Origin: an archaeon
GTDB taxonomy: Archaea > Asgardarchaeota > Thorarchaeia > Thorarchaeales > Thorarchaeaceae
DNA: 45,461 bases
Assembly: GCA_024276825.1 (NCBI GenBank)
Contig: JAJRWI010000018.1
Span: 1-45,461, forward strand
Reading direction: 5' to 3'
The notes below the pieces were generated by a model, which did no database searches, was not told where the DNA came from, and was given only the letters and a program-made list of their open reading frames with translations. Positions within the stretch are counted from its first letter, which is position 1; the number at the start of each line of letters is the position of its first letter. The position numbers and the translations under genes were made by a program. This document shows positions 1-45,461 of the stretch, one piece after another.

Positions 1-848
1 ACTACATTAAGTGCCTTGTTCAGATTGATGTTCGAGTTTCTCCTTCGGATGCTCATATCAATCTCATTATCATCAGAGCTTCTCGCACTTATTCCAACAA
101 CAGAGTCTGTGACATAAGCTGCAAACTTGGCAGACTTTCCCCTGTATCCGTGAACTGGCATATCTAGGACATATCCCACTGGGCCACTTTTTTCTGCGTT
201 CTTTTGCACATATCTGAATATCTCATGTTCAATCCGCGTTGCACTGATTGCAAGGTTGACAATATGGTTCATGGAGCTTGGCTTTATGCCAAGAGTCAAT
301 CTGCGGGTCAGATCCTTTGACTCATGCTTGTAATCAATCTCTTGCAGTGCCTGCACAAGAAGTCCTGCTTCTAGGTATAAGGTTCGTTTGTCAAAATTCT
401 CAAACTCTCTACGGGCAAATGGGGTTTCATCACAATAATCACCAATTGCACCATACAAGGCCAAACGTAGGGCATGTTCAGGCAATCGGGCCTCAAAATG
501 GCGATAGACAAGTTCAGCAGCACAAGGGCCAATTTCGTGAATGAGTCTTATATGAGATGATAAATACCTCTTGTGTGAGGCTTCAAGGGGATGATGGTCT
601 AACCATATAATCTCGGTACTATCAGGAAATGTGTCTAGTGCCTTCTTGATGTGAGGAAATCGTTTCTTATTCACGGCAATGTCACTAATGATGACTGTTG
701 CAGGTCCGTCTTTTGCAACACGATACAGGTCCTGATGTATTTGAGAGGGACGGCTGAAATATAATGCTGATCCTGGGAAGGCCAAAAGACCTATGGCTCC
801 CGAAGTGATTCCATCCAGATCCCCGTGTGTTATGCATACTGTGGTCAA
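1..848 (-). CDS. DHH/DHHA1 family phosphoesterase (partial, runs off the left edge; not in the ORF track)
   Basis: Manual translation from TTG 848 (GGTGA 6 nt upstream): MTTVCITHGDLDGITSG...IISDIA...IIWLDHHP, giving DHH motifs HxDxDG, D and DHH. The C-terminal part ...DMSIRRRNSNINLNKAL resembles DHHA1. Confidence 0.85.
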   Translation of the reverse strand, partial: MTTVCITHGDLDGITSGAIGLLAFPGSALYFSRPSQIHQDLYRVAKDGPATVIISDIAVNKKRFPHIKKALDTFPDSTEIIWLDHHPLEASHKRYLSSHIRLIHEIGPCAAELVYRHFEARLPEHALRLALYGAIGDYCDETPFARREFENFDKRTLYLEAGLLVQALQEIDYKHESKDLTRRLTLGIKPSSMNHIVNLAISATRIEHEIFRYVQKNAEKSGPVGYVLDMPVHGYRGKSAKFAAYVTDSVVGISARSSDDNEIDMSIRRRNSNINLNKALNV

Positions 849-950
849 ACTTGTCACCAACAATATCAAAGTGAATGCGAGATTTCTTATGGCATTTGTT
901 ATTGAGCAAAATGGAGAGAGATATTCAGTCAGAATATTAAGGTCTGTGAC

Positions 951-2327
951 CTATTGCTTGTACATCTCTTCAAGAACACGGTCCCATTCGTCCTTTTCTT
1001 CTTCAGACTTCTTTCGTTTCTTTCTGGCCCTCCGTGCGCGCTCTGCTTCCTTCTTCTTTCTTTCTTCCTCCTTCTTGCGTCGTTTGCGTTCAGCTTCAGC
1101 TTCCTTTGAGATTCTTGTTTCTTCCTCAACGTCACGCTTAGAGAACCAGCTTATGAGTAAGGCTGCGAACGGAAATAGGAGGAGTATGGGGACAAGAAAC
1201 AGCAACACTATTTCTGGTTGGTTGAGTTCAACACTGTTCAAAATGCCAGGGGGTAAATTAAATGGTGCCAAGAGAACTTGAGGGCTCATCAGTAAGAATG
1301 ACACAGTCACAACCAATATGAACCGTATAGCTGACCCGAGAATTGTAGACCCAATGATGTATGAGCCAGAGGGTGCAGATGCCTTAGCAGTGAGTTCATC
1401 ACGGGCATTTGGATCTGATGTTAATAGTTCATCAATATATATTTGCAATCGCCTAACATCAGCAATGGCATCCAAATTTTCAAGGCCTTCTTGCGAGCCA
1501 ACAATCTTGCGTTCTATTGCTTCACGAAGAAACGAGAATGCTGTTGCTCCAGTACTTCGCCCCATCGCAGTTGTACGGATCTTTTCACCACGTTCTATAG
1601 CATCTTGTTTTCTCGTGGCTTGCCTTAGAGCAAGAAGCTGCTTCTTCAGGGTTTCTTCTCTGTCCTCTACTGGCTTGCCTACCGAGTAGCTATAAATCAT
1701 CTGATAACTGATCTCGAGATATGCGAATGAAACAAGAGCGAGTATCTGCAAAGAGCCTGTCAAGAAAGTTATGAAGTTGGTGGGGTATGTTTCATAATTG
1801 GGAAGCGTCAGATGCCGAAATGCAGCAATTATCAGGATGGCTTGGATAGAAATGAATGCGCCTCCAACATACTTGTGCTCCATCCTTACTAGAGTCTGCA
1901 AGAAGAGCGCTACGCCTATTCCAGCACAGAGAAAGTAAAGGAACAAGAATGTGTTGTCTTGTAATATTCCAATGATATTGAGGAGATTAGCATTCAAGTT
2001 TGCAAACATCTCATTAATGTTTGTGACAGGTTCTGAAACACCATATGGCTGCATGTACCACATGCGAAGAACAACAGTGTTGTAAAGCCAGACAACCAGA
2101 TTAGTGGCAGGCGTTGGTCCCAGTAATATGAATGCAAACCCATAGATAATCATGGTGGATATGAGGAAAAAAATAAACGAGAGCAGTCTGAACACAGTGA
2201 CTACAAAGTCATAGGGAGCACTCCAGCCCCAAACACCATTTACATCCATTATGTTATAGACAAGATAGCACATGTATGCAAATGTGATTGTTGAGAGAAT
2301 ACGTAGAACCCATGTGACAACCTTCAT
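951..2327 (-). CDS. Polytopic membrane protein of unknown function with a highly charged C-terminal coiled coil
   Basis: 458 aa ORF with about 8 hydrophobic segments and a K/E/R-rich tail. ATGA overlap with the DUF58 gene indicates translational coupling. Confidence 0.8.
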   Translation of the reverse strand: MKVVTWVLRILSTITFAYMCYLVYNIMDVNGVWGWSAPYDFVVTVFRLLSFIFFLISTMIIYGFAFILLGPTPATNLVVWLYNTVVLRMWYMQPYGVSEPVTNINEMFANLNANLLNIIGILQDNTFLFLYFLCAGIGVALFLQTLVRMEHKYVGGAFISIQAILIIAAFRHLTLPNYETYPTNFITFLTGSLQILALVSFAYLEISYQMIYSYSVGKPVEDREETLKKQLLALRQATRKQDAIERGEKIRTTAMGRSTGATAFSFLREAIERKIVGSQEGLENLDAIADVRRLQIYIDELLTSDPNARDELTAKASAPSGSYIIGSTILGSAIRFILVVTVSFLLMSPQVLLAPFNLPPGILNSVELNQPEIVLLFLVPILLLFPFAALLISWFSKRDVEEETRISKEAEAERKRRKKEEERKKKEAERARRARKKRKKSEEEKDEWDRVLEEMYKQ

Positions 2328-3646
2328 AGTAGAGCAGCCCCCTTTTGCTTGATCTTTGTGTATTGTTGAATGATCGTGGGTAGGAAGTCTTCAGGGCCCA
2401 CATTCACCACGGAGATGCCAAACCTAGACAGGGCACGGGCAATCTTGCTTCGCCGTTCCCATAGTTCCTCTTGAACAGCCTCTGCAAGCACTTTTTCCAC
2501 GGGGCCAAACTGTCCTACGGGGGCCTCGAACCATGGTCCGAATGGGCTTATCACCATAGCCTTGTGCCCGTTTGCAACAAGTGTCTTCATTGCGTTAAGT
2601 AGAGGAGCAGGTGACTCTTCAAGGTCGGTCATCCATATGAAGAATGTACGTTTGCGAGTTCGTGCAGTGACATACTCAATTGCAGCCTCAAAATTACTCC
2701 AACCATGGGGTTCAGCTCTTGCAAGGGCATCAAGCACATCATACATGTGATTGGGAAGTGCAGAGGGTGGAACATACGCATGAACAACATCCGAGAACAC
2801 ACATGTCCCAACCAGGTCTTTTCGTTCAAGACCCATATGAGTAAGCAGGACTGCCGCACGAATAGCATATTCCAACTTTGTGTTTTCTGGGTAGCCATTA
2901 CCCATACTTCCGCTGGAGTCAACCATACATATTATCTGAACATTCTTTTCCATCTCAAACTGCTTGACTACCATCTCACCTCGCTTGGCAGAGGTCTTCC
3001 AGTCAATCAGTCTAAATGGGTCTCCAACCATATATTCTCGAAAGCCTGCAAACTCAGTACCCATGCCAACGACTTTTGTCCTGTGCGCACCAAACATCAG
3101 ACCGAGCTGCCTTTGCTTGCCAAGTGCTTCAAGGCGTCTTACATCTTTCCATGTTGGGTAGACTAAAATCTCAGTGGGGGCCTCCAGTGATCTAGTGTAA
3201 TAGTGTAAGCCAAGCCGGTCTCGAATTATCACATTGGTGGGTCCAAGGATGTATCGACCTCGCATTCTGGCTTGCAGGATATAAGAGAAGGTCATGCTTC
3301 GGCCAGGTTCAATTCTTGAGGCCAAAAAATTCTCGCCAATTGCAAGAATCCATGTTTCAGGATATGCATCATGAACCTCAATGAAGTCAAAGTTTCTCCT
3401 TGATTTATTTGTAATCTTGACTCGAACCTGGAGAAAGTCGCCAGAGAATACCTTGGCCTTGTCAATACGGCGCTCCACCTCAAGACCAGCAACATTAGCA
3501 GTCAATGCGAAGAGTGGAAGTGTTACCACTAGGCCGACCAGTAGGTAAACACCAATCACTGTCAGGTACCAATTGGCAAAAGAGAACCCACTGGTTAGTA
3601 ATAAGACCCCTGCAAAGACTACTACGAAGCCCCGTTGAGTGAGCAC
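2324..3646 (-). CDS. DUF58 family / VWA-domain protein (MoxR partner)
   Basis: N-terminal TM hairpin; GTEFAGFREYMVGDPFRLIDWKTSAK...VKQFE DUF58 signature; MIDAS-like DSSGS; adjacent to moxR. Confidence 0.92.
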   Translation of the reverse strand: MLTQRGFVVVFAGVLLLTSGFSFANWYLTVIGVYLLVGLVVTLPLFALTANVAGLEVERRIDKAKVFSGDFLQVRVKITNKSRRNFDFIEVHDAYPETWILAIGENFLASRIEPGRSMTFSYILQARMRGRYILGPTNVIIRDRLGLHYYTRSLEAPTEILVYPTWKDVRRLEALGKQRQLGLMFGAHRTKVVGMGTEFAGFREYMVGDPFRLIDWKTSAKRGEMVVKQFEMEKNVQIICMVDSSGSMGNGYPENTKLEYAIRAAVLLTHMGLERKDLVGTCVFSDVVHAYVPPSALPNHMYDVLDALARAEPHGWSNFEAAIEYVTARTRKRTFFIWMTDLEESPAPLLNAMKTLVANGHKAMVISPFGPWFEAPVGQFGPVEKVLAEAVQEELWERRSKIARALSRFGISVVNVGPEDFLPTIIQQYTKIKQKGAALL

Positions 3647-3673
3647 TTTTTCATTCTCCCGTTTCTTTTGATT

Positions 3674-4660
3674 CTACTTTGGACAGTCCACTTCGCCCAG
3701 TATTTTTGTGATCACACGTTCAACAGTCATTCCTTCCAGTTCAGCTTCTGGCTTCAGTATGAGCCTGTGATTCAATGTCTGAATACAGAGCTTTCTTACA
3801 TCCTCAGGAACAACATAATCACGCCCGTTCATGGCAGCTCGTGTCTTTGAGGCGCTCATCAGTACCAGAGAGGCACGTGGAGAGCCACCAAGCAATATCT
3901 GAGGATCATTTCTCGTTCTTACGATAATATCTCGAATGTAGTTGATTATGTCCTCTTCGAGATATACTGTTTTACAGGCCTGCTGCATTCTGACTAATGT
4001 CTGTGGGTCGGTTAGCACCCTCAGATCAGTGGCCTCGCCAATATGCTTTCTGCGAATGACTTCTGCCTCTTCACTGCTAGTAGGATAGTCAAGAATTAAC
4101 CTGAACATAAATCTGTCAAGTTGTGCCTCTGGAAGAGGATATGTGCCCTCTTGCTCCACAGGGTTCTGTGTTGCAATGATCAGGAAGGGCTCTGGCAGTT
4201 TCATGGTCACGCCCTCAATTGAAACCTGACGCTCCTCCATCACCTCAAGCAGAGCACTCTGCGATTTTGGAGGACAACGATTTATCTCATCAGCAAGGAC
4301 CAGGTTTGCAAAGACAGGGCCCTTTCTGAACCAGAACTCACCAGTCTGCTGATTAAACACATTGCTGCCTAAAAGATCAGCAGGAAGTGTGTCCACAGTC
4401 AGCTGGATTCTCTTAAACGCACATCCAAGAATGGAAGCAAAGGTCCTAGCCATGTAGGTCTTAGCAAGTCCGGGAACACCCTCAAGAACCACGTGCCCAT
4501 TGGAAAGAAATGCAATGAGCACATCTCGAAGAATGTCAACTTTTCCAACTATGACCCTACTACACTCTCTGACAATCTCGGAAGTCAATGCATGAACTTC
4601 ATCTATTGTCATTGGTGGACCCATGCTGCCTTTCCCTTGTTGTGACGCACCTAATGTCAT
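3674..4660 (-). CDS. moxR: MoxR family AAA+ ATPase
   Basis: Walker A GVPGLAKT, Walker B LADEINR, ATQNPVEQEGTYPLPEAQLDRF, GGSPRAS. Confidence 0.96.
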   Translation of the reverse strand: MTLGASQQGKGSMGPPMTIDEVHALTSEIVRECSRVIVGKVDILRDVLIAFLSNGHVVLEGVPGLAKTYMARTFASILGCAFKRIQLTVDTLPADLLGSNVFNQQTGEFWFRKGPVFANLVLADEINRCPPKSQSALLEVMEERQVSIEGVTMKLPEPFLIIATQNPVEQEGTYPLPEAQLDRFMFRLILDYPTSSEEAEVIRRKHIGEATDLRVLTDPQTLVRMQQACKTVYLEEDIINYIRDIIVRTRNDPQILLGGSPRASLVLMSASKTRAAMNGRDYVVPEDVRKLCIQTLNHRLILKPEAELEGMTVERVITKILGEVDCPK

Positions 4661-4675
4661 CTTGTATGTTCCACC

Positions 4676-6066
4676 TCATTTTGTTTCGATTAGTAATGAT
4701 TGAATGTTTCTCATAAAGAAGAAGAGCTCCATGAGCTCATTCTCCTTAATTTTCATCTTTGGATTTGCAGATATCTCCTCAATCCGTCTGATCTTCCTGA
4801 GAAAGTCCGCCTCTTTCATGTTAGTGTCCTTGAATCGATATAGATCCCACACCTTCTTTACATCATATTGAGACCAAAGGTGTTTTTTCATGAGACCTCG
4901 GCGGAGCTTTCTATATAGCATCTTAATGACTCGTGCATAATTGCCTTCCGTGCGATAATACGCCATTCGTTCGCTGAAATATGTCTGTCCCCGCCTCATG
5001 AACACCTCTGATACACTCTTGACCTCAGGCTTTTTCATGTCTGGTAGATATTTCTTGATGCCCAGTGCAGTTGTCAGGGGGTAGAATGGTGCAAACCAGA
5101 TGTTTGTTGTCATCCATAATGCCCTGCCCAAGAATAGACCGTAAAACAGTTCAGCTGAGTTCCAAGGTTGTGCCAACAAAGACTCACAAAAGACAATTGG
5201 CACTGATCTGTCGTTCGAGGTCAACCAATGTATCACATTCATTCCGAATCGCTGATTGCCTGCAAATCTACTCCACATGTCATTATTGAAAGCACTTGGA
5301 TCGCTCATAGCGACCAGACGCCCTTCGCCTAAAGGTATGGCTCCAGCTATGGGAAGACGCCCTTTCCATTCATAGTCATCAGGTACAGGGTTTTCAGAGG
5401 TGACATTGTTTCACACCATGCTCGCGTTGTGGTCCAAGCAAAGCCAGCTGCACCAAGTAGACTCCTAGGACTTATAGCAGATGCCCAATTCAAATGAAGA
5501 CCACCACTCTCGCGTATACCAGATGTGAGTTCGGGGGCTGCAATTGCACTCTGAAAGTCATTGATGACGGGCAAGCGAGGGCTCAGATCATATGAGTCAA
5601 GGTCATAAACCACGCCACCCGTGAATGATAAAAATCCCTTAACGCCATACTGCTCAAGGGCTGCTCCGCCAAAGAAGTCCAGCAGGTAGTTGTTAAGGAG
5701 ATAGAATGAAGCATTTGCGGTTCCAAAATCATCCGCAATTAATACGCTTCCACCTTGAGCCAAATGCGTAGTAATAGTGAGTATGGCATCAAAACTAAAG
5801 TCCCTGACAGGACCCATAATAACAAGACAGGCGTTCCCCTCATACCGTTGAATGACACTCATCGAGGACTGGATTGCCTTGACCTCGTATCCGTCATTTT
5901 CAAGTGCAGTACGAAAGTTCGATAGTCCGTTCCAGTTGTCATTGTAGATGCTGAAGTCTTGAGGGTAGTTGTTTCCGACTCCAAAGAGAGTGGATCCTAC
6001 AAGAAAGCCTATAGGAAACCACGAAAGGATGAATAGTATTATTTGAAGCGTTTGTTTCCAGCCCAT
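4676..6066 (-). pseudogene. DUF4350-domain membrane protein, split by a single frameshift (ORFs 5347..6066 + 4676..5308)
   Basis: First ORF has FSIYNDNWNGLS and GGSVLIADDFG. The second ORF's frame is open back to 5410 and reads NVTSENPVPDDYEWKGRLPIAGAIPLGEGRLVAMSDPSAFNNDM, continuing the same domain. May be a sequencing indel rather than a true pseudogene. Confidence 0.8.
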
Positions 6067-6080
6067 CTTGTTTCACCAGG

Positions 6081-9000
6081 TCATGTTGTTGGCACGAGTG
6101 GGGTACTCTCCTCAACTCGTGGGTAGATGTCCGTGAATATCTTGATTGCTAGGTCAAACTTTTCACGGGTGATCTCATGGTTGGAGAACCGTGCTTCTTC
6201 ATATATTTGCACGAATTTCTCAACCACATCCATGTCGAGTGGGAGCACCTTGGACACGCGTTCCAAGAATTCACGTGCAGTTTCAGAGTGCATCCGCTCA
6301 GCACCCACTTTGATGCCACAGAGCTGTTCAAATGTGCGATATGCGAGGGTTATCGCGGCACTATATTTGCCGGCATCACGTAACTTCTGAATGTTTCGGA
6401 GTTTAGTCGCAAAGTCAATGGAGGGCCTTGAAACCTTTCCCTGAAACATTCCTTTCACGAAGTAGAGATAGAGCAGGACAATCACTACTGCACCTGCAAG
6501 TGCAATGAATGGTATAATATCCGTGAGTTGCATCGTAAAACCACCAGTTTGTGATATTGTTATGTGTGTTGGGTTGAGTGTGATATCAGAAACATCCGAT
6601 ACCAGGGTGACTTGGAAGTAGAAGGTTCCTTCTCTTCGTGGTGTTGAAACACCCCGGTATACGAAATGACCCGTATTGTCAGTATACACCTCTACTGTCC
6701 GGGTCCCATTAAGATCAATTCTAATGAGTCTATTTGCGATTGGAATTCGTGTTGCTGTGTCTGCAGAGTCATAGAGGTTGCCTTCAATAACCAAGGACTG
6801 GTTGGGGGCGACCACACTTGGCGTGATGGGTTCAAGATATACATCCAAGAATACATGAATCACAGTGTTTCCTGTGTTTCCAGATGAACCATTGTAGGTC
6901 GTCGTACTGTCAAATGATGCGGTTAAATAAAAGAGACCGCGTTGACTCCAAGAGGAGGGTAGGTTCAGGGTTGCTGGTGATGAGTCATATATTATAGTGG
7001 TATATAGTGGGGTTGAGTTGAAGTAGAAAGTAATGGATTGAGGCAGGATTGAAGTCCCTGAATCATCAACTAGTCTAACAATAACCTCAAAGGCTTCGCC
7101 AGGCATTATGTCATGACGATTACTGAAGGACACCTCAAGTGAGGTTGTGGACATCACTGTAATGTCCAAAGAATCAGGAGTGCCAATAACGTCATAATAT
7201 GTGGCATTAGGGCTGGTACTATCAATGTCAATGCTGATTGTGTGGCCCCCAAGATTAAGATCGGATTGGATATCAAGGGTCACTGTGAATGATCCGTCCG
7301 TGTTGGTTGTAAATGTAAATTGATCCACACCATCTAAAGTTAGAACGAGAGGAATGTCAGCACCGAAGCCATAACTGTTCCCTGCCCACCCAGAAATGGC
7401 GATAGATGTTCCCCTGAATACTGTTGTGTCATCCAATGGGTCAAGTGTGAGTTCTACAGCATCATACACATCAATGGTGATGATTGCAGTCATGTTGTAT
7501 TCAATGTCTTGACGTAGAGTCCGGTCCACTTCGACGTAGAAATCGTTGGCACCAAGGACATGGCTTTCGTTGAGCGAATAATAGAACTCGAAATACCCGT
7601 TGACTACATCATCAATTGTGACTGAGTCGACTACATGAGCGTTCCATACTAAGTTTACCACATAGCCGACCATTGCAGATCCATTCAATGAGAAGGTCAG
7701 ATTTCCATATATGTGGACTGTGTCACCACGATATAGTGGACTGGGAGCTGTGTAGTCCGACTCGAGGTTCACTGGAACATATTCAATGGAGATTGTGATA
7801 ATTCCAGAATAACCTGGTTGAATATAGCTCTTGTTGGGGGCACAATAGGCCATTATGTCAGTTGAGCTCACTGGTGTGTCATCAGGAATCGCAAAGTCAA
7901 ATTGATACCAACCTGAGGCATCGGTCACTATAGTGGTTATGTCAATCCAGCCTTCAGAGTCTGTGGAGTGATCCCACATAAGTGTGACACTGGCCCATGC
8001 ATAAGGAGTGCCGTTGTCCAGATACACATAGCCAGATATGTTAAGTCTATCATCAAGATAAGCTGTTGGTGATGGGTCAACGATAATAGTCCAAACAAGT
8101 GTATATGCAGTGATTGAGATTGAGAGTGGAGAGGTAGTAGAGCCAGATATCCAGTTCACATTTGAAACAAACTCTAGCGTGATATCATAGGCTCCAAGTG
8201 TGGTGTTTTCAGGGATCACCCATCGGAGGATGAACTGCCCATTTTGTAACGTTGTATTTGAGCCAATAAATGATCCACCAAAATACACATTGACTGCTGC
8301 ATTATAATAGGGTGTTGGACCAGATGAGTAGAATAGTGATGCATTAATCAGCAAGGTTTCTGTCGGGTGATAATTCAGTCCTGTTTCAATCTGAAATGAT
8401 GAAAACAGGGTAGCCCATCGTTTCAGCGTGACCGTTTGTGATGGTGATGTCGTATTGTAGAAGCTCACATTGCCTGACCATGTTGCAAATATGTCTGCAG
8501 TGAGAATTGTGAATTCGTCCATTCCGGAATATGTTGTGGAAAACTGGCCAGATGAGTTGGTGAACACCCAGCCAATATTGATCGTTGTACCATTGCCAAA
8601 ATTCCACCAGAGAGTTATGTTGGCATTCCTGATAGCACTGCTATTATGCTGAAATATCAGGGATCCTGTAATCTGGATTGTTTCATTGAGATATTGTGTC
8701 AGGGGAGAGGGGGCTATGGAGAGCGTAGCACTGTAGAGGGTTATTGAGATGCTGGTTGAAGAAGATGTTGCATTGTTCCATAATGGATTTGTGTTTATGA
8801 ACTGTGCCTGAATTAACACCATAACATCCATGTCTGCCCCTGGAGTGAGATTATAGTAAAAGTTGAAATAGCCAGTACTATTGGTGATGTAGCCATAGTA
8901 GGTTGTCTGGGAGCCATCATTCCAGATTATGTCAATAGGTTGTCCAGCAAGGGGAGAACCGTTTACCTGATAGGTCAATTGCCCATATACATGTACTACT

Positions 9001-12000
9001 TCATCAATGTAATAGGTGCTTGAGTCAGTAGTCAATGTCAGCAGGAATGAATATCGATCAATACTGATGGTCAGTGTAGATGAGGTGGCATTGTCCCACA
9101 TCACATTATTATTATTGAAGGTGGCCCAGACATCAATAAATCCAACTTTATCATTAAGCGAGCAGTTATAGAAGAACTCAAAGTATCCACTCCCATTTGT
9201 GTAATATGGCCCGTAGATAATTTCTGTCCCATTATTCCAATGAATCATTACTGGTTGCCCGCTGAGCGGCGTGCCATTATGTTGATACGTCAGAAAGCCC
9301 CAGAAATGCGCGACCTCATCCAGGTGGTATAATGTTGAATTGGAGAGCAGGCTCAAGTCGAACTGGTATCTGATTAGATTTACGGTTCTGTTCAGAGACT
9401 GGGCATTGTCCCATAATGGGTCCGAACTCAAGTACTCTGCCCATATGTAAACTGCACCCAAAGCGTCATTCAGGGTCAAGTTATATAGAAATAGGAATCC
9501 ACCTGTGCTGTTTGTGTACTTGATGTATTGATATGTGTTAGTTGCATTTCGATAATAGATAGTGATCATCTCGCCTACTGCAGGCTTTGTACCTTGATTG
9601 AATATCAAGGTGCCCGAGAACTGTATGACCTCATCAAGATGGACCGTGTTTGATGCAACATCAGCATCCAATGTGAGCTGATATAATTGCGAGATGATGA
9701 CCAAGGTGTCAGTCGCATTATCTATTGACTTGTTGAGAGATGTAAATGAGAAGGTGATTGTAATGGTCGAAGGGTCATCATTTGCTAATGAGAAGTTGTA
9801 ATAGAAATTGAACCAACCAGACGAGTTTGTTGTCAATTGATAGATTGGTGTTTTGGTTCCATTGTCCCATGTCAGATACACAATCTGTCCAGTCAGTGGA
9901 ATGCCGCCTTCACGTGTCAATTGCCCAAAAATATATGCGGTTTCATTAAGATGATAGTAAGTTGAGTTTGAGAAGGAGGCAATATAGGAGTCATATACTG
10001 TGACGTTGAGGAGCGCTATTGGAGAGAGAGCATCACCGTATAACACGGAGGGAGATACAAATTCAGCCCACACATCGACAATTTCTACCAAGTGATTAAT
10101 AGGCACTTGATATTGGAAGCTATAAGTCCCCAGACCAGAACTCCAGACAACAGTCAGATTCTCTATGTGTGTACTATTGTCCCACCATATGGTCAAGGGT
10201 ACATTTGCAAGTACTGATGAGTTTTCAGGCACCAAGATGGTGCCATAGATTGTGACATTCTCGCCTCGGATGACTGGATTTGTATCGAAGTTTATGGTTA
10301 CATCCACAGCCCATTTTGCAACGGTGATTGTCAGATTATTAGACAGACTTGGCTGCCAGATAGGATCACCAGGACCAAACTCGGTCCAATAGGTCACATC
10401 ACCCTCATAATCATCTGGGACTTGAAAGTATATCACATAGTACCCAGTGGAGTCTGTTGTGTTGGAGCCAAGGACAGATGTAGTGATTCCATTGTCCCAG
10501 TAAAGGTTAATGATCTTGCCAGCCAGACCACTACCATTTGCTTGGATGGTCAGATATCCTGAAACACTCATAGTTTCATTTAGATGTACAATGCTCGGCG
10601 CAATTGGGTCCGATGTAATGCTCAGCTGAGTAGAACCACTTCTAATGATGATTTCAATCGTGCTGCTAGAGTTACTTGAGATGTGATCCATCGTTGAAGT
10701 CCAATTGACATACACATAATATGTCCCATTTGCAGTATCAACAGGAATCACATAGGTATCATTGAAGGAGCCTGTTGCATCAGTAAGGGTTGTATCAACA
10801 ATAGTGTTACCTATCACAAAGTTGATCGTTTCACCGGTAGACAGGGGGGTTCCATTAAGAAGGTAGGCAGTCCCGCTATACTCCAAAGAACTCCCAGCAA
10901 ACAGGTCAGTGGGGTTCACTACAAGATTGAATCCAACCGTTCCCCACACATCTACTGTTGAGTTATCAGAGGATCGCCCAGGCAAAATAACTGGTAGACC
11001 ATTCTCATCATACTCGCCAGCATAAGAGGCCCAGACTTCATGAAGGCCTGTAGTCACAAGTGGACTCATTGGATCAAGATAGTATACCAGTTCATAGGTC
11101 CCATCAGATTGAATAGTTGCATTACCAATAAACGCATCATCCCACATTATCTGGACCCATTTATTAGTAAGGTCGTTTCCATTTACAGGTTGACCACCAA
11201 CGGTCATTGTACCATGAATTCGCAGATTGTCAGTCCAATAGGCTGTATAATTGTCCCAGCCATTTGCAAGATTGACATCAAACGTCTGAGCAAGAACGAA
11301 GTCGGAATAGACCGCATCTATTTGGTCATCCATGCTTATTGTGTGTGTGTTATATGGATTTGCCTGTGCAACTGCATTCACTGTCGTATAATTGATCACG
11401 GTGCCAGCTGGCGATTGCCATGTTGCAGAAATGATATGGATTCCAACTGATGCATTAAGTGGAAATGCATAGGTTATTGTTGCATTGGGGATTGGAGTCC
11501 CTGCGGGGTCTATTGCAACAGTTCCCATCATAGTGCTATCAGTGAGATCAAAGAATGTGATGTTCTCGGGGGTCACAACGGGCAACCCCTCAACGAAGAT
11601 TGCAGCAGTCAAGGTAAATTGGTTACCTACAAGTGCCCAAGTGGGGGGTCCAACAAGCAGAGTGACGTTCCCTATATTTTGATTCTCAGGAGTTTCACCG
11701 CCCCCCATGCTAGGAGGTAGTCCCATTGGCACAACTTGGATCCATTCGCCGCCCCCAGTAGACAGTGGAATGTAGACCTCCACCCAGAACATCATATGAC
11801 GAATTCGTATTATTCTCTGTCCTGACTCGGAGTCACCAAGTGCATAACCTGTGACAAGGCGCGCGGGAATCCCTAGCTGGCGCATATATACACAGTAAGC
11901 TGTGGCAAAGTCTTGAGGCAGACCACCGCCTCGTTGCAGGAACCAGTCAGTGACCTCTTGTCCCTCAGCTGGTCGGTCTTGGGTGTCCATTATCAGTTCA

Positions 12001-12866
12001 AAGTTTGACTTGAAATATAGATCAACTGCCATTGCCGTTTCATATGCAGTTGAACCCACATTTTCGAACTGTGCAATGTCATCAAGAACTGCCTGAGTAA
12101 GTGTCACACCATCAAGACTTGCCCAAGTCTGTTGAATGGAGAGAGGAGCCTGATCACCAGGAAGTGCATTTGCCTTGATAGCATCAAGGTCTTGGTTGAC
12201 GTAGGTCACATCATAGCTGATAAGAACATTATCTGTTGCGGAACCCTCAATGAGTGGCTTGAAGATTGCAGAACCATATTCATCAGTTTCAAGAGTGTAG
12301 TCGACCAATAGAGATGAAGGATAACTCCGAAATGAGCCTTCAATTATCTGGATGTCTGGGAATAATGTGGGCAATTGGATCTCACCTGTAGTTGCCCCAC
12401 CAGTAACGTTCATGTAGACTGTGTATATTGTGTTGCCCTGACTGATTGCTTCGGATCTACTGATTGTGCCCAATGGGGTCTGGGATCCAGTTATGGTCTT
12501 GTGCCAACCAGATCCGTCATAATCGTCGTAACTACTACTCCTCCATAATTGCGGCGGTTCTGCAGGATCAACAATAAACAGAACTGTTTCTAGATTATTG
12601 AGTAGTTCGTCGGGTAAGGGTTGGTCCAGTTGAATGTCGGTATAGTTCACATTATCGAACCAGTTTGCACGACCGCCAGCCCATTGAATATTATATGGCC
12701 AAGGCTCAATAGAACTGTATTCTTCATGTGGAGAATATATTCTGACCATATTTCCCTGAACAAGAACAAAGCTAACTGTTGCCCAAGCTAACGCTGCAAT
12801 GAGGAAAATGGAGCTTAGAATGGTCCAAATACTCATCCGCCGTTTAGTTTTTGCCTGAGCACTCAA
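6081..12866 (-). CDS. Giant (~2260 aa) surface protein: signal/TM, transglutaminase-like domain (degenerate triad), ~16 Ig-like repeats, TM, DUF4129
   Basis: WRSSSYDDYDGSGW; DFATAYCVYMRQLGIPARLVTGY; WVEVY; ~100-aa beta-rich repeats with many NxS/T sequons; C-terminal TM then ETAREF...YEEARFS. Start placed at TTG 12866 (GAGGT upstream, basic N-region) rather than 12998. Confidence 0.88.
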   Translation of the reverse strand: MSAQAKTKRRMSIWTILSSIFLIAALAWATVSFVLVQGNMVRIYSPHEEYSSIEPWPYNIQWAGGRANWFDNVNYTDIQLDQPLPDELLNNLETVLFIVDPAEPPQLWRSSSYDDYDGSGWHKTITGSQTPLGTISRSEAISQGNTIYTVYMNVTGGATTGEIQLPTLFPDIQIIEGSFRSYPSSLLVDYTLETDEYGSAIFKPLIEGSATDNVLISYDVTYVNQDLDAIKANALPGDQAPLSIQQTWASLDGVTLTQAVLDDIAQFENVGSTAYETAMAVDLYFKSNFELIMDTQDRPAEGQEVTDWFLQRGGGLPQDFATAYCVYMRQLGIPARLVTGYALGDSESGQRIIRIRHMMFWVEVYIPLSTGGGEWIQVVPMGLPPSMGGGETPENQNIGNVTLLVGPPTWALVGNQFTLTAAIFVEGLPVVTPENITFFDLTDSTMMGTVAIDPAGTPIPNATITYAFPLNASVGIHIISATWQSPAGTVINYTTVNAVAQANPYNTHTISMDDQIDAVYSDFVLAQTFDVNLANGWDNYTAYWTDNLRIHGTMTVGGQPVNGNDLTNKWVQIMWDDAFIGNATIQSDGTYELVYYLDPMSPLVTTGLHEVWASYAGEYDENGLPVILPGRSSDNSTVDVWGTVGFNLVVNPTDLFAGSSLEYSGTAYLLNGTPLSTGETINFVIGNTIVDTTLTDATGSFNDTYVIPVDTANGTYYVYVNWTSTMDHISSNSSSTIEIIIRSGSTQLSITSDPIAPSIVHLNETMSVSGYLTIQANGSGLAGKIINLYWDNGITTSVLGSNTTDSTGYYVIYFQVPDDYEGDVTYWTEFGPGDPIWQPSLSNNLTITVAKWAVDVTINFDTNPVIRGENVTIYGTILVPENSSVLANVPLTIWWDNSTHIENLTVVWSSGLGTYSFQYQVPINHLVEIVDVWAEFVSPSVLYGDALSPIALLNVTVYDSYIASFSNSTYYHLNETAYIFGQLTREGGIPLTGQIVYLTWDNGTKTPIYQLTTNSSGWFNFYYNFSLANDDPSTITITFSFTSLNKSIDNATDTLVIISQLYQLTLDADVASNTVHLDEVIQFSGTLIFNQGTKPAVGEMITIYYRNATNTYQYIKYTNSTGGFLFLYNLTLNDALGAVYIWAEYLSSDPLWDNAQSLNRTVNLIRYQFDLSLLSNSTLYHLDEVAHFWGFLTYQHNGTPLSGQPVMIHWNNGTEIIYGPYYTNGSGYFEFFYNCSLNDKVGFIDVWATFNNNNVMWDNATSSTLTISIDRYSFLLTLTTDSSTYYIDEVVHVYGQLTYQVNGSPLAGQPIDIIWNDGSQTTYYGYITNSTGYFNFYYNLTPGADMDVMVLIQAQFINTNPLWNNATSSSTSISITLYSATLSIAPSPLTQYLNETIQITGSLIFQHNSSAIRNANITLWWNFGNGTTINIGWVFTNSSGQFSTTYSGMDEFTILTADIFATWSGNVSFYNTTSPSQTVTLKRWATLFSSFQIETGLNYHPTETLLINASLFYSSGPTPYYNAAVNVYFGGSFIGSNTTLQNGQFILRWVIPENTTLGAYDITLEFVSNVNWISGSTTSPLSISITAYTLVWTIIVDPSPTAYLDDRLNISGYVYLDNGTPYAWASVTLMWDHSTDSEGWIDITTIVTDASGWYQFDFAIPDDTPVSSTDIMAYCAPNKSYIQPGYSGIITISIEYVPVNLESDYTAPSPLYRGDTVHIYGNLTFSLNGSAMVGYVVNLVWNAHVVDSVTIDDVVNGYFEFYYSLNESHVLGANDFYVEVDRTLRQDIEYNMTAIITIDVYDAVELTLDPLDDTTVFRGTSIAISGWAGNSYGFGADIPLVLTLDGVDQFTFTTNTDGSFTVTLDIQSDLNLGGHTISIDIDSTSPNATYYDVIGTPDSLDITVMSTTSLEVSFSNRHDIMPGEAFEVIVRLVDDSGTSILPQSITFYFNSTPLYTTIIYDSSPATLNLPSSWSQRGLFYLTASFDSTTTYNGSSGNTGNTVIHVFLDVYLEPITPSVVAPNQSLVIEGNLYDSADTATRIPIANRLIRIDLNGTRTVEVYTDNTGHFVYRGVSTPRREGTFYFQVTLVSDVSDITLNPTHITISQTGGFTMQLTDIIPFIALAGAVVIVLLYLYFVKGMFQGKVSRPSIDFATKLRNIQKLRDAGKYSAAITLAYRTFEQLCGIKVGAERMHSETAREFLERVSKVLPLDMDVVEKFVQIYEEARFSNHEITREKFDLAIKIFTDIYPRVEESTPLVPTT

Positions 12867-13019
12867 TGATTCATACCTCGGAACATAACGTTTTATGGAC
12901 TTTACAATAAATCGTATTGAGCTATTCAATATCAGAATTGATATTTGCATATTAAGACTTTCTTGGATTAGTTGCATCCAATTAATCGACAACTTCAAGA
13001 TTCAGGTGGTTCATTATTG

Positions 13020-13622
13020 ATGTTAAAGGAGATTGATAAATTCATACGAGATGTGTTCAGCAGTAACAGTAAGGGTGCCCATACATATGATCATACCATT
13101 CGGGTATACCATCTTGCAATAGAGATTGGCAAAGAACTTGGCGCTAACCTGAGAGTCCTCTCAGCTGCATCACTACTTCATGATATTGGTCGTGTTCATG
13201 AGAAGGAGAGGAAAATCTCACACTCTATATTATCAGGAGAGATGAGTGAGAGCATATTAGGAAGACTAAGATACTCAGAAGAGGAGATCGAACAGATAAA
13301 GAGTGCAATCAGAACCCATAGATTCAGCGAGGGGCTGCAACCAACATTTCTTGAGGGGGAGATATTGAGTGATGCTGACAAGCTGGATGCAATGGGGGCC
13401 ATTGGAGTCTTTCGAGCAATCGCTCAGGCTGAGAGTACCGGTGTGGGAATACAGGGATTCTTGAAACATGCTGATGAGAAACTGTTGAAATTGCATAGGT
13501 TGATGCATACTGAACCAGCAGCCAGAATGGCATCTAAGAAACATGAGGTGTTGCAGTCATTTGTAGAAGAGCTGCGAGCAGAACTTGCCAAGTTCTCAGA
13601 CCCGGATCTTTTTGAGATATAG
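13020..13622 (+). CDS. HD-domain metal-dependent phosphohydrolase
   Basis: H...HTIRV...LLHDIGR...H...HRFS...DADKLDAMGAIG; ATG 13020 downstream of AGGTGG. Confidence 0.9.
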   Translation: MLKEIDKFIRDVFSSNSKGAHTYDHTIRVYHLAIEIGKELGANLRVLSAASLLHDIGRVHEKERKISHSILSGEMSESILGRLRYSEEEIEQIKSAIRTHRFSEGLQPTFLEGEILSDADKLDAMGAIGVFRAIAQAESTGVGIQGFLKHADEKLLKLHRLMHTEPAARMASKKHEVLQSFVEELRAELAKFSDPDLFEI

Positions 13623-14162
13623 CTCTAGGTATGACTCTCTGATTGATTGTTTTGGTGACAGACCAAGTTTGGTTAGTGTGTCAAAGAGGTTGGACCGTGC
13701 CATATCAATCTCTTCCTCAGTCTGAACAATAGTTTCTATTTCGATAAATGTGCCAATACACTGCACATTGTCAAGGCTGATGGATACATTTACATTTCTA
13801 AAGAGTTCACGCTGTTTCTTGATTGTTGCAACTTCCTTAAATCCCAGATAGGTGAGCAGCATCAGGGTTTTCTCAATATCGTCCAAATGTAAGTTGATTT
13901 CCGCCCTTGTCTTCGTGGTTGTGTCAATCTTAGGGCCCTTATAGGTGATCTCAAACCGTTTCTTATCGTTTGCATCGATTGTTGTTCTCAGTCGCAGTGC
14001 TTCATCCGTTATTGAGAAGTCCCTGCAGGGATGTGATAGATACACATCAATCTGGGTGACCATTTGAACCATTTTGGCACCTGACTCAAGAATGCGCTGT
14101 CTGATTGGATCGAGGTCAGACACATGGACCTTGATCTCAACCTCGATAGAACTCTTGTTCAT
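13596..14162 (-). CDS. cyaB: CYTH-domain protein (class IV adenylate cyclase CyaB-like / triphosphate tunnel enzyme)
   Basis: EVEIK (ExExK), QIDVY, ALRLR, TYKGPK, FIEIE, SYLEL. Confidence 0.9.
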   Translation of the reverse strand: MNKSSIEVEIKVHVSDLDPIRQRILESGAKMVQMVTQIDVYLSHPCRDFSITDEALRLRTTIDANDKKRFEITYKGPKIDTTTKTRAEINLHLDDIEKTLMLLTYLGFKEVATIKKQRELFRNVNVSISLDNVQCIGTFIEIETIVQTEEEIDMARSNLFDTLTKLGLSPKQSIRESYLELYLKKIRV

Positions 14163-14258
14163 AATGCTTGCCCATGCTGTCGGGACAACAATCAGGTTCT
14201 AACTCTTTCGATTGCTACGCCAAAAGTCACATAACCGACATGACATTCAAGATGTTGG

Positions 14259-15515
14259 TTGATGTTCTTGATTCGCATAAGCAAGTATCAGTGTGCAAAA
14301 TGCAAGAAGACCTATGATGATGATTCGGTGCCACCGAATGATGGATGTGGTGGACGAATTGACATCACCTTCAATCTTGATGATATCCGCGAAGTCATCA
14401 CAAGGGATGAACTTGAAAGACGAGAACCAGGTCTATGGAAGTATTTCGAATTGATGCCCCTGAGAAGAAGGGAAAGCATAGTGACTCTTGGAGAAGGAGG
14501 CACGCCACTATTACAGGCATTGAGTCTCGGTAAGAGAATGGGGCTGAAAAGGGTATTTCTCAAACTGGAAACAGGCAATCCATCAGGATCCTTCAAGGAC
14601 AGGCCGATCTGTGTTGGTGTCAGTAGGGCGAATGAGGATGAAGCTGATACCGTTGCCGCTGCCTCATCTGGAAATGCTGCCGCCTCAATGTCAACTTATG
14701 CCGCGCGTGCGGGGATCAGGGCAGTTGTATTCGTTCCAGAGGATGCTCCCGCAGCCAAGTTGATCCATTTGAGAGCATTAGGAGCAAAAGTATTCAGAGT
14801 ACGAAAAGTGCAGGAGGGTGTTGACCCGACAACAACCTTGCTTAAGGCTGCATGCAAAGAGTTCGGATGGACACCATCACCCTCATTTGGGCCATTCAAC
14901 TGCTTTCAATTTGAGGGAACAAAGTCCATGGGGTTTGAGATAGCAGAACAGATGGACTGGAGTGTTCCTGACTGGATTCTCTTTCCAACAGGCAGCGGAG
15001 GTCTTATGGCAGGAACAATGAAGGGCTTCTGGGAGTTCAGGGAGATGGGCTTGATTGATGAGTTGCCAAGACCAGTCGTTGTGCAGCCCACAGGTTGTGC
15101 ACCGATCGTACGGGCATTCAATGAGCAACATGACCCACTGAACATTGTCCCATGGGACTCGAACGAAACCGTTGCAGGAGGTCTTGCGGACCCATTCCCT
15201 TGGGATGGTGACGCAGCTCTGAAATATCTGAAGATGGCAAATGGCAAGGCAATCTCTGTAAGTGATGAGGAGATTGAAAAGTATCTTGTAATACTTGGTA
15301 AGTCAGAAGGAGTGTTTGCTGAGCCGAGCGGAGTGGCGGCAGTCGCAGGACTTGCACAACTGGTCGATGGTGGGGTAATAGACAGAGATGACACTGTTGT
15401 TGTGCCCATAACGGGTTCAGGGTTCAAGGATCTTGGAACAGTGGACAGACTGACTCCAGAAGTCAGAGTGATAAATCCTGACACACAAGTGCTGATGAAA
15501 CATCTGGGGAGCTGA
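14259..15515 (+). CDS. thrC: Threonine synthase (PLP, fold type II)
   Basis: LGEGGTPL, NPSGSFKDR (PLP lysine), ASSGNA, EGTKS, PTGSGG, ITGSGFKD. Exact start uncertain. Confidence 0.9.
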   Translation: MMFLIRISKYQCAKCKKTYDDDSVPPNDGCGGRIDITFNLDDIREVITRDELERREPGLWKYFELMPLRRRESIVTLGEGGTPLLQALSLGKRMGLKRVFLKLETGNPSGSFKDRPICVGVSRANEDEADTVAAASSGNAAASMSTYAARAGIRAVVFVPEDAPAAKLIHLRALGAKVFRVRKVQEGVDPTTTLLKAACKEFGWTPSPSFGPFNCFQFEGTKSMGFEIAEQMDWSVPDWILFPTGSGGLMAGTMKGFWEFREMGLIDELPRPVVVQPTGCAPIVRAFNEQHDPLNIVPWDSNETVAGGLADPFPWDGDAALKYLKMANGKAISVSDEEIEKYLVILGKSEGVFAEPSGVAAVAGLAQLVDGGVIDRDDTVVVPITGSGFKDLGTVDRLTPEVRVINPDTQVLMKHLGS

Positions 15516-15523
15516 GATACAGA

Positions 15524-16495
15524 GTGTCAAGGAAAGAGATGAGAGAGAAGGCAAAGGCGATTGCAAAAAAGCATGGATATCTTCCATATATGATAGAGAG
15601 GTATCTCTCACTCTGGGGCGAGGAGGAAACCCTGCAGTTCATTGATGCCTGTGAAAGGCCAATAAGGACAGCAATCAGGGTCAATACGTTAAGGACATCA
15701 ATAGACGAAACAATTGCAAGGCTTGATAAAAAAGGGGTCAATCTTGAAAGGGTCCCATGGCTCGAGGAGGGGTTCTATGCTGAGTTTGCAAATGTGTCGT
15801 CTGGCGCTCTTTTTGAACACCTGCTAGGGTTCTATTATGTCCAAGGCATTCCATCGATGAGTGTGGTGAGGACCCTAGACCCGAAACCAGGAGAGATTGT
15901 ATTCGACCTTGCTGCTGCCCCTGGTGGAAAGACCACTCATATCGCCCAGTTGATGAATAATGAGGGGATGCTGATAGCGATAGAGCAAGACAAGAAGAGA
16001 GTTTCAACGTTGGTGGGTAATATTCATAGATGTGGTGTAACAAACACTTTGGTGCTTAGAGGGGATGCAAAAAAGATTAGCACACTTGAGATTGTTCCCG
16101 ATAGAATACTTCTTGATGCTCCGTGTTCAGGAGAGGGACTGATACCAATTGACCCAACAAGAAAGACCAGTAAGACGATGGCAGACATTCGTTATTGTGC
16201 GACAAAACAGGATGAGTTGTTAGAGGCAGCTATTTCAAGTCTGCGTCCTGGGGGAACAATTGTCTATTCTACATGTTCAATCGCTCCCGAAGAGAATGAG
16301 ATTGTCATTGATGATCTGTTATCCAAGCATCCAGAGGTGAAAATTGTGCCAATCGGGCTGGAGTTTGGAGTACCAGCATATACCAAGCCTTATGGACTAA
16401 TGCTTGATGAGTCTATTGCACTTGCAAGAAGATTCCTTCCTCATATTCATGGCCTAGAAGGATTCTTCATCTGTAAGATGGTCAAGGAGGAATGA
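15524..16495 (+). CDS. NOL1/NOP2/Sun family RNA m5C methyltransferase
   Basis: RVNTLR, DLAAAPGGKTT, LLDAPCSGEG, YSTCS, EENE, EGFF. Confidence 0.95.
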   Translation: MSRKEMREKAKAIAKKHGYLPYMIERYLSLWGEEETLQFIDACERPIRTAIRVNTLRTSIDETIARLDKKGVNLERVPWLEEGFYAEFANVSSGALFEHLLGFYYVQGIPSMSVVRTLDPKPGEIVFDLAAAPGGKTTHIAQLMNNEGMLIAIEQDKKRVSTLVGNIHRCGVTNTLVLRGDAKKISTLEIVPDRILLDAPCSGEGLIPIDPTRKTSKTMADIRYCATKQDELLEAAISSLRPGGTIVYSTCSIAPEENEIVIDDLLSKHPEVKIVPIGLEFGVPAYTKPYGLMLDESIALARRFLPHIHGLEGFFICKMVKEE

Positions 16496-16498
16496 GAG

Positions 16499-17038
16499 AT
16501 GCCAGTAGAACTCGTGGACCCAGTGGAATGGTCGAAGATAAGAGAAACCATAGACGATGAGTTTGGTCCTGGGACCACTCAGGGCTTGCGGGGAAATCTT
16601 GCACCTGTGGTCATCAGATCAGAACAGTCCAACTCATACTATCTCATCCCAATGGTGTGGATGAAACAACTGGAGATCCAACTACAAGACTTTGAGGTCA
16701 GGTCAATTGGGATATGGCTTGGTGATAGGGTCAAGGAACAGTTCCGGGTGGGATTGCCTGTCATCGAAAAGTTAGGTAGATTGACCAGAAACAGGATTAT
16801 TGTATCAAGAAGAGGTGCAGAGTCATTCACCTATGGCCGAAGTATTCTCAAAGAGTCGCTTGTAAAGATCCCAAATGGTCTCAGACGCGGCCAAAAGGTC
16901 GTGGTCTATAATGAAGAGGGTGACTGCTTGGGTCTTGCATCTCTTACTGTGGACTATGACAGAGTTGATAGACTACAACCCGACCGCCTTGTGGCAAAGA
17001 ACCTCACAGACATTGGGCTATACATCAGGTACTATTAA
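16499..17038 (+). CDS. nip7: NIP7-like PUA-domain ribosome biogenesis protein
   Basis: AESFTYGRSI...VVVYNEEGDCLG...DIGLYIR; 3 nt downstream of the Nop2 homolog. Confidence 0.8.
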   Translation: MPVELVDPVEWSKIRETIDDEFGPGTTQGLRGNLAPVVIRSEQSNSYYLIPMVWMKQLEIQLQDFEVRSIGIWLGDRVKEQFRVGLPVIEKLGRLTRNRIIVSRRGAESFTYGRSILKESLVKIPNGLRRGQKVVVYNEEGDCLGLASLTVDYDRVDRLQPDRLVAKNLTDIGLYIRYY

Positions 17039-17043
17039 TGAAC

Positions 17044-17805
17044 CTAGAGATACATCGAGGTCGGGTCATCTCGGGTCTCAATGCTCTTTCGCACTTTCTC
17101 AAGGCGCTCAATCTCACGACTCTCTTCCAGCAGTTGTTCGACATTTGCTTTGACACCATAGACCTCATTGATCTTTTCAAGCATTATAGCTGCAGCACGG
17201 GGGTCTGGACGTCCGCGCTTGGCATATGCCAGAAGACCCACGCCTGGTGCACCACGCATTTCCAACTCTGCCAAGAAGAGAGCAAGCGGACCTGCAACGA
17301 AAAGGCCCTCCTCAAGGATTGGGGCTGACCATTTGTTAATCTCTGGAAGGTATGCGCTTGTGGGAACACAACGAATATTGTCGTTCTCCATTGACTCTTC
17401 ATCCTTGAAACTGATGTCAAGCCCGCCCATCAAGAGTGCTTCCTTGAACTTGTTTTCGACAACCCAGTCTGCAAGCCTGTCAACAAAGGCCCACTGGTCT
17501 GACTGGTGGGGTTGAAATCTGGGTACAAGGAATATCATCTTCTTCGGCTCATAGGAGAATATCTCAAAGGGTAAAACAAGTCGTTCATTCTCCATGGACA
17601 CAAACAATGGTAGCATGTCAGTCTTGACATAGCCCACTAGATCTGCGTTAAGGGTCTTTGTGAGATGTGCAGTACTGAGGAATCCAACCTCTCCAAGACC
17701 ATGAAAACCACAGATAAAGGTGGAACCTGGTTTGACTTTAAAGCCGTCTTTCAAAATGATTCTGAAAGTTGATTCTCTTGTTGATACAAAGGCCATATTC
17801 TTCAA
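17044..17805 (-). CDS. PAC2 family proteasome assembly chaperone
   Basis: GFHGLGEVGFL, LMGG, GPLALFL, PDPRAA. Confidence 0.88.
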   Translation of the reverse strand: MKNMAFVSTRESTFRIILKDGFKVKPGSTFICGFHGLGEVGFLSTAHLTKTLNADLVGYVKTDMLPLFVSMENERLVLPFEIFSYEPKKMIFLVPRFQPHQSDQWAFVDRLADWVVENKFKEALLMGGLDISFKDEESMENDNIRCVPTSAYLPEINKWSAPILEEGLFVAGPLALFLAELEMRGAPGVGLLAYAKRGRPDPRAAAIMLEKINEVYGVKANVEQLLEESREIERLEKVRKSIETRDDPTSMYL

Positions 17806-17990
17806 TCCTCAGATGGAGAATGTAATGTGTTTCTGCTCCAAAAGACCAGAGGCCTGTGGAGCTTATAGTAGTTTGTCATATGGGACAATTGCCTCAATAT
17901 CACAGGCTTACTTTAATGATAACAAATGCTAATAGTGAACGAATTATTCTATTAATATTGAATGCGCATTCCATATGGGGTAAGAGAAGA

Positions 17991-20189
17991 TTGAGCACTC
18001 TGAGAGAACTTGAGATGGAGCGGACATCGCCCAGGCTGCTGGAGGTCCTGCGCAGGCGAGGCTTTGCCAGCCTGACTCCATTTCAAGCTGATGCAGTAGC
18101 ACAGGGAATAATGCGTCAGAGGAGCCAGATATTGATCACGTTTGATTTTGATGAGGCCTACGAGATTGGTGAGATAGCACTGCTCAATCATGTTGCGTCT
18201 GACCCCTTGACTCGCGTGATGGTCATATGTCCAAACCCGCATCATGCAGAGAAGAGGTTTCAGTCAATTAGCGTCAAGTGTCATCGTCTTGGGGTTGAAA
18301 CCACCCCAATTTTCAGGAGAAGAGCTGCCATCCGTAAGGACATCCAGTCTGGAAGAGTCATAGTCGGAACATATCAGTCCCTGAATATTGCAGTGTTGAG
18401 CCATCCTGAGTTGCTCGAGAACCTCTCAGCAGTATTGATAGAGAGGTTGGACCTCATAGGGCAGCCGGAGATTGGATCGAAGCTCGAGTCGATAATAGTG
18501 ACAATAAAGGGTCATCTGTCAGAGGTTCAATATGTTTCAGTCACACCCCCAGTTGCAGACATTGATGATCTGAGTGCATGGCTTGATTCAATAGTGGTTG
18601 AAGACCACAAGCCTGAAGTCAAACGAATATATAGTGTGAAAGCCTTTCAGGCTGCGAGCGAGTCACTTTCAACACTGTCTAATTTTGTGGTCAAGAGCAA
18701 AGGGCAGATCATGGTACTTTGTCCAAGTGATGGCTATTCTGAAAAACTGGCATTACAATTGGCAGGAGAGTTAGATGGCGGCGAGCCCATTGAGCTGGAA
18801 TTCACGCGAGAACAACGCGAAGAATTAAGAACATTGTCTTATGAGATAGCGAAAAAGTATCCAAACTGTGATATGACTGTTAAATTGAGTAGTATTATAC
18901 CAAAGGGCATTGCATTCTTTCACAAGGGCCTCTCAAGACGTCAACGAAGAATCATCTCTAAAGCTTGGGAAGAAGGACTGCTCCCAATGATTGTAATGCC
19001 CACACGTTTTGCAATTGCAAGTGGAATGCGAGCAACAGTGGTATTTCTAATGAGTGTGTTCATGCAGCCCTGGGAGAATGAGGACAGCCAGGTCATGATG
19101 ACAGAGTGGCAATTGAGCGATGTCTTACTTGCTGCAGGAAGAGAGGGACGAGACAGAGAAGGGTTTGGAATAATAGTGGTTGATTCTGATGAAGAGCGCC
19201 GACGTGTCCTTGAGAAGTACTTCATGATTAATGAGGAGGGAAACATCAGGCCACGTCTTGGTGAGGTTGATAGTACCATGGATGATCCTGAGAATGCTCA
19301 AGACTTGGTTCTAAGACAGATATGCATGGGGGCCAAGGGTGAAGACCCATTCTCTGTGATAAGCAGGACATTCTGGGCCACATCTAATCGAACTACACAT
19401 ATCACACGTGATGAAATATTAACCACTGACAATGCATCTGTTGATGCCCTAATTTCGATAAGGACCACAAAGAGCACTATAGAGAGGGCACAGAAGATTC
19501 CGGATAGCTCTGTGAGGATAGTGTCAGTGACGCCGTCCAAGGTAGAGGGGTTGATAAGGAGTTCTACAAGAAACCTTTGGCATCATGTTGCATTTCGTGC
19601 AGAAGACGGAGTTTCATGCACATGTGAGTCATGGAAGTTTCAGGGAATCAGGCGACATAGATTATGCAAACACCTTGTAAAACTGGCCACATCAGCATTG
19701 AGCGATGAAGAGGCCGGACCTTATGCACCATCTATCATCATTCAAGCACTTCGCGGACTTGAGATTCTGGGAGACCTCCAGAGAGAAGGCCTGATAATCA
19801 GAGATAAGACTGGATCCAGATGCACGGATATAGGACAGAGTGTTGTAGTATTGGGAGTTCCCATAAAGGACGCCAAGAACATCCGTAGGGCCATGATGAA
19901 GCAGCAGGGAGATCTTAAAAGGATCTTGTACAGGGTTGTGACCTCAAAGACTGGCTTTTCTGAAAATCTAGTCAGGAGAGTTTTAGACTGTCTGCCTGCA
20001 AAGAACATTGAGGAGATTGTGAGAACAACAAAGGGGCAACCAGGAATAATTGAGAACATCATAGAGGAAGTTCATTATTCCAATTTGATTCTACTGGGAC
20101 TAATGGCAAGTTATGACAGAAAGGGTCTGAATAAGGAGACCTTCGAGTTGGACCTAGCACTCAGGGAGATATTAGCAGAAATCGGTTAA
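17991..20189 (+). CDS. Hel308/Ski2-like pseudo-helicase with a SWIM zinc finger
   Basis: Q-motif LTPFQ, GIAFFHKGL and AGR remnant retained; Walker A/B substituted; CTC-x13-CKH SWIM motif. Start TTG 17991 or ATG 18015. Confidence 0.8.
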   Translation: MSTLRELEMERTSPRLLEVLRRRGFASLTPFQADAVAQGIMRQRSQILITFDFDEAYEIGEIALLNHVASDPLTRVMVICPNPHHAEKRFQSISVKCHRLGVETTPIFRRRAAIRKDIQSGRVIVGTYQSLNIAVLSHPELLENLSAVLIERLDLIGQPEIGSKLESIIVTIKGHLSEVQYVSVTPPVADIDDLSAWLDSIVVEDHKPEVKRIYSVKAFQAASESLSTLSNFVVKSKGQIMVLCPSDGYSEKLALQLAGELDGGEPIELEFTREQREELRTLSYEIAKKYPNCDMTVKLSSIIPKGIAFFHKGLSRRQRRIISKAWEEGLLPMIVMPTRFAIASGMRATVVFLMSVFMQPWENEDSQVMMTEWQLSDVLLAAGREGRDREGFGIIVVDSDEERRRVLEKYFMINEEGNIRPRLGEVDSTMDDPENAQDLVLRQICMGAKGEDPFSVISRTFWATSNRTTHITRDEILTTDNASVDALISIRTTKSTIERAQKIPDSSVRIVSVTPSKVEGLIRSSTRNLWHHVAFRAEDGVSCTCESWKFQGIRRHRLCKHLVKLATSALSDEEAGPYAPSIIIQALRGLEILGDLQREGLIIRDKTGSRCTDIGQSVVVLGVPIKDAKNIRRAMMKQQGDLKRILYRVVTSKTGFSENLVRRVLDCLPAKNIEEIVRTTKGQPGIIENIIEEVHYSNLILLGLMASYDRKGLNKETFELDLALREILAEIG

Positions 20190-20249
20190 CTTTTTACGGA
20201 TAACATGAGTGCCGCAGACAACTCCAGTGATTCTTTCATGGTGATACTA

Positions 20250-21395
20250 ATGAAGTTGTTTGAACATGAGGCCAAAGACATCTTTAGAGAGTTCAAGATG
20301 CCAACCCCACCAGGGGGCGTAGCGAGAACTCCTGAAGAGGCCAAAGAACGAGCTGCTGAGATTGGCAAGCCGGTTGTCGTGAAGGCTCAAGTACTCGCAG
20401 GCAAGAGAGGAAAGGCTGGCGGCGTGAAGTTTGCAGACACGTCAGATGAGGCTGCCAAAGTCGCAGAAGAGATTCTAAAAATGCGGATAAATGATCTTCC
20501 TGTGAAGGCAGTACTAGTAGAGGAAAAGCTGGATATTGCACAGGAGATCTATGCAGGCATAACTATTGATCGCAATGAGAGAAAGTATGTTGTGATTGGA
20601 AGTTCTGCAGGAGGCATGTCAATAGAAGAGCTCGCTGAAACAAGTCCTGAGAAGATAATAAAACGGCACGTGGACCCGTTTCTCGGGTTTCATCCTTACG
20701 AGGCCAGGCAGATGGCCATCAATATGGGGTTCAAAGGAAAGCAGATCAACAGGCTTGCAGGATTCTTCATGATCCTCTGGAAGATTGTGCAGGCTTATGA
20801 TGTTGAACTAACCGAGATCAACCCCCTTATTCTCACCAAGGACGGGAGATTTCTTGCTGCTGATGCACGTCTGAACATCGATGATAATGCCCTGTATAGA
20901 CACAAGAGTCTGATTGAGGAACTGAAGAGGGAGCCTGCTGAGCAGAATGAGAGGGAGAGGCTTGCTGCTGAGCATGACATGGCCTATGTCGAGCTTGATG
21001 GTGATATCGCATGCATATGCAATGGAGCAGGCCTCACTATGGCAACTCTTGATTCTGTGGCGCACTATGGTGGAAAGGCAAGCACATTTCTTGACCTTGG
21101 TGGTGGCGCTGATGCGGAGAGAGTAAAGAAGGGTATTGAGATTGCACTAATGTACCCCAAAGTAAAGGCCATATTGGTCAACATTATGGGAGGCATCACT
21201 AGGTGCGATGAGGTGGCAAAGGGAATTATTTCAGCCAAGGAGGATGGAGACCTGACTGTGCCACTTGTGATTAGAATGGTCGGTACCAATGAGGGGGAGG
21301 GACAGGAGATCCTTCAGAAGGCAGGAATCCCGTTTCTTAGGACCATGGAGGAGGCAGCGGCGAAAGTCGTAGAGATAGTCAAGGAGGGTGCATAG
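20250..21395 (+). CDS. sucC: Succinyl-CoA synthetase beta subunit
   Basis: MKLFEHEAK, KAQVLAGKRGKAGGV, EINPL, NGAGLTMAT, FLDLGGG, GGITRCD. Confidence 0.97.
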   Translation: MKLFEHEAKDIFREFKMPTPPGGVARTPEEAKERAAEIGKPVVVKAQVLAGKRGKAGGVKFADTSDEAAKVAEEILKMRINDLPVKAVLVEEKLDIAQEIYAGITIDRNERKYVVIGSSAGGMSIEELAETSPEKIIKRHVDPFLGFHPYEARQMAINMGFKGKQINRLAGFFMILWKIVQAYDVELTEINPLILTKDGRFLAADARLNIDDNALYRHKSLIEELKREPAEQNERERLAAEHDMAYVELDGDIACICNGAGLTMATLDSVAHYGGKASTFLDLGGGADAERVKKGIEIALMYPKVKAILVNIMGGITRCDEVAKGIISAKEDGDLTVPLVIRMVGTNEGEGQEILQKAGIPFLRTMEEAAAKVVEIVKEGA

Positions 21396-21396
21396 A

Positions 21397-22266
21397 ATGG
21401 CAGTATTGGTAGACAAAGATACAAGGGTAATAATTCAGGGAATCACTGGGGGACAGGGCACATTTCACTCTGGAGCAATGCTCGAGTACGGTACCAAAGT
21501 TGTTGCAGGTGTCACGCCTGGCAAGGCGGGCCAAGAGGTGCATGGCGTTCCTGTCTATGACAGTGTGAAAGATGCAAAAGATGCACATGATGCCACCGCA
21601 TCTGTGATATTCGTGCCAGCACCATTTGCTGGAGATGCGGCTCTTGAGGCAATAGCTGCTGATTTGAACCCGGTAGTTGTCATCACAGAGCATGTGCCCG
21701 TTCAAGATGAGATCCGTGTGATTCATGCAGCTAAGAAGAAAGGCATCACGGTCATCGGACCAAACACTCCCGGAATAATCACGCCTGGGGCAAAGCAGAA
21801 GCTGGGGATCATGCCCGGTCATGTGTTCTCTCATGGCAAAGTTGGACTCATGTCAAGAAGTGGAACGCTCACATACGAGATTGCAGCAGGCATGACAATA
21901 GCGGGAATTGGAATCTCAACAGCAATAGGACTTGGTGGAGACCCATGTGTTGGACTTACAACTATCGAGGCTGTGAAACTGTTTCAGGAGGACAATGAGA
22001 CAAAGGCCCTAGTTCTAGTTGGTGAAATTGGAGGAGATGCTGAGGAACGTGCGGCATTCTATATCAAAGACAACTATGATCTGCCCGTGGTGGGATTCAT
22101 AGCAGGGAGAACCGCTCCACCAGGCAAGAGAATGGGCCATGCAGGTGCTATCATAAGTGGTAGTAGTGGCACAGCAGCTGCAAAGATTGCCGCATTTGAA
22201 GATGCAGGTATTGCTGTTGCAGAGAAACCCAGTGACATTGCAAGACTATTAAAAGAAGTAATGTGA
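21397..22266 (+). CDS. sucD: Succinyl-CoA synthetase alpha subunit
   Basis: QGITG, GPNTPG, SRSGTLTYE, GKRMGHAGA (phospho-His). Confidence 0.97.
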   Translation: MAVLVDKDTRVIIQGITGGQGTFHSGAMLEYGTKVVAGVTPGKAGQEVHGVPVYDSVKDAKDAHDATASVIFVPAPFAGDAALEAIAADLNPVVVITEHVPVQDEIRVIHAAKKKGITVIGPNTPGIITPGAKQKLGIMPGHVFSHGKVGLMSRSGTLTYEIAAGMTIAGIGISTAIGLGGDPCVGLTTIEAVKLFQEDNETKALVLVGEIGGDAEERAAFYIKDNYDLPVVGFIAGRTAPPGKRMGHAGAIISGSSGTAAAKIAAFEDAGIAVAEKPSDIARLLKEVM

Positions 22267-22393
22267 ATGATGAGGGAGGCTAGAACAGAAAAATTGTCTA
22301 AGCATAAGTTTTAAAACCTCACCTAGTGGGGTTTCAAAAAGCGGGCTCTGACAGTACTCACACAGTCCGTCTAAGACAGAATGAGGTCTAAAA

Positions 22394-22549
22394 ATGCCAG
22401 TTGCAGACATTGAAAAACGAAGACTTGCACAGCACTACTTACTATACAAGTCCATATGCCGCTATTGTGGAGCCACAAACCCAATCAAGGCCAAGAAATG
22501 TCGTAAATGTAAGACTAAGGACCTCAGGCCGAAGAGACGGAAGAAGTAG
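22394..22549 (+). CDS. rpl40e: 50S ribosomal protein eL40 (51 aa; not in the ORF track)
   Basis: MPVADIEKRRLAQHYLLYKSICRYCGATNPIKAKKCRKCKTKDLRPKRRKK; GAGGT upstream. Confidence 0.95.
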   Translation: MPVADIEKRRLAQHYLLYKSICRYCGATNPIKAKKCRKCKTKDLRPKRRKK

Positions 22550-22572
22550 TCCTGCCTGCTAAAACATCTCGT

Positions 22573-22687
22573 GGGCCGGTGATCTAGTTGGCTATGATGC
22601 CGCCTTCACACGGAAAAACTGTCATGGTGCGCGTTTTTTCGGAATAAACGGCGGATATCGCGTGTTCGAGTCACGCCCGGCCCACCA
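22573..22687 (+). tRNA. tRNA-Val(CAC) with a 38-nt intron (~22611-22648), encoded CCA
   Basis: Acceptor GGGCCGG/CCGGCCC; anticodon stem CCGCC/GGCGG with loop TTCACA^C; T-arm GCGTG-TTCGAGT-CACGC. Confidence 0.93.
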
Positions 22688-22690
22688 AAA

Positions 22691-22709
22691 TGTGTGTTTT
22701 TTGTTTTTG
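22691..22709 (+). terminator. Oligo-T archaeal terminator after tRNA-Val
   Basis: TGTGTGTTTTTTGTTTTTG immediately after CCA. Confidence 0.55.
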
Positions 22710-23076
22710 CATTGTATGGTAATAATAATCTAAAGTGAGTGATTAGATCAAGAACAGATTAGAACAGGAGCAGACGAAAAAGGATCTGGTTGGATTTTTT
22801 ATAAATCTGTGGGAACTAGTGCATTTATTATGAAAATTGGATGTGGCTGGTGGATTTTATGCACAGATTCAGGAGTATTGCCAATTCCCAGTGATGGATA
22901 TTATATTAAATAGGCATTAAAAGTAACTATATGTGAGAATGCTATTGTAAATGCTATTATGGATGAGCCTAATGACGCCACATGAAGTTACCAATGAGGA
23001 GAGAATAGAGGAAATGCATATTGATGAAACTTAGTCCATCTCAAAATTATTTGTCTGCATTACTGCCATCCCCATT

Positions 23077-23637
23077 TTGATAACTATTCCTCAACTAAGT
23101 GGCTATTTTCTCTCAGAGGCTATTCTCATTACAAGATCTAAAGTAGACGAACTCATAGTTAATTATATTGGGCCGCAGTACATCAAACCCTTATTGCTAC
23201 TATTACTTGCCACGGGAATTGTTATTGGATTATCTTCAATTAGAATCTATGAGAGTAAATTGTTTCGAGATTTGAGGGATCATGGTGAAACAAGGATAAA
23301 TATGATTGGGAGAAGCTGTATTTTGCATCTGCCATATTTTGGGCTTTTTCCATTTTTATTTATCATTAGTTTTTCTGAGGTTTCATTTATGTTTACTTCA
23401 TTTACATCAATAGACTGGGGGGCAATTTCAATACTGACTTTTTCTCTCACAGGGTTTGGCTTTACCTTGGGGAGTTCATTTGCCTATGCCCTTTCACATG
23501 AGAGAACTAGAAAGTTTGCATCCAATCATAATGCGATAATTAAACTATATCGAATAAGAAATGAGGGGGTTCATTGGAAGCTAGTAATGCAAATGAGGAG
23601 TAGTTCTGCAGTGAAGGAATGTAGTAATGAAAAGTAA
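23077..23637 (+). CDS. Hypothetical membrane protein in an AT-rich segment (possibly an N-truncated remnant)
   Basis: 186 aa with 3-4 hydrophobic segments; no clear RBS; atypical composition. Confidence 0.45.
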   Translation: MITIPQLSGYFLSEAILITRSKVDELIVNYIGPQYIKPLLLLLLATGIVIGLSSIRIYESKLFRDLRDHGETRINMIGRSCILHLPYFGLFPFLFIISFSEVSFMFTSFTSIDWGAISILTFSLTGFGFTLGSSFAYALSHERTRKFASNHNAIIKLYRIRNEGVHWKLVMQMRSSSAVKECSNEK

Positions 23638-23886
23638 GATCAACTTCAGATTTAGGAGTGTGTATAATGCATCAATAATTAGCGAAATTGATGAGATCAT
23701 AGTTCAGCTTGAATGTGGATTTTGTATAGTATTATGATTTCTAGCGGTTCATGTGGAAACGAGTTTTTCTGCTAATGCTCTAATTCATTAATGATGTACT
23801 TGACATAATGTTTTTAATAATATAAGAGCGCCACCAATGTGTTTAGGTTAAATCAGGCCACCAAAAAGAGAAACAGGAGAAAGGCA

Positions 23887-24102
23887 ATGCCGAAACAAAT
23901 CTATGATGTTGAAAGATTCCTTGAGATGTCTGAGGATGCAATAGAGTGCAGAGTAAAGAGGACCAGTGAGCGGGTGAAATTGAAGCTCCGAACCACAAGA
24001 TATCTTTACACTCTGGTTGTTCCACCACAGAAAGCAGAAGAGATTCTACAGAAAGTCAAGTGCCAGATTGTTGAGGCAAGGCCAAAAACTGAAGAGGCCT
24101 AG
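23887..24102 (+). CDS. rpl38e: 50S ribosomal protein eL38
   Basis: MPKQIYD...RVKR...VKLKLRTTRYLYTLVV; ATG 23887 after AGGAG. Confidence 0.92.
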   Translation: MPKQIYDVERFLEMSEDAIECRVKRTSERVKLKLRTTRYLYTLVVPPQKAEEILQKVKCQIVEARPKTEEA

Positions 24103-25364
24103 ATGCTGACCGTATCGCCAACCTCTGGCACATGTGCTGTTTTTCCAATCTCTGTGAGGCTTTCAGCCAGAGCATCGCAAGATTCAGATTCTCCATGAAC
24201 AACATAGAATTCTGGATCTCCAGGAATGTTCTCGAGAAGGTTCAGTAGCCCATCTGCATCGGAGTGAGATGAAAGATGATGCATACGGACATCTGCCTTG
24301 ACCTTATACTTTCTATTACCTACAGTGACCTCACCTGTTGCAAGAAGCTCGGCTCCAGGAGTGTCAGGTATCTGAAAGCTGACCAATACAATAGAGTTCA
24401 GTGGGTTATCATGCATCAGTTTGAAATATAGATGAGACGCACCGCCCTTGAGCATTCCGGCAGGAGAAATCACAATACCACCGCTGTTTGCCGCTTCACG
24501 CCGTTCTCTATTGCCAGAGATGACAATGATCCGTTTCACAGCACGGGCAAAAGCCTGCGGTGAGCTTATGTATTCGGGGTGCTTCATCAAGATGTCATTT
24601 ACATTTCTCGCCAGACCATCTATGAAAATGGGATACTTGTGGGGAATCTTGTAAGACTCAAGAATGCACATTATCTCTTGGCTGCGACCGACTGCAAAGG
24701 CTGGAATCAGGACTGTACCCCCGCGTTCGAGGGTTTCGATTATTGTGTCTATAAGATCCTGTTCAATCGTGGCGCGTGGAGGGTTTCTCCTTCTTGCATA
24801 CGTACTCTCAGTCACAACAATATCATGCCGCGGAAGATTCTCTCTTGCACCAGGATTCAGGCGAGACTCATATGCGTTGAAATCGCCTGTGAACAGGATT
24901 CTCTTGCCATCCACCCGAATTGATATCATGGCACTCCCTGGAATATGCCCTGCATTGAAGAATGTCATTTCAAAATAACGGCCTATTGGAAATGTTTCCT
25001 CATACAGAGCAGCAACACTCTTCTTTTTGATGAGAGACATGTCATCACGATTAAAGGGTAATCGACCATTACTTATCTTGTACATATCACGTAACAACAG
25101 TGAACTGAGATCTCTTGTTGCGGGTGTACAGAATAGTGACGCCTCGCTGCTCTTTAGTATGATAGGTACACCACCAGAGTGATCTAAATGTGCATGAGTC
25201 AGCGCAAGTGCTTGAATGTCATCATAGGGGATTGCAGGAGGGAATGATGGGGGATTTTGTAGTTTAGTCCCATAGTCGACCACAATAGATTCATCCTGCT
25301 CTTCAATGAGGAATCCAGAGCGACCGATTTCCCTGCATGAACCCAAGAATGTGAGATGTGCCAT
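24099..25364 (-). CDS. MBL-fold beta-CASP ribonuclease (aCPSF2-like, no KH domains)
   Basis: LGSCREIGRS, THAHLDHSG, AGHIPGS, TGD, ESTY, PAFAVGRSQE, SSHSD, VHGE. Confidence 0.9.
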   Translation of the reverse strand: MAHLTFLGSCREIGRSGFLIEEQDESIVVDYGTKLQNPPSFPPAIPYDDIQALALTHAHLDHSGGVPIILKSSEASLFCTPATRDLSSLLLRDMYKISNGRLPFNRDDMSLIKKKSVAALYEETFPIGRYFEMTFFNAGHIPGSAMISIRVDGKRILFTGDFNAYESRLNPGARENLPRHDIVVTESTYARRRNPPRATIEQDLIDTIIETLERGGTVLIPAFAVGRSQEIMCILESYKIPHKYPIFIDGLARNVNDILMKHPEYISSPQAFARAVKRIIVISGNRERREAANSGGIVISPAGMLKGGASHLYFKLMHDNPLNSIVLVSFQIPDTPGAELLATGEVTVGNRKYKVKADVRMHHLSSHSDADGLLNLLENIPGDPEFYVVHGESESCDALAESLTEIGKTAHVPEVGDTVSI

Positions 25365-25605
25365 GATAAAAGCCAACCAATTGAGTTTTCAACCATTATA
25401 AAGAAAAGGCTTGTGGAATCACTGATATCATTGATGTTTCATGTTATTAGTATTATAAAATGCAATTCATGAAAAGAAGAGTAATTGTTCTAAAATTTAT
25501 AAGAATCAGTGAATAAATGAGTTAAGTTAAAAAATCGAAACCTATATCAGAAGCGCAGACCTAAAACGAAAATACTGATTGAGCGACGGCAGGGAGAGGC
25601 TTCGT

Positions 25606-25914
25606 GTGACGGAAGAAGCAACCAATGAATCAACCAACGAAGAGGCTGAGGCAGCAGTACTAGTTGGAAATAAGAACGTGATGAGCTACGTGATGGCGTG
25701 CAAGACCCTTTTTGACAAGGGCGCAAAGGAAGTTGTCATCAAGGCGAGGGGTAGACTCATCAGTCGTGCAGTAGATGTCGCAGAGATAACTCGTCGAAGA
25801 TTCATGACTGATCTAAAGGTCAAGAGTATTGAGATAGGTACAACTACTGTTAAGACTGACAAGGGCAGCGAGCTCAATGTGTCTACCATTGATATTGTGC
25901 TCACACGGGAGTAA
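25606..25914 (+). CDS. albA: DNA/RNA-binding protein Alba
   Basis: [34 protein letters not shown]; GTG start after GAGG. Confidence 0.95.
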
Positions 25915-25987
25915 GGGGAATTATTAAAGGGAGTCCTCGCTCGGAGCCACGCCCTTGTTGGCGCTCTCCAAAAGCGAGGAATATTCA

Positions 25988-26572
25988 ATGAAACTGCCAG
26001 TGTGCAAAATAGACATCCAGTCAGATCTGCTATGCCCAAGTTGTCAAGAGAGATTGGAAAAGGGAGAGATAACCCCATTTGATATCGAGTTCTCCAAATG
26101 GCTACTAGAAAGATTGCAGGACTATCCAGAGCTAGAGAAGTTAGAGCTGAGGAGAGCAGTCGAACTGACTGGACGAATCTTGTTGATTGTCAAGAAGAAG
26201 AATAAACCCGTCTTGGAGGCACTAGAGGACCTTCTTGAAGAGATCAGGGAGAAACATGGGGATGTGTTAATAATTGAAACGCCAGTAAAACTCCGCACAT
26301 TGGTCAGAATGCTAATTCATCCAGCAGTAGAAGTTGGTGTCAATAGTCTATATCTGCCAGATGGTGTGAGAGAGAGTATTGTGATGTTAAGAGGGGAAGA
26401 CAGGGAACGAATTTCTTACTCAAAAGAGGAGCTTAGAGAGATTGTATCCGCGGTAATGGGAGAGATTGTCCTCTTCGAGTTTGATGATGAGAGAGTTGAG
26501 AAGGTGCAGGAGGATATAGACGAGGAGTTTGACAGGAAGCTTCAAAGTTATGGCAAGAAGAGAAGAAGGTGA
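25988..26572 (+). CDS. Archaeal NusA-like / KH-like protein with an N-terminal Cys cluster
   Basis: MKLPVCKIDIQSDLLCPSC N-terminus typical of the archaeal NusA paralog family; LIHPAVEVGVNSLYLPDG. Confidence 0.7.
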   Translation: MKLPVCKIDIQSDLLCPSCQERLEKGEITPFDIEFSKWLLERLQDYPELEKLELRRAVELTGRILLIVKKKNKPVLEALEDLLEEIREKHGDVLIIETPVKLRTLVRMLIHPAVEVGVNSLYLPDGVRESIVMLRGEDRERISYSKEELREIVSAVMGEIVLFEFDDERVEKVQEDIDEEFDRKLQSYGKKRRR

Positions 26573-26573
26573 T

Positions 26574-27911
26574 TCACACACGATTGATTGGATGGTTCTT
26601 CATGATCTCTCGCATTACTATTGTTGCATATGACCCCTTTCTGAGCTTAAACTTAAACCTGAGTGCATCCTTGTAGTCCTCCACGGTAAGTCCATATGCT
26701 CTAAGGGACACAAGATGTAATCCACCTGGAGTTGAGATGTGGCGATTCTCGGAATTAAAGAAGTCCTTCAGAGAGATGTTCTCTTCAGCAAGGATGCCAA
26801 GCAGAAGATCGGTCTGTTTTGATGGAGGGAGTTTTGTAGCGTATCCGGGAACTGGTGCTGCAATACCATACTTGTCTTTTTGTACAAGGAGTGTTGATTC
26901 TTCAAGATTGCGGCTGGTAACATATAGCCATGAGTCCCGACCAGAGTGGGTTGTATCAAGTTGAATTAAAAAGTCGCCCACATGAGGTGTGTCTATCGAA
27001 AGGCCCTCATGAACTCTCATAGAGATAAGCCGGTTGAAAAGGTAGGACTGGTATGAGTGTACAAAAAGGGTCTGGACCTTGGGAGGAATTCTGAGAAGTG
27101 CATTTTTGAAATCACCTGGGTTGTTCTTCAGGTATGCTAGGACTTCTCGTTCATATCGCAGGTCCTCGGGAAGCAGTTCAATCAGGCTTGCGGTTGGTGT
27201 AAGGGTTTCGGTGAACTCCTTACGTGCAGCCTTCAATTCATCAGACTCATACGAGCTTGGAGTTGCTATCATTATTCGAATGGCAGTTTCATAGTCCTTC
27301 TTAATCATGCTCTTGCCAACAAGGTGGGTCTGTGGTCTTGTCACACCAAACCGTTGAACACCAAAATAGTTCAGAATGGGTTGTTTGGCAAGGGAGTTCA
27401 AGGCATCATAGACCATGGATGAGTCCCTCTCAATATCACGGAGTACAATTGTGAACTGGTTTCCCCAGAGATCACCGATACGGAGGGAGGTTTTAACGTA
27501 GTGAGCATTGCGGACCTCAATTTTTGACAGTCTGAGAAACCTGAGATTGTCTGCCGCCCTCGATGGAACAGTCATATGTTGCGTTGTGATTGCGCGTTTG
27601 TCCTTGAGACCTGCATAACCAACCATATGGCGCGGAATACGTAGTGATGCTGCTAATATATTCACAACATCAAAAGTAGAAAGGCCCTTTTTCTGAACAA
27701 TGAACTTGATGTACTTGGATGGTTCACCTGTGATGAGAGTCTCAGTCCAGCTATTGGCAAATGGTTGAATCTCAAGAACTTGTCCATTGAAATCTATCTC
27801 TTCCACACAGAAGTCTTCGAAATAACGTTTCAGGCGGCCGCCCAGTCCTAGAAAATCAGTCGAATAGAATTCCATCCCATAGGAGAGTTCGGTAGGATGG
27901 GCAGGCTTCAA
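26574..27911 (-). CDS. truD: tRNA pseudouridine(13) synthase TruD/Pus7
   Basis: EDFCVEE, YAGLKDKRAITTQ, GNQF, NYFGVQRFG, HSYQSYLFN, GSYAT. Confidence 0.96.
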   Translation of the reverse strand: MKPAHPTELSYGMEFYSTDFLGLGGRLKRYFEDFCVEEIDFNGQVLEIQPFANSWTETLITGEPSKYIKFIVQKKGLSTFDVVNILAASLRIPRHMVGYAGLKDKRAITTQHMTVPSRAADNLRFLRLSKIEVRNAHYVKTSLRIGDLWGNQFTIVLRDIERDSSMVYDALNSLAKQPILNYFGVQRFGVTRPQTHLVGKSMIKKDYETAIRIMIATPSSYESDELKAARKEFTETLTPTASLIELLPEDLRYEREVLAYLKNNPGDFKNALLRIPPKVQTLFVHSYQSYLFNRLISMRVHEGLSIDTPHVGDFLIQLDTTHSGRDSWLYVTSRNLEESTLLVQKDKYGIAAPVPGYATKLPPSKQTDLLLGILAEENISLKDFFNSENRHISTPGGLHLVSLRAYGLTVEDYKDALRFKFKLRKGSYATIVMREIMKNHPINRV

Positions 27912-27921
27912 TATATATCCC

Positions 27922-28299
27922 TCATAATAGTTTGAGATTGCCTGTCACTTTGTCAACATCTTCTGATCTAGCAGGTCCAATTCCTATAACTGTTGTAGTT
28001 CCTGGAGGAAGTTCAGTCATTCCAGCATCACGAATAAGTGCAAATGGAAGTCCATGAGTCACAGCCAAACGACGCAATTCCATAAGTTCATCTTCAGAAC
28101 TGACCCTAACAGCGACCTTTTTCTGGCCTTCTCTTAACCAAGATCGGAATATCTCCTGTTGACTAACACGAGCCCGTTCTGCAGCACTCACAGCACCATG
28201 TGCCACCTGTACGGCCATCTTGCCCTTACTCATTCCCAAGTCCGTACGAACAGCAATCACCTGTTTGTACTTGAATTCTCTTGGTTTCAGAAGCCTCAT
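27922..28299 (-). CDS. pth2: Peptidyl-tRNA hydrolase Pth2
   Basis: KQVIAVRTDLGMSKGKMAVQVAH, GQKK, DAGMTE, GIGP, VTGNLKLL. Confidence 0.97.
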   Translation of the reverse strand: MRLLKPREFKYKQVIAVRTDLGMSKGKMAVQVAHGAVSAAERARVSQQEIFRSWLREGQKKVAVRVSSEDELMELRRLAVTHGLPFALIRDAGMTELPPGTTTVIGIGPARSEDVDKVTGNLKLL

Positions 28300-28364
28300 T
28301 GTTAGTCAACCAGTTGTTATGGTAAATGTGAACGATAAAAAAGGTATCATGTGATACAATCACA

Positions 28365-29570
28365 ATGCCTTCAGAGAAACATGATGTAGTTGTGATTGGT
28401 GCAGGCCCTGCGGGTCTCCTGTCAGCCATAGAGGTTGCAAGTAGTGGACATCAGGTTTTGGTCCTTGAAGAACATGATGAAGTGGGCATACCAGACCATT
28501 GTGCTGGACTATTGAGCCATTCGGGATTGAGAATGCTAAGGCTTCGACCTCCTGATGATGTGATTCTTAATCATGTTAGTGGGGCAAGGATCTATTCACC
28601 CACGGGTCATTCCATTTTAATCGAGCGGGGCAAGAAAGAGGCGATGGTCATCGATAGAAGAGTGTTCGATTCTTGGCTCGCTGACAAGGCTCACGATGAA
28701 GGGGCACTTGTGAGAACGGGGTCCAGAGTTGTTGATGTACATCTTTCAGGTGATGGATTGACAGTTTCAATTCGTGGTTCAAAGGACAGATTAATATCAG
28801 AGGTTATTATTAACGGAGAAGGCTCCACAGGAGTCATATCAAGACAGTTGGGATTTCAACCAGTTTCACACCATGCCAAGCACGTAGCCTATCAATATGA
28901 GATGAGGGGACTAAGTATTGATGATGACATAGTTGAGATGTTTTATGGCAGACAATTTGCACCAGGGTTTTTCTCATGGCTGATTCCTCTTGGTGACGGA
29001 AGGGCAAGAGTTGGGCTGGCTGCTAGGGACAGAGCAAAGATCAGATTGAGAGCAGCATTGTCGCACCACCCCATAATGCGAGAGAGAATGAGAGGCGGTA
29101 AGATTGAGAGAGGGATGGGTGGAGTGGTTCTTATTGGAAGGCCATTAAGAAGAACATATTCCAATAGAGCATTACTTGTGGGTGATGCTGCAGGAATGGT
29201 CAAGGCGACCACGGGAGGAGGGGTGATTCTCGGAGGAGTGATTTCAAAGATCGCAGGAAGAGTCGTAAGCAGGGCAATTAATGAGAAAAATACTAGTTCA
29301 GAGTTTCTGAAACAGTATCAAAGGGAGTGGCGTGCAAGGTTTGGAAATGAATTCATGATCATGTATCTGGTGCAAAGGATTCTGGCTTCATTGACTGATC
29401 GAGGCCTTGATCAATTGGTGATTGACGCTGAGCAGCACGGCCTAGTCGATATTGTGAGAAGGAGAGGTGACATGGACAAGCAAAGAAGGGTGATTCTCAG
29501 CTTGCTCAGAAACCCCCACACCATTCTGATGGGGATGAGGGCAATTAGGTTTTTGAGCCCATTACTTTAG
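28365..29570 (+). CDS. Geranylgeranyl reductase family FAD oxidoreductase
   Basis: GAGPAG, HCAG, APGFFSWLIP, VGDAAG...TGGG. Confidence 0.88.
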   Translation: MPSEKHDVVVIGAGPAGLLSAIEVASSGHQVLVLEEHDEVGIPDHCAGLLSHSGLRMLRLRPPDDVILNHVSGARIYSPTGHSILIERGKKEAMVIDRRVFDSWLADKAHDEGALVRTGSRVVDVHLSGDGLTVSIRGSKDRLISEVIINGEGSTGVISRQLGFQPVSHHAKHVAYQYEMRGLSIDDDIVEMFYGRQFAPGFFSWLIPLGDGRARVGLAARDRAKIRLRAALSHHPIMRERMRGGKIERGMGGVVLIGRPLRRTYSNRALLVGDAAGMVKATTGGGVILGGVISKIAGRVVSRAINEKNTSSEFLKQYQREWRARFGNEFMIMYLVQRILASLTDRGLDQLVIDAEQHGLVDIVRRRGDMDKQRRVILSLLRNPHTILMGMRAIRFLSPLL

Positions 29571-29624
29571 TCCAACAACCATCTTTATGTTGAAGTACTT
29601 TAACACAGATGTGTGATTTTGATT

Positions 29625-31004
29625 ATGTCCATTGATGAACAGAGAGAATTATTGGATGAAGTAGAAACCATACTTGGTCAATATCCATTATGTGACTATT
29701 GTTTAGGGCGGCTGTTTGGTTGGCTAAGCACAGGAATGACAAACAGAAACCGTGGGACATCAATCAAGACCGTGCTTTCAATGATTGCTGATGAGAAACT
29801 GAGGAGGGGCGATGAGCAGGGTATTCAATTGATGAAAAAATTGGCTGAAAATGGGATGTTTGAGCCTGCAAGAAAACGACTGGCCAAGGAGAACATTCCA
29901 TATGACGAGAAGAGTATATGTCATCTATGCTCGATAGATGATAAGAGCATTTTCTCACGAGTTCCAAAAGTAAAAGAGATGGCAGTCCAAGCCATAGGAG
30001 CAATCGAATACAGCACATTTCTAGTAGGATCAGTTCATCCCCCAGAGTTGATTGAACGGCAAGAAGAACTTGTAGCTAGGCACAAGCTCATCAATGCTGA
30101 AACACTGAAGTCACACTTTAACCGCGAACTCGGCAGAGTTCTTCAAGAAACACTGGGCAAGGATGTAGACTTTAAACATCCAGATATTGTTGTTGTCTAT
30201 GACAGTCATAAAGACAGTGTTTCAATACAAATAAATCCGCTATTTATTGCAGGGCGCTATAAAAAACTGGTCAGGGGAATTCCTCAGAGCAGATGGGACT
30301 GCAAGAGTTGCAGGGGAAAAGGATGTGAGAAGTGCAATTTCACGGGAAGACTCTATCCTGATTCTATTTCAGAGTATGTTAGTCAACCAATATTGGAGGA
30401 GTTTAATGGATCAAGGTTCAAGTTTCATGCTGCTGGGAGAGAGGACATTGATGCTTTGATGTTGGGAACTGGAAGGCCCTTTGTTGTTGAGATTTCAAAT
30501 CCCGAGAAACGTAAAACTGACCTCAAAAAGCTCGAACATGAGATCAATCGCAGGGCCAAGGGAAAGATTGAGGTGTCTGGCCTAAAGTATTCAGAGAGGG
30601 GCTACGCTCAGAAGTTCATGCGTGAAGCATCCCTGAATGTGAAAGAGTATGAGGCAATAATCCGTGTGAAGGAAGGGATTATTCCCGATGATGCACTGTC
30701 CAAGGCATCTGAACAATTGAGTGATATTGAGATTGAACAGAGAACACCACTGCGCGTGAAGCATAGAAGAAGTGATATTATCAGGAGGAAACGGGTCTAT
30801 CAGATCAGGCTTGAACGCATTGATCATGACCGACTAAAGGGATTCTTCAAAGTACAGGGTGGTACTTACATCAAGGAGTTGATATCAGGCGATGAGGGCA
30901 GAACAAGTCCATCTGTTTCGGGAGTTCTTGGGGTCCCGTGTGTATGTGAGGAGTTAAATGTGGTCGCAATCTATTCCAAAGAGGATCCTATTGATGGCCA
31001 ATGA
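29625..31004 (+). CDS. pus10: tRNA pseudouridine(54/55) synthase Pus10
   Basis: LCDYCLGR, GRYKK...PQSRW, AAGREDID, GRPF, QRTP, GGTYIKELISGD. Confidence 0.96.
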   Translation: MSIDEQRELLDEVETILGQYPLCDYCLGRLFGWLSTGMTNRNRGTSIKTVLSMIADEKLRRGDEQGIQLMKKLAENGMFEPARKRLAKENIPYDEKSICHLCSIDDKSIFSRVPKVKEMAVQAIGAIEYSTFLVGSVHPPELIERQEELVARHKLINAETLKSHFNRELGRVLQETLGKDVDFKHPDIVVVYDSHKDSVSIQINPLFIAGRYKKLVRGIPQSRWDCKSCRGKGCEKCNFTGRLYPDSISEYVSQPILEEFNGSRFKFHAAGREDIDALMLGTGRPFVVEISNPEKRKTDLKKLEHEINRRAKGKIEVSGLKYSERGYAQKFMREASLNVKEYEAIIRVKEGIIPDDALSKASEQLSDIEIEQRTPLRVKHRRSDIIRRKRVYQIRLERIDHDRLKGFFKVQGGTYIKELISGDEGRTSPSVSGVLGVPCVCEELNVVAIYSKEDPIDGQ

Positions 31005-31134
31005 GATAACATGGCACAGTATTAATGACAAACCATAATCCTTAAGTGTTGACTCTAGAGGGAATGCTGGAACTTGGTTGGTCAGATGAGTTTCTAAATG
31101 ACCAAGAATAGATTAGAAGGTAAGTTGATGCTCT

Positions 31135-31431
31135 ATGGTCAAAAAGAGTCATGGATACCGCGCTCGTACACGTAGCTTGATGAGTAAGAGAGTGCGTACA
31201 CGTGGTCTTCGACCTCTAAGTGCTTTACTCACTAATTATGAAGTAGGCCAGAGAGTAGACATAATCATTGATCCATCTTTCCATAAGGGAATGCCTCACA
31301 AGCGATATCATGGGAAGACTGGTGTGGTGATTGGTCTAAGAGGTCGAGCAGTGATAGTCGATGTAAAGATTGGGAGGGCCACAAAGACTATTATAGTTAG
31401 ACCCGAACATCTACGACTCAGCAGAGGTTGA
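31135..31431 (+). CDS. rpl21e: 50S ribosomal protein eL21
   Basis: SHGYRARTR, KGMPHKRYHGKTG, RPEHL. Confidence 0.97.
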   Translation: MVKKSHGYRARTRSLMSKRVRTRGLRPLSALLTNYEVGQRVDIIIDPSFHKGMPHKRYHGKTGVVIGLRGRAVIVDVKIGRATKTIIVRPEHLRLSRG

Positions 31432-31441
31432 AGGTGGGAAA

Positions 31442-31777
31442 ATGCCAAGAGAGATTGTTGCAGAAGAAGAGATCACACTTGCACAGGTGAAAAAAATACT
31501 GACACAGAGAAAGAAAGAGGGAGACCTCTCTTTCCAGCAATCAATCACGCTTGAGCATGCAAGCACTTTCGCTAAGATGCCTCCATCTGCAGCACGTAAA
31601 CTTGTGGAACGACTGATCAAGAACTACGAGATACCCCGAGTATTGGCAGTCCAAGTTGTGAACATTGCCCCCACCACAATTGAGGAACTCAAGGTCATAT
31701 TGGACCAGCATCATCCAAACCTCACCGAGGAGCAATTGAATGAGATAGTTGAGCTTGTGATAAAGAACAGATCATGA
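31442..31777 (+). CDS. rpoF: RNA polymerase subunit F (Rpo4)
   Basis: Rpo4-like sequence (LSFQQ..TLEH, VVNIAP...EL) in the conserved rpl21e-rpoF-DUF655-ksgA order. Confidence 0.9.
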   Translation: MPREIVAEEEITLAQVKKILTQRKKEGDLSFQQSITLEHASTFAKMPPSAARKLVERLIKNYEIPRVLAVQVVNIAPTTIEELKVILDQHHPNLTEEQLNEIVELVIKNRS

Positions 31778-31881
31778 AACTGTTAACAATTAGCGCGGGT
31801 CAGCATGAATGCGATTCACTTTTAACCGAATTTTACTAGGTCTTCTATGATGCACGTGGAAGATGCCAGGAGTAGAACAAA

Positions 31882-32496
31882 ATGGAAGATGCTCAAACCA
31901 AAGCATATGAGACTCATGCTTATATCCTGGCAGTCATTCCTCCAAAAGTGACTTTTCGTAATACAAGACCACGTGGCGAAACCGTTATTCAGGCTGTTGG
32001 TGAGGACTACTTCACGCTTCTTGAGTTGATTCCAAGAAAGGGAATGAGAGTCCATCCGCAAGAACGAGTGTCCATTGAAAAGAACAGTAGAGGCAAGATT
32101 GAGCGAGTCAAGAGGCGTATATTCTATGATGATCTTGCCCCTGAGAGTGAAGAAGTGCTTCCATTAGTGATTGAGATAATTGTGACAAAGCATGAGATGA
32201 AATATGTAGAGTTCTTCAATAAGGCACCTCCGATCACCACTAGAATGCATTCTCTGCAACTTCTGCCAGGGATTGGACAGACCCTTATGTGGGCAATACT
32301 TGAGGAGAGAAAGAAGAGTCCCTTCACTAGCTTTGATGATATTGCTTCACGGACAAAATTGCAAAACCCCAAGAAGGTCATAAGAGAGAGAATACTTGCC
32401 GAACTTCAGGAAGATGTCAAGAGATGGCTATTTGTTAAACCACCCCGAAGAGATGATAGCAGAAACGGCAAAGAGAAGCATAGAAGAAAGAGATGA
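31882..32496 (+). CDS. DUF655 family putative RNA-binding protein
   Basis: QAVGEDYFTLLEL, FFNKAPPITTRMHSLQLLPGIG, PFTSFDDI. Confidence 0.93.
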   Translation: MEDAQTKAYETHAYILAVIPPKVTFRNTRPRGETVIQAVGEDYFTLLELIPRKGMRVHPQERVSIEKNSRGKIERVKRRIFYDDLAPESEEVLPLVIEIIVTKHEMKYVEFFNKAPPITTRMHSLQLLPGIGQTLMWAILEERKKSPFTSFDDIASRTKLQNPKKVIRERILAELQEDVKRWLFVKPPRRDDSRNGKEKHRRKR

Positions 32497-33396
32497 TTGG
32501 GGATCTCCGTGTCAATCAGTATTGAGAGCACAAAGGCACTACTTCAGAAATATAATATCCGACCAAGCAAAAAGAGTGGACAGAGCTTCTTAATCAACCC
32601 AATTATTGCAGGTAAGATTGTGAGTTTTGCCAACCTTTCAAAAAATGACACAGTGCTTGAGATTGGAGGGGGACTGGGAGCCATCAGTAGATTACTTGCA
32701 GAGATGGCGGGTGAAGTCATAATCATTGAGATTGATAGGAACTTGGTACGTGCATTGAATGACATCCTTCAACCATATGACAATGTGAAAATAGTCCAAG
32801 GGAATGTTCTCAAAGTGGACTTGCCGCAGGTTTCGAAGATAGTATCAAATCTTCCTTACAGCATCTCATCAGAAATCACATTTCGAATCATAAGGGAGAT
32901 GGAGTTCAAACAGGCGATACTGATGTATCAACAAGAGTTTGCAAACAGACTTGTTGCAGAACCTTGTACTCAAAACTATTCAAGACTCACTGCGAATTTC
33001 ACATACCTTGCAAAGGCCGAGATATTGATGCCAGTTCAGGCAAGGGAGTTCTATCCCATACCAGAGGTGGACTCGTCTGTCGTGTGTATAACTAAAAGAG
33101 AAGATGGGCCATTCGCAACTGATAATGACCTCTTTGAGATTGTTGTGAGGGGCATATTTGCATATCCAAACAAGCAGGTTCGTAAGGCACTGAGAATCTG
33201 GTTTAGACAGCTGAGTATTAGCAGAGAAACGGCGGATAGACTTGTTGAGAGAGTACCGTCTATTGAATCAACTGATAGAATTCGTTGTCTAGGGATTGAT
33301 AGATTAGTCGAATTATCAGATGCAATTCATGATATGATTGAGCAGGGGATTATGAAGGACATCAGGGGGAATCGCACTGAAGTTCGATGTGTTTGA
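32497..33396 (+). CDS. ksgA: 16S rRNA m6,2A dimethyltransferase KsgA/Dim1
   Basis: GQSFL, LEIGGGLG, EID, SNLPYSISS, QQEFA.RL, PIPEVDS. Start uncertain. Confidence 0.95.
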   Translation: MGISVSISIESTKALLQKYNIRPSKKSGQSFLINPIIAGKIVSFANLSKNDTVLEIGGGLGAISRLLAEMAGEVIIIEIDRNLVRALNDILQPYDNVKIVQGNVLKVDLPQVSKIVSNLPYSISSEITFRIIREMEFKQAILMYQQEFANRLVAEPCTQNYSRLTANFTYLAKAEILMPVQAREFYPIPEVDSSVVCITKREDGPFATDNDLFEIVVRGIFAYPNKQVRKALRIWFRQLSISRETADRLVERVPSIESTDRIRCLGIDRLVELSDAIHDMIEQGIMKDIRGNRTEVRCV

Positions 33397-33964
33397 TATT
33401 GTTGTTTACCCCACAGTATACCCTCCATCCGATGACACCTATCTCCTTTACGATCATGTGGAATTAAAGGGCGCAAGTTCGTTTCTTGAGATTGGATGTG
33501 GAACTGGTGTTCTCACCCTGAAGGCTGCTAAGAATGTGGACAGGGTCATTGCAACGGACATCTCACTTGATGCTGTTCTAAACACAATAGAGAATCTTTA
33601 TAGAAATGGGATGGAACACCGAGCTTCTGTTCTGCAATGCGACTTGCTGAGCGCATTTAATGATAATGTCAAATTCAGCATAATAGCATGGAATCCCCCC
33701 TATCTTCCCAAAGGGGATATAGACACCAGTTTGGATGATGCATTAGTAGGTGGAGAGAAGGGCAATGAGAATATCATGAGGCTTCTCCCAGAGATACCAG
33801 CACATCTTGAAAAGGATGGGGCATTATACTTGGTGATTTCATCTTTGAGTGACCCGGATGAGATCACTTGGCTCATGAAACACTTAAGACTAGAGGTCGA
33901 GGTGGTGGCAGAAAAGAGATTGTTTTTTGAAAATCTCTTATTGTTAAAGGGAATAATGAATTGA
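33389..33964 (+). CDS. HemK2/N6AMT1-like methyltransferase
   Basis: VYPPSDDTYLL, LEIGCGTG, NPPY, GGEKG, FFE. Confidence 0.92.
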   Translation: MFDIVVYPTVYPPSDDTYLLYDHVELKGASSFLEIGCGTGVLTLKAAKNVDRVIATDISLDAVLNTIENLYRNGMEHRASVLQCDLLSAFNDNVKFSIIAWNPPYLPKGDIDTSLDDALVGGEKGNENIMRLLPEIPAHLEKDGALYLVISSLSDPDEITWLMKHLRLEVEVVAEKRLFFENLLLLKGIMN

Positions 33965-34044
33965 CGACCAGAAGGAAAGCATTTTAATAAACCCTGATTG
34001 AGAGCAGTCAGACCATGTTTCTATGGGACTAGAGGGATTCAAAA

Positions 34045-34815
34045 ATGTCTGACAAAAAAGGTCAGAAAACCACAACAAGAAAAAAAACTACCAAAAAGGT
34101 TGAGAATGTCGTTAAAGAGAAGAGCCTGATTTATCTCGATTATATTGCAAAGACAAAAGAGGATGGAAAGATTTTCGATCTGACTCTTGAAGAAGTGGCC
34201 AAAGAGGAAGGCATCTACAAAGAGGATGGGCGTTATGAGCCAATCTTGGTCGCTGTTGGCATGAACTGGTTACTGTCAGCACTAGAAGAACAATTAGTGG
34301 GCATGAAGGTTGGCGAGAGCAAGAAAATAGAAGTGCCTCCAGAGAGAGCTTTCGGCAAGCGGGACCCCAATAAGGTGAAACAGATAGCCAAGACAAAGCT
34401 GGCAAAAATGGGAGTCAAGCCGATTAAGGGAGAGGAGGTCACTCTTGGAAGAGATAGAGGAGAGATTGTCAGCGTTTTGGGTAGAACTGTACGTGTCGAT
34501 TTCAACAGCCCTCTTGCAGGAAAGACCATTGTGTTTGATGTCACAGTTAGAGAGATAGTCACAGATCCAGTAGAGAAAGTAAGAGCCATAATTAGGCGCC
34601 GAATTCCAGGAATCCCTGATGATAAGTTCAATGTTAAAATAAAGACAAAGACTGTGACGATTGATCTCCCCAAGGAAACTCGTTATATCCAAGATGTTTC
34701 GTATGCTGAGATTGGCATTGCCAGAGATATCCTGGACATCATCGAGTCGGCTAATGAGGTTAAAATAGTTATAACCTTTGAGCGTCCGGAGGCAGTAGCG
34801 TCAGATGAGGAATAA
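34045..34815 (+). CDS. FKBP-type peptidyl-prolyl isomerase (long archaeal SlyD-type)
   Basis: GKIFDLT, PERAFGKRD, VDFNSPLAGKT, plus a C-terminal domain. Confidence 0.92.
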   Translation: MSDKKGQKTTTRKKTTKKVENVVKEKSLIYLDYIAKTKEDGKIFDLTLEEVAKEEGIYKEDGRYEPILVAVGMNWLLSALEEQLVGMKVGESKKIEVPPERAFGKRDPNKVKQIAKTKLAKMGVKPIKGEEVTLGRDRGEIVSVLGRTVRVDFNSPLAGKTIVFDVTVREIVTDPVEKVRAIIRRRIPGIPDDKFNVKIKTKTVTIDLPKETRYIQDVSYAEIGIARDILDIIESANEVKIVITFERPEAVASDEE

Positions 34816-34918
34816 CTAATTCAATGCCTTGTCGCAACCTTTTAATATGAAAAAGATGAAGTTGGCACAGTCACTCATTCTTTATCATCATATTCTTCTA
34901 AATAGGGAGTTTACCAAT

Positions 34919-35557
34919 ATGGAACATGACATGAATCCTCCCACTGAGGTACTGAAGACCGGAACAACCACAGTGGGTCTTATAGCAAAGGACTGCGTCG
35001 TTCTTGCAAGCGATCAGAGAGCCACAATGGGGCTATTGATAGCAAACAAGACAGCTCAGAAGATTCACAAAATCACAAACCGGATTGGAGTAACAATTGC
35101 TGGTTCTGTGGCTGATGCTCAAGCCATTGTTGACCTTCTTCGTGCTGAAACCAAGCTCTTTGAGATTCAACATGGCAGGCCAATCAGAGTGAGGGCCATG
35201 ACACGTTTGATGAGCAATATCTTGTTCCAAGGACGTGGACTATATATGGTGGGCTTCATTGTGGGAGGATATGATGATGAGGGACCGCAGGTCTACCAGA
35301 GTGACTTCATTGGGTCTGTTCTCTCAGACAAGTTTGTTTCAACCGGATCTGGTTCGCCAGTTGCACTAGGTGTTCTAGAGGCAAACTATAAGGATGACAT
35401 GCCCAAAAAGAAGGCAATTGAACTTGCTGTACAGGCCATTGCCTCGGCAATTGAGCGTGATGCAGCCAGCGGCAACTCAATTCTTGTCAGTGTTATTGAC
35501 AAGGATGGCTATCAAGCTATTGACAAAGACATAATTATGAAAATATGGAAGCAGTGA
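34919..35557 (+). CDS. psmB: Proteasome beta subunit
   Basis: Propeptide cleavage KTG^TTTVG, AGSVADAQ, TGSGS, RDAASG. Confidence 0.97.
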   Translation: MEHDMNPPTEVLKTGTTTVGLIAKDCVVLASDQRATMGLLIANKTAQKIHKITNRIGVTIAGSVADAQAIVDLLRAETKLFEIQHGRPIRVRAMTRLMSNILFQGRGLYMVGFIVGGYDDEGPQVYQSDFIGSVLSDKFVSTGSGSPVALGVLEANYKDDMPKKKAIELAVQAIASAIERDAASGNSILVSVIDKDGYQAIDKDIIMKIWKQ

Positions 35558-35670
35558 TGCTTTTCCGAATGACCTGCAGATCCTAACGGATTGCAAGAAT
35601 CAAGTTTGTACACAACTGATTTAATGAATAATAGAAAGGCAAAGAGGCCTTTGACATGGTGAGATAATTT

Positions 35671-37584
35671 ATGCAATCTAGCAATCATCAAGAGTACGAG
35701 GACATACGTGAAATAATAAGACAAGCATTGCCAAAGTCAGCAGCAATAACAACAGTCGAGTATGAAGGTCCTGAGATCGCCATTTATGCAAAGGCCCCAA
35801 AGATCCTGCTTGATGATGATGACACTATCAAGGCATTAGCCAGAAAAATGAGAAAACGAATAGTGGTACGTTCAGCTCCAGAAATAAGACTGTCACATGA
35901 AGAGGCTGAAAAGTGTGTTAGAGAGCTTGTCCCAGCCGAAGCAGAGATATCATCCATAGATTTTGATGATTCGCGGGGAGAGGTGATTATTGAGGCACAA
36001 AAACCTGGGCTTGTCATCGGAAGAAGTGGTGCAACACTGAGGGAGATAACACGTCAGACATTTTGGAGACCAAGTGTGATAAGAACCCCGCCAATCGAGA
36101 GTATGCTAATTAAGCAGATAAGATACATCATTCAATCAGAATCTGCAAGAAGAAACAAGATCTTTCGAGAGATTGGTCAGAGGATTCATCGGCCCCCACT
36201 TGTTGATAATGGGTGGATCAGACTGACTGCATTTGGAGGGTTTAGAGAAGTAGGAAGGCAGTCCATGTTTCTTCAGACTTCAGAGAGCAATATCTTAATC
36301 GACTGTGGAGTCAACGTTGGTGCACCAAGCAAGGCATTTCCACGTCTTGATATGCCTGAGTTCAATATTGATGAACTCGATGCTGTTGTGGTTTCACATG
36401 CCCACCTTGACCACTCTGGGATGGTACCATTCTTGTTCAAGTACGGTTATCGTGGTCCTGTTTACATGACTGCGCCAACACTCAATCTATCCACTTTATT
36501 GCAACTGGACTATCTTGATGTAGCGGAGAGAGAGGGGAAGTTGAGGCCATACCGAGAGAAGGATGTCAAGGAGGCGATTCTTCACACTATCACGTTGAAC
36601 TATGGAGAGGTCACTGATATCGCTCCTGATGTCAGGCTTACATTACACAATGCAGGACATATCCTTGGTTCTGCCATCATTCACCTGCATATAGGTGATG
36701 GGGTGTACAATCTAGCCTATACTGGAGACTTCAAGTTTGGCAGAACACGACTTTTAGAGCCTGCAACATTCACATTTCCAAGACTTGAAACTCTAATTCT
36801 AGAGAGCACTTATGGTCATCCAACTGATAAGATGCCTCCAAGACAGGAGGTTGAAAAGAGGTTCGCTACCATCATTAAGCGTTCAATAGAGAGAGGCGGT
36901 AAAGTTTTGATTCCCGTTCTCGCAGTTGGAAGGGCTCAAGAGATGATGCTTGTCATCGAGGACCTTGTATCAAAAGGCAAGATACCTCGTGTACCAGTGT
37001 ATATTGAGGGAATGATCGCACAGGCAACTGCCATTCACACAACGCATCCAGAGGCCTTGAGCAGGAAGATTCGTGAGATGATATTTCATCAGGGTATCAA
37101 TCCATTCCTCAGCGACATATTTGTGCAGGTGGACCATCCCGAGAAGAGAGAAGAGATAGTTGAGGGCGAACCCTGTATCATCATGGCCACATCAGGTATG
37201 ATGGCGGGGGGGCCCAGCGTTGATTATTTCAGGCTTATGGCTCATGACGAGAAAAACACCCTGATATTCTGTTCCTACCAGGGAGAGAACACGTTGGGAA
37301 GAAGGATTCAGAAGGGCTGGAAAGAGATTCAGATGCGGAACAGAGATGGGCAGATGGTCGTTATTCCCGTTAACATGGAGGTCGCCACTGTTGAGGGCTT
37401 TTCAGGACACTCTGATAGAAAACAGATTCTTAATTTTGTAAAGAGAGTCAGTCCAGTTCCTGAAAGAATACTTGTGTGTCATGGTGAAGCATCAAAATGC
37501 CTTAACCTTGCATCAACAATTCATAAATCAATGAACATTGACACCAAGGCGTTGATGGTCACTGAAACTATCAAGCTGAAATGA
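35671..37584 (+). CDS. fttA: aCPSF1/FttA KH-MBL-beta-CASP ribonuclease, transcription termination factor
   Basis: Two KH domains (KPGLVIGRSG), GGFREVGRQ, SHAHLDH, AGHILGS, GFSGHSD; adjacent to psmB as is usual in archaea. Confidence 0.96.
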   Translation: MQSSNHQEYEDIREIIRQALPKSAAITTVEYEGPEIAIYAKAPKILLDDDDTIKALARKMRKRIVVRSAPEIRLSHEEAEKCVRELVPAEAEISSIDFDDSRGEVIIEAQKPGLVIGRSGATLREITRQTFWRPSVIRTPPIESMLIKQIRYIIQSESARRNKIFREIGQRIHRPPLVDNGWIRLTAFGGFREVGRQSMFLQTSESNILIDCGVNVGAPSKAFPRLDMPEFNIDELDAVVVSHAHLDHSGMVPFLFKYGYRGPVYMTAPTLNLSTLLQLDYLDVAEREGKLRPYREKDVKEAILHTITLNYGEVTDIAPDVRLTLHNAGHILGSAIIHLHIGDGVYNLAYTGDFKFGRTRLLEPATFTFPRLETLILESTYGHPTDKMPPRQEVEKRFATIIKRSIERGGKVLIPVLAVGRAQEMMLVIEDLVSKGKIPRVPVYIEGMIAQATAIHTTHPEALSRKIREMIFHQGINPFLSDIFVQVDHPEKREEIVEGEPCIIMATSGMMAGGPSVDYFRLMAHDEKNTLIFCSYQGENTLGRRIQKGWKEIQMRNRDGQMVVIPVNMEVATVEGFSGHSDRKQILNFVKRVSPVPERILVCHGEASKCLNLASTIHKSMNIDTKALMVTETIKLK

Positions 37585-37605
37585 GGGATTACTTCCTCTT
37601 CTCCC

Positions 37606-38004
37606 TTAGAACTTGACAAATGAGGGAGTCACAATTATGCACCCGTCATTCACTAGGGCTAATTCTGCATGATAACCGCGGGTTTCGCCGCGAATACGCT
37701 CGATAATTCTCTTCAGTTCGAGCTGGGCCTGTTCGTTTGATTTGTTCAATCTCGAGATGTCCAGCAGAACAATATTGCCCTCTTTGATCTGATTTACAAC
37801 ATAGGGAACATCTTCCAATGATTCTAGTTTCTTCGATCGAATGAAAATTGCTTCGAGTTCAGCAAGCCTCTTGCACTCGTGCATTGGATCAGTTGAACTT
37901 ATCCCCGCTGCTGGTGAGAAAATACCCAATTGTGGGCGAGTAGTGCTTGCTTCTTTTACATCACTAGTTTTCTGGTCCATTTTACGCCCCAATCTAAAGC
38001 GCAA
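37606..38004 (-). CDS. sepF: Cell division protein SepF
   Basis: GNIVLLDI...LKRIIERI...IIVTPSFVKF; GAGGTGA 6 nt before the TTG start. Confidence 0.85.
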   Translation of the reverse strand: MRFRLGRKMDQKTSDVKEASTTRPQLGIFSPAAGISSTDPMHECKRLAELEAIFIRSKKLESLEDVPYVVNQIKEGNIVLLDISRLNKSNEQAQLELKRIIERIRGETRGYHAELALVNDGCIIVTPSFVKF

Positions 38005-38110
38005 CGATGTTCACCTCATGTCACAATTATTCGTCAACTCAAAGCAGAAAAGACCTAGTATTATCCAGAAAACGTTTAATTCATTTACTCGGCATTGACG
38101 AGTGATACTT

Positions 38111-40759
38111 ATGTCAAAGGGTCAAGTCAGAACGCCAGTAGTTCTTCGTGAGAAGCTCAAAGCTCTTGGCAATAGATATGCAGCTGATATTCTGACAGTA
38201 TTGAGTCCGCAAACTGCCGATGTCGTGTCCACTTACAGTTGGGAAGAGATTGTTGATGGTATTCTGTCATTAATTGGAGTTTCTCGACCCATAGAAAAAG
38301 AGGAGGGTCTGCGCACACAGGCAGAGGCAGATTATGAGGGGCAGCGAAAGAAGTTGATCAGTGGGGGCACGCTTTACGAAACCATGAGTAAGCTGGTGAG
38401 CGCCGGGTTCGTTCTTGCTGTGGGGGAGAAGAAAAAGAAGAAGCGGTCATTCATGATTACGCGTGATGGCAGGCTTGCACTTGCGGCACTGCACATTCTT
38501 CATGAAATCACGGATGATGACACTGAGGTACAAAGGGCCGCTAAGACATTACTCAGGTTCAAGAACTTTATCCAATTGCTGCCAGCACAGGAGAAGTTCA
38601 TTCATGAAGTAGGGGATGTAAGAGAGAACTTGATGATTCAGATGCCACCAGGCTCAGGTAAGACGTTTCTTGCAATGATAGTCATTTTGATGGCACTGAA
38701 GAGGGGAGAGAGATGTATCTATCTCACACCGTATATCTCATTGAACAGGCAGATAATGGATGAGTATGAGAATCTGTTTCGGACGTTGGGGTACTCTGTT
38801 ATAAGGTTAGATGGAATGAGAAGGGTTAGTAAGGAGGAACTGAACCATGCAGACCTCATTATTGCAATTTTTGAGAACTTTTTGACATCAAAACTTCGGA
38901 ATGACAAGTGGACCAAAGATATCAGACTGGCAGTCATTGATGAAATTACCGAACTGAACTCATCAATTGATGAGGTGAGTGTATACAATCTTGGTAGTGA
39001 TAGGAGTACACGTCTTGATGTACTAATTTCATTATTGCGGCCCAACACGAGGATTATCACACTCTCATCCCGCTTTGGGCATACTGAAATGGTCAGTAAA
39101 TGGCTTGACGCGCGGATATTTCGGCCAGAGGCAAGAATCACGCCTGATGAGTATATTGTTGAAACTGAGAGGAAGCATGTCAGAATTTGCAGCAGTGATA
39201 ATAGTCATACAGTAATCATCGATGTTCAGGACCCGTTAGAAGCCGTGTTCAGGCACATAGAGAGCCCCGAGAAGAAGTCTGTTTTGATTGTTGTGGGAAC
39301 AAGAGTAAGAGCAGAGGGAATGGCACGGTACATGGCAGAAAATCATGCCAGACAGATTAACATGAAGTTGGTAAGAAACACAATTGAAACAAATGATGAC
39401 ACTCCAGCAGCTAATCGTCTGTTTGAAACATTAAGTAAGGGAGTTGCTTTCCATCACGCAGGACTTACCCCAGATGTCAGGGGGTCTCTTGAGAGATTGA
39501 TAAGACAACGTGTTGTAAGGACTGTAGTATCAACAACAGGAATCACAGCAGGCATCAGCTTCCCCCTTGACATAGTGATAATCCTAGTAGATGGTGCATT
39601 GATCAATAGAATCACGCGGTCAAAGTACCTTCAAATTGCAGGGCGAATTGGAGAGTATTATCTTGCAAGCCGTGGAGGAAGGGTGTATCTCATACTTGAG
39701 GAACCATCAGAGCGTTTTCCAAACACCAAGTCGCTTGCAAAAGTGCTGTTCAAGCAGCCATTACAGTCATTAAAGCCTGGAGATGTATATCCGCAATTGG
39801 CCATTAGTCTTCTCAACCGATGTCTGTCTAAAAGCAGATTTCATGATCCAACGAAGCTAAAGAGTGAGATAATGGATGTGATATCGAGGACTCTTAGAGG
39901 GACTTATGACAAGGAGTATATCAAGAGGGCAACACAGCAGATTTCTAAGTTGATAAAATGGTTGCAGAAGAAGGATGTTCTTCAGCCTGATGGAAAGGGG
40001 CTTTATCTGTCAAAGGACGCAAGGATTGCGGTCAAAGTCGACATCAATCTGATTGAATACATAGAGAGTCGCGATGTCATTCATGAGTTACAAGAGAGTT
40101 CAAGTGATGACGACCTGATATATCTTGTATTAAAGTTCAGTCAGCCGCAATCAATTAGGCCCAGAACAACTCTCCCATCGCAGTTTGAAATCGAGTTGAT
40201 GGGAGTTGATGGACCAAGTGACAGATATGTCAACATGGTTGGTGTCCGAAATAGGATAAAGTATCAGGTATTGTTGGACTGGATCAATGAAAGGCCCATT
40301 AAGGACATCATTGCTATGGTACATAATCAGGTGCCAAATGTAGCCATTGATGAGAGAGACCTCAGAATGTTTGTTGACTTCTGCAGCGACATAATTCAGA
40401 AAGTATCACTCTATTATCTTGCTTTGAAGGAGGAAGCCTTGTCTGAGAGACTTGAAAGATTCAGCAATCGGCTGAAGTATGGTGTGAAAGAGGACCTTGC
40501 AAACACGGATTTGTTTAATCTAAGAGTCCCCAGTGCCTTTAGGGAAGGAGCAAGAATTCTGTCGCGCGAGGAGGCCCGAATACTTGCAGATCATGGATAT
40601 AGGACAATAGAAGAGATTGTACGCAGGGATATCGACCACACGAAACCCGGAACTGCCAGAACACGCTTTGCAAAGAATTGCGGTCTTGATAATAACTTTG
40701 CAAAGAGTGTTTATCGAAGTGCTATTGAATATTATCGGTCACGTAGAGAGATTGACTAG
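38111..40759 (+). CDS. Divergent Hel308/Ski2-like SF2 helicase with an N-terminal winged-helix domain
   Basis: Q-motif LLPAQ, PPGSGKT, IDEIT, GVAFHHAGL, STTGITAGISFP, QIAGRIG; N-terminal ~140 aa wHTH-like. Confidence 0.85.
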   Translation: MSKGQVRTPVVLREKLKALGNRYAADILTVLSPQTADVVSTYSWEEIVDGILSLIGVSRPIEKEEGLRTQAEADYEGQRKKLISGGTLYETMSKLVSAGFVLAVGEKKKKKRSFMITRDGRLALAALHILHEITDDDTEVQRAAKTLLRFKNFIQLLPAQEKFIHEVGDVRENLMIQMPPGSGKTFLAMIVILMALKRGERCIYLTPYISLNRQIMDEYENLFRTLGYSVIRLDGMRRVSKEELNHADLIIAIFENFLTSKLRNDKWTKDIRLAVIDEITELNSSIDEVSVYNLGSDRSTRLDVLISLLRPNTRIITLSSRFGHTEMVSKWLDARIFRPEARITPDEYIVETERKHVRICSSDNSHTVIIDVQDPLEAVFRHIESPEKKSVLIVVGTRVRAEGMARYMAENHARQINMKLVRNTIETNDDTPAANRLFETLSKGVAFHHAGLTPDVRGSLERLIRQRVVRTVVSTTGITAGISFPLDIVIILVDGALINRITRSKYLQIAGRIGEYYLASRGGRVYLILEEPSERFPNTKSLAKVLFKQPLQSLKPGDVYPQLAISLLNRCLSKSRFHDPTKLKSEIMDVISRTLRGTYDKEYIKRATQQISKLIKWLQKKDVLQPDGKGLYLSKDARIAVKVDINLIEYIESRDVIHELQESSSDDDLIYLVLKFSQPQSIRPRTTLPSQFEIELMGVDGPSDRYVNMVGVRNRIKYQVLLDWINERPIKDIIAMVHNQVPNVAIDERDLRMFVDFCSDIIQKVSLYYLALKEEALSERLERFSNRLKYGVKEDLANTDLFNLRVPSAFREGARILSREEARILADHGYRTIEEIVRRDIDHTKPGTARTRFAKNCGLDNNFAKSVYRSAIEYYRSRREID

Positions 40760-41262
40760 TGGCGTGTAAAGTTCCATAAATCATCATTTATGTGATGCTT
40801 GGTCAGGATGACCTTGCCCTTGCTCAGGGACTGCATCTCATTAGCATCAAATAATGAGATGCCGACCGCAAGCGGTTTTGAGTGGCGCTCATCAATGACC
40901 GCCACTATTCGGTCCTTCTGAACATTGTCATCAATTCTGGTCACTCCTGGGCGCATTATGTCAGCACCATTCACAACATATTTGACCGCACCCATGTCCA
41001 CTGTGACGCTGGGTATCTTGACATAGTTGTTCAACAGAGCATGCAATGTGGGAAAGAATCTGCCTTCGGTTTCAAAGAACAGAATCTTATCGCCGATTAT
41101 CAGAATCTGTGTGCCATCATCAAGTATTCCAGATTCTATCTTCTCTTTCAGGTCCAAGTTGGCAAGCACGCCTAGTTCAGACTCGATCTGTGAGAGAATA
41201 CGGCGTTGCTCTTTCTTTTTCAAAAGATGTCTTTTCTTAATTCGTTCAATCTTTGGCATCAT
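40756..41262 (-). CDS. PUA-domain RNA-binding protein (DUF1947 / MCT-1/Tma20-like)
   Basis: FPTL, VTVDMGAVKYVVNGADIMRPG, KGK, HHIND.LW. Confidence 0.92.
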   Translation of the reverse strand: MMPKIERIKKRHLLKKKEQRRILSQIESELGVLANLDLKEKIESGILDDGTQILIIGDKILFFETEGRFFPTLHALLNNYVKIPSVTVDMGAVKYVVNGADIMRPGVTRIDDNVQKDRIVAVIDERHSKPLAVGISLFDANEMQSLSKGKVILTKHHINDDLWNFTRH

Positions 41263-41413
41263 ATGATTGATTTATAACTCCCTTTTGAATAATACGGCAT
41301 CAACAAGTGAGCTTAAGGTGTAACATCGTCATCTTTTTAAGCCAAGGCCAAGGACATGCCAGTATAACATAAGCAATTAGCTTGTGTTTGACCTTCTCTG
41401 TTGGTGAATTGAA

Positions 41414-41677
41414 CTGAACGCAGGTAAACCTATGGAGATCCTTCAGAAATCATTGGGTTCCCAAGTATTAGTCGAGTTGAAGGGTCGGAGAAAGATAAAG
41501 GGAAAACTGCAAGGCTACGATCAGCACCTGAATCTCTTACTGGTCGATGCTGATGAGATTGCTATTGACCCCGAAACAGAGGAGGAAATAGTCACACAGA
41601 TTCACACTGTGATTGTGAGAGGCGACAATGTGGTGATAGTGTCACCCCCACCGAAAAGGACCAAGAAAAAGGAGTAG
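41414..41677 (+). CDS. Sm-like archaeal protein (SmAP/Lsm)
   Basis: KPMEIL...VLVELKG, GKLQGYDQHLNLLL, VRGDNVVIVSP; upstream of rpl37e. Start CTG 41414 or ATG 41432. Confidence 0.95.
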   Translation: MNAGKPMEILQKSLGSQVLVELKGRRKIKGKLQGYDQHLNLLLVDADEIAIDPETEEEIVTQIHTVIVRGDNVVIVSPPPKRTKKKE

Positions 41678-41683
41678 ACATTA

Positions 41684-41872
41684 ATGGGAAAGGGCACACC
41701 CTCAAAGGGCAAGAAGAACAACCCACATCACATCAGATGCAGAAGATGCGGCAGGAGATCATACCATGTAAGGCACAAGAAGTGCGCCGCCTGTGGTTTC
41801 GGTGCGTCCTCCCGTCTCAGATCTTACAACTGGGCCCACAAGAAAGTCCATGGCGTAAGAGTTCGTGCTTGA
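41684..41872 (+). CDS. rpl37e: 50S ribosomal protein eL37
   Basis: MGKGTPS, CRRCG, CAACGFG, RSYNW. Confidence 0.97.
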
Positions 41873-41950
41873 TTGATCCACCATGGGAATTCACTGGTTC
41901 GCATCCATAATTCTTTTAACCCGATGATTTTCGTTATTAAAATCAGACAT

Positions 41951-42026
41951 GGGCCGGTAGATCAGTCGGTAGATCGCCACCTTGGCATGGTGGAGGTCGC
42001 GAGTTCGAATCTCGCCCGGTCCACCA
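41951..42026 (+). tRNA. tRNA-Ala(GGC), encoded CCA
   Basis: Acceptor GGGCCGG/CCGGTCC with G3-U70; anticodon arm CCACC-TTGGCAT-GGTGG; T-arm GCGAG-TTCGAAT-CTCGC. Confidence 0.97.
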
Positions 42027-42101
42027 ATCTGATTTTTGTGGACGACTATTGGCCAAGAAATCATGCAATTCACTTATTATGCATAGAGCAATAGGGCACA
42101 T

Positions 42102-43175
42102 ATGAGCCGAAGATCACTCGGAGCTTTTCTCGCTGCCATCATAACAATCTCAACCGCAAGTGTCATTGTTCTTATGAGTGCCGTGCCAAAGAGAGATGGG
42201 CTTGACATGGTCCGACTTTGGGCATATCAGATTCAGAACATTGAGGCAGATGATGCAGTGGATGCACTGATTGATTCAAAGTATGACCTTCTAGTGATTG
42301 AGCCAACAAGGAGTAGCAGAGAGCTCGCCGACTTTGACATGCATTCAGTAGTAGACAGGCTGCATAGGTCAACGGGTACAAATGTCGCATCGAAGATTGT
42401 GATTGCATATGTGGACATAGGACAAGCAGAGGACTGGCGATGGTATTGGGAGGACAATTGGACTGCTCCCACAGAGGCCAGCAGAGGAAGCCCGGACTTC
42501 TTGATTGCACTCGATCCGGATGGTTGGAGCGGGAACTATCCTGTTGCATTCTGGGACCAACATTGGAAGGAGATCATTCTGTATTCGGAAGGCAGTAGTA
42601 TTCAGCAAATCATTGATGATGGCTTCGACGGGATATATATGGACTGGATTGGCGGTTTCAATTACAAGCCTGTCGTCAATGCAGCAGAGTCTGAAGGACT
42701 GGACGCACAACAAGAGATGATTGATTTCATCACAGAGATCAGAGAATACTGCCAGAAACAGAATCCCGATTTCATTCTCATCGCTCAAAACGCCCTTGAC
42801 ATCTGCGAGAATCACTCCGAGTATTTTGACATCATTGACGGAGTGGCTCAAGAACATGTGTTGTTTGATGGGGCTGCAGATGCTGAGTGGGGTGATTCCG
42901 CTGGTGGAGATATGCGTGTGCCAGAAAGTGATACTGAATGGTATGTAGAGATGTTAGACGAGTATCTTAATCGCGGAAAGGTGGTCTTCACTGTGGATTA
43001 TGCCTTGAGAGAAGAGAACATCGCAGAGGCATATTCATTTGCACAAGAGCATGGATACATAGAGTTTGTAAGTCATATCTCGTTGTCGCAACTGCCAGCG
43101 TTCATTCAACCAGATTATTCAGTGTTGCCCATATATGCGACTTGCACATATCCGAGAGAGGATGAAACCTGTTGA
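42102..43175 (+). CDS. Membrane-anchored GH114-like (MJ1477/TM1410) endo-alpha-1,4-polygalactosaminidase-type hydrolase
   Basis: N-terminal TM; WAYQIQ, AYVDIGQAEDWRWYW, GFDGIYMD, IAQNA, GVAQE, VFTVDY. Confidence 0.85.
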   Translation: MSRRSLGAFLAAIITISTASVIVLMSAVPKRDGLDMVRLWAYQIQNIEADDAVDALIDSKYDLLVIEPTRSSRELADFDMHSVVDRLHRSTGTNVASKIVIAYVDIGQAEDWRWYWEDNWTAPTEASRGSPDFLIALDPDGWSGNYPVAFWDQHWKEIILYSEGSSIQQIIDDGFDGIYMDWIGGFNYKPVVNAAESEGLDAQQEMIDFITEIREYCQKQNPDFILIAQNALDICENHSEYFDIIDGVAQEHVLFDGAADAEWGDSAGGDMRVPESDTEWYVEMLDEYLNRGKVVFTVDYALREENIAEAYSFAQEHGYIEFVSHISLSQLPAFIQPDYSVLPIYATCTYPREDETC

Positions 43176-43747
43176 AGCGAGATAATATTCGATCAGATGT
43201 GGAGTGGCAATCGATAAGACTGAATCCAATTGATGCAGGACTCGTCCTGGATGTTGGTGGGGGAAGTGAGGGACTGGTTTCGCGTATTGCAGGAGACCGC
43301 GTTTGCGCTGTGGACATCAAGTTCTCCAAGGTCGTTGAGGCGAGGATATACGAGCCTGGTTCAAATTGGTTTGTCAGTGATGCGCAATATTTGCCATTTG
43401 GGGACAATCTGTTCGACATGGCGACGTTCTGGTTCTCACTCATGTTTATGAGAGAGGACTCCATAAAGAAGAGGGCATTTCAAGAGGCATTTCGTGTGTT
43501 ACAAGAGGGAGGACTGCTTCACATCATGGCGAGTACTATAGACAGAAATGAAGACCCGTTTTTCTTCAGGGCAGTATTTACGTTGCCTGATGAAACCCTT
43601 TCAAAGATAGGATATGGAGTTCGTGGAGGTCAAGAACAGACATTGGAACATATAGCCAAGCTCGTGAGCGATGTCGGCTTTGATATTGACTCGACCCGGA
43701 ACCATGGTTCTTGGTTCATCATAAAGGCCAAGCATCCAGTTCAATAA
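43172..43747 (+). CDS. Class I SAM-dependent methyltransferase
   Basis: VLDVGGG, AVDI, DAQYLPFGDNLFD, EAFRVLQEGG; 4-nt overlap with the GH114 gene. Confidence 0.88.
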   Translation: MKRDNIRSDVEWQSIRLNPIDAGLVLDVGGGSEGLVSRIAGDRVCAVDIKFSKVVEARIYEPGSNWFVSDAQYLPFGDNLFDMATFWFSLMFMREDSIKKRAFQEAFRVLQEGGLLHIMASTIDRNEDPFFFRAVFTLPDETLSKIGYGVRGGQEQTLEHIAKLVSDVGFDIDSTRNHGSWFIIKAKHPVQ

Positions 43748-43811
43748 TTGGTTTTCCAAAACCTTAAAGTAGATACTGAATTGTTGACGAGATGATTAAA
43801 GACATAGGTAG

Positions 43812-44336
43812 ATGGTCATGAGCCTAGCAGTTTGGTGGCGGCGTGGAAGTAAGCCCGCGCTTATTGTCATATTCATTGGTATCGCGGGACTTGTTCAAGT
43901 CCCAATCCTCTGGCATGCACAGAGCTACATTCAGGTCCTCAGTGCAGACCTGCAGCTGATAGTTGCCATTGGAGCAATGGCTGTTCTTGCAGGAGCCTAC
44001 GTGATCATGGCAGAAGCAATGTATCGCTGGGCTCATATTGTTGCCAAGAGAAAAGTACGTAGAAGACAGAGGGCTAAGACCAATTGGATGACCAGACTGT
44101 CGAACTTTGCAAGAATGACTGAGGACATGCCCGCATTCGCTGGAGTAGCCCTTCTCACATGCGTGTTTTTCATGTTCTATTTCTTGCCATTCGGAATCGC
44201 AGACTATGTCCAACTACCATCATGGCTCGCCACATTTGCATTCTTTGACTCGCTCTTTGTATACCCACTTGCTGTGAATGTCGCAGCCACTCTCACCGCT
44301 ATTGTGGCAAGCTACATGAATCATAAGATCCGTTAA
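43812..44336 (+). CDS. Hypothetical membrane protein (~4 TM)
   Basis: 174 aa, four hydrophobic segments and a basic cytoplasmic loop; AGGT upstream. Confidence 0.7.
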   Translation: MVMSLAVWWRRGSKPALIVIFIGIAGLVQVPILWHAQSYIQVLSADLQLIVAIGAMAVLAGAYVIMAEAMYRWAHIVAKRKVRRRQRAKTNWMTRLSNFARMTEDMPAFAGVALLTCVFFMFYFLPFGIADYVQLPSWLATFAFFDSLFVYPLAVNVAATLTAIVASYMNHKIR

Positions 44337-44438
44337 GTCCACAATCAGACAATTCTCCCCAGAATCATTCAAACCGCCATAAGAGGTCTTGCAGAACTAT
44401 TATATCATTTAGGGCGCATATATCATTGAGGTTATTCT

Positions 44439-44618
44439 ATGTGGTGGGTAGTCTTTAGTCTGATATTTGTTGCCTGCTTAATCTTCATGGCAGCACCGAA
44501 TACACGAGGTCGCGGTAGATGGAGTCCTGTAAAGACCACTGAAGAACTCGAAGAGGAAGCGGAGCAGGATCAGTACTTGGACAAGCAGGTTCAGAGATAC
44601 GGCTACAAGCGTTGGTAG
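44439..44618 (+). CDS. Small single-TM protein, 59 aa (not in the ORF track)
   Basis: MWWVVFSLIFVACLIFMAAPNTRGRGRWSPVKTTEELEEEAEQDQYLDKQVQRYGYKRW; GAGGT RBS 6 nt upstream. Confidence 0.65.
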   Translation: MWWVVFSLIFVACLIFMAAPNTRGRGRWSPVKTTEELEEEAEQDQYLDKQVQRYGYKRW

Positions 44619-44671
44619 AGTCATGCGCTATCTTTGCAGAGTGTTCTATTTTTTCCACTGACAACCTGAAC

Positions 44672-44911
44672 TTATTCAAACTTGTCGCATGATGAATTCG
44701 TCTGAACAAGGACCATGCGTTCAGCCCTTCCCCTGCAAGTGTCACCACCCACCAGAGAAACTCCAGTGTTTGCAGGGGCTTTTTCTACACTAGTGCAGAA
44801 CTGGCCTCTTTTCCCCTGTGTTGTCCCGGTCACATCATCTCTGGATGCAGAAGTAATCCTTGCGCTCCCATCTTCTGAGAGTGGAGGGAATACTCCAAGT
44901 TTCTTCGCCAT
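44672..44911 (-). CDS. Hypothetical 79-aa protein with three C-terminal cysteines
   Basis: ATG start after AT-rich promoter-like DNA; fills an otherwise empty interval; ends ...C...C...CDKFE. Confidence 0.45.
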   Translation of the reverse strand: MAKKLGVFPPLSEDGSARITSASRDDVTGTTQGKRGQFCTSVEKAPANTGVSLVGGDTCRGRAERMVLVQTNSSCDKFE

Positions 44912-45038
44912 GATTTCAATTCTGTTTACATGACAAGTCTGAATAACTTTTTGAGAAATTAGCTATATGTTCCACTATCTTTATATTTCTATCAACAGGA
45001 AACAACTTCGTTGTGCTCTTCATCTGCATGACCAACAT

Positions 45039-45115
45039 GCCGCGGTAGATTAGCCCGGGAGATCGCACGGCTGAAGACCGTGTTGTCGCGTGTTCAAATC
45101 ACGCCCGCGGCACCA
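45039..45115 (+). tRNA. tRNA-Phe(GAA), encoded CCA
   Basis: Acceptor GCCGCGG/CCGCGGC; anticodon arm CACGG-CTGAAGA-CCGTG; T-arm GCGTG-TTCAAAT-CACGC. Confidence 0.97.
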
Positions 45116-45186
45116 TTTTCCCCGGGAATTATAATTGATGAATAACTATTTTTGAGAGATTGGTAGGAGAGTGACAGGTGCAAGAG

Positions 45187-45461
45187 TTGAGCAAGAAACC
45201 AGTCATAGTCAAAGTGAAGAAGTTAATTCCAGATGCTCGTATCCCTACTATGGCTAATCCAAAGGATGCTGCTTTTGATCTATACTCAACGATTGACCAT
45301 ATTTTAGGGCCAAGAGAGATAGTTCCAGTTCCCACGGGTCTGGCAATTGAGATTCCTGATGGATATGAGGGGCAGGTACGGCCAAGGAGTGGTCTTGCAA
45401 TGAATAAAGGAGTGACTGCATTGAACAGTCCAGGGACCATAGACAGTGGATATAGGGGGGA
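45187..45461 (+). CDS. dut: Trimeric dUTP diphosphatase (partial, runs off the right edge; not in the ORF track)
   Basis: Manual translation: ...DAAFDL...[24 protein letters not shown]...[12 protein letters not shown] (motifs I-III). Confidence 0.95.

Follow-up and report, generated by a model that had tools for sequence, protein, structure and literature searches.

The window analysed (45,461 nucleotides, contig JAJRWI010000018.1 of the Thorarchaeaceae assembly GCA_024276825.1) carries at positions 17991..20189 of the plus strand, on which the features of the gene described below also lie, a complete coding sequence for a putative pseudo-helicase (732 aa and a stop codon, TTG start). The initial annotation had described this frame as intact, and it was indeed found to be uninterrupted, being open from 17856 to 20189. 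The start at 17991 is supported because the orthologs, which are proteins of 733-739 aa, begin with MSTLRELE at the residue equivalent to this TTG. Two other in-frame starts are present, a GTG at 17856 and an ATG at 17916 that was used in a 757-aa database call; the latter is retained as an alternative. The neighbouring genes encode a PAC2 chaperone homolog, a Nip7-like PUA protein, RsmB/F and succinyl-CoA synthetase, and the window around the pseudo-helicase is rich in genes for RNA modification and RNA processing. Among its own neighbours no hint of DNA repair was found, and no RadA paralog adjoins the gene. The order PUA - PAC2 - pseudo-helicase - SucC - SucD recurs at 11 loci within the family. 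A conserved partner gene drawn from this order was considered and rejected, as the arrangement looks like plain family-level synteny of unrelated functions. The local context is as compatible with an RNA-related role as with a DNA role.

Archaeal Hel308/Hjm (2zj2/2zj8, 2va8, 2p6r; NF040935, COG1204) was the top match of the encoded protein in both sequence and structure. Foldseek aligned the whole length with Hjm/Hel308 (2zj8/2zj5/2zj2; E 3e-25, TM 0.65-0.72), and phmmer gave E 5e-18 against 2zj2. In hhalign against canonical Hel308, residues 2-467 corresponded to Hel308 13-473 (probability 100, E 3e-45) and, in the C-terminal part, residues 591-651 to Hel308 483-544 (E 1.3e-4, probability 54). 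By Foldseek and hhalign the Hel308 order of RecA1, RecA2, winged helix and ratchet is present. The RecA1-like domain (aa 26-205; 18066..18605) was delimited with hhalign and has an AF2 pLDDT of about 90. It is followed by the RecA2-like domain (aa 206-425; 18606..19265), in which motif IVa survives, motif V is divergent and only AAGR is left of motif VI. Helices 1-2 of the winged helix (aa 426-467; 19266..19391), predicted by AF2 at residues 433-446 and 453-459, reach to the point up to which hhalign is colinear. Helix 3 and the wing, LQREGLI...CTDIG (aa 591-612; 19761..19826), belong to the C-terminal hhalign part, and the full-length Foldseek alignment defines a ratchet-like helical domain 4 (aa 613-732; 19827..20186). 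No HHH match was obtained in Pfam, the chain stopping about 32 residues past the ratchet motif, and HHH_5 was found in the canonical Hel308 of the same genome (L001:1468-3732:+), a separate gene. The Pfam search matched neither DEAD nor Helicase_C, and the NF040935 score was 82.9 bits, below the cut-off of 1200. The alignments and the model indicate a stand-alone, full-length protein built as the four-domain ring of SF2 helicases of Hel308 type, in agreement with the Hel308/Ski2-like fold proposed initially.

Walker A, DExH, SAT and motif VI had been reported as lost and LTPFQ and GIAFFHKGL as retained. Alignment with Hel308 confirmed both statements, and every motif quoted at the outset was found in place and in register. 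The Q-motif LTPFQ is intact, with F31 and Q32 invariant in the family. The former Walker A (P-loop) reads ITFDFDEAY (aa 49-57; 18135..18161); within TFDFDEAY, A56 takes the position of the P-loop lysine and E55 that of the preceding glycine. The former motif II reads ERLD (aa 151-154; 18441..18452), with an invariant R152 at the position of the catalytic glutamate and an invariant D154 at that of the histidine, and the pattern [DEN]R[LM]D[LM]IG stands at this site in 115 of the 120 family members. GK[ST] at the P-loop position was found in 0/120 members, as was a DExH/Q/D box. Orthologs with Walker motifs, which the initial annotation had named as evidence against its reading, are thus absent from the family, whereas in its closest relatives from other Asgard classes, at 22-29% identity, GKT and the Walker B glutamate are preserved. 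Motif III has changed from SAT to TPP and motif VI from QxxGRAGR to LLAAGR, the second arginine (R384) alone being retained, and motifs Ia and V have diverged. The segment GIAFFHKGL...QRR aligns with Hel308 motif IVa (GVAFHHAGL), whose conserved arginine corresponds to the invariant R319. At the ratchet, the tryptophan position is taken by the nearly invariant Y696 and the arginine position by N689. Judging from the sequence, canonical use of ATP would be impossible: neither the Lys/Thr of the P-loop nor the Asp-Glu of Walker B survives, and both motif III and the first arginine in motif VI have given way to other residues. Conserved at 100% across the family, the replacement residues D52, E55, R152 and D154 make up an invariant charged set of their own.

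Between helices 2 and 3 of the winged helix, in the hhalign gap between residues 467 and 591, lies an insert some 120 residues long (468-590; 19392..19760), composed of two helices, a four-stranded sheet and further helices. It contains a CxC-x13-CxH motif (C543/C545/C559/H561, residues 543-561; 19617..19673), exactly where a SWIM motif had been noted at the start, and the colinear hhalign segments flank the insert. The four ligands were the only invariant columns in an insert alignment of 38 diverse Asgard proteins, and the motif is present in 120/120 family members, which places it beyond chance. Pfam SWIM (PF04434) was matched by 32 of 39 members at E <= 0.01 (best E 7.5e-5); the pseudo-helicase itself scored 17.7 bits (E 0.0025), under the gathering threshold (GA) of 19.6. 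Folded alone (aa 478-582), the insert reached a pLDDT of 93. Foldseek of this model against the PDB returned nothing at E <= 0.001, and the insert HMM gave no meaningful match among PDB sequences, with no detectable similarity to any solved SWIM protein. VIA-align re-ranking of the predicted insert against solved structures gave ZSWIM8 (9rwz_N, residues 111-217) with Z 8.4 and an rmsd of 3.0 A over 91 residues, the runner-up having Z 3.6. In this comparison the predicted insert displays the SWIM fold, that is, beta strands followed by a CxH-bearing helix. These results support the view that the insert is a real SWIM module, with predicted zinc binding.

The insert had been regarded as special to the inactive protein, which did not hold: about 45 motif-intact Hel308-like Asgard proteins were found to have a SWIM insert at the same winged-helix site. 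They span Loki, Hel, Heimdall, Odin, Baldr, Jord, Hod, Ran and 'Asgardarchaeia' lineages in addition to Thorarchaeota, measure about 725-850 aa and keep GSGKT, DEIH, SAT and GRAGRP, with which they are presumably working motors. In the phylogeny, which comprised a full PMSF tree of 54 rows and a reduced set, the SWIM clade was split from canonical Hel308 at 99-100 SH-aLRT, and the pseudo-helicase clade was nested within one of its subclades at 98-99, with a stem of 1.6-1.8 substitutions per site. Among the representatives of the SWIM clade, the 16 that carry a name are without exception Asgard proteins. The nearest relatives of the pseudo-helicase family, of Hod-, Ran- and Odin-type, have only partial motif erosion. 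The distribution and the tree indicate that the SWIM insert was already present in the ancestor of a broad Asgard clade and is not peculiar to the pseudo-helicase. They also indicate that the pseudo-helicase family arose, on a long branch, within one SWIM subclade from motif-intact Asgard helicases. A survey of archaeal Ski2-like proteins distinguishes only Hel308, ASH-Ski2 and Brr2-like groups (PMC10946056). The literature search found no paper linking SWIM with Hel308 in the relevant sense and no name for the SWIM helicase clade, and the Asgard SWIM-Hel308 family is apparently undescribed.

A second SWIM helicase with intact motifs is encoded in the same genome (L002:484-2694:-), and, like the pseudo-helicase, it has no HHH Pfam match. 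The two genes are unlinked, lying on contigs C7 and C63. Genomes of the Thorarchaeal family hold an inactive and an active SWIM copy, while one SWIM-type gene each was found in the five other Asgard genomes examined. Long ORFs beside the SWIM helicases of those five genomes share no mutual similarity, and their Pfam assignments (aconitase, ThiN, methyltransferase, DUF885) are unrelated. The active paralog lies in a cluster with a Rad51-family protein, a weak AAA_25-type ATPase, an XPD-like helicase and a FEN1/XPG-like nuclease. The origin of the pseudo-helicase as a recent, Thor-specific duplicate of this paralog was rejected (AU p 0.0004, on a reduced set under LG+G4, for a group named after viewing the tree and with long branches involved). 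Because the two copies belong to different subclades, a functional link between them is not implied by descent. Complex prediction for residues 12-732 of the pseudo-helicase with the C-terminal WH-SWIM-ratchet part of the active paralog (455-730) gave a score of 0.00, the mark being 0.32, which speaks neither for nor against an interaction.

Compared with Hel308/Hjm, the pseudo-helicase shares the architecture, the motif order, the Q-motif and motif IVa, but lacks Walker A, DExH, SAT, a full motif VI and the HhH domain 5, and it has the winged-helix SWIM insert in addition. With the Asgard SWIM helicases it has in common the insertion site, the four ligands and a similar length, all falling in one clade. 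The C-terminal cassette of Brr2/SNRNP200 is likewise Hel308-derived, conserved and no longer a motor. The inactive cassette of Brr2 forms a tandem fusion with the active one, has a Sec63 unit, still binds ATP and regulates the active cassette. The pseudo-helicase, in contrast, stands alone, without a Sec63 Pfam match and without a P-loop, and it resembles Brr2 only weakly in sequence (E 1e-5). The CxCxnCxH signature is common to the insert, ZSWIM8 (9rwz), Shu2/SWS1 and SNF2-associated SWIM. The combination of SWIM with an SF2 core has reportedly been seen in bacterial SNF2 ATPases, and in the pseudo-helicase SWIM is likewise joined to an SF2 core. Unlike in these SWIM proteins, where it is terminal or stand-alone, the SWIM of the pseudo-helicase is internal to the winged helix. 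Shu2/SWS1 is a small stand-alone SWIM protein with RAD51-paralog partners, whereas here the module is embedded in a helicase fold of 732 aa, and no connection with Shu2/SWS1 or with the binding of RAD51 paralogs was found. The SWS1/Shu and Brr2 parallels may be taken as analogies. In Mtr4/Ski2 an accessory domain, the arch, is inserted in the winged helix of the Ski2-like fold (PMC10946056), as is the insert studied here, which is SWIM and not a stalk with a KOW barrel; no arch Pfam match was found in the pseudo-helicase. Utp25 is an SF2-fold pseudo-helicase that has lost its ATPase motifs and acts as a non-enzymatic assembly factor (PMC9539457). It differs in being DEAD-box-derived and eukaryotic, without SWIM and not of Hel308 type.

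The gene is under strong purifying selection in every sampled genome of one Thorarchaeal family. An ortholog with an intact frame was present in 43/43 genomes, at about 50% identity, and dN/dS was 0.07-0.13 for five unsaturated ortholog pairs. The loss of every catalytic motif could suggest a decaying or newly inactivated pseudogene without function, but this explanation is refuted by the intact frames, the low dN/dS, the presence in all genomes and the invariance of the substituted residues, and the initial claim that the sequence is not in decay holds. The mean column identity of the family (67%) is close to that of the active paralog family (65%). The SWIM core has the largest share of conserved columns among the folded domains (0.45). 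With the N-terminal 25 residues it ranks highest in conservation within the protein, and the ratchet domain ranks lowest. The former nucleotide pocket is also highly conserved, and with F31 and Q32 of the Q-motif and R384 of motif VI still in place it could be asked whether the protein is an NTPase or motor that works through non-canonical residues. This is very improbable, as it has neither the P-loop Lys/Thr nor the Walker B acidic pair and in 120/120 members carries the acidic D52 and E55 at the phosphate sites and an arginine for the catalytic glutamate. The acidic residues of the P-loop and R152 probably fill and lock the old pocket, perhaps through salt bridges.

The reading preferred here, with a probability of about 0.5, is that the pseudo-helicase is a motor-less adaptor that binds nucleic acid and protein and acts as a passive clamp, a competitor or a regulator of active helicases. 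After the loss of the motor, and with a second, active SWIM helicase in the genome, only ATP-independent jobs would have been kept. The conserved ring would grip single-stranded or branched nucleic acid, R319 and Y696 being still in place, and the SWIM module would offer a surface on which a partner docks. A role as nucleic-acid-binding scaffold or regulator, as proposed in the initial annotation, is also what we infer. Nucleic-acid binding could, however, be weakened or lost, since motifs Ia and V have diverged, the ratchet arginine is replaced by asparagine and conservation is lowest in the ratchet domain. The same divergence would suit a pure protein-protein adaptor, in which the Hel308 shell is a rigid body that binds no nucleic acid and SWIM and the remodelled pocket recruit or sequester a partner, in a manner similar to the use that ZSWIM8 makes of its SWIM region inside a receptor scaffold. 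The conservation of the SWIM core and the N-terminus points the same way, as does the fact that ZSWIM8, which alone matched the insert clearly in structure, is a protein-binding receptor. The nearly invariant motif IVa arginine and ratchet aromatic argue against it, as do four ring domains that are all kept at full length under selection, and such an adaptor is judged a doubtful, though conceivable, account. Somewhat more doubtful is a dedicated regulatory partner of an active helicase, either the SWIM-Hel308 paralog or canonical Hel308, in the manner of the Brr2 cassettes or of XPF-ERCC1-type pairs. The Brr2 C-terminal cassette is an established precedent, the inactive and active copies evolve at similar rates, and the family genomes hold both where the five other Asgard genomes hold one. 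On the other hand, the genes are unlinked, the copies are not sister lineages, and as both are universal in the family their co-occurrence is uninformative. The motor-less adaptor preferred here would more likely operate in DNA recombination and repair, a setting favoured by the genes clustered with the active paralog (Rad51-family protein, XPD-like helicase, FEN1-like nuclease). The more specific proposal, in which the protein became a motor-less partner of the Thorarchaeal recombination machinery (active SWIM-Hel308, Rad51-family proteins and nuclease), docking through SWIM after a single ancestral SWIM helicase had split into a working motor and an ATP-independent regulator or clamp, is considered unlikely.

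Dead enzymes under selection often mark regulatory layers, and pairs of active and inactive members (Brr2 cassettes, XPF-ERCC1, RAD51 paralogs) characterise the genome-maintenance and RNA machines of eukaryotes. The branch described here, apparently unnamed, is of Hel308 type, occurs in the closest archaeal relatives of eukaryotes and is defined by a winged-helix SWIM module; one of its lineages appears to have given up the motor and kept the shell and the module. If the reading as a recombination partner were true, the pseudo-helicase and the active copy would represent a prokaryotic two-gene forerunner of the eukaryotic active/inactive pairs (Brr2 cassettes, HELQ-RAD51-paralog, Shu-type mediators). 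Since the pseudo-helicase itself matches neither DEAD nor Helicase_C, helicase censuses based on Pfam would miss the family. The size of the protein allows expression and assay, which makes it a suitable system for the role of SWIM on a helicase and for that of the ring without ATP.

The frame of the pseudo-helicase is open from 17856 to 20189 (+) and encodes 732 residues when read from the TTG at 17991, the start called in the initial annotation. This is likely the start codon, since the orthologs of 733-739 residues begin at the equivalent MSTLRELE. An ATG at 17916 (taken by the database call of 757 aa) and a GTG at 17856 are also in frame, which leaves the annotated start ambiguous. About 35 nt 5' of the TTG, within the divergent intergenic region between the gene and a PAC2 homolog (17806-17990), lies an AT-rich, TATA-like box (~17949-17960).

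Pfam returned a single, sub-threshold match for the protein, to SWIM at residues 540-568 (E 0.0025). The NCBIfam Hel308 models matched residues 11-425 at scores that fall well short of their cut-offs (E about 1e-24), and the top phmmer match in the PDB was Pyrococcus Hjm/Hel308 (2zj2, E 5e-18). Profile-profile comparison with 24 canonical Hel308 sequences (hhalign) paired residues 2-467 with Hel308 13-473 (prob 100, E 3e-45). The AlphaFold2 model, built with a 39-sequence alignment (pLDDT 81, pTM 0.78), was matched by Foldseek over its full length to Hjm and Hel308 (E 3e-25 to 5e-22; TM 0.61-0.72 for the predicted model), followed by the POLQ helicase domain, Mtr4 and Brr2, in good agreement with the Hel308-like fold proposed earlier. 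The layout comprises RecA1, RecA2, a winged helix and a helical ratchet-like domain. Domain 5 is missing, because the protein ends ~32 residues past the ratchet motif and no Pfam match to HhH was found in it. In the ratchet helix, the Trp of Hel308 is replaced by a nearly invariant Y696 and the Arg by N689.

The motif substitutions that had been read from the sequence were placed in register with Hel308 by all three alignments used (to Hjm, hhalign to the 24 canonical Hel308, and the multiple alignment). Walker A, canonically PTSSGKT, reads TFDFDEAY, with E55, A56 and Y57 at the Gly, Lys and Thr positions. Motif II reads ERLD for DEIH (R152 for the catalytic Glu and D154 for the His), motif III TPP for SAT, and motif VI LAAGR for GRAGR. 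The Q-motif with its invariant F31 and Q32 is retained, as are motif IVa (GIAFFHKGL) with its invariant Arg, R319, and part of motif V. None of the 120 close homologs carries GK[ST] at the P-loop position (eight such strings occur, all at residue 43 or 115) or a DExH/Q/D motif, so that the orthologs do not retain Walker motifs; CxC...CxH is present in all 120. D52, E55, R152, D154, I156 and G157 are 100% conserved, and A56 and Y57 at least 95%. Judged from these sequences, the former ATP pocket is re-modelled and conserved, not eroded, as the substituted positions rank among the most conserved of the protein.

The colinear hhalign match breaks off at residue 467, past helix 2 of the winged helix, and resumes at 591-651, paired with residues 483-544 of Hel308 (E 1.3e-4, prob 54), which cover helix 3, the wing and the beginning of domain 4. 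By this alignment, an insert of ~120 residues stands in place of ~10 Hel308 residues within the winged helix, where the SWIM motif had been placed originally. When 38 inserts from the family and diverse active relatives were aligned, C543, C545, C559 and H561 were the sole invariant columns. Pfam SWIM matched 32 of 39 family members. The insert modelled by itself reached a pLDDT of 93; Foldseek gave no significant match for this model, and re-ranking with VIA-align placed residues 111-217 of ZSWIM8 first (Z 8.4, rmsd 3.0 Å, 91 of 105 residues aligned), the runner-up chain scoring Z 3.6. As regards signature and predicted fold, the SWIM assignment is sound; the zinc site is putative.

When 201 genomes of the phylum were searched in six frames, each of the other 43 members of the window's own family proved to have an ortholog (about 44-55% identity, E < 1e-140); two of these orthologs are truncated by a contig end. 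Outside that family, identity never exceeded 29%. Nearly all named homologs are labelled Candidatus Thorarchaeota, and clustering at 50% gave one cluster plus fragments. In the five ortholog pairs whose dS is not saturated (0.20-0.40), Nei-Gojobori dN/dS was 0.07-0.13. The view that the gene is decaying, which had been dismissed from its intact frame, is refuted and retains practically no probability. Present-day constraint is similar to the one acting on an active helicase, since mean column identity is 67% in this family versus 65% among the orthologs of the active paralog.

The insert also occurs, at the same position, in helicases with intact motifs. Profile search and a motif table yielded ~45 Hel308-like proteins of 700-1300 residues with CxC...CxH at the equivalent alignment position and intact GSGKT, DEIH, SAT and GRAGRP. 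All 16 named representatives are Asgard (Hod-, Ran-, Odin-, Jord-, Loki-, Baldr-, Heimdall- and Helarchaeota and 'Asgardarchaeia'), and among named representatives no bearer is known outside this group. With canonical Hel308 as the root, trees from 'quick' searches, in which branches are long, united the SWIM-bearing proteins in one clade (SH-aLRT 99-100). The dead family (support 100, stem of 1.6-1.8 substitutions per site) was nested in a subclade (98-99) with Hod-type (P0128, L024), Ran-type (P0131) and Odin-type (P0133, P0141) proteins. These relatives keep the Walker A Lys and Walker B Glu and show partial erosion elsewhere (DETY/EECD/DEFQ, SSN/SAN/SDI, SRAGK/GRAGN). The nearest non-Thorarchaeal relatives as a set, including L029 of genome G001 beside L024 of G044, likewise keep the Lys, with motifs II, III and VI eroded, and P0149 (Odin, 593 aa) looks fully degenerate. 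Given this erosion and P0149, loss or weakening of the motor may have occurred on more than one occasion in the subclade.

The same genome encodes a canonical Hel308, an ASH-Ski2-like protein and a motif-intact SWIM helicase on contig C63 (L002:484-2694, minus strand; equal to L042:11000-13210), the last being 27% identical to the pseudo-helicase in an alignment of residues 123-570 that also pairs the SWIM motifs. Grouping the dead family with this active paralog as one clade was rejected (AU p 0.0004; reduced set, LG+G4, with long branches and a post-hoc grouping). Five non-Thorarchaeal Asgard genomes each carry one SWIM-type gene and one canonical Hel308. It is reasonable to propose that Thorarchaeal ancestors came to have two SWIM helicases, one of which would have gone through a phase of rapid change, losing its motor, and then come under new constraints.

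The neighbours keep their order across 11 loci of the family: RsmB/F methyltransferase, Nip7-like PUA protein, divergently transcribed PAC2 chaperone homolog, pseudo-helicase, and the beta and alpha subunits of succinyl-CoA synthetase. None of the neighbours has a function with an obvious link to a helicase. Genes for RNA modification and processing are concentrated in the wider window, namely those for RsmB/F, the Nip7-like protein, a second, 425-aa beta-CASP protein, TruD, Pus10, KsgA/RrnaAD and FttA/aCPSF1 (at 15524-17038, 24099-25376, 26574-27911, 29613-31004, 32497-33396 and 35671-37584), and an ASH-Ski2-like helicase. The active SWIM helicase belongs to a long cluster of co-directional, partly overlapping genes (L042:6139-19378, minus strand) with a weak AAA_25-type ATPase and five ORFs of 148-766 aa that had no Pfam match. 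Since an XPD-like helicase, a Rad51-family protein (E 2e-9) and a FEN1/XPG-like nuclease are also among its members, the content of the cluster ties the active paralog, and not the dead protein, to DNA recombination and repair.

The protein emerges as a Hel308-type ring under strong selection, with no canonical ATP site, a conserved re-modelled pocket and a conserved SWIM module in the winged helix. It keeps the Hel308 fold and lacks the defining catalytic features of Hel308. It may resemble pseudo-helicases and the inactive Brr2 cassette in its way of working, but falls outside those families because it lacks a tandem fusion, a Sec63 unit and any P-loop. The Mtr4/Ski2 arch is likewise an accessory domain inserted in the winged helix, although with a different fold (PMC10946056). 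The 2024 survey of archaeal Ski2-like proteins distinguishes only Hel308, ASH-Ski2 and Brr2-like groups (PMC10946056), and our literature search found no paper joining SWIM with Hel308.

We propose, with a probability of roughly 0.5, that the protein is a clamp or adaptor that needs no motor: with the ring contacts still present (R319, Y696) it would grip a strand or junction of nucleic acid, and the SWIM module, which is the best conserved of its folded parts, would be offered to a partner; the protein may also compete with or regulate the active helicases. A scaffold that binds proteins only is a less probable alternative. Somewhat less probable still is a dedicated partnership with the active paralog, which overlaps with the clamp or adaptor reading; the two genes lie on different contigs. 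Residual non-canonical NTPase activity, with the Q-motif kept and the Walker residues replaced throughout the family, is very improbable. As to the substrate, it may be either DNA or RNA: the cluster on C63 speaks for DNA and the RNA-flavoured neighbourhood of the dead gene for RNA.

Directly downstream of the FttA/aCPSF1 KH-beta-CASP gene, 38102-40759 (+) encodes an 885-aa Ski2-like helicase, probably of the Asgard ASH-Ski2 type, with a weak N-terminal PadR/wHTH match. The lowest GC of the window (0.395) was found at 22267-24098, which contains one 186-aa ORF alone (23077-23637), without Pfam match. Finally, 2324-12998 (-) looks like a MoxR-VWA-transglutaminase surface-protein module, with a DUF58/VWA protein (2324-3646), a MoxR-type AAA ATPase (3674-4660) and a 2305-aa protein (6081-12998) with a transglutaminase core, MG2-like and CarboxypepD_reg-like repeats, and DUF4129.
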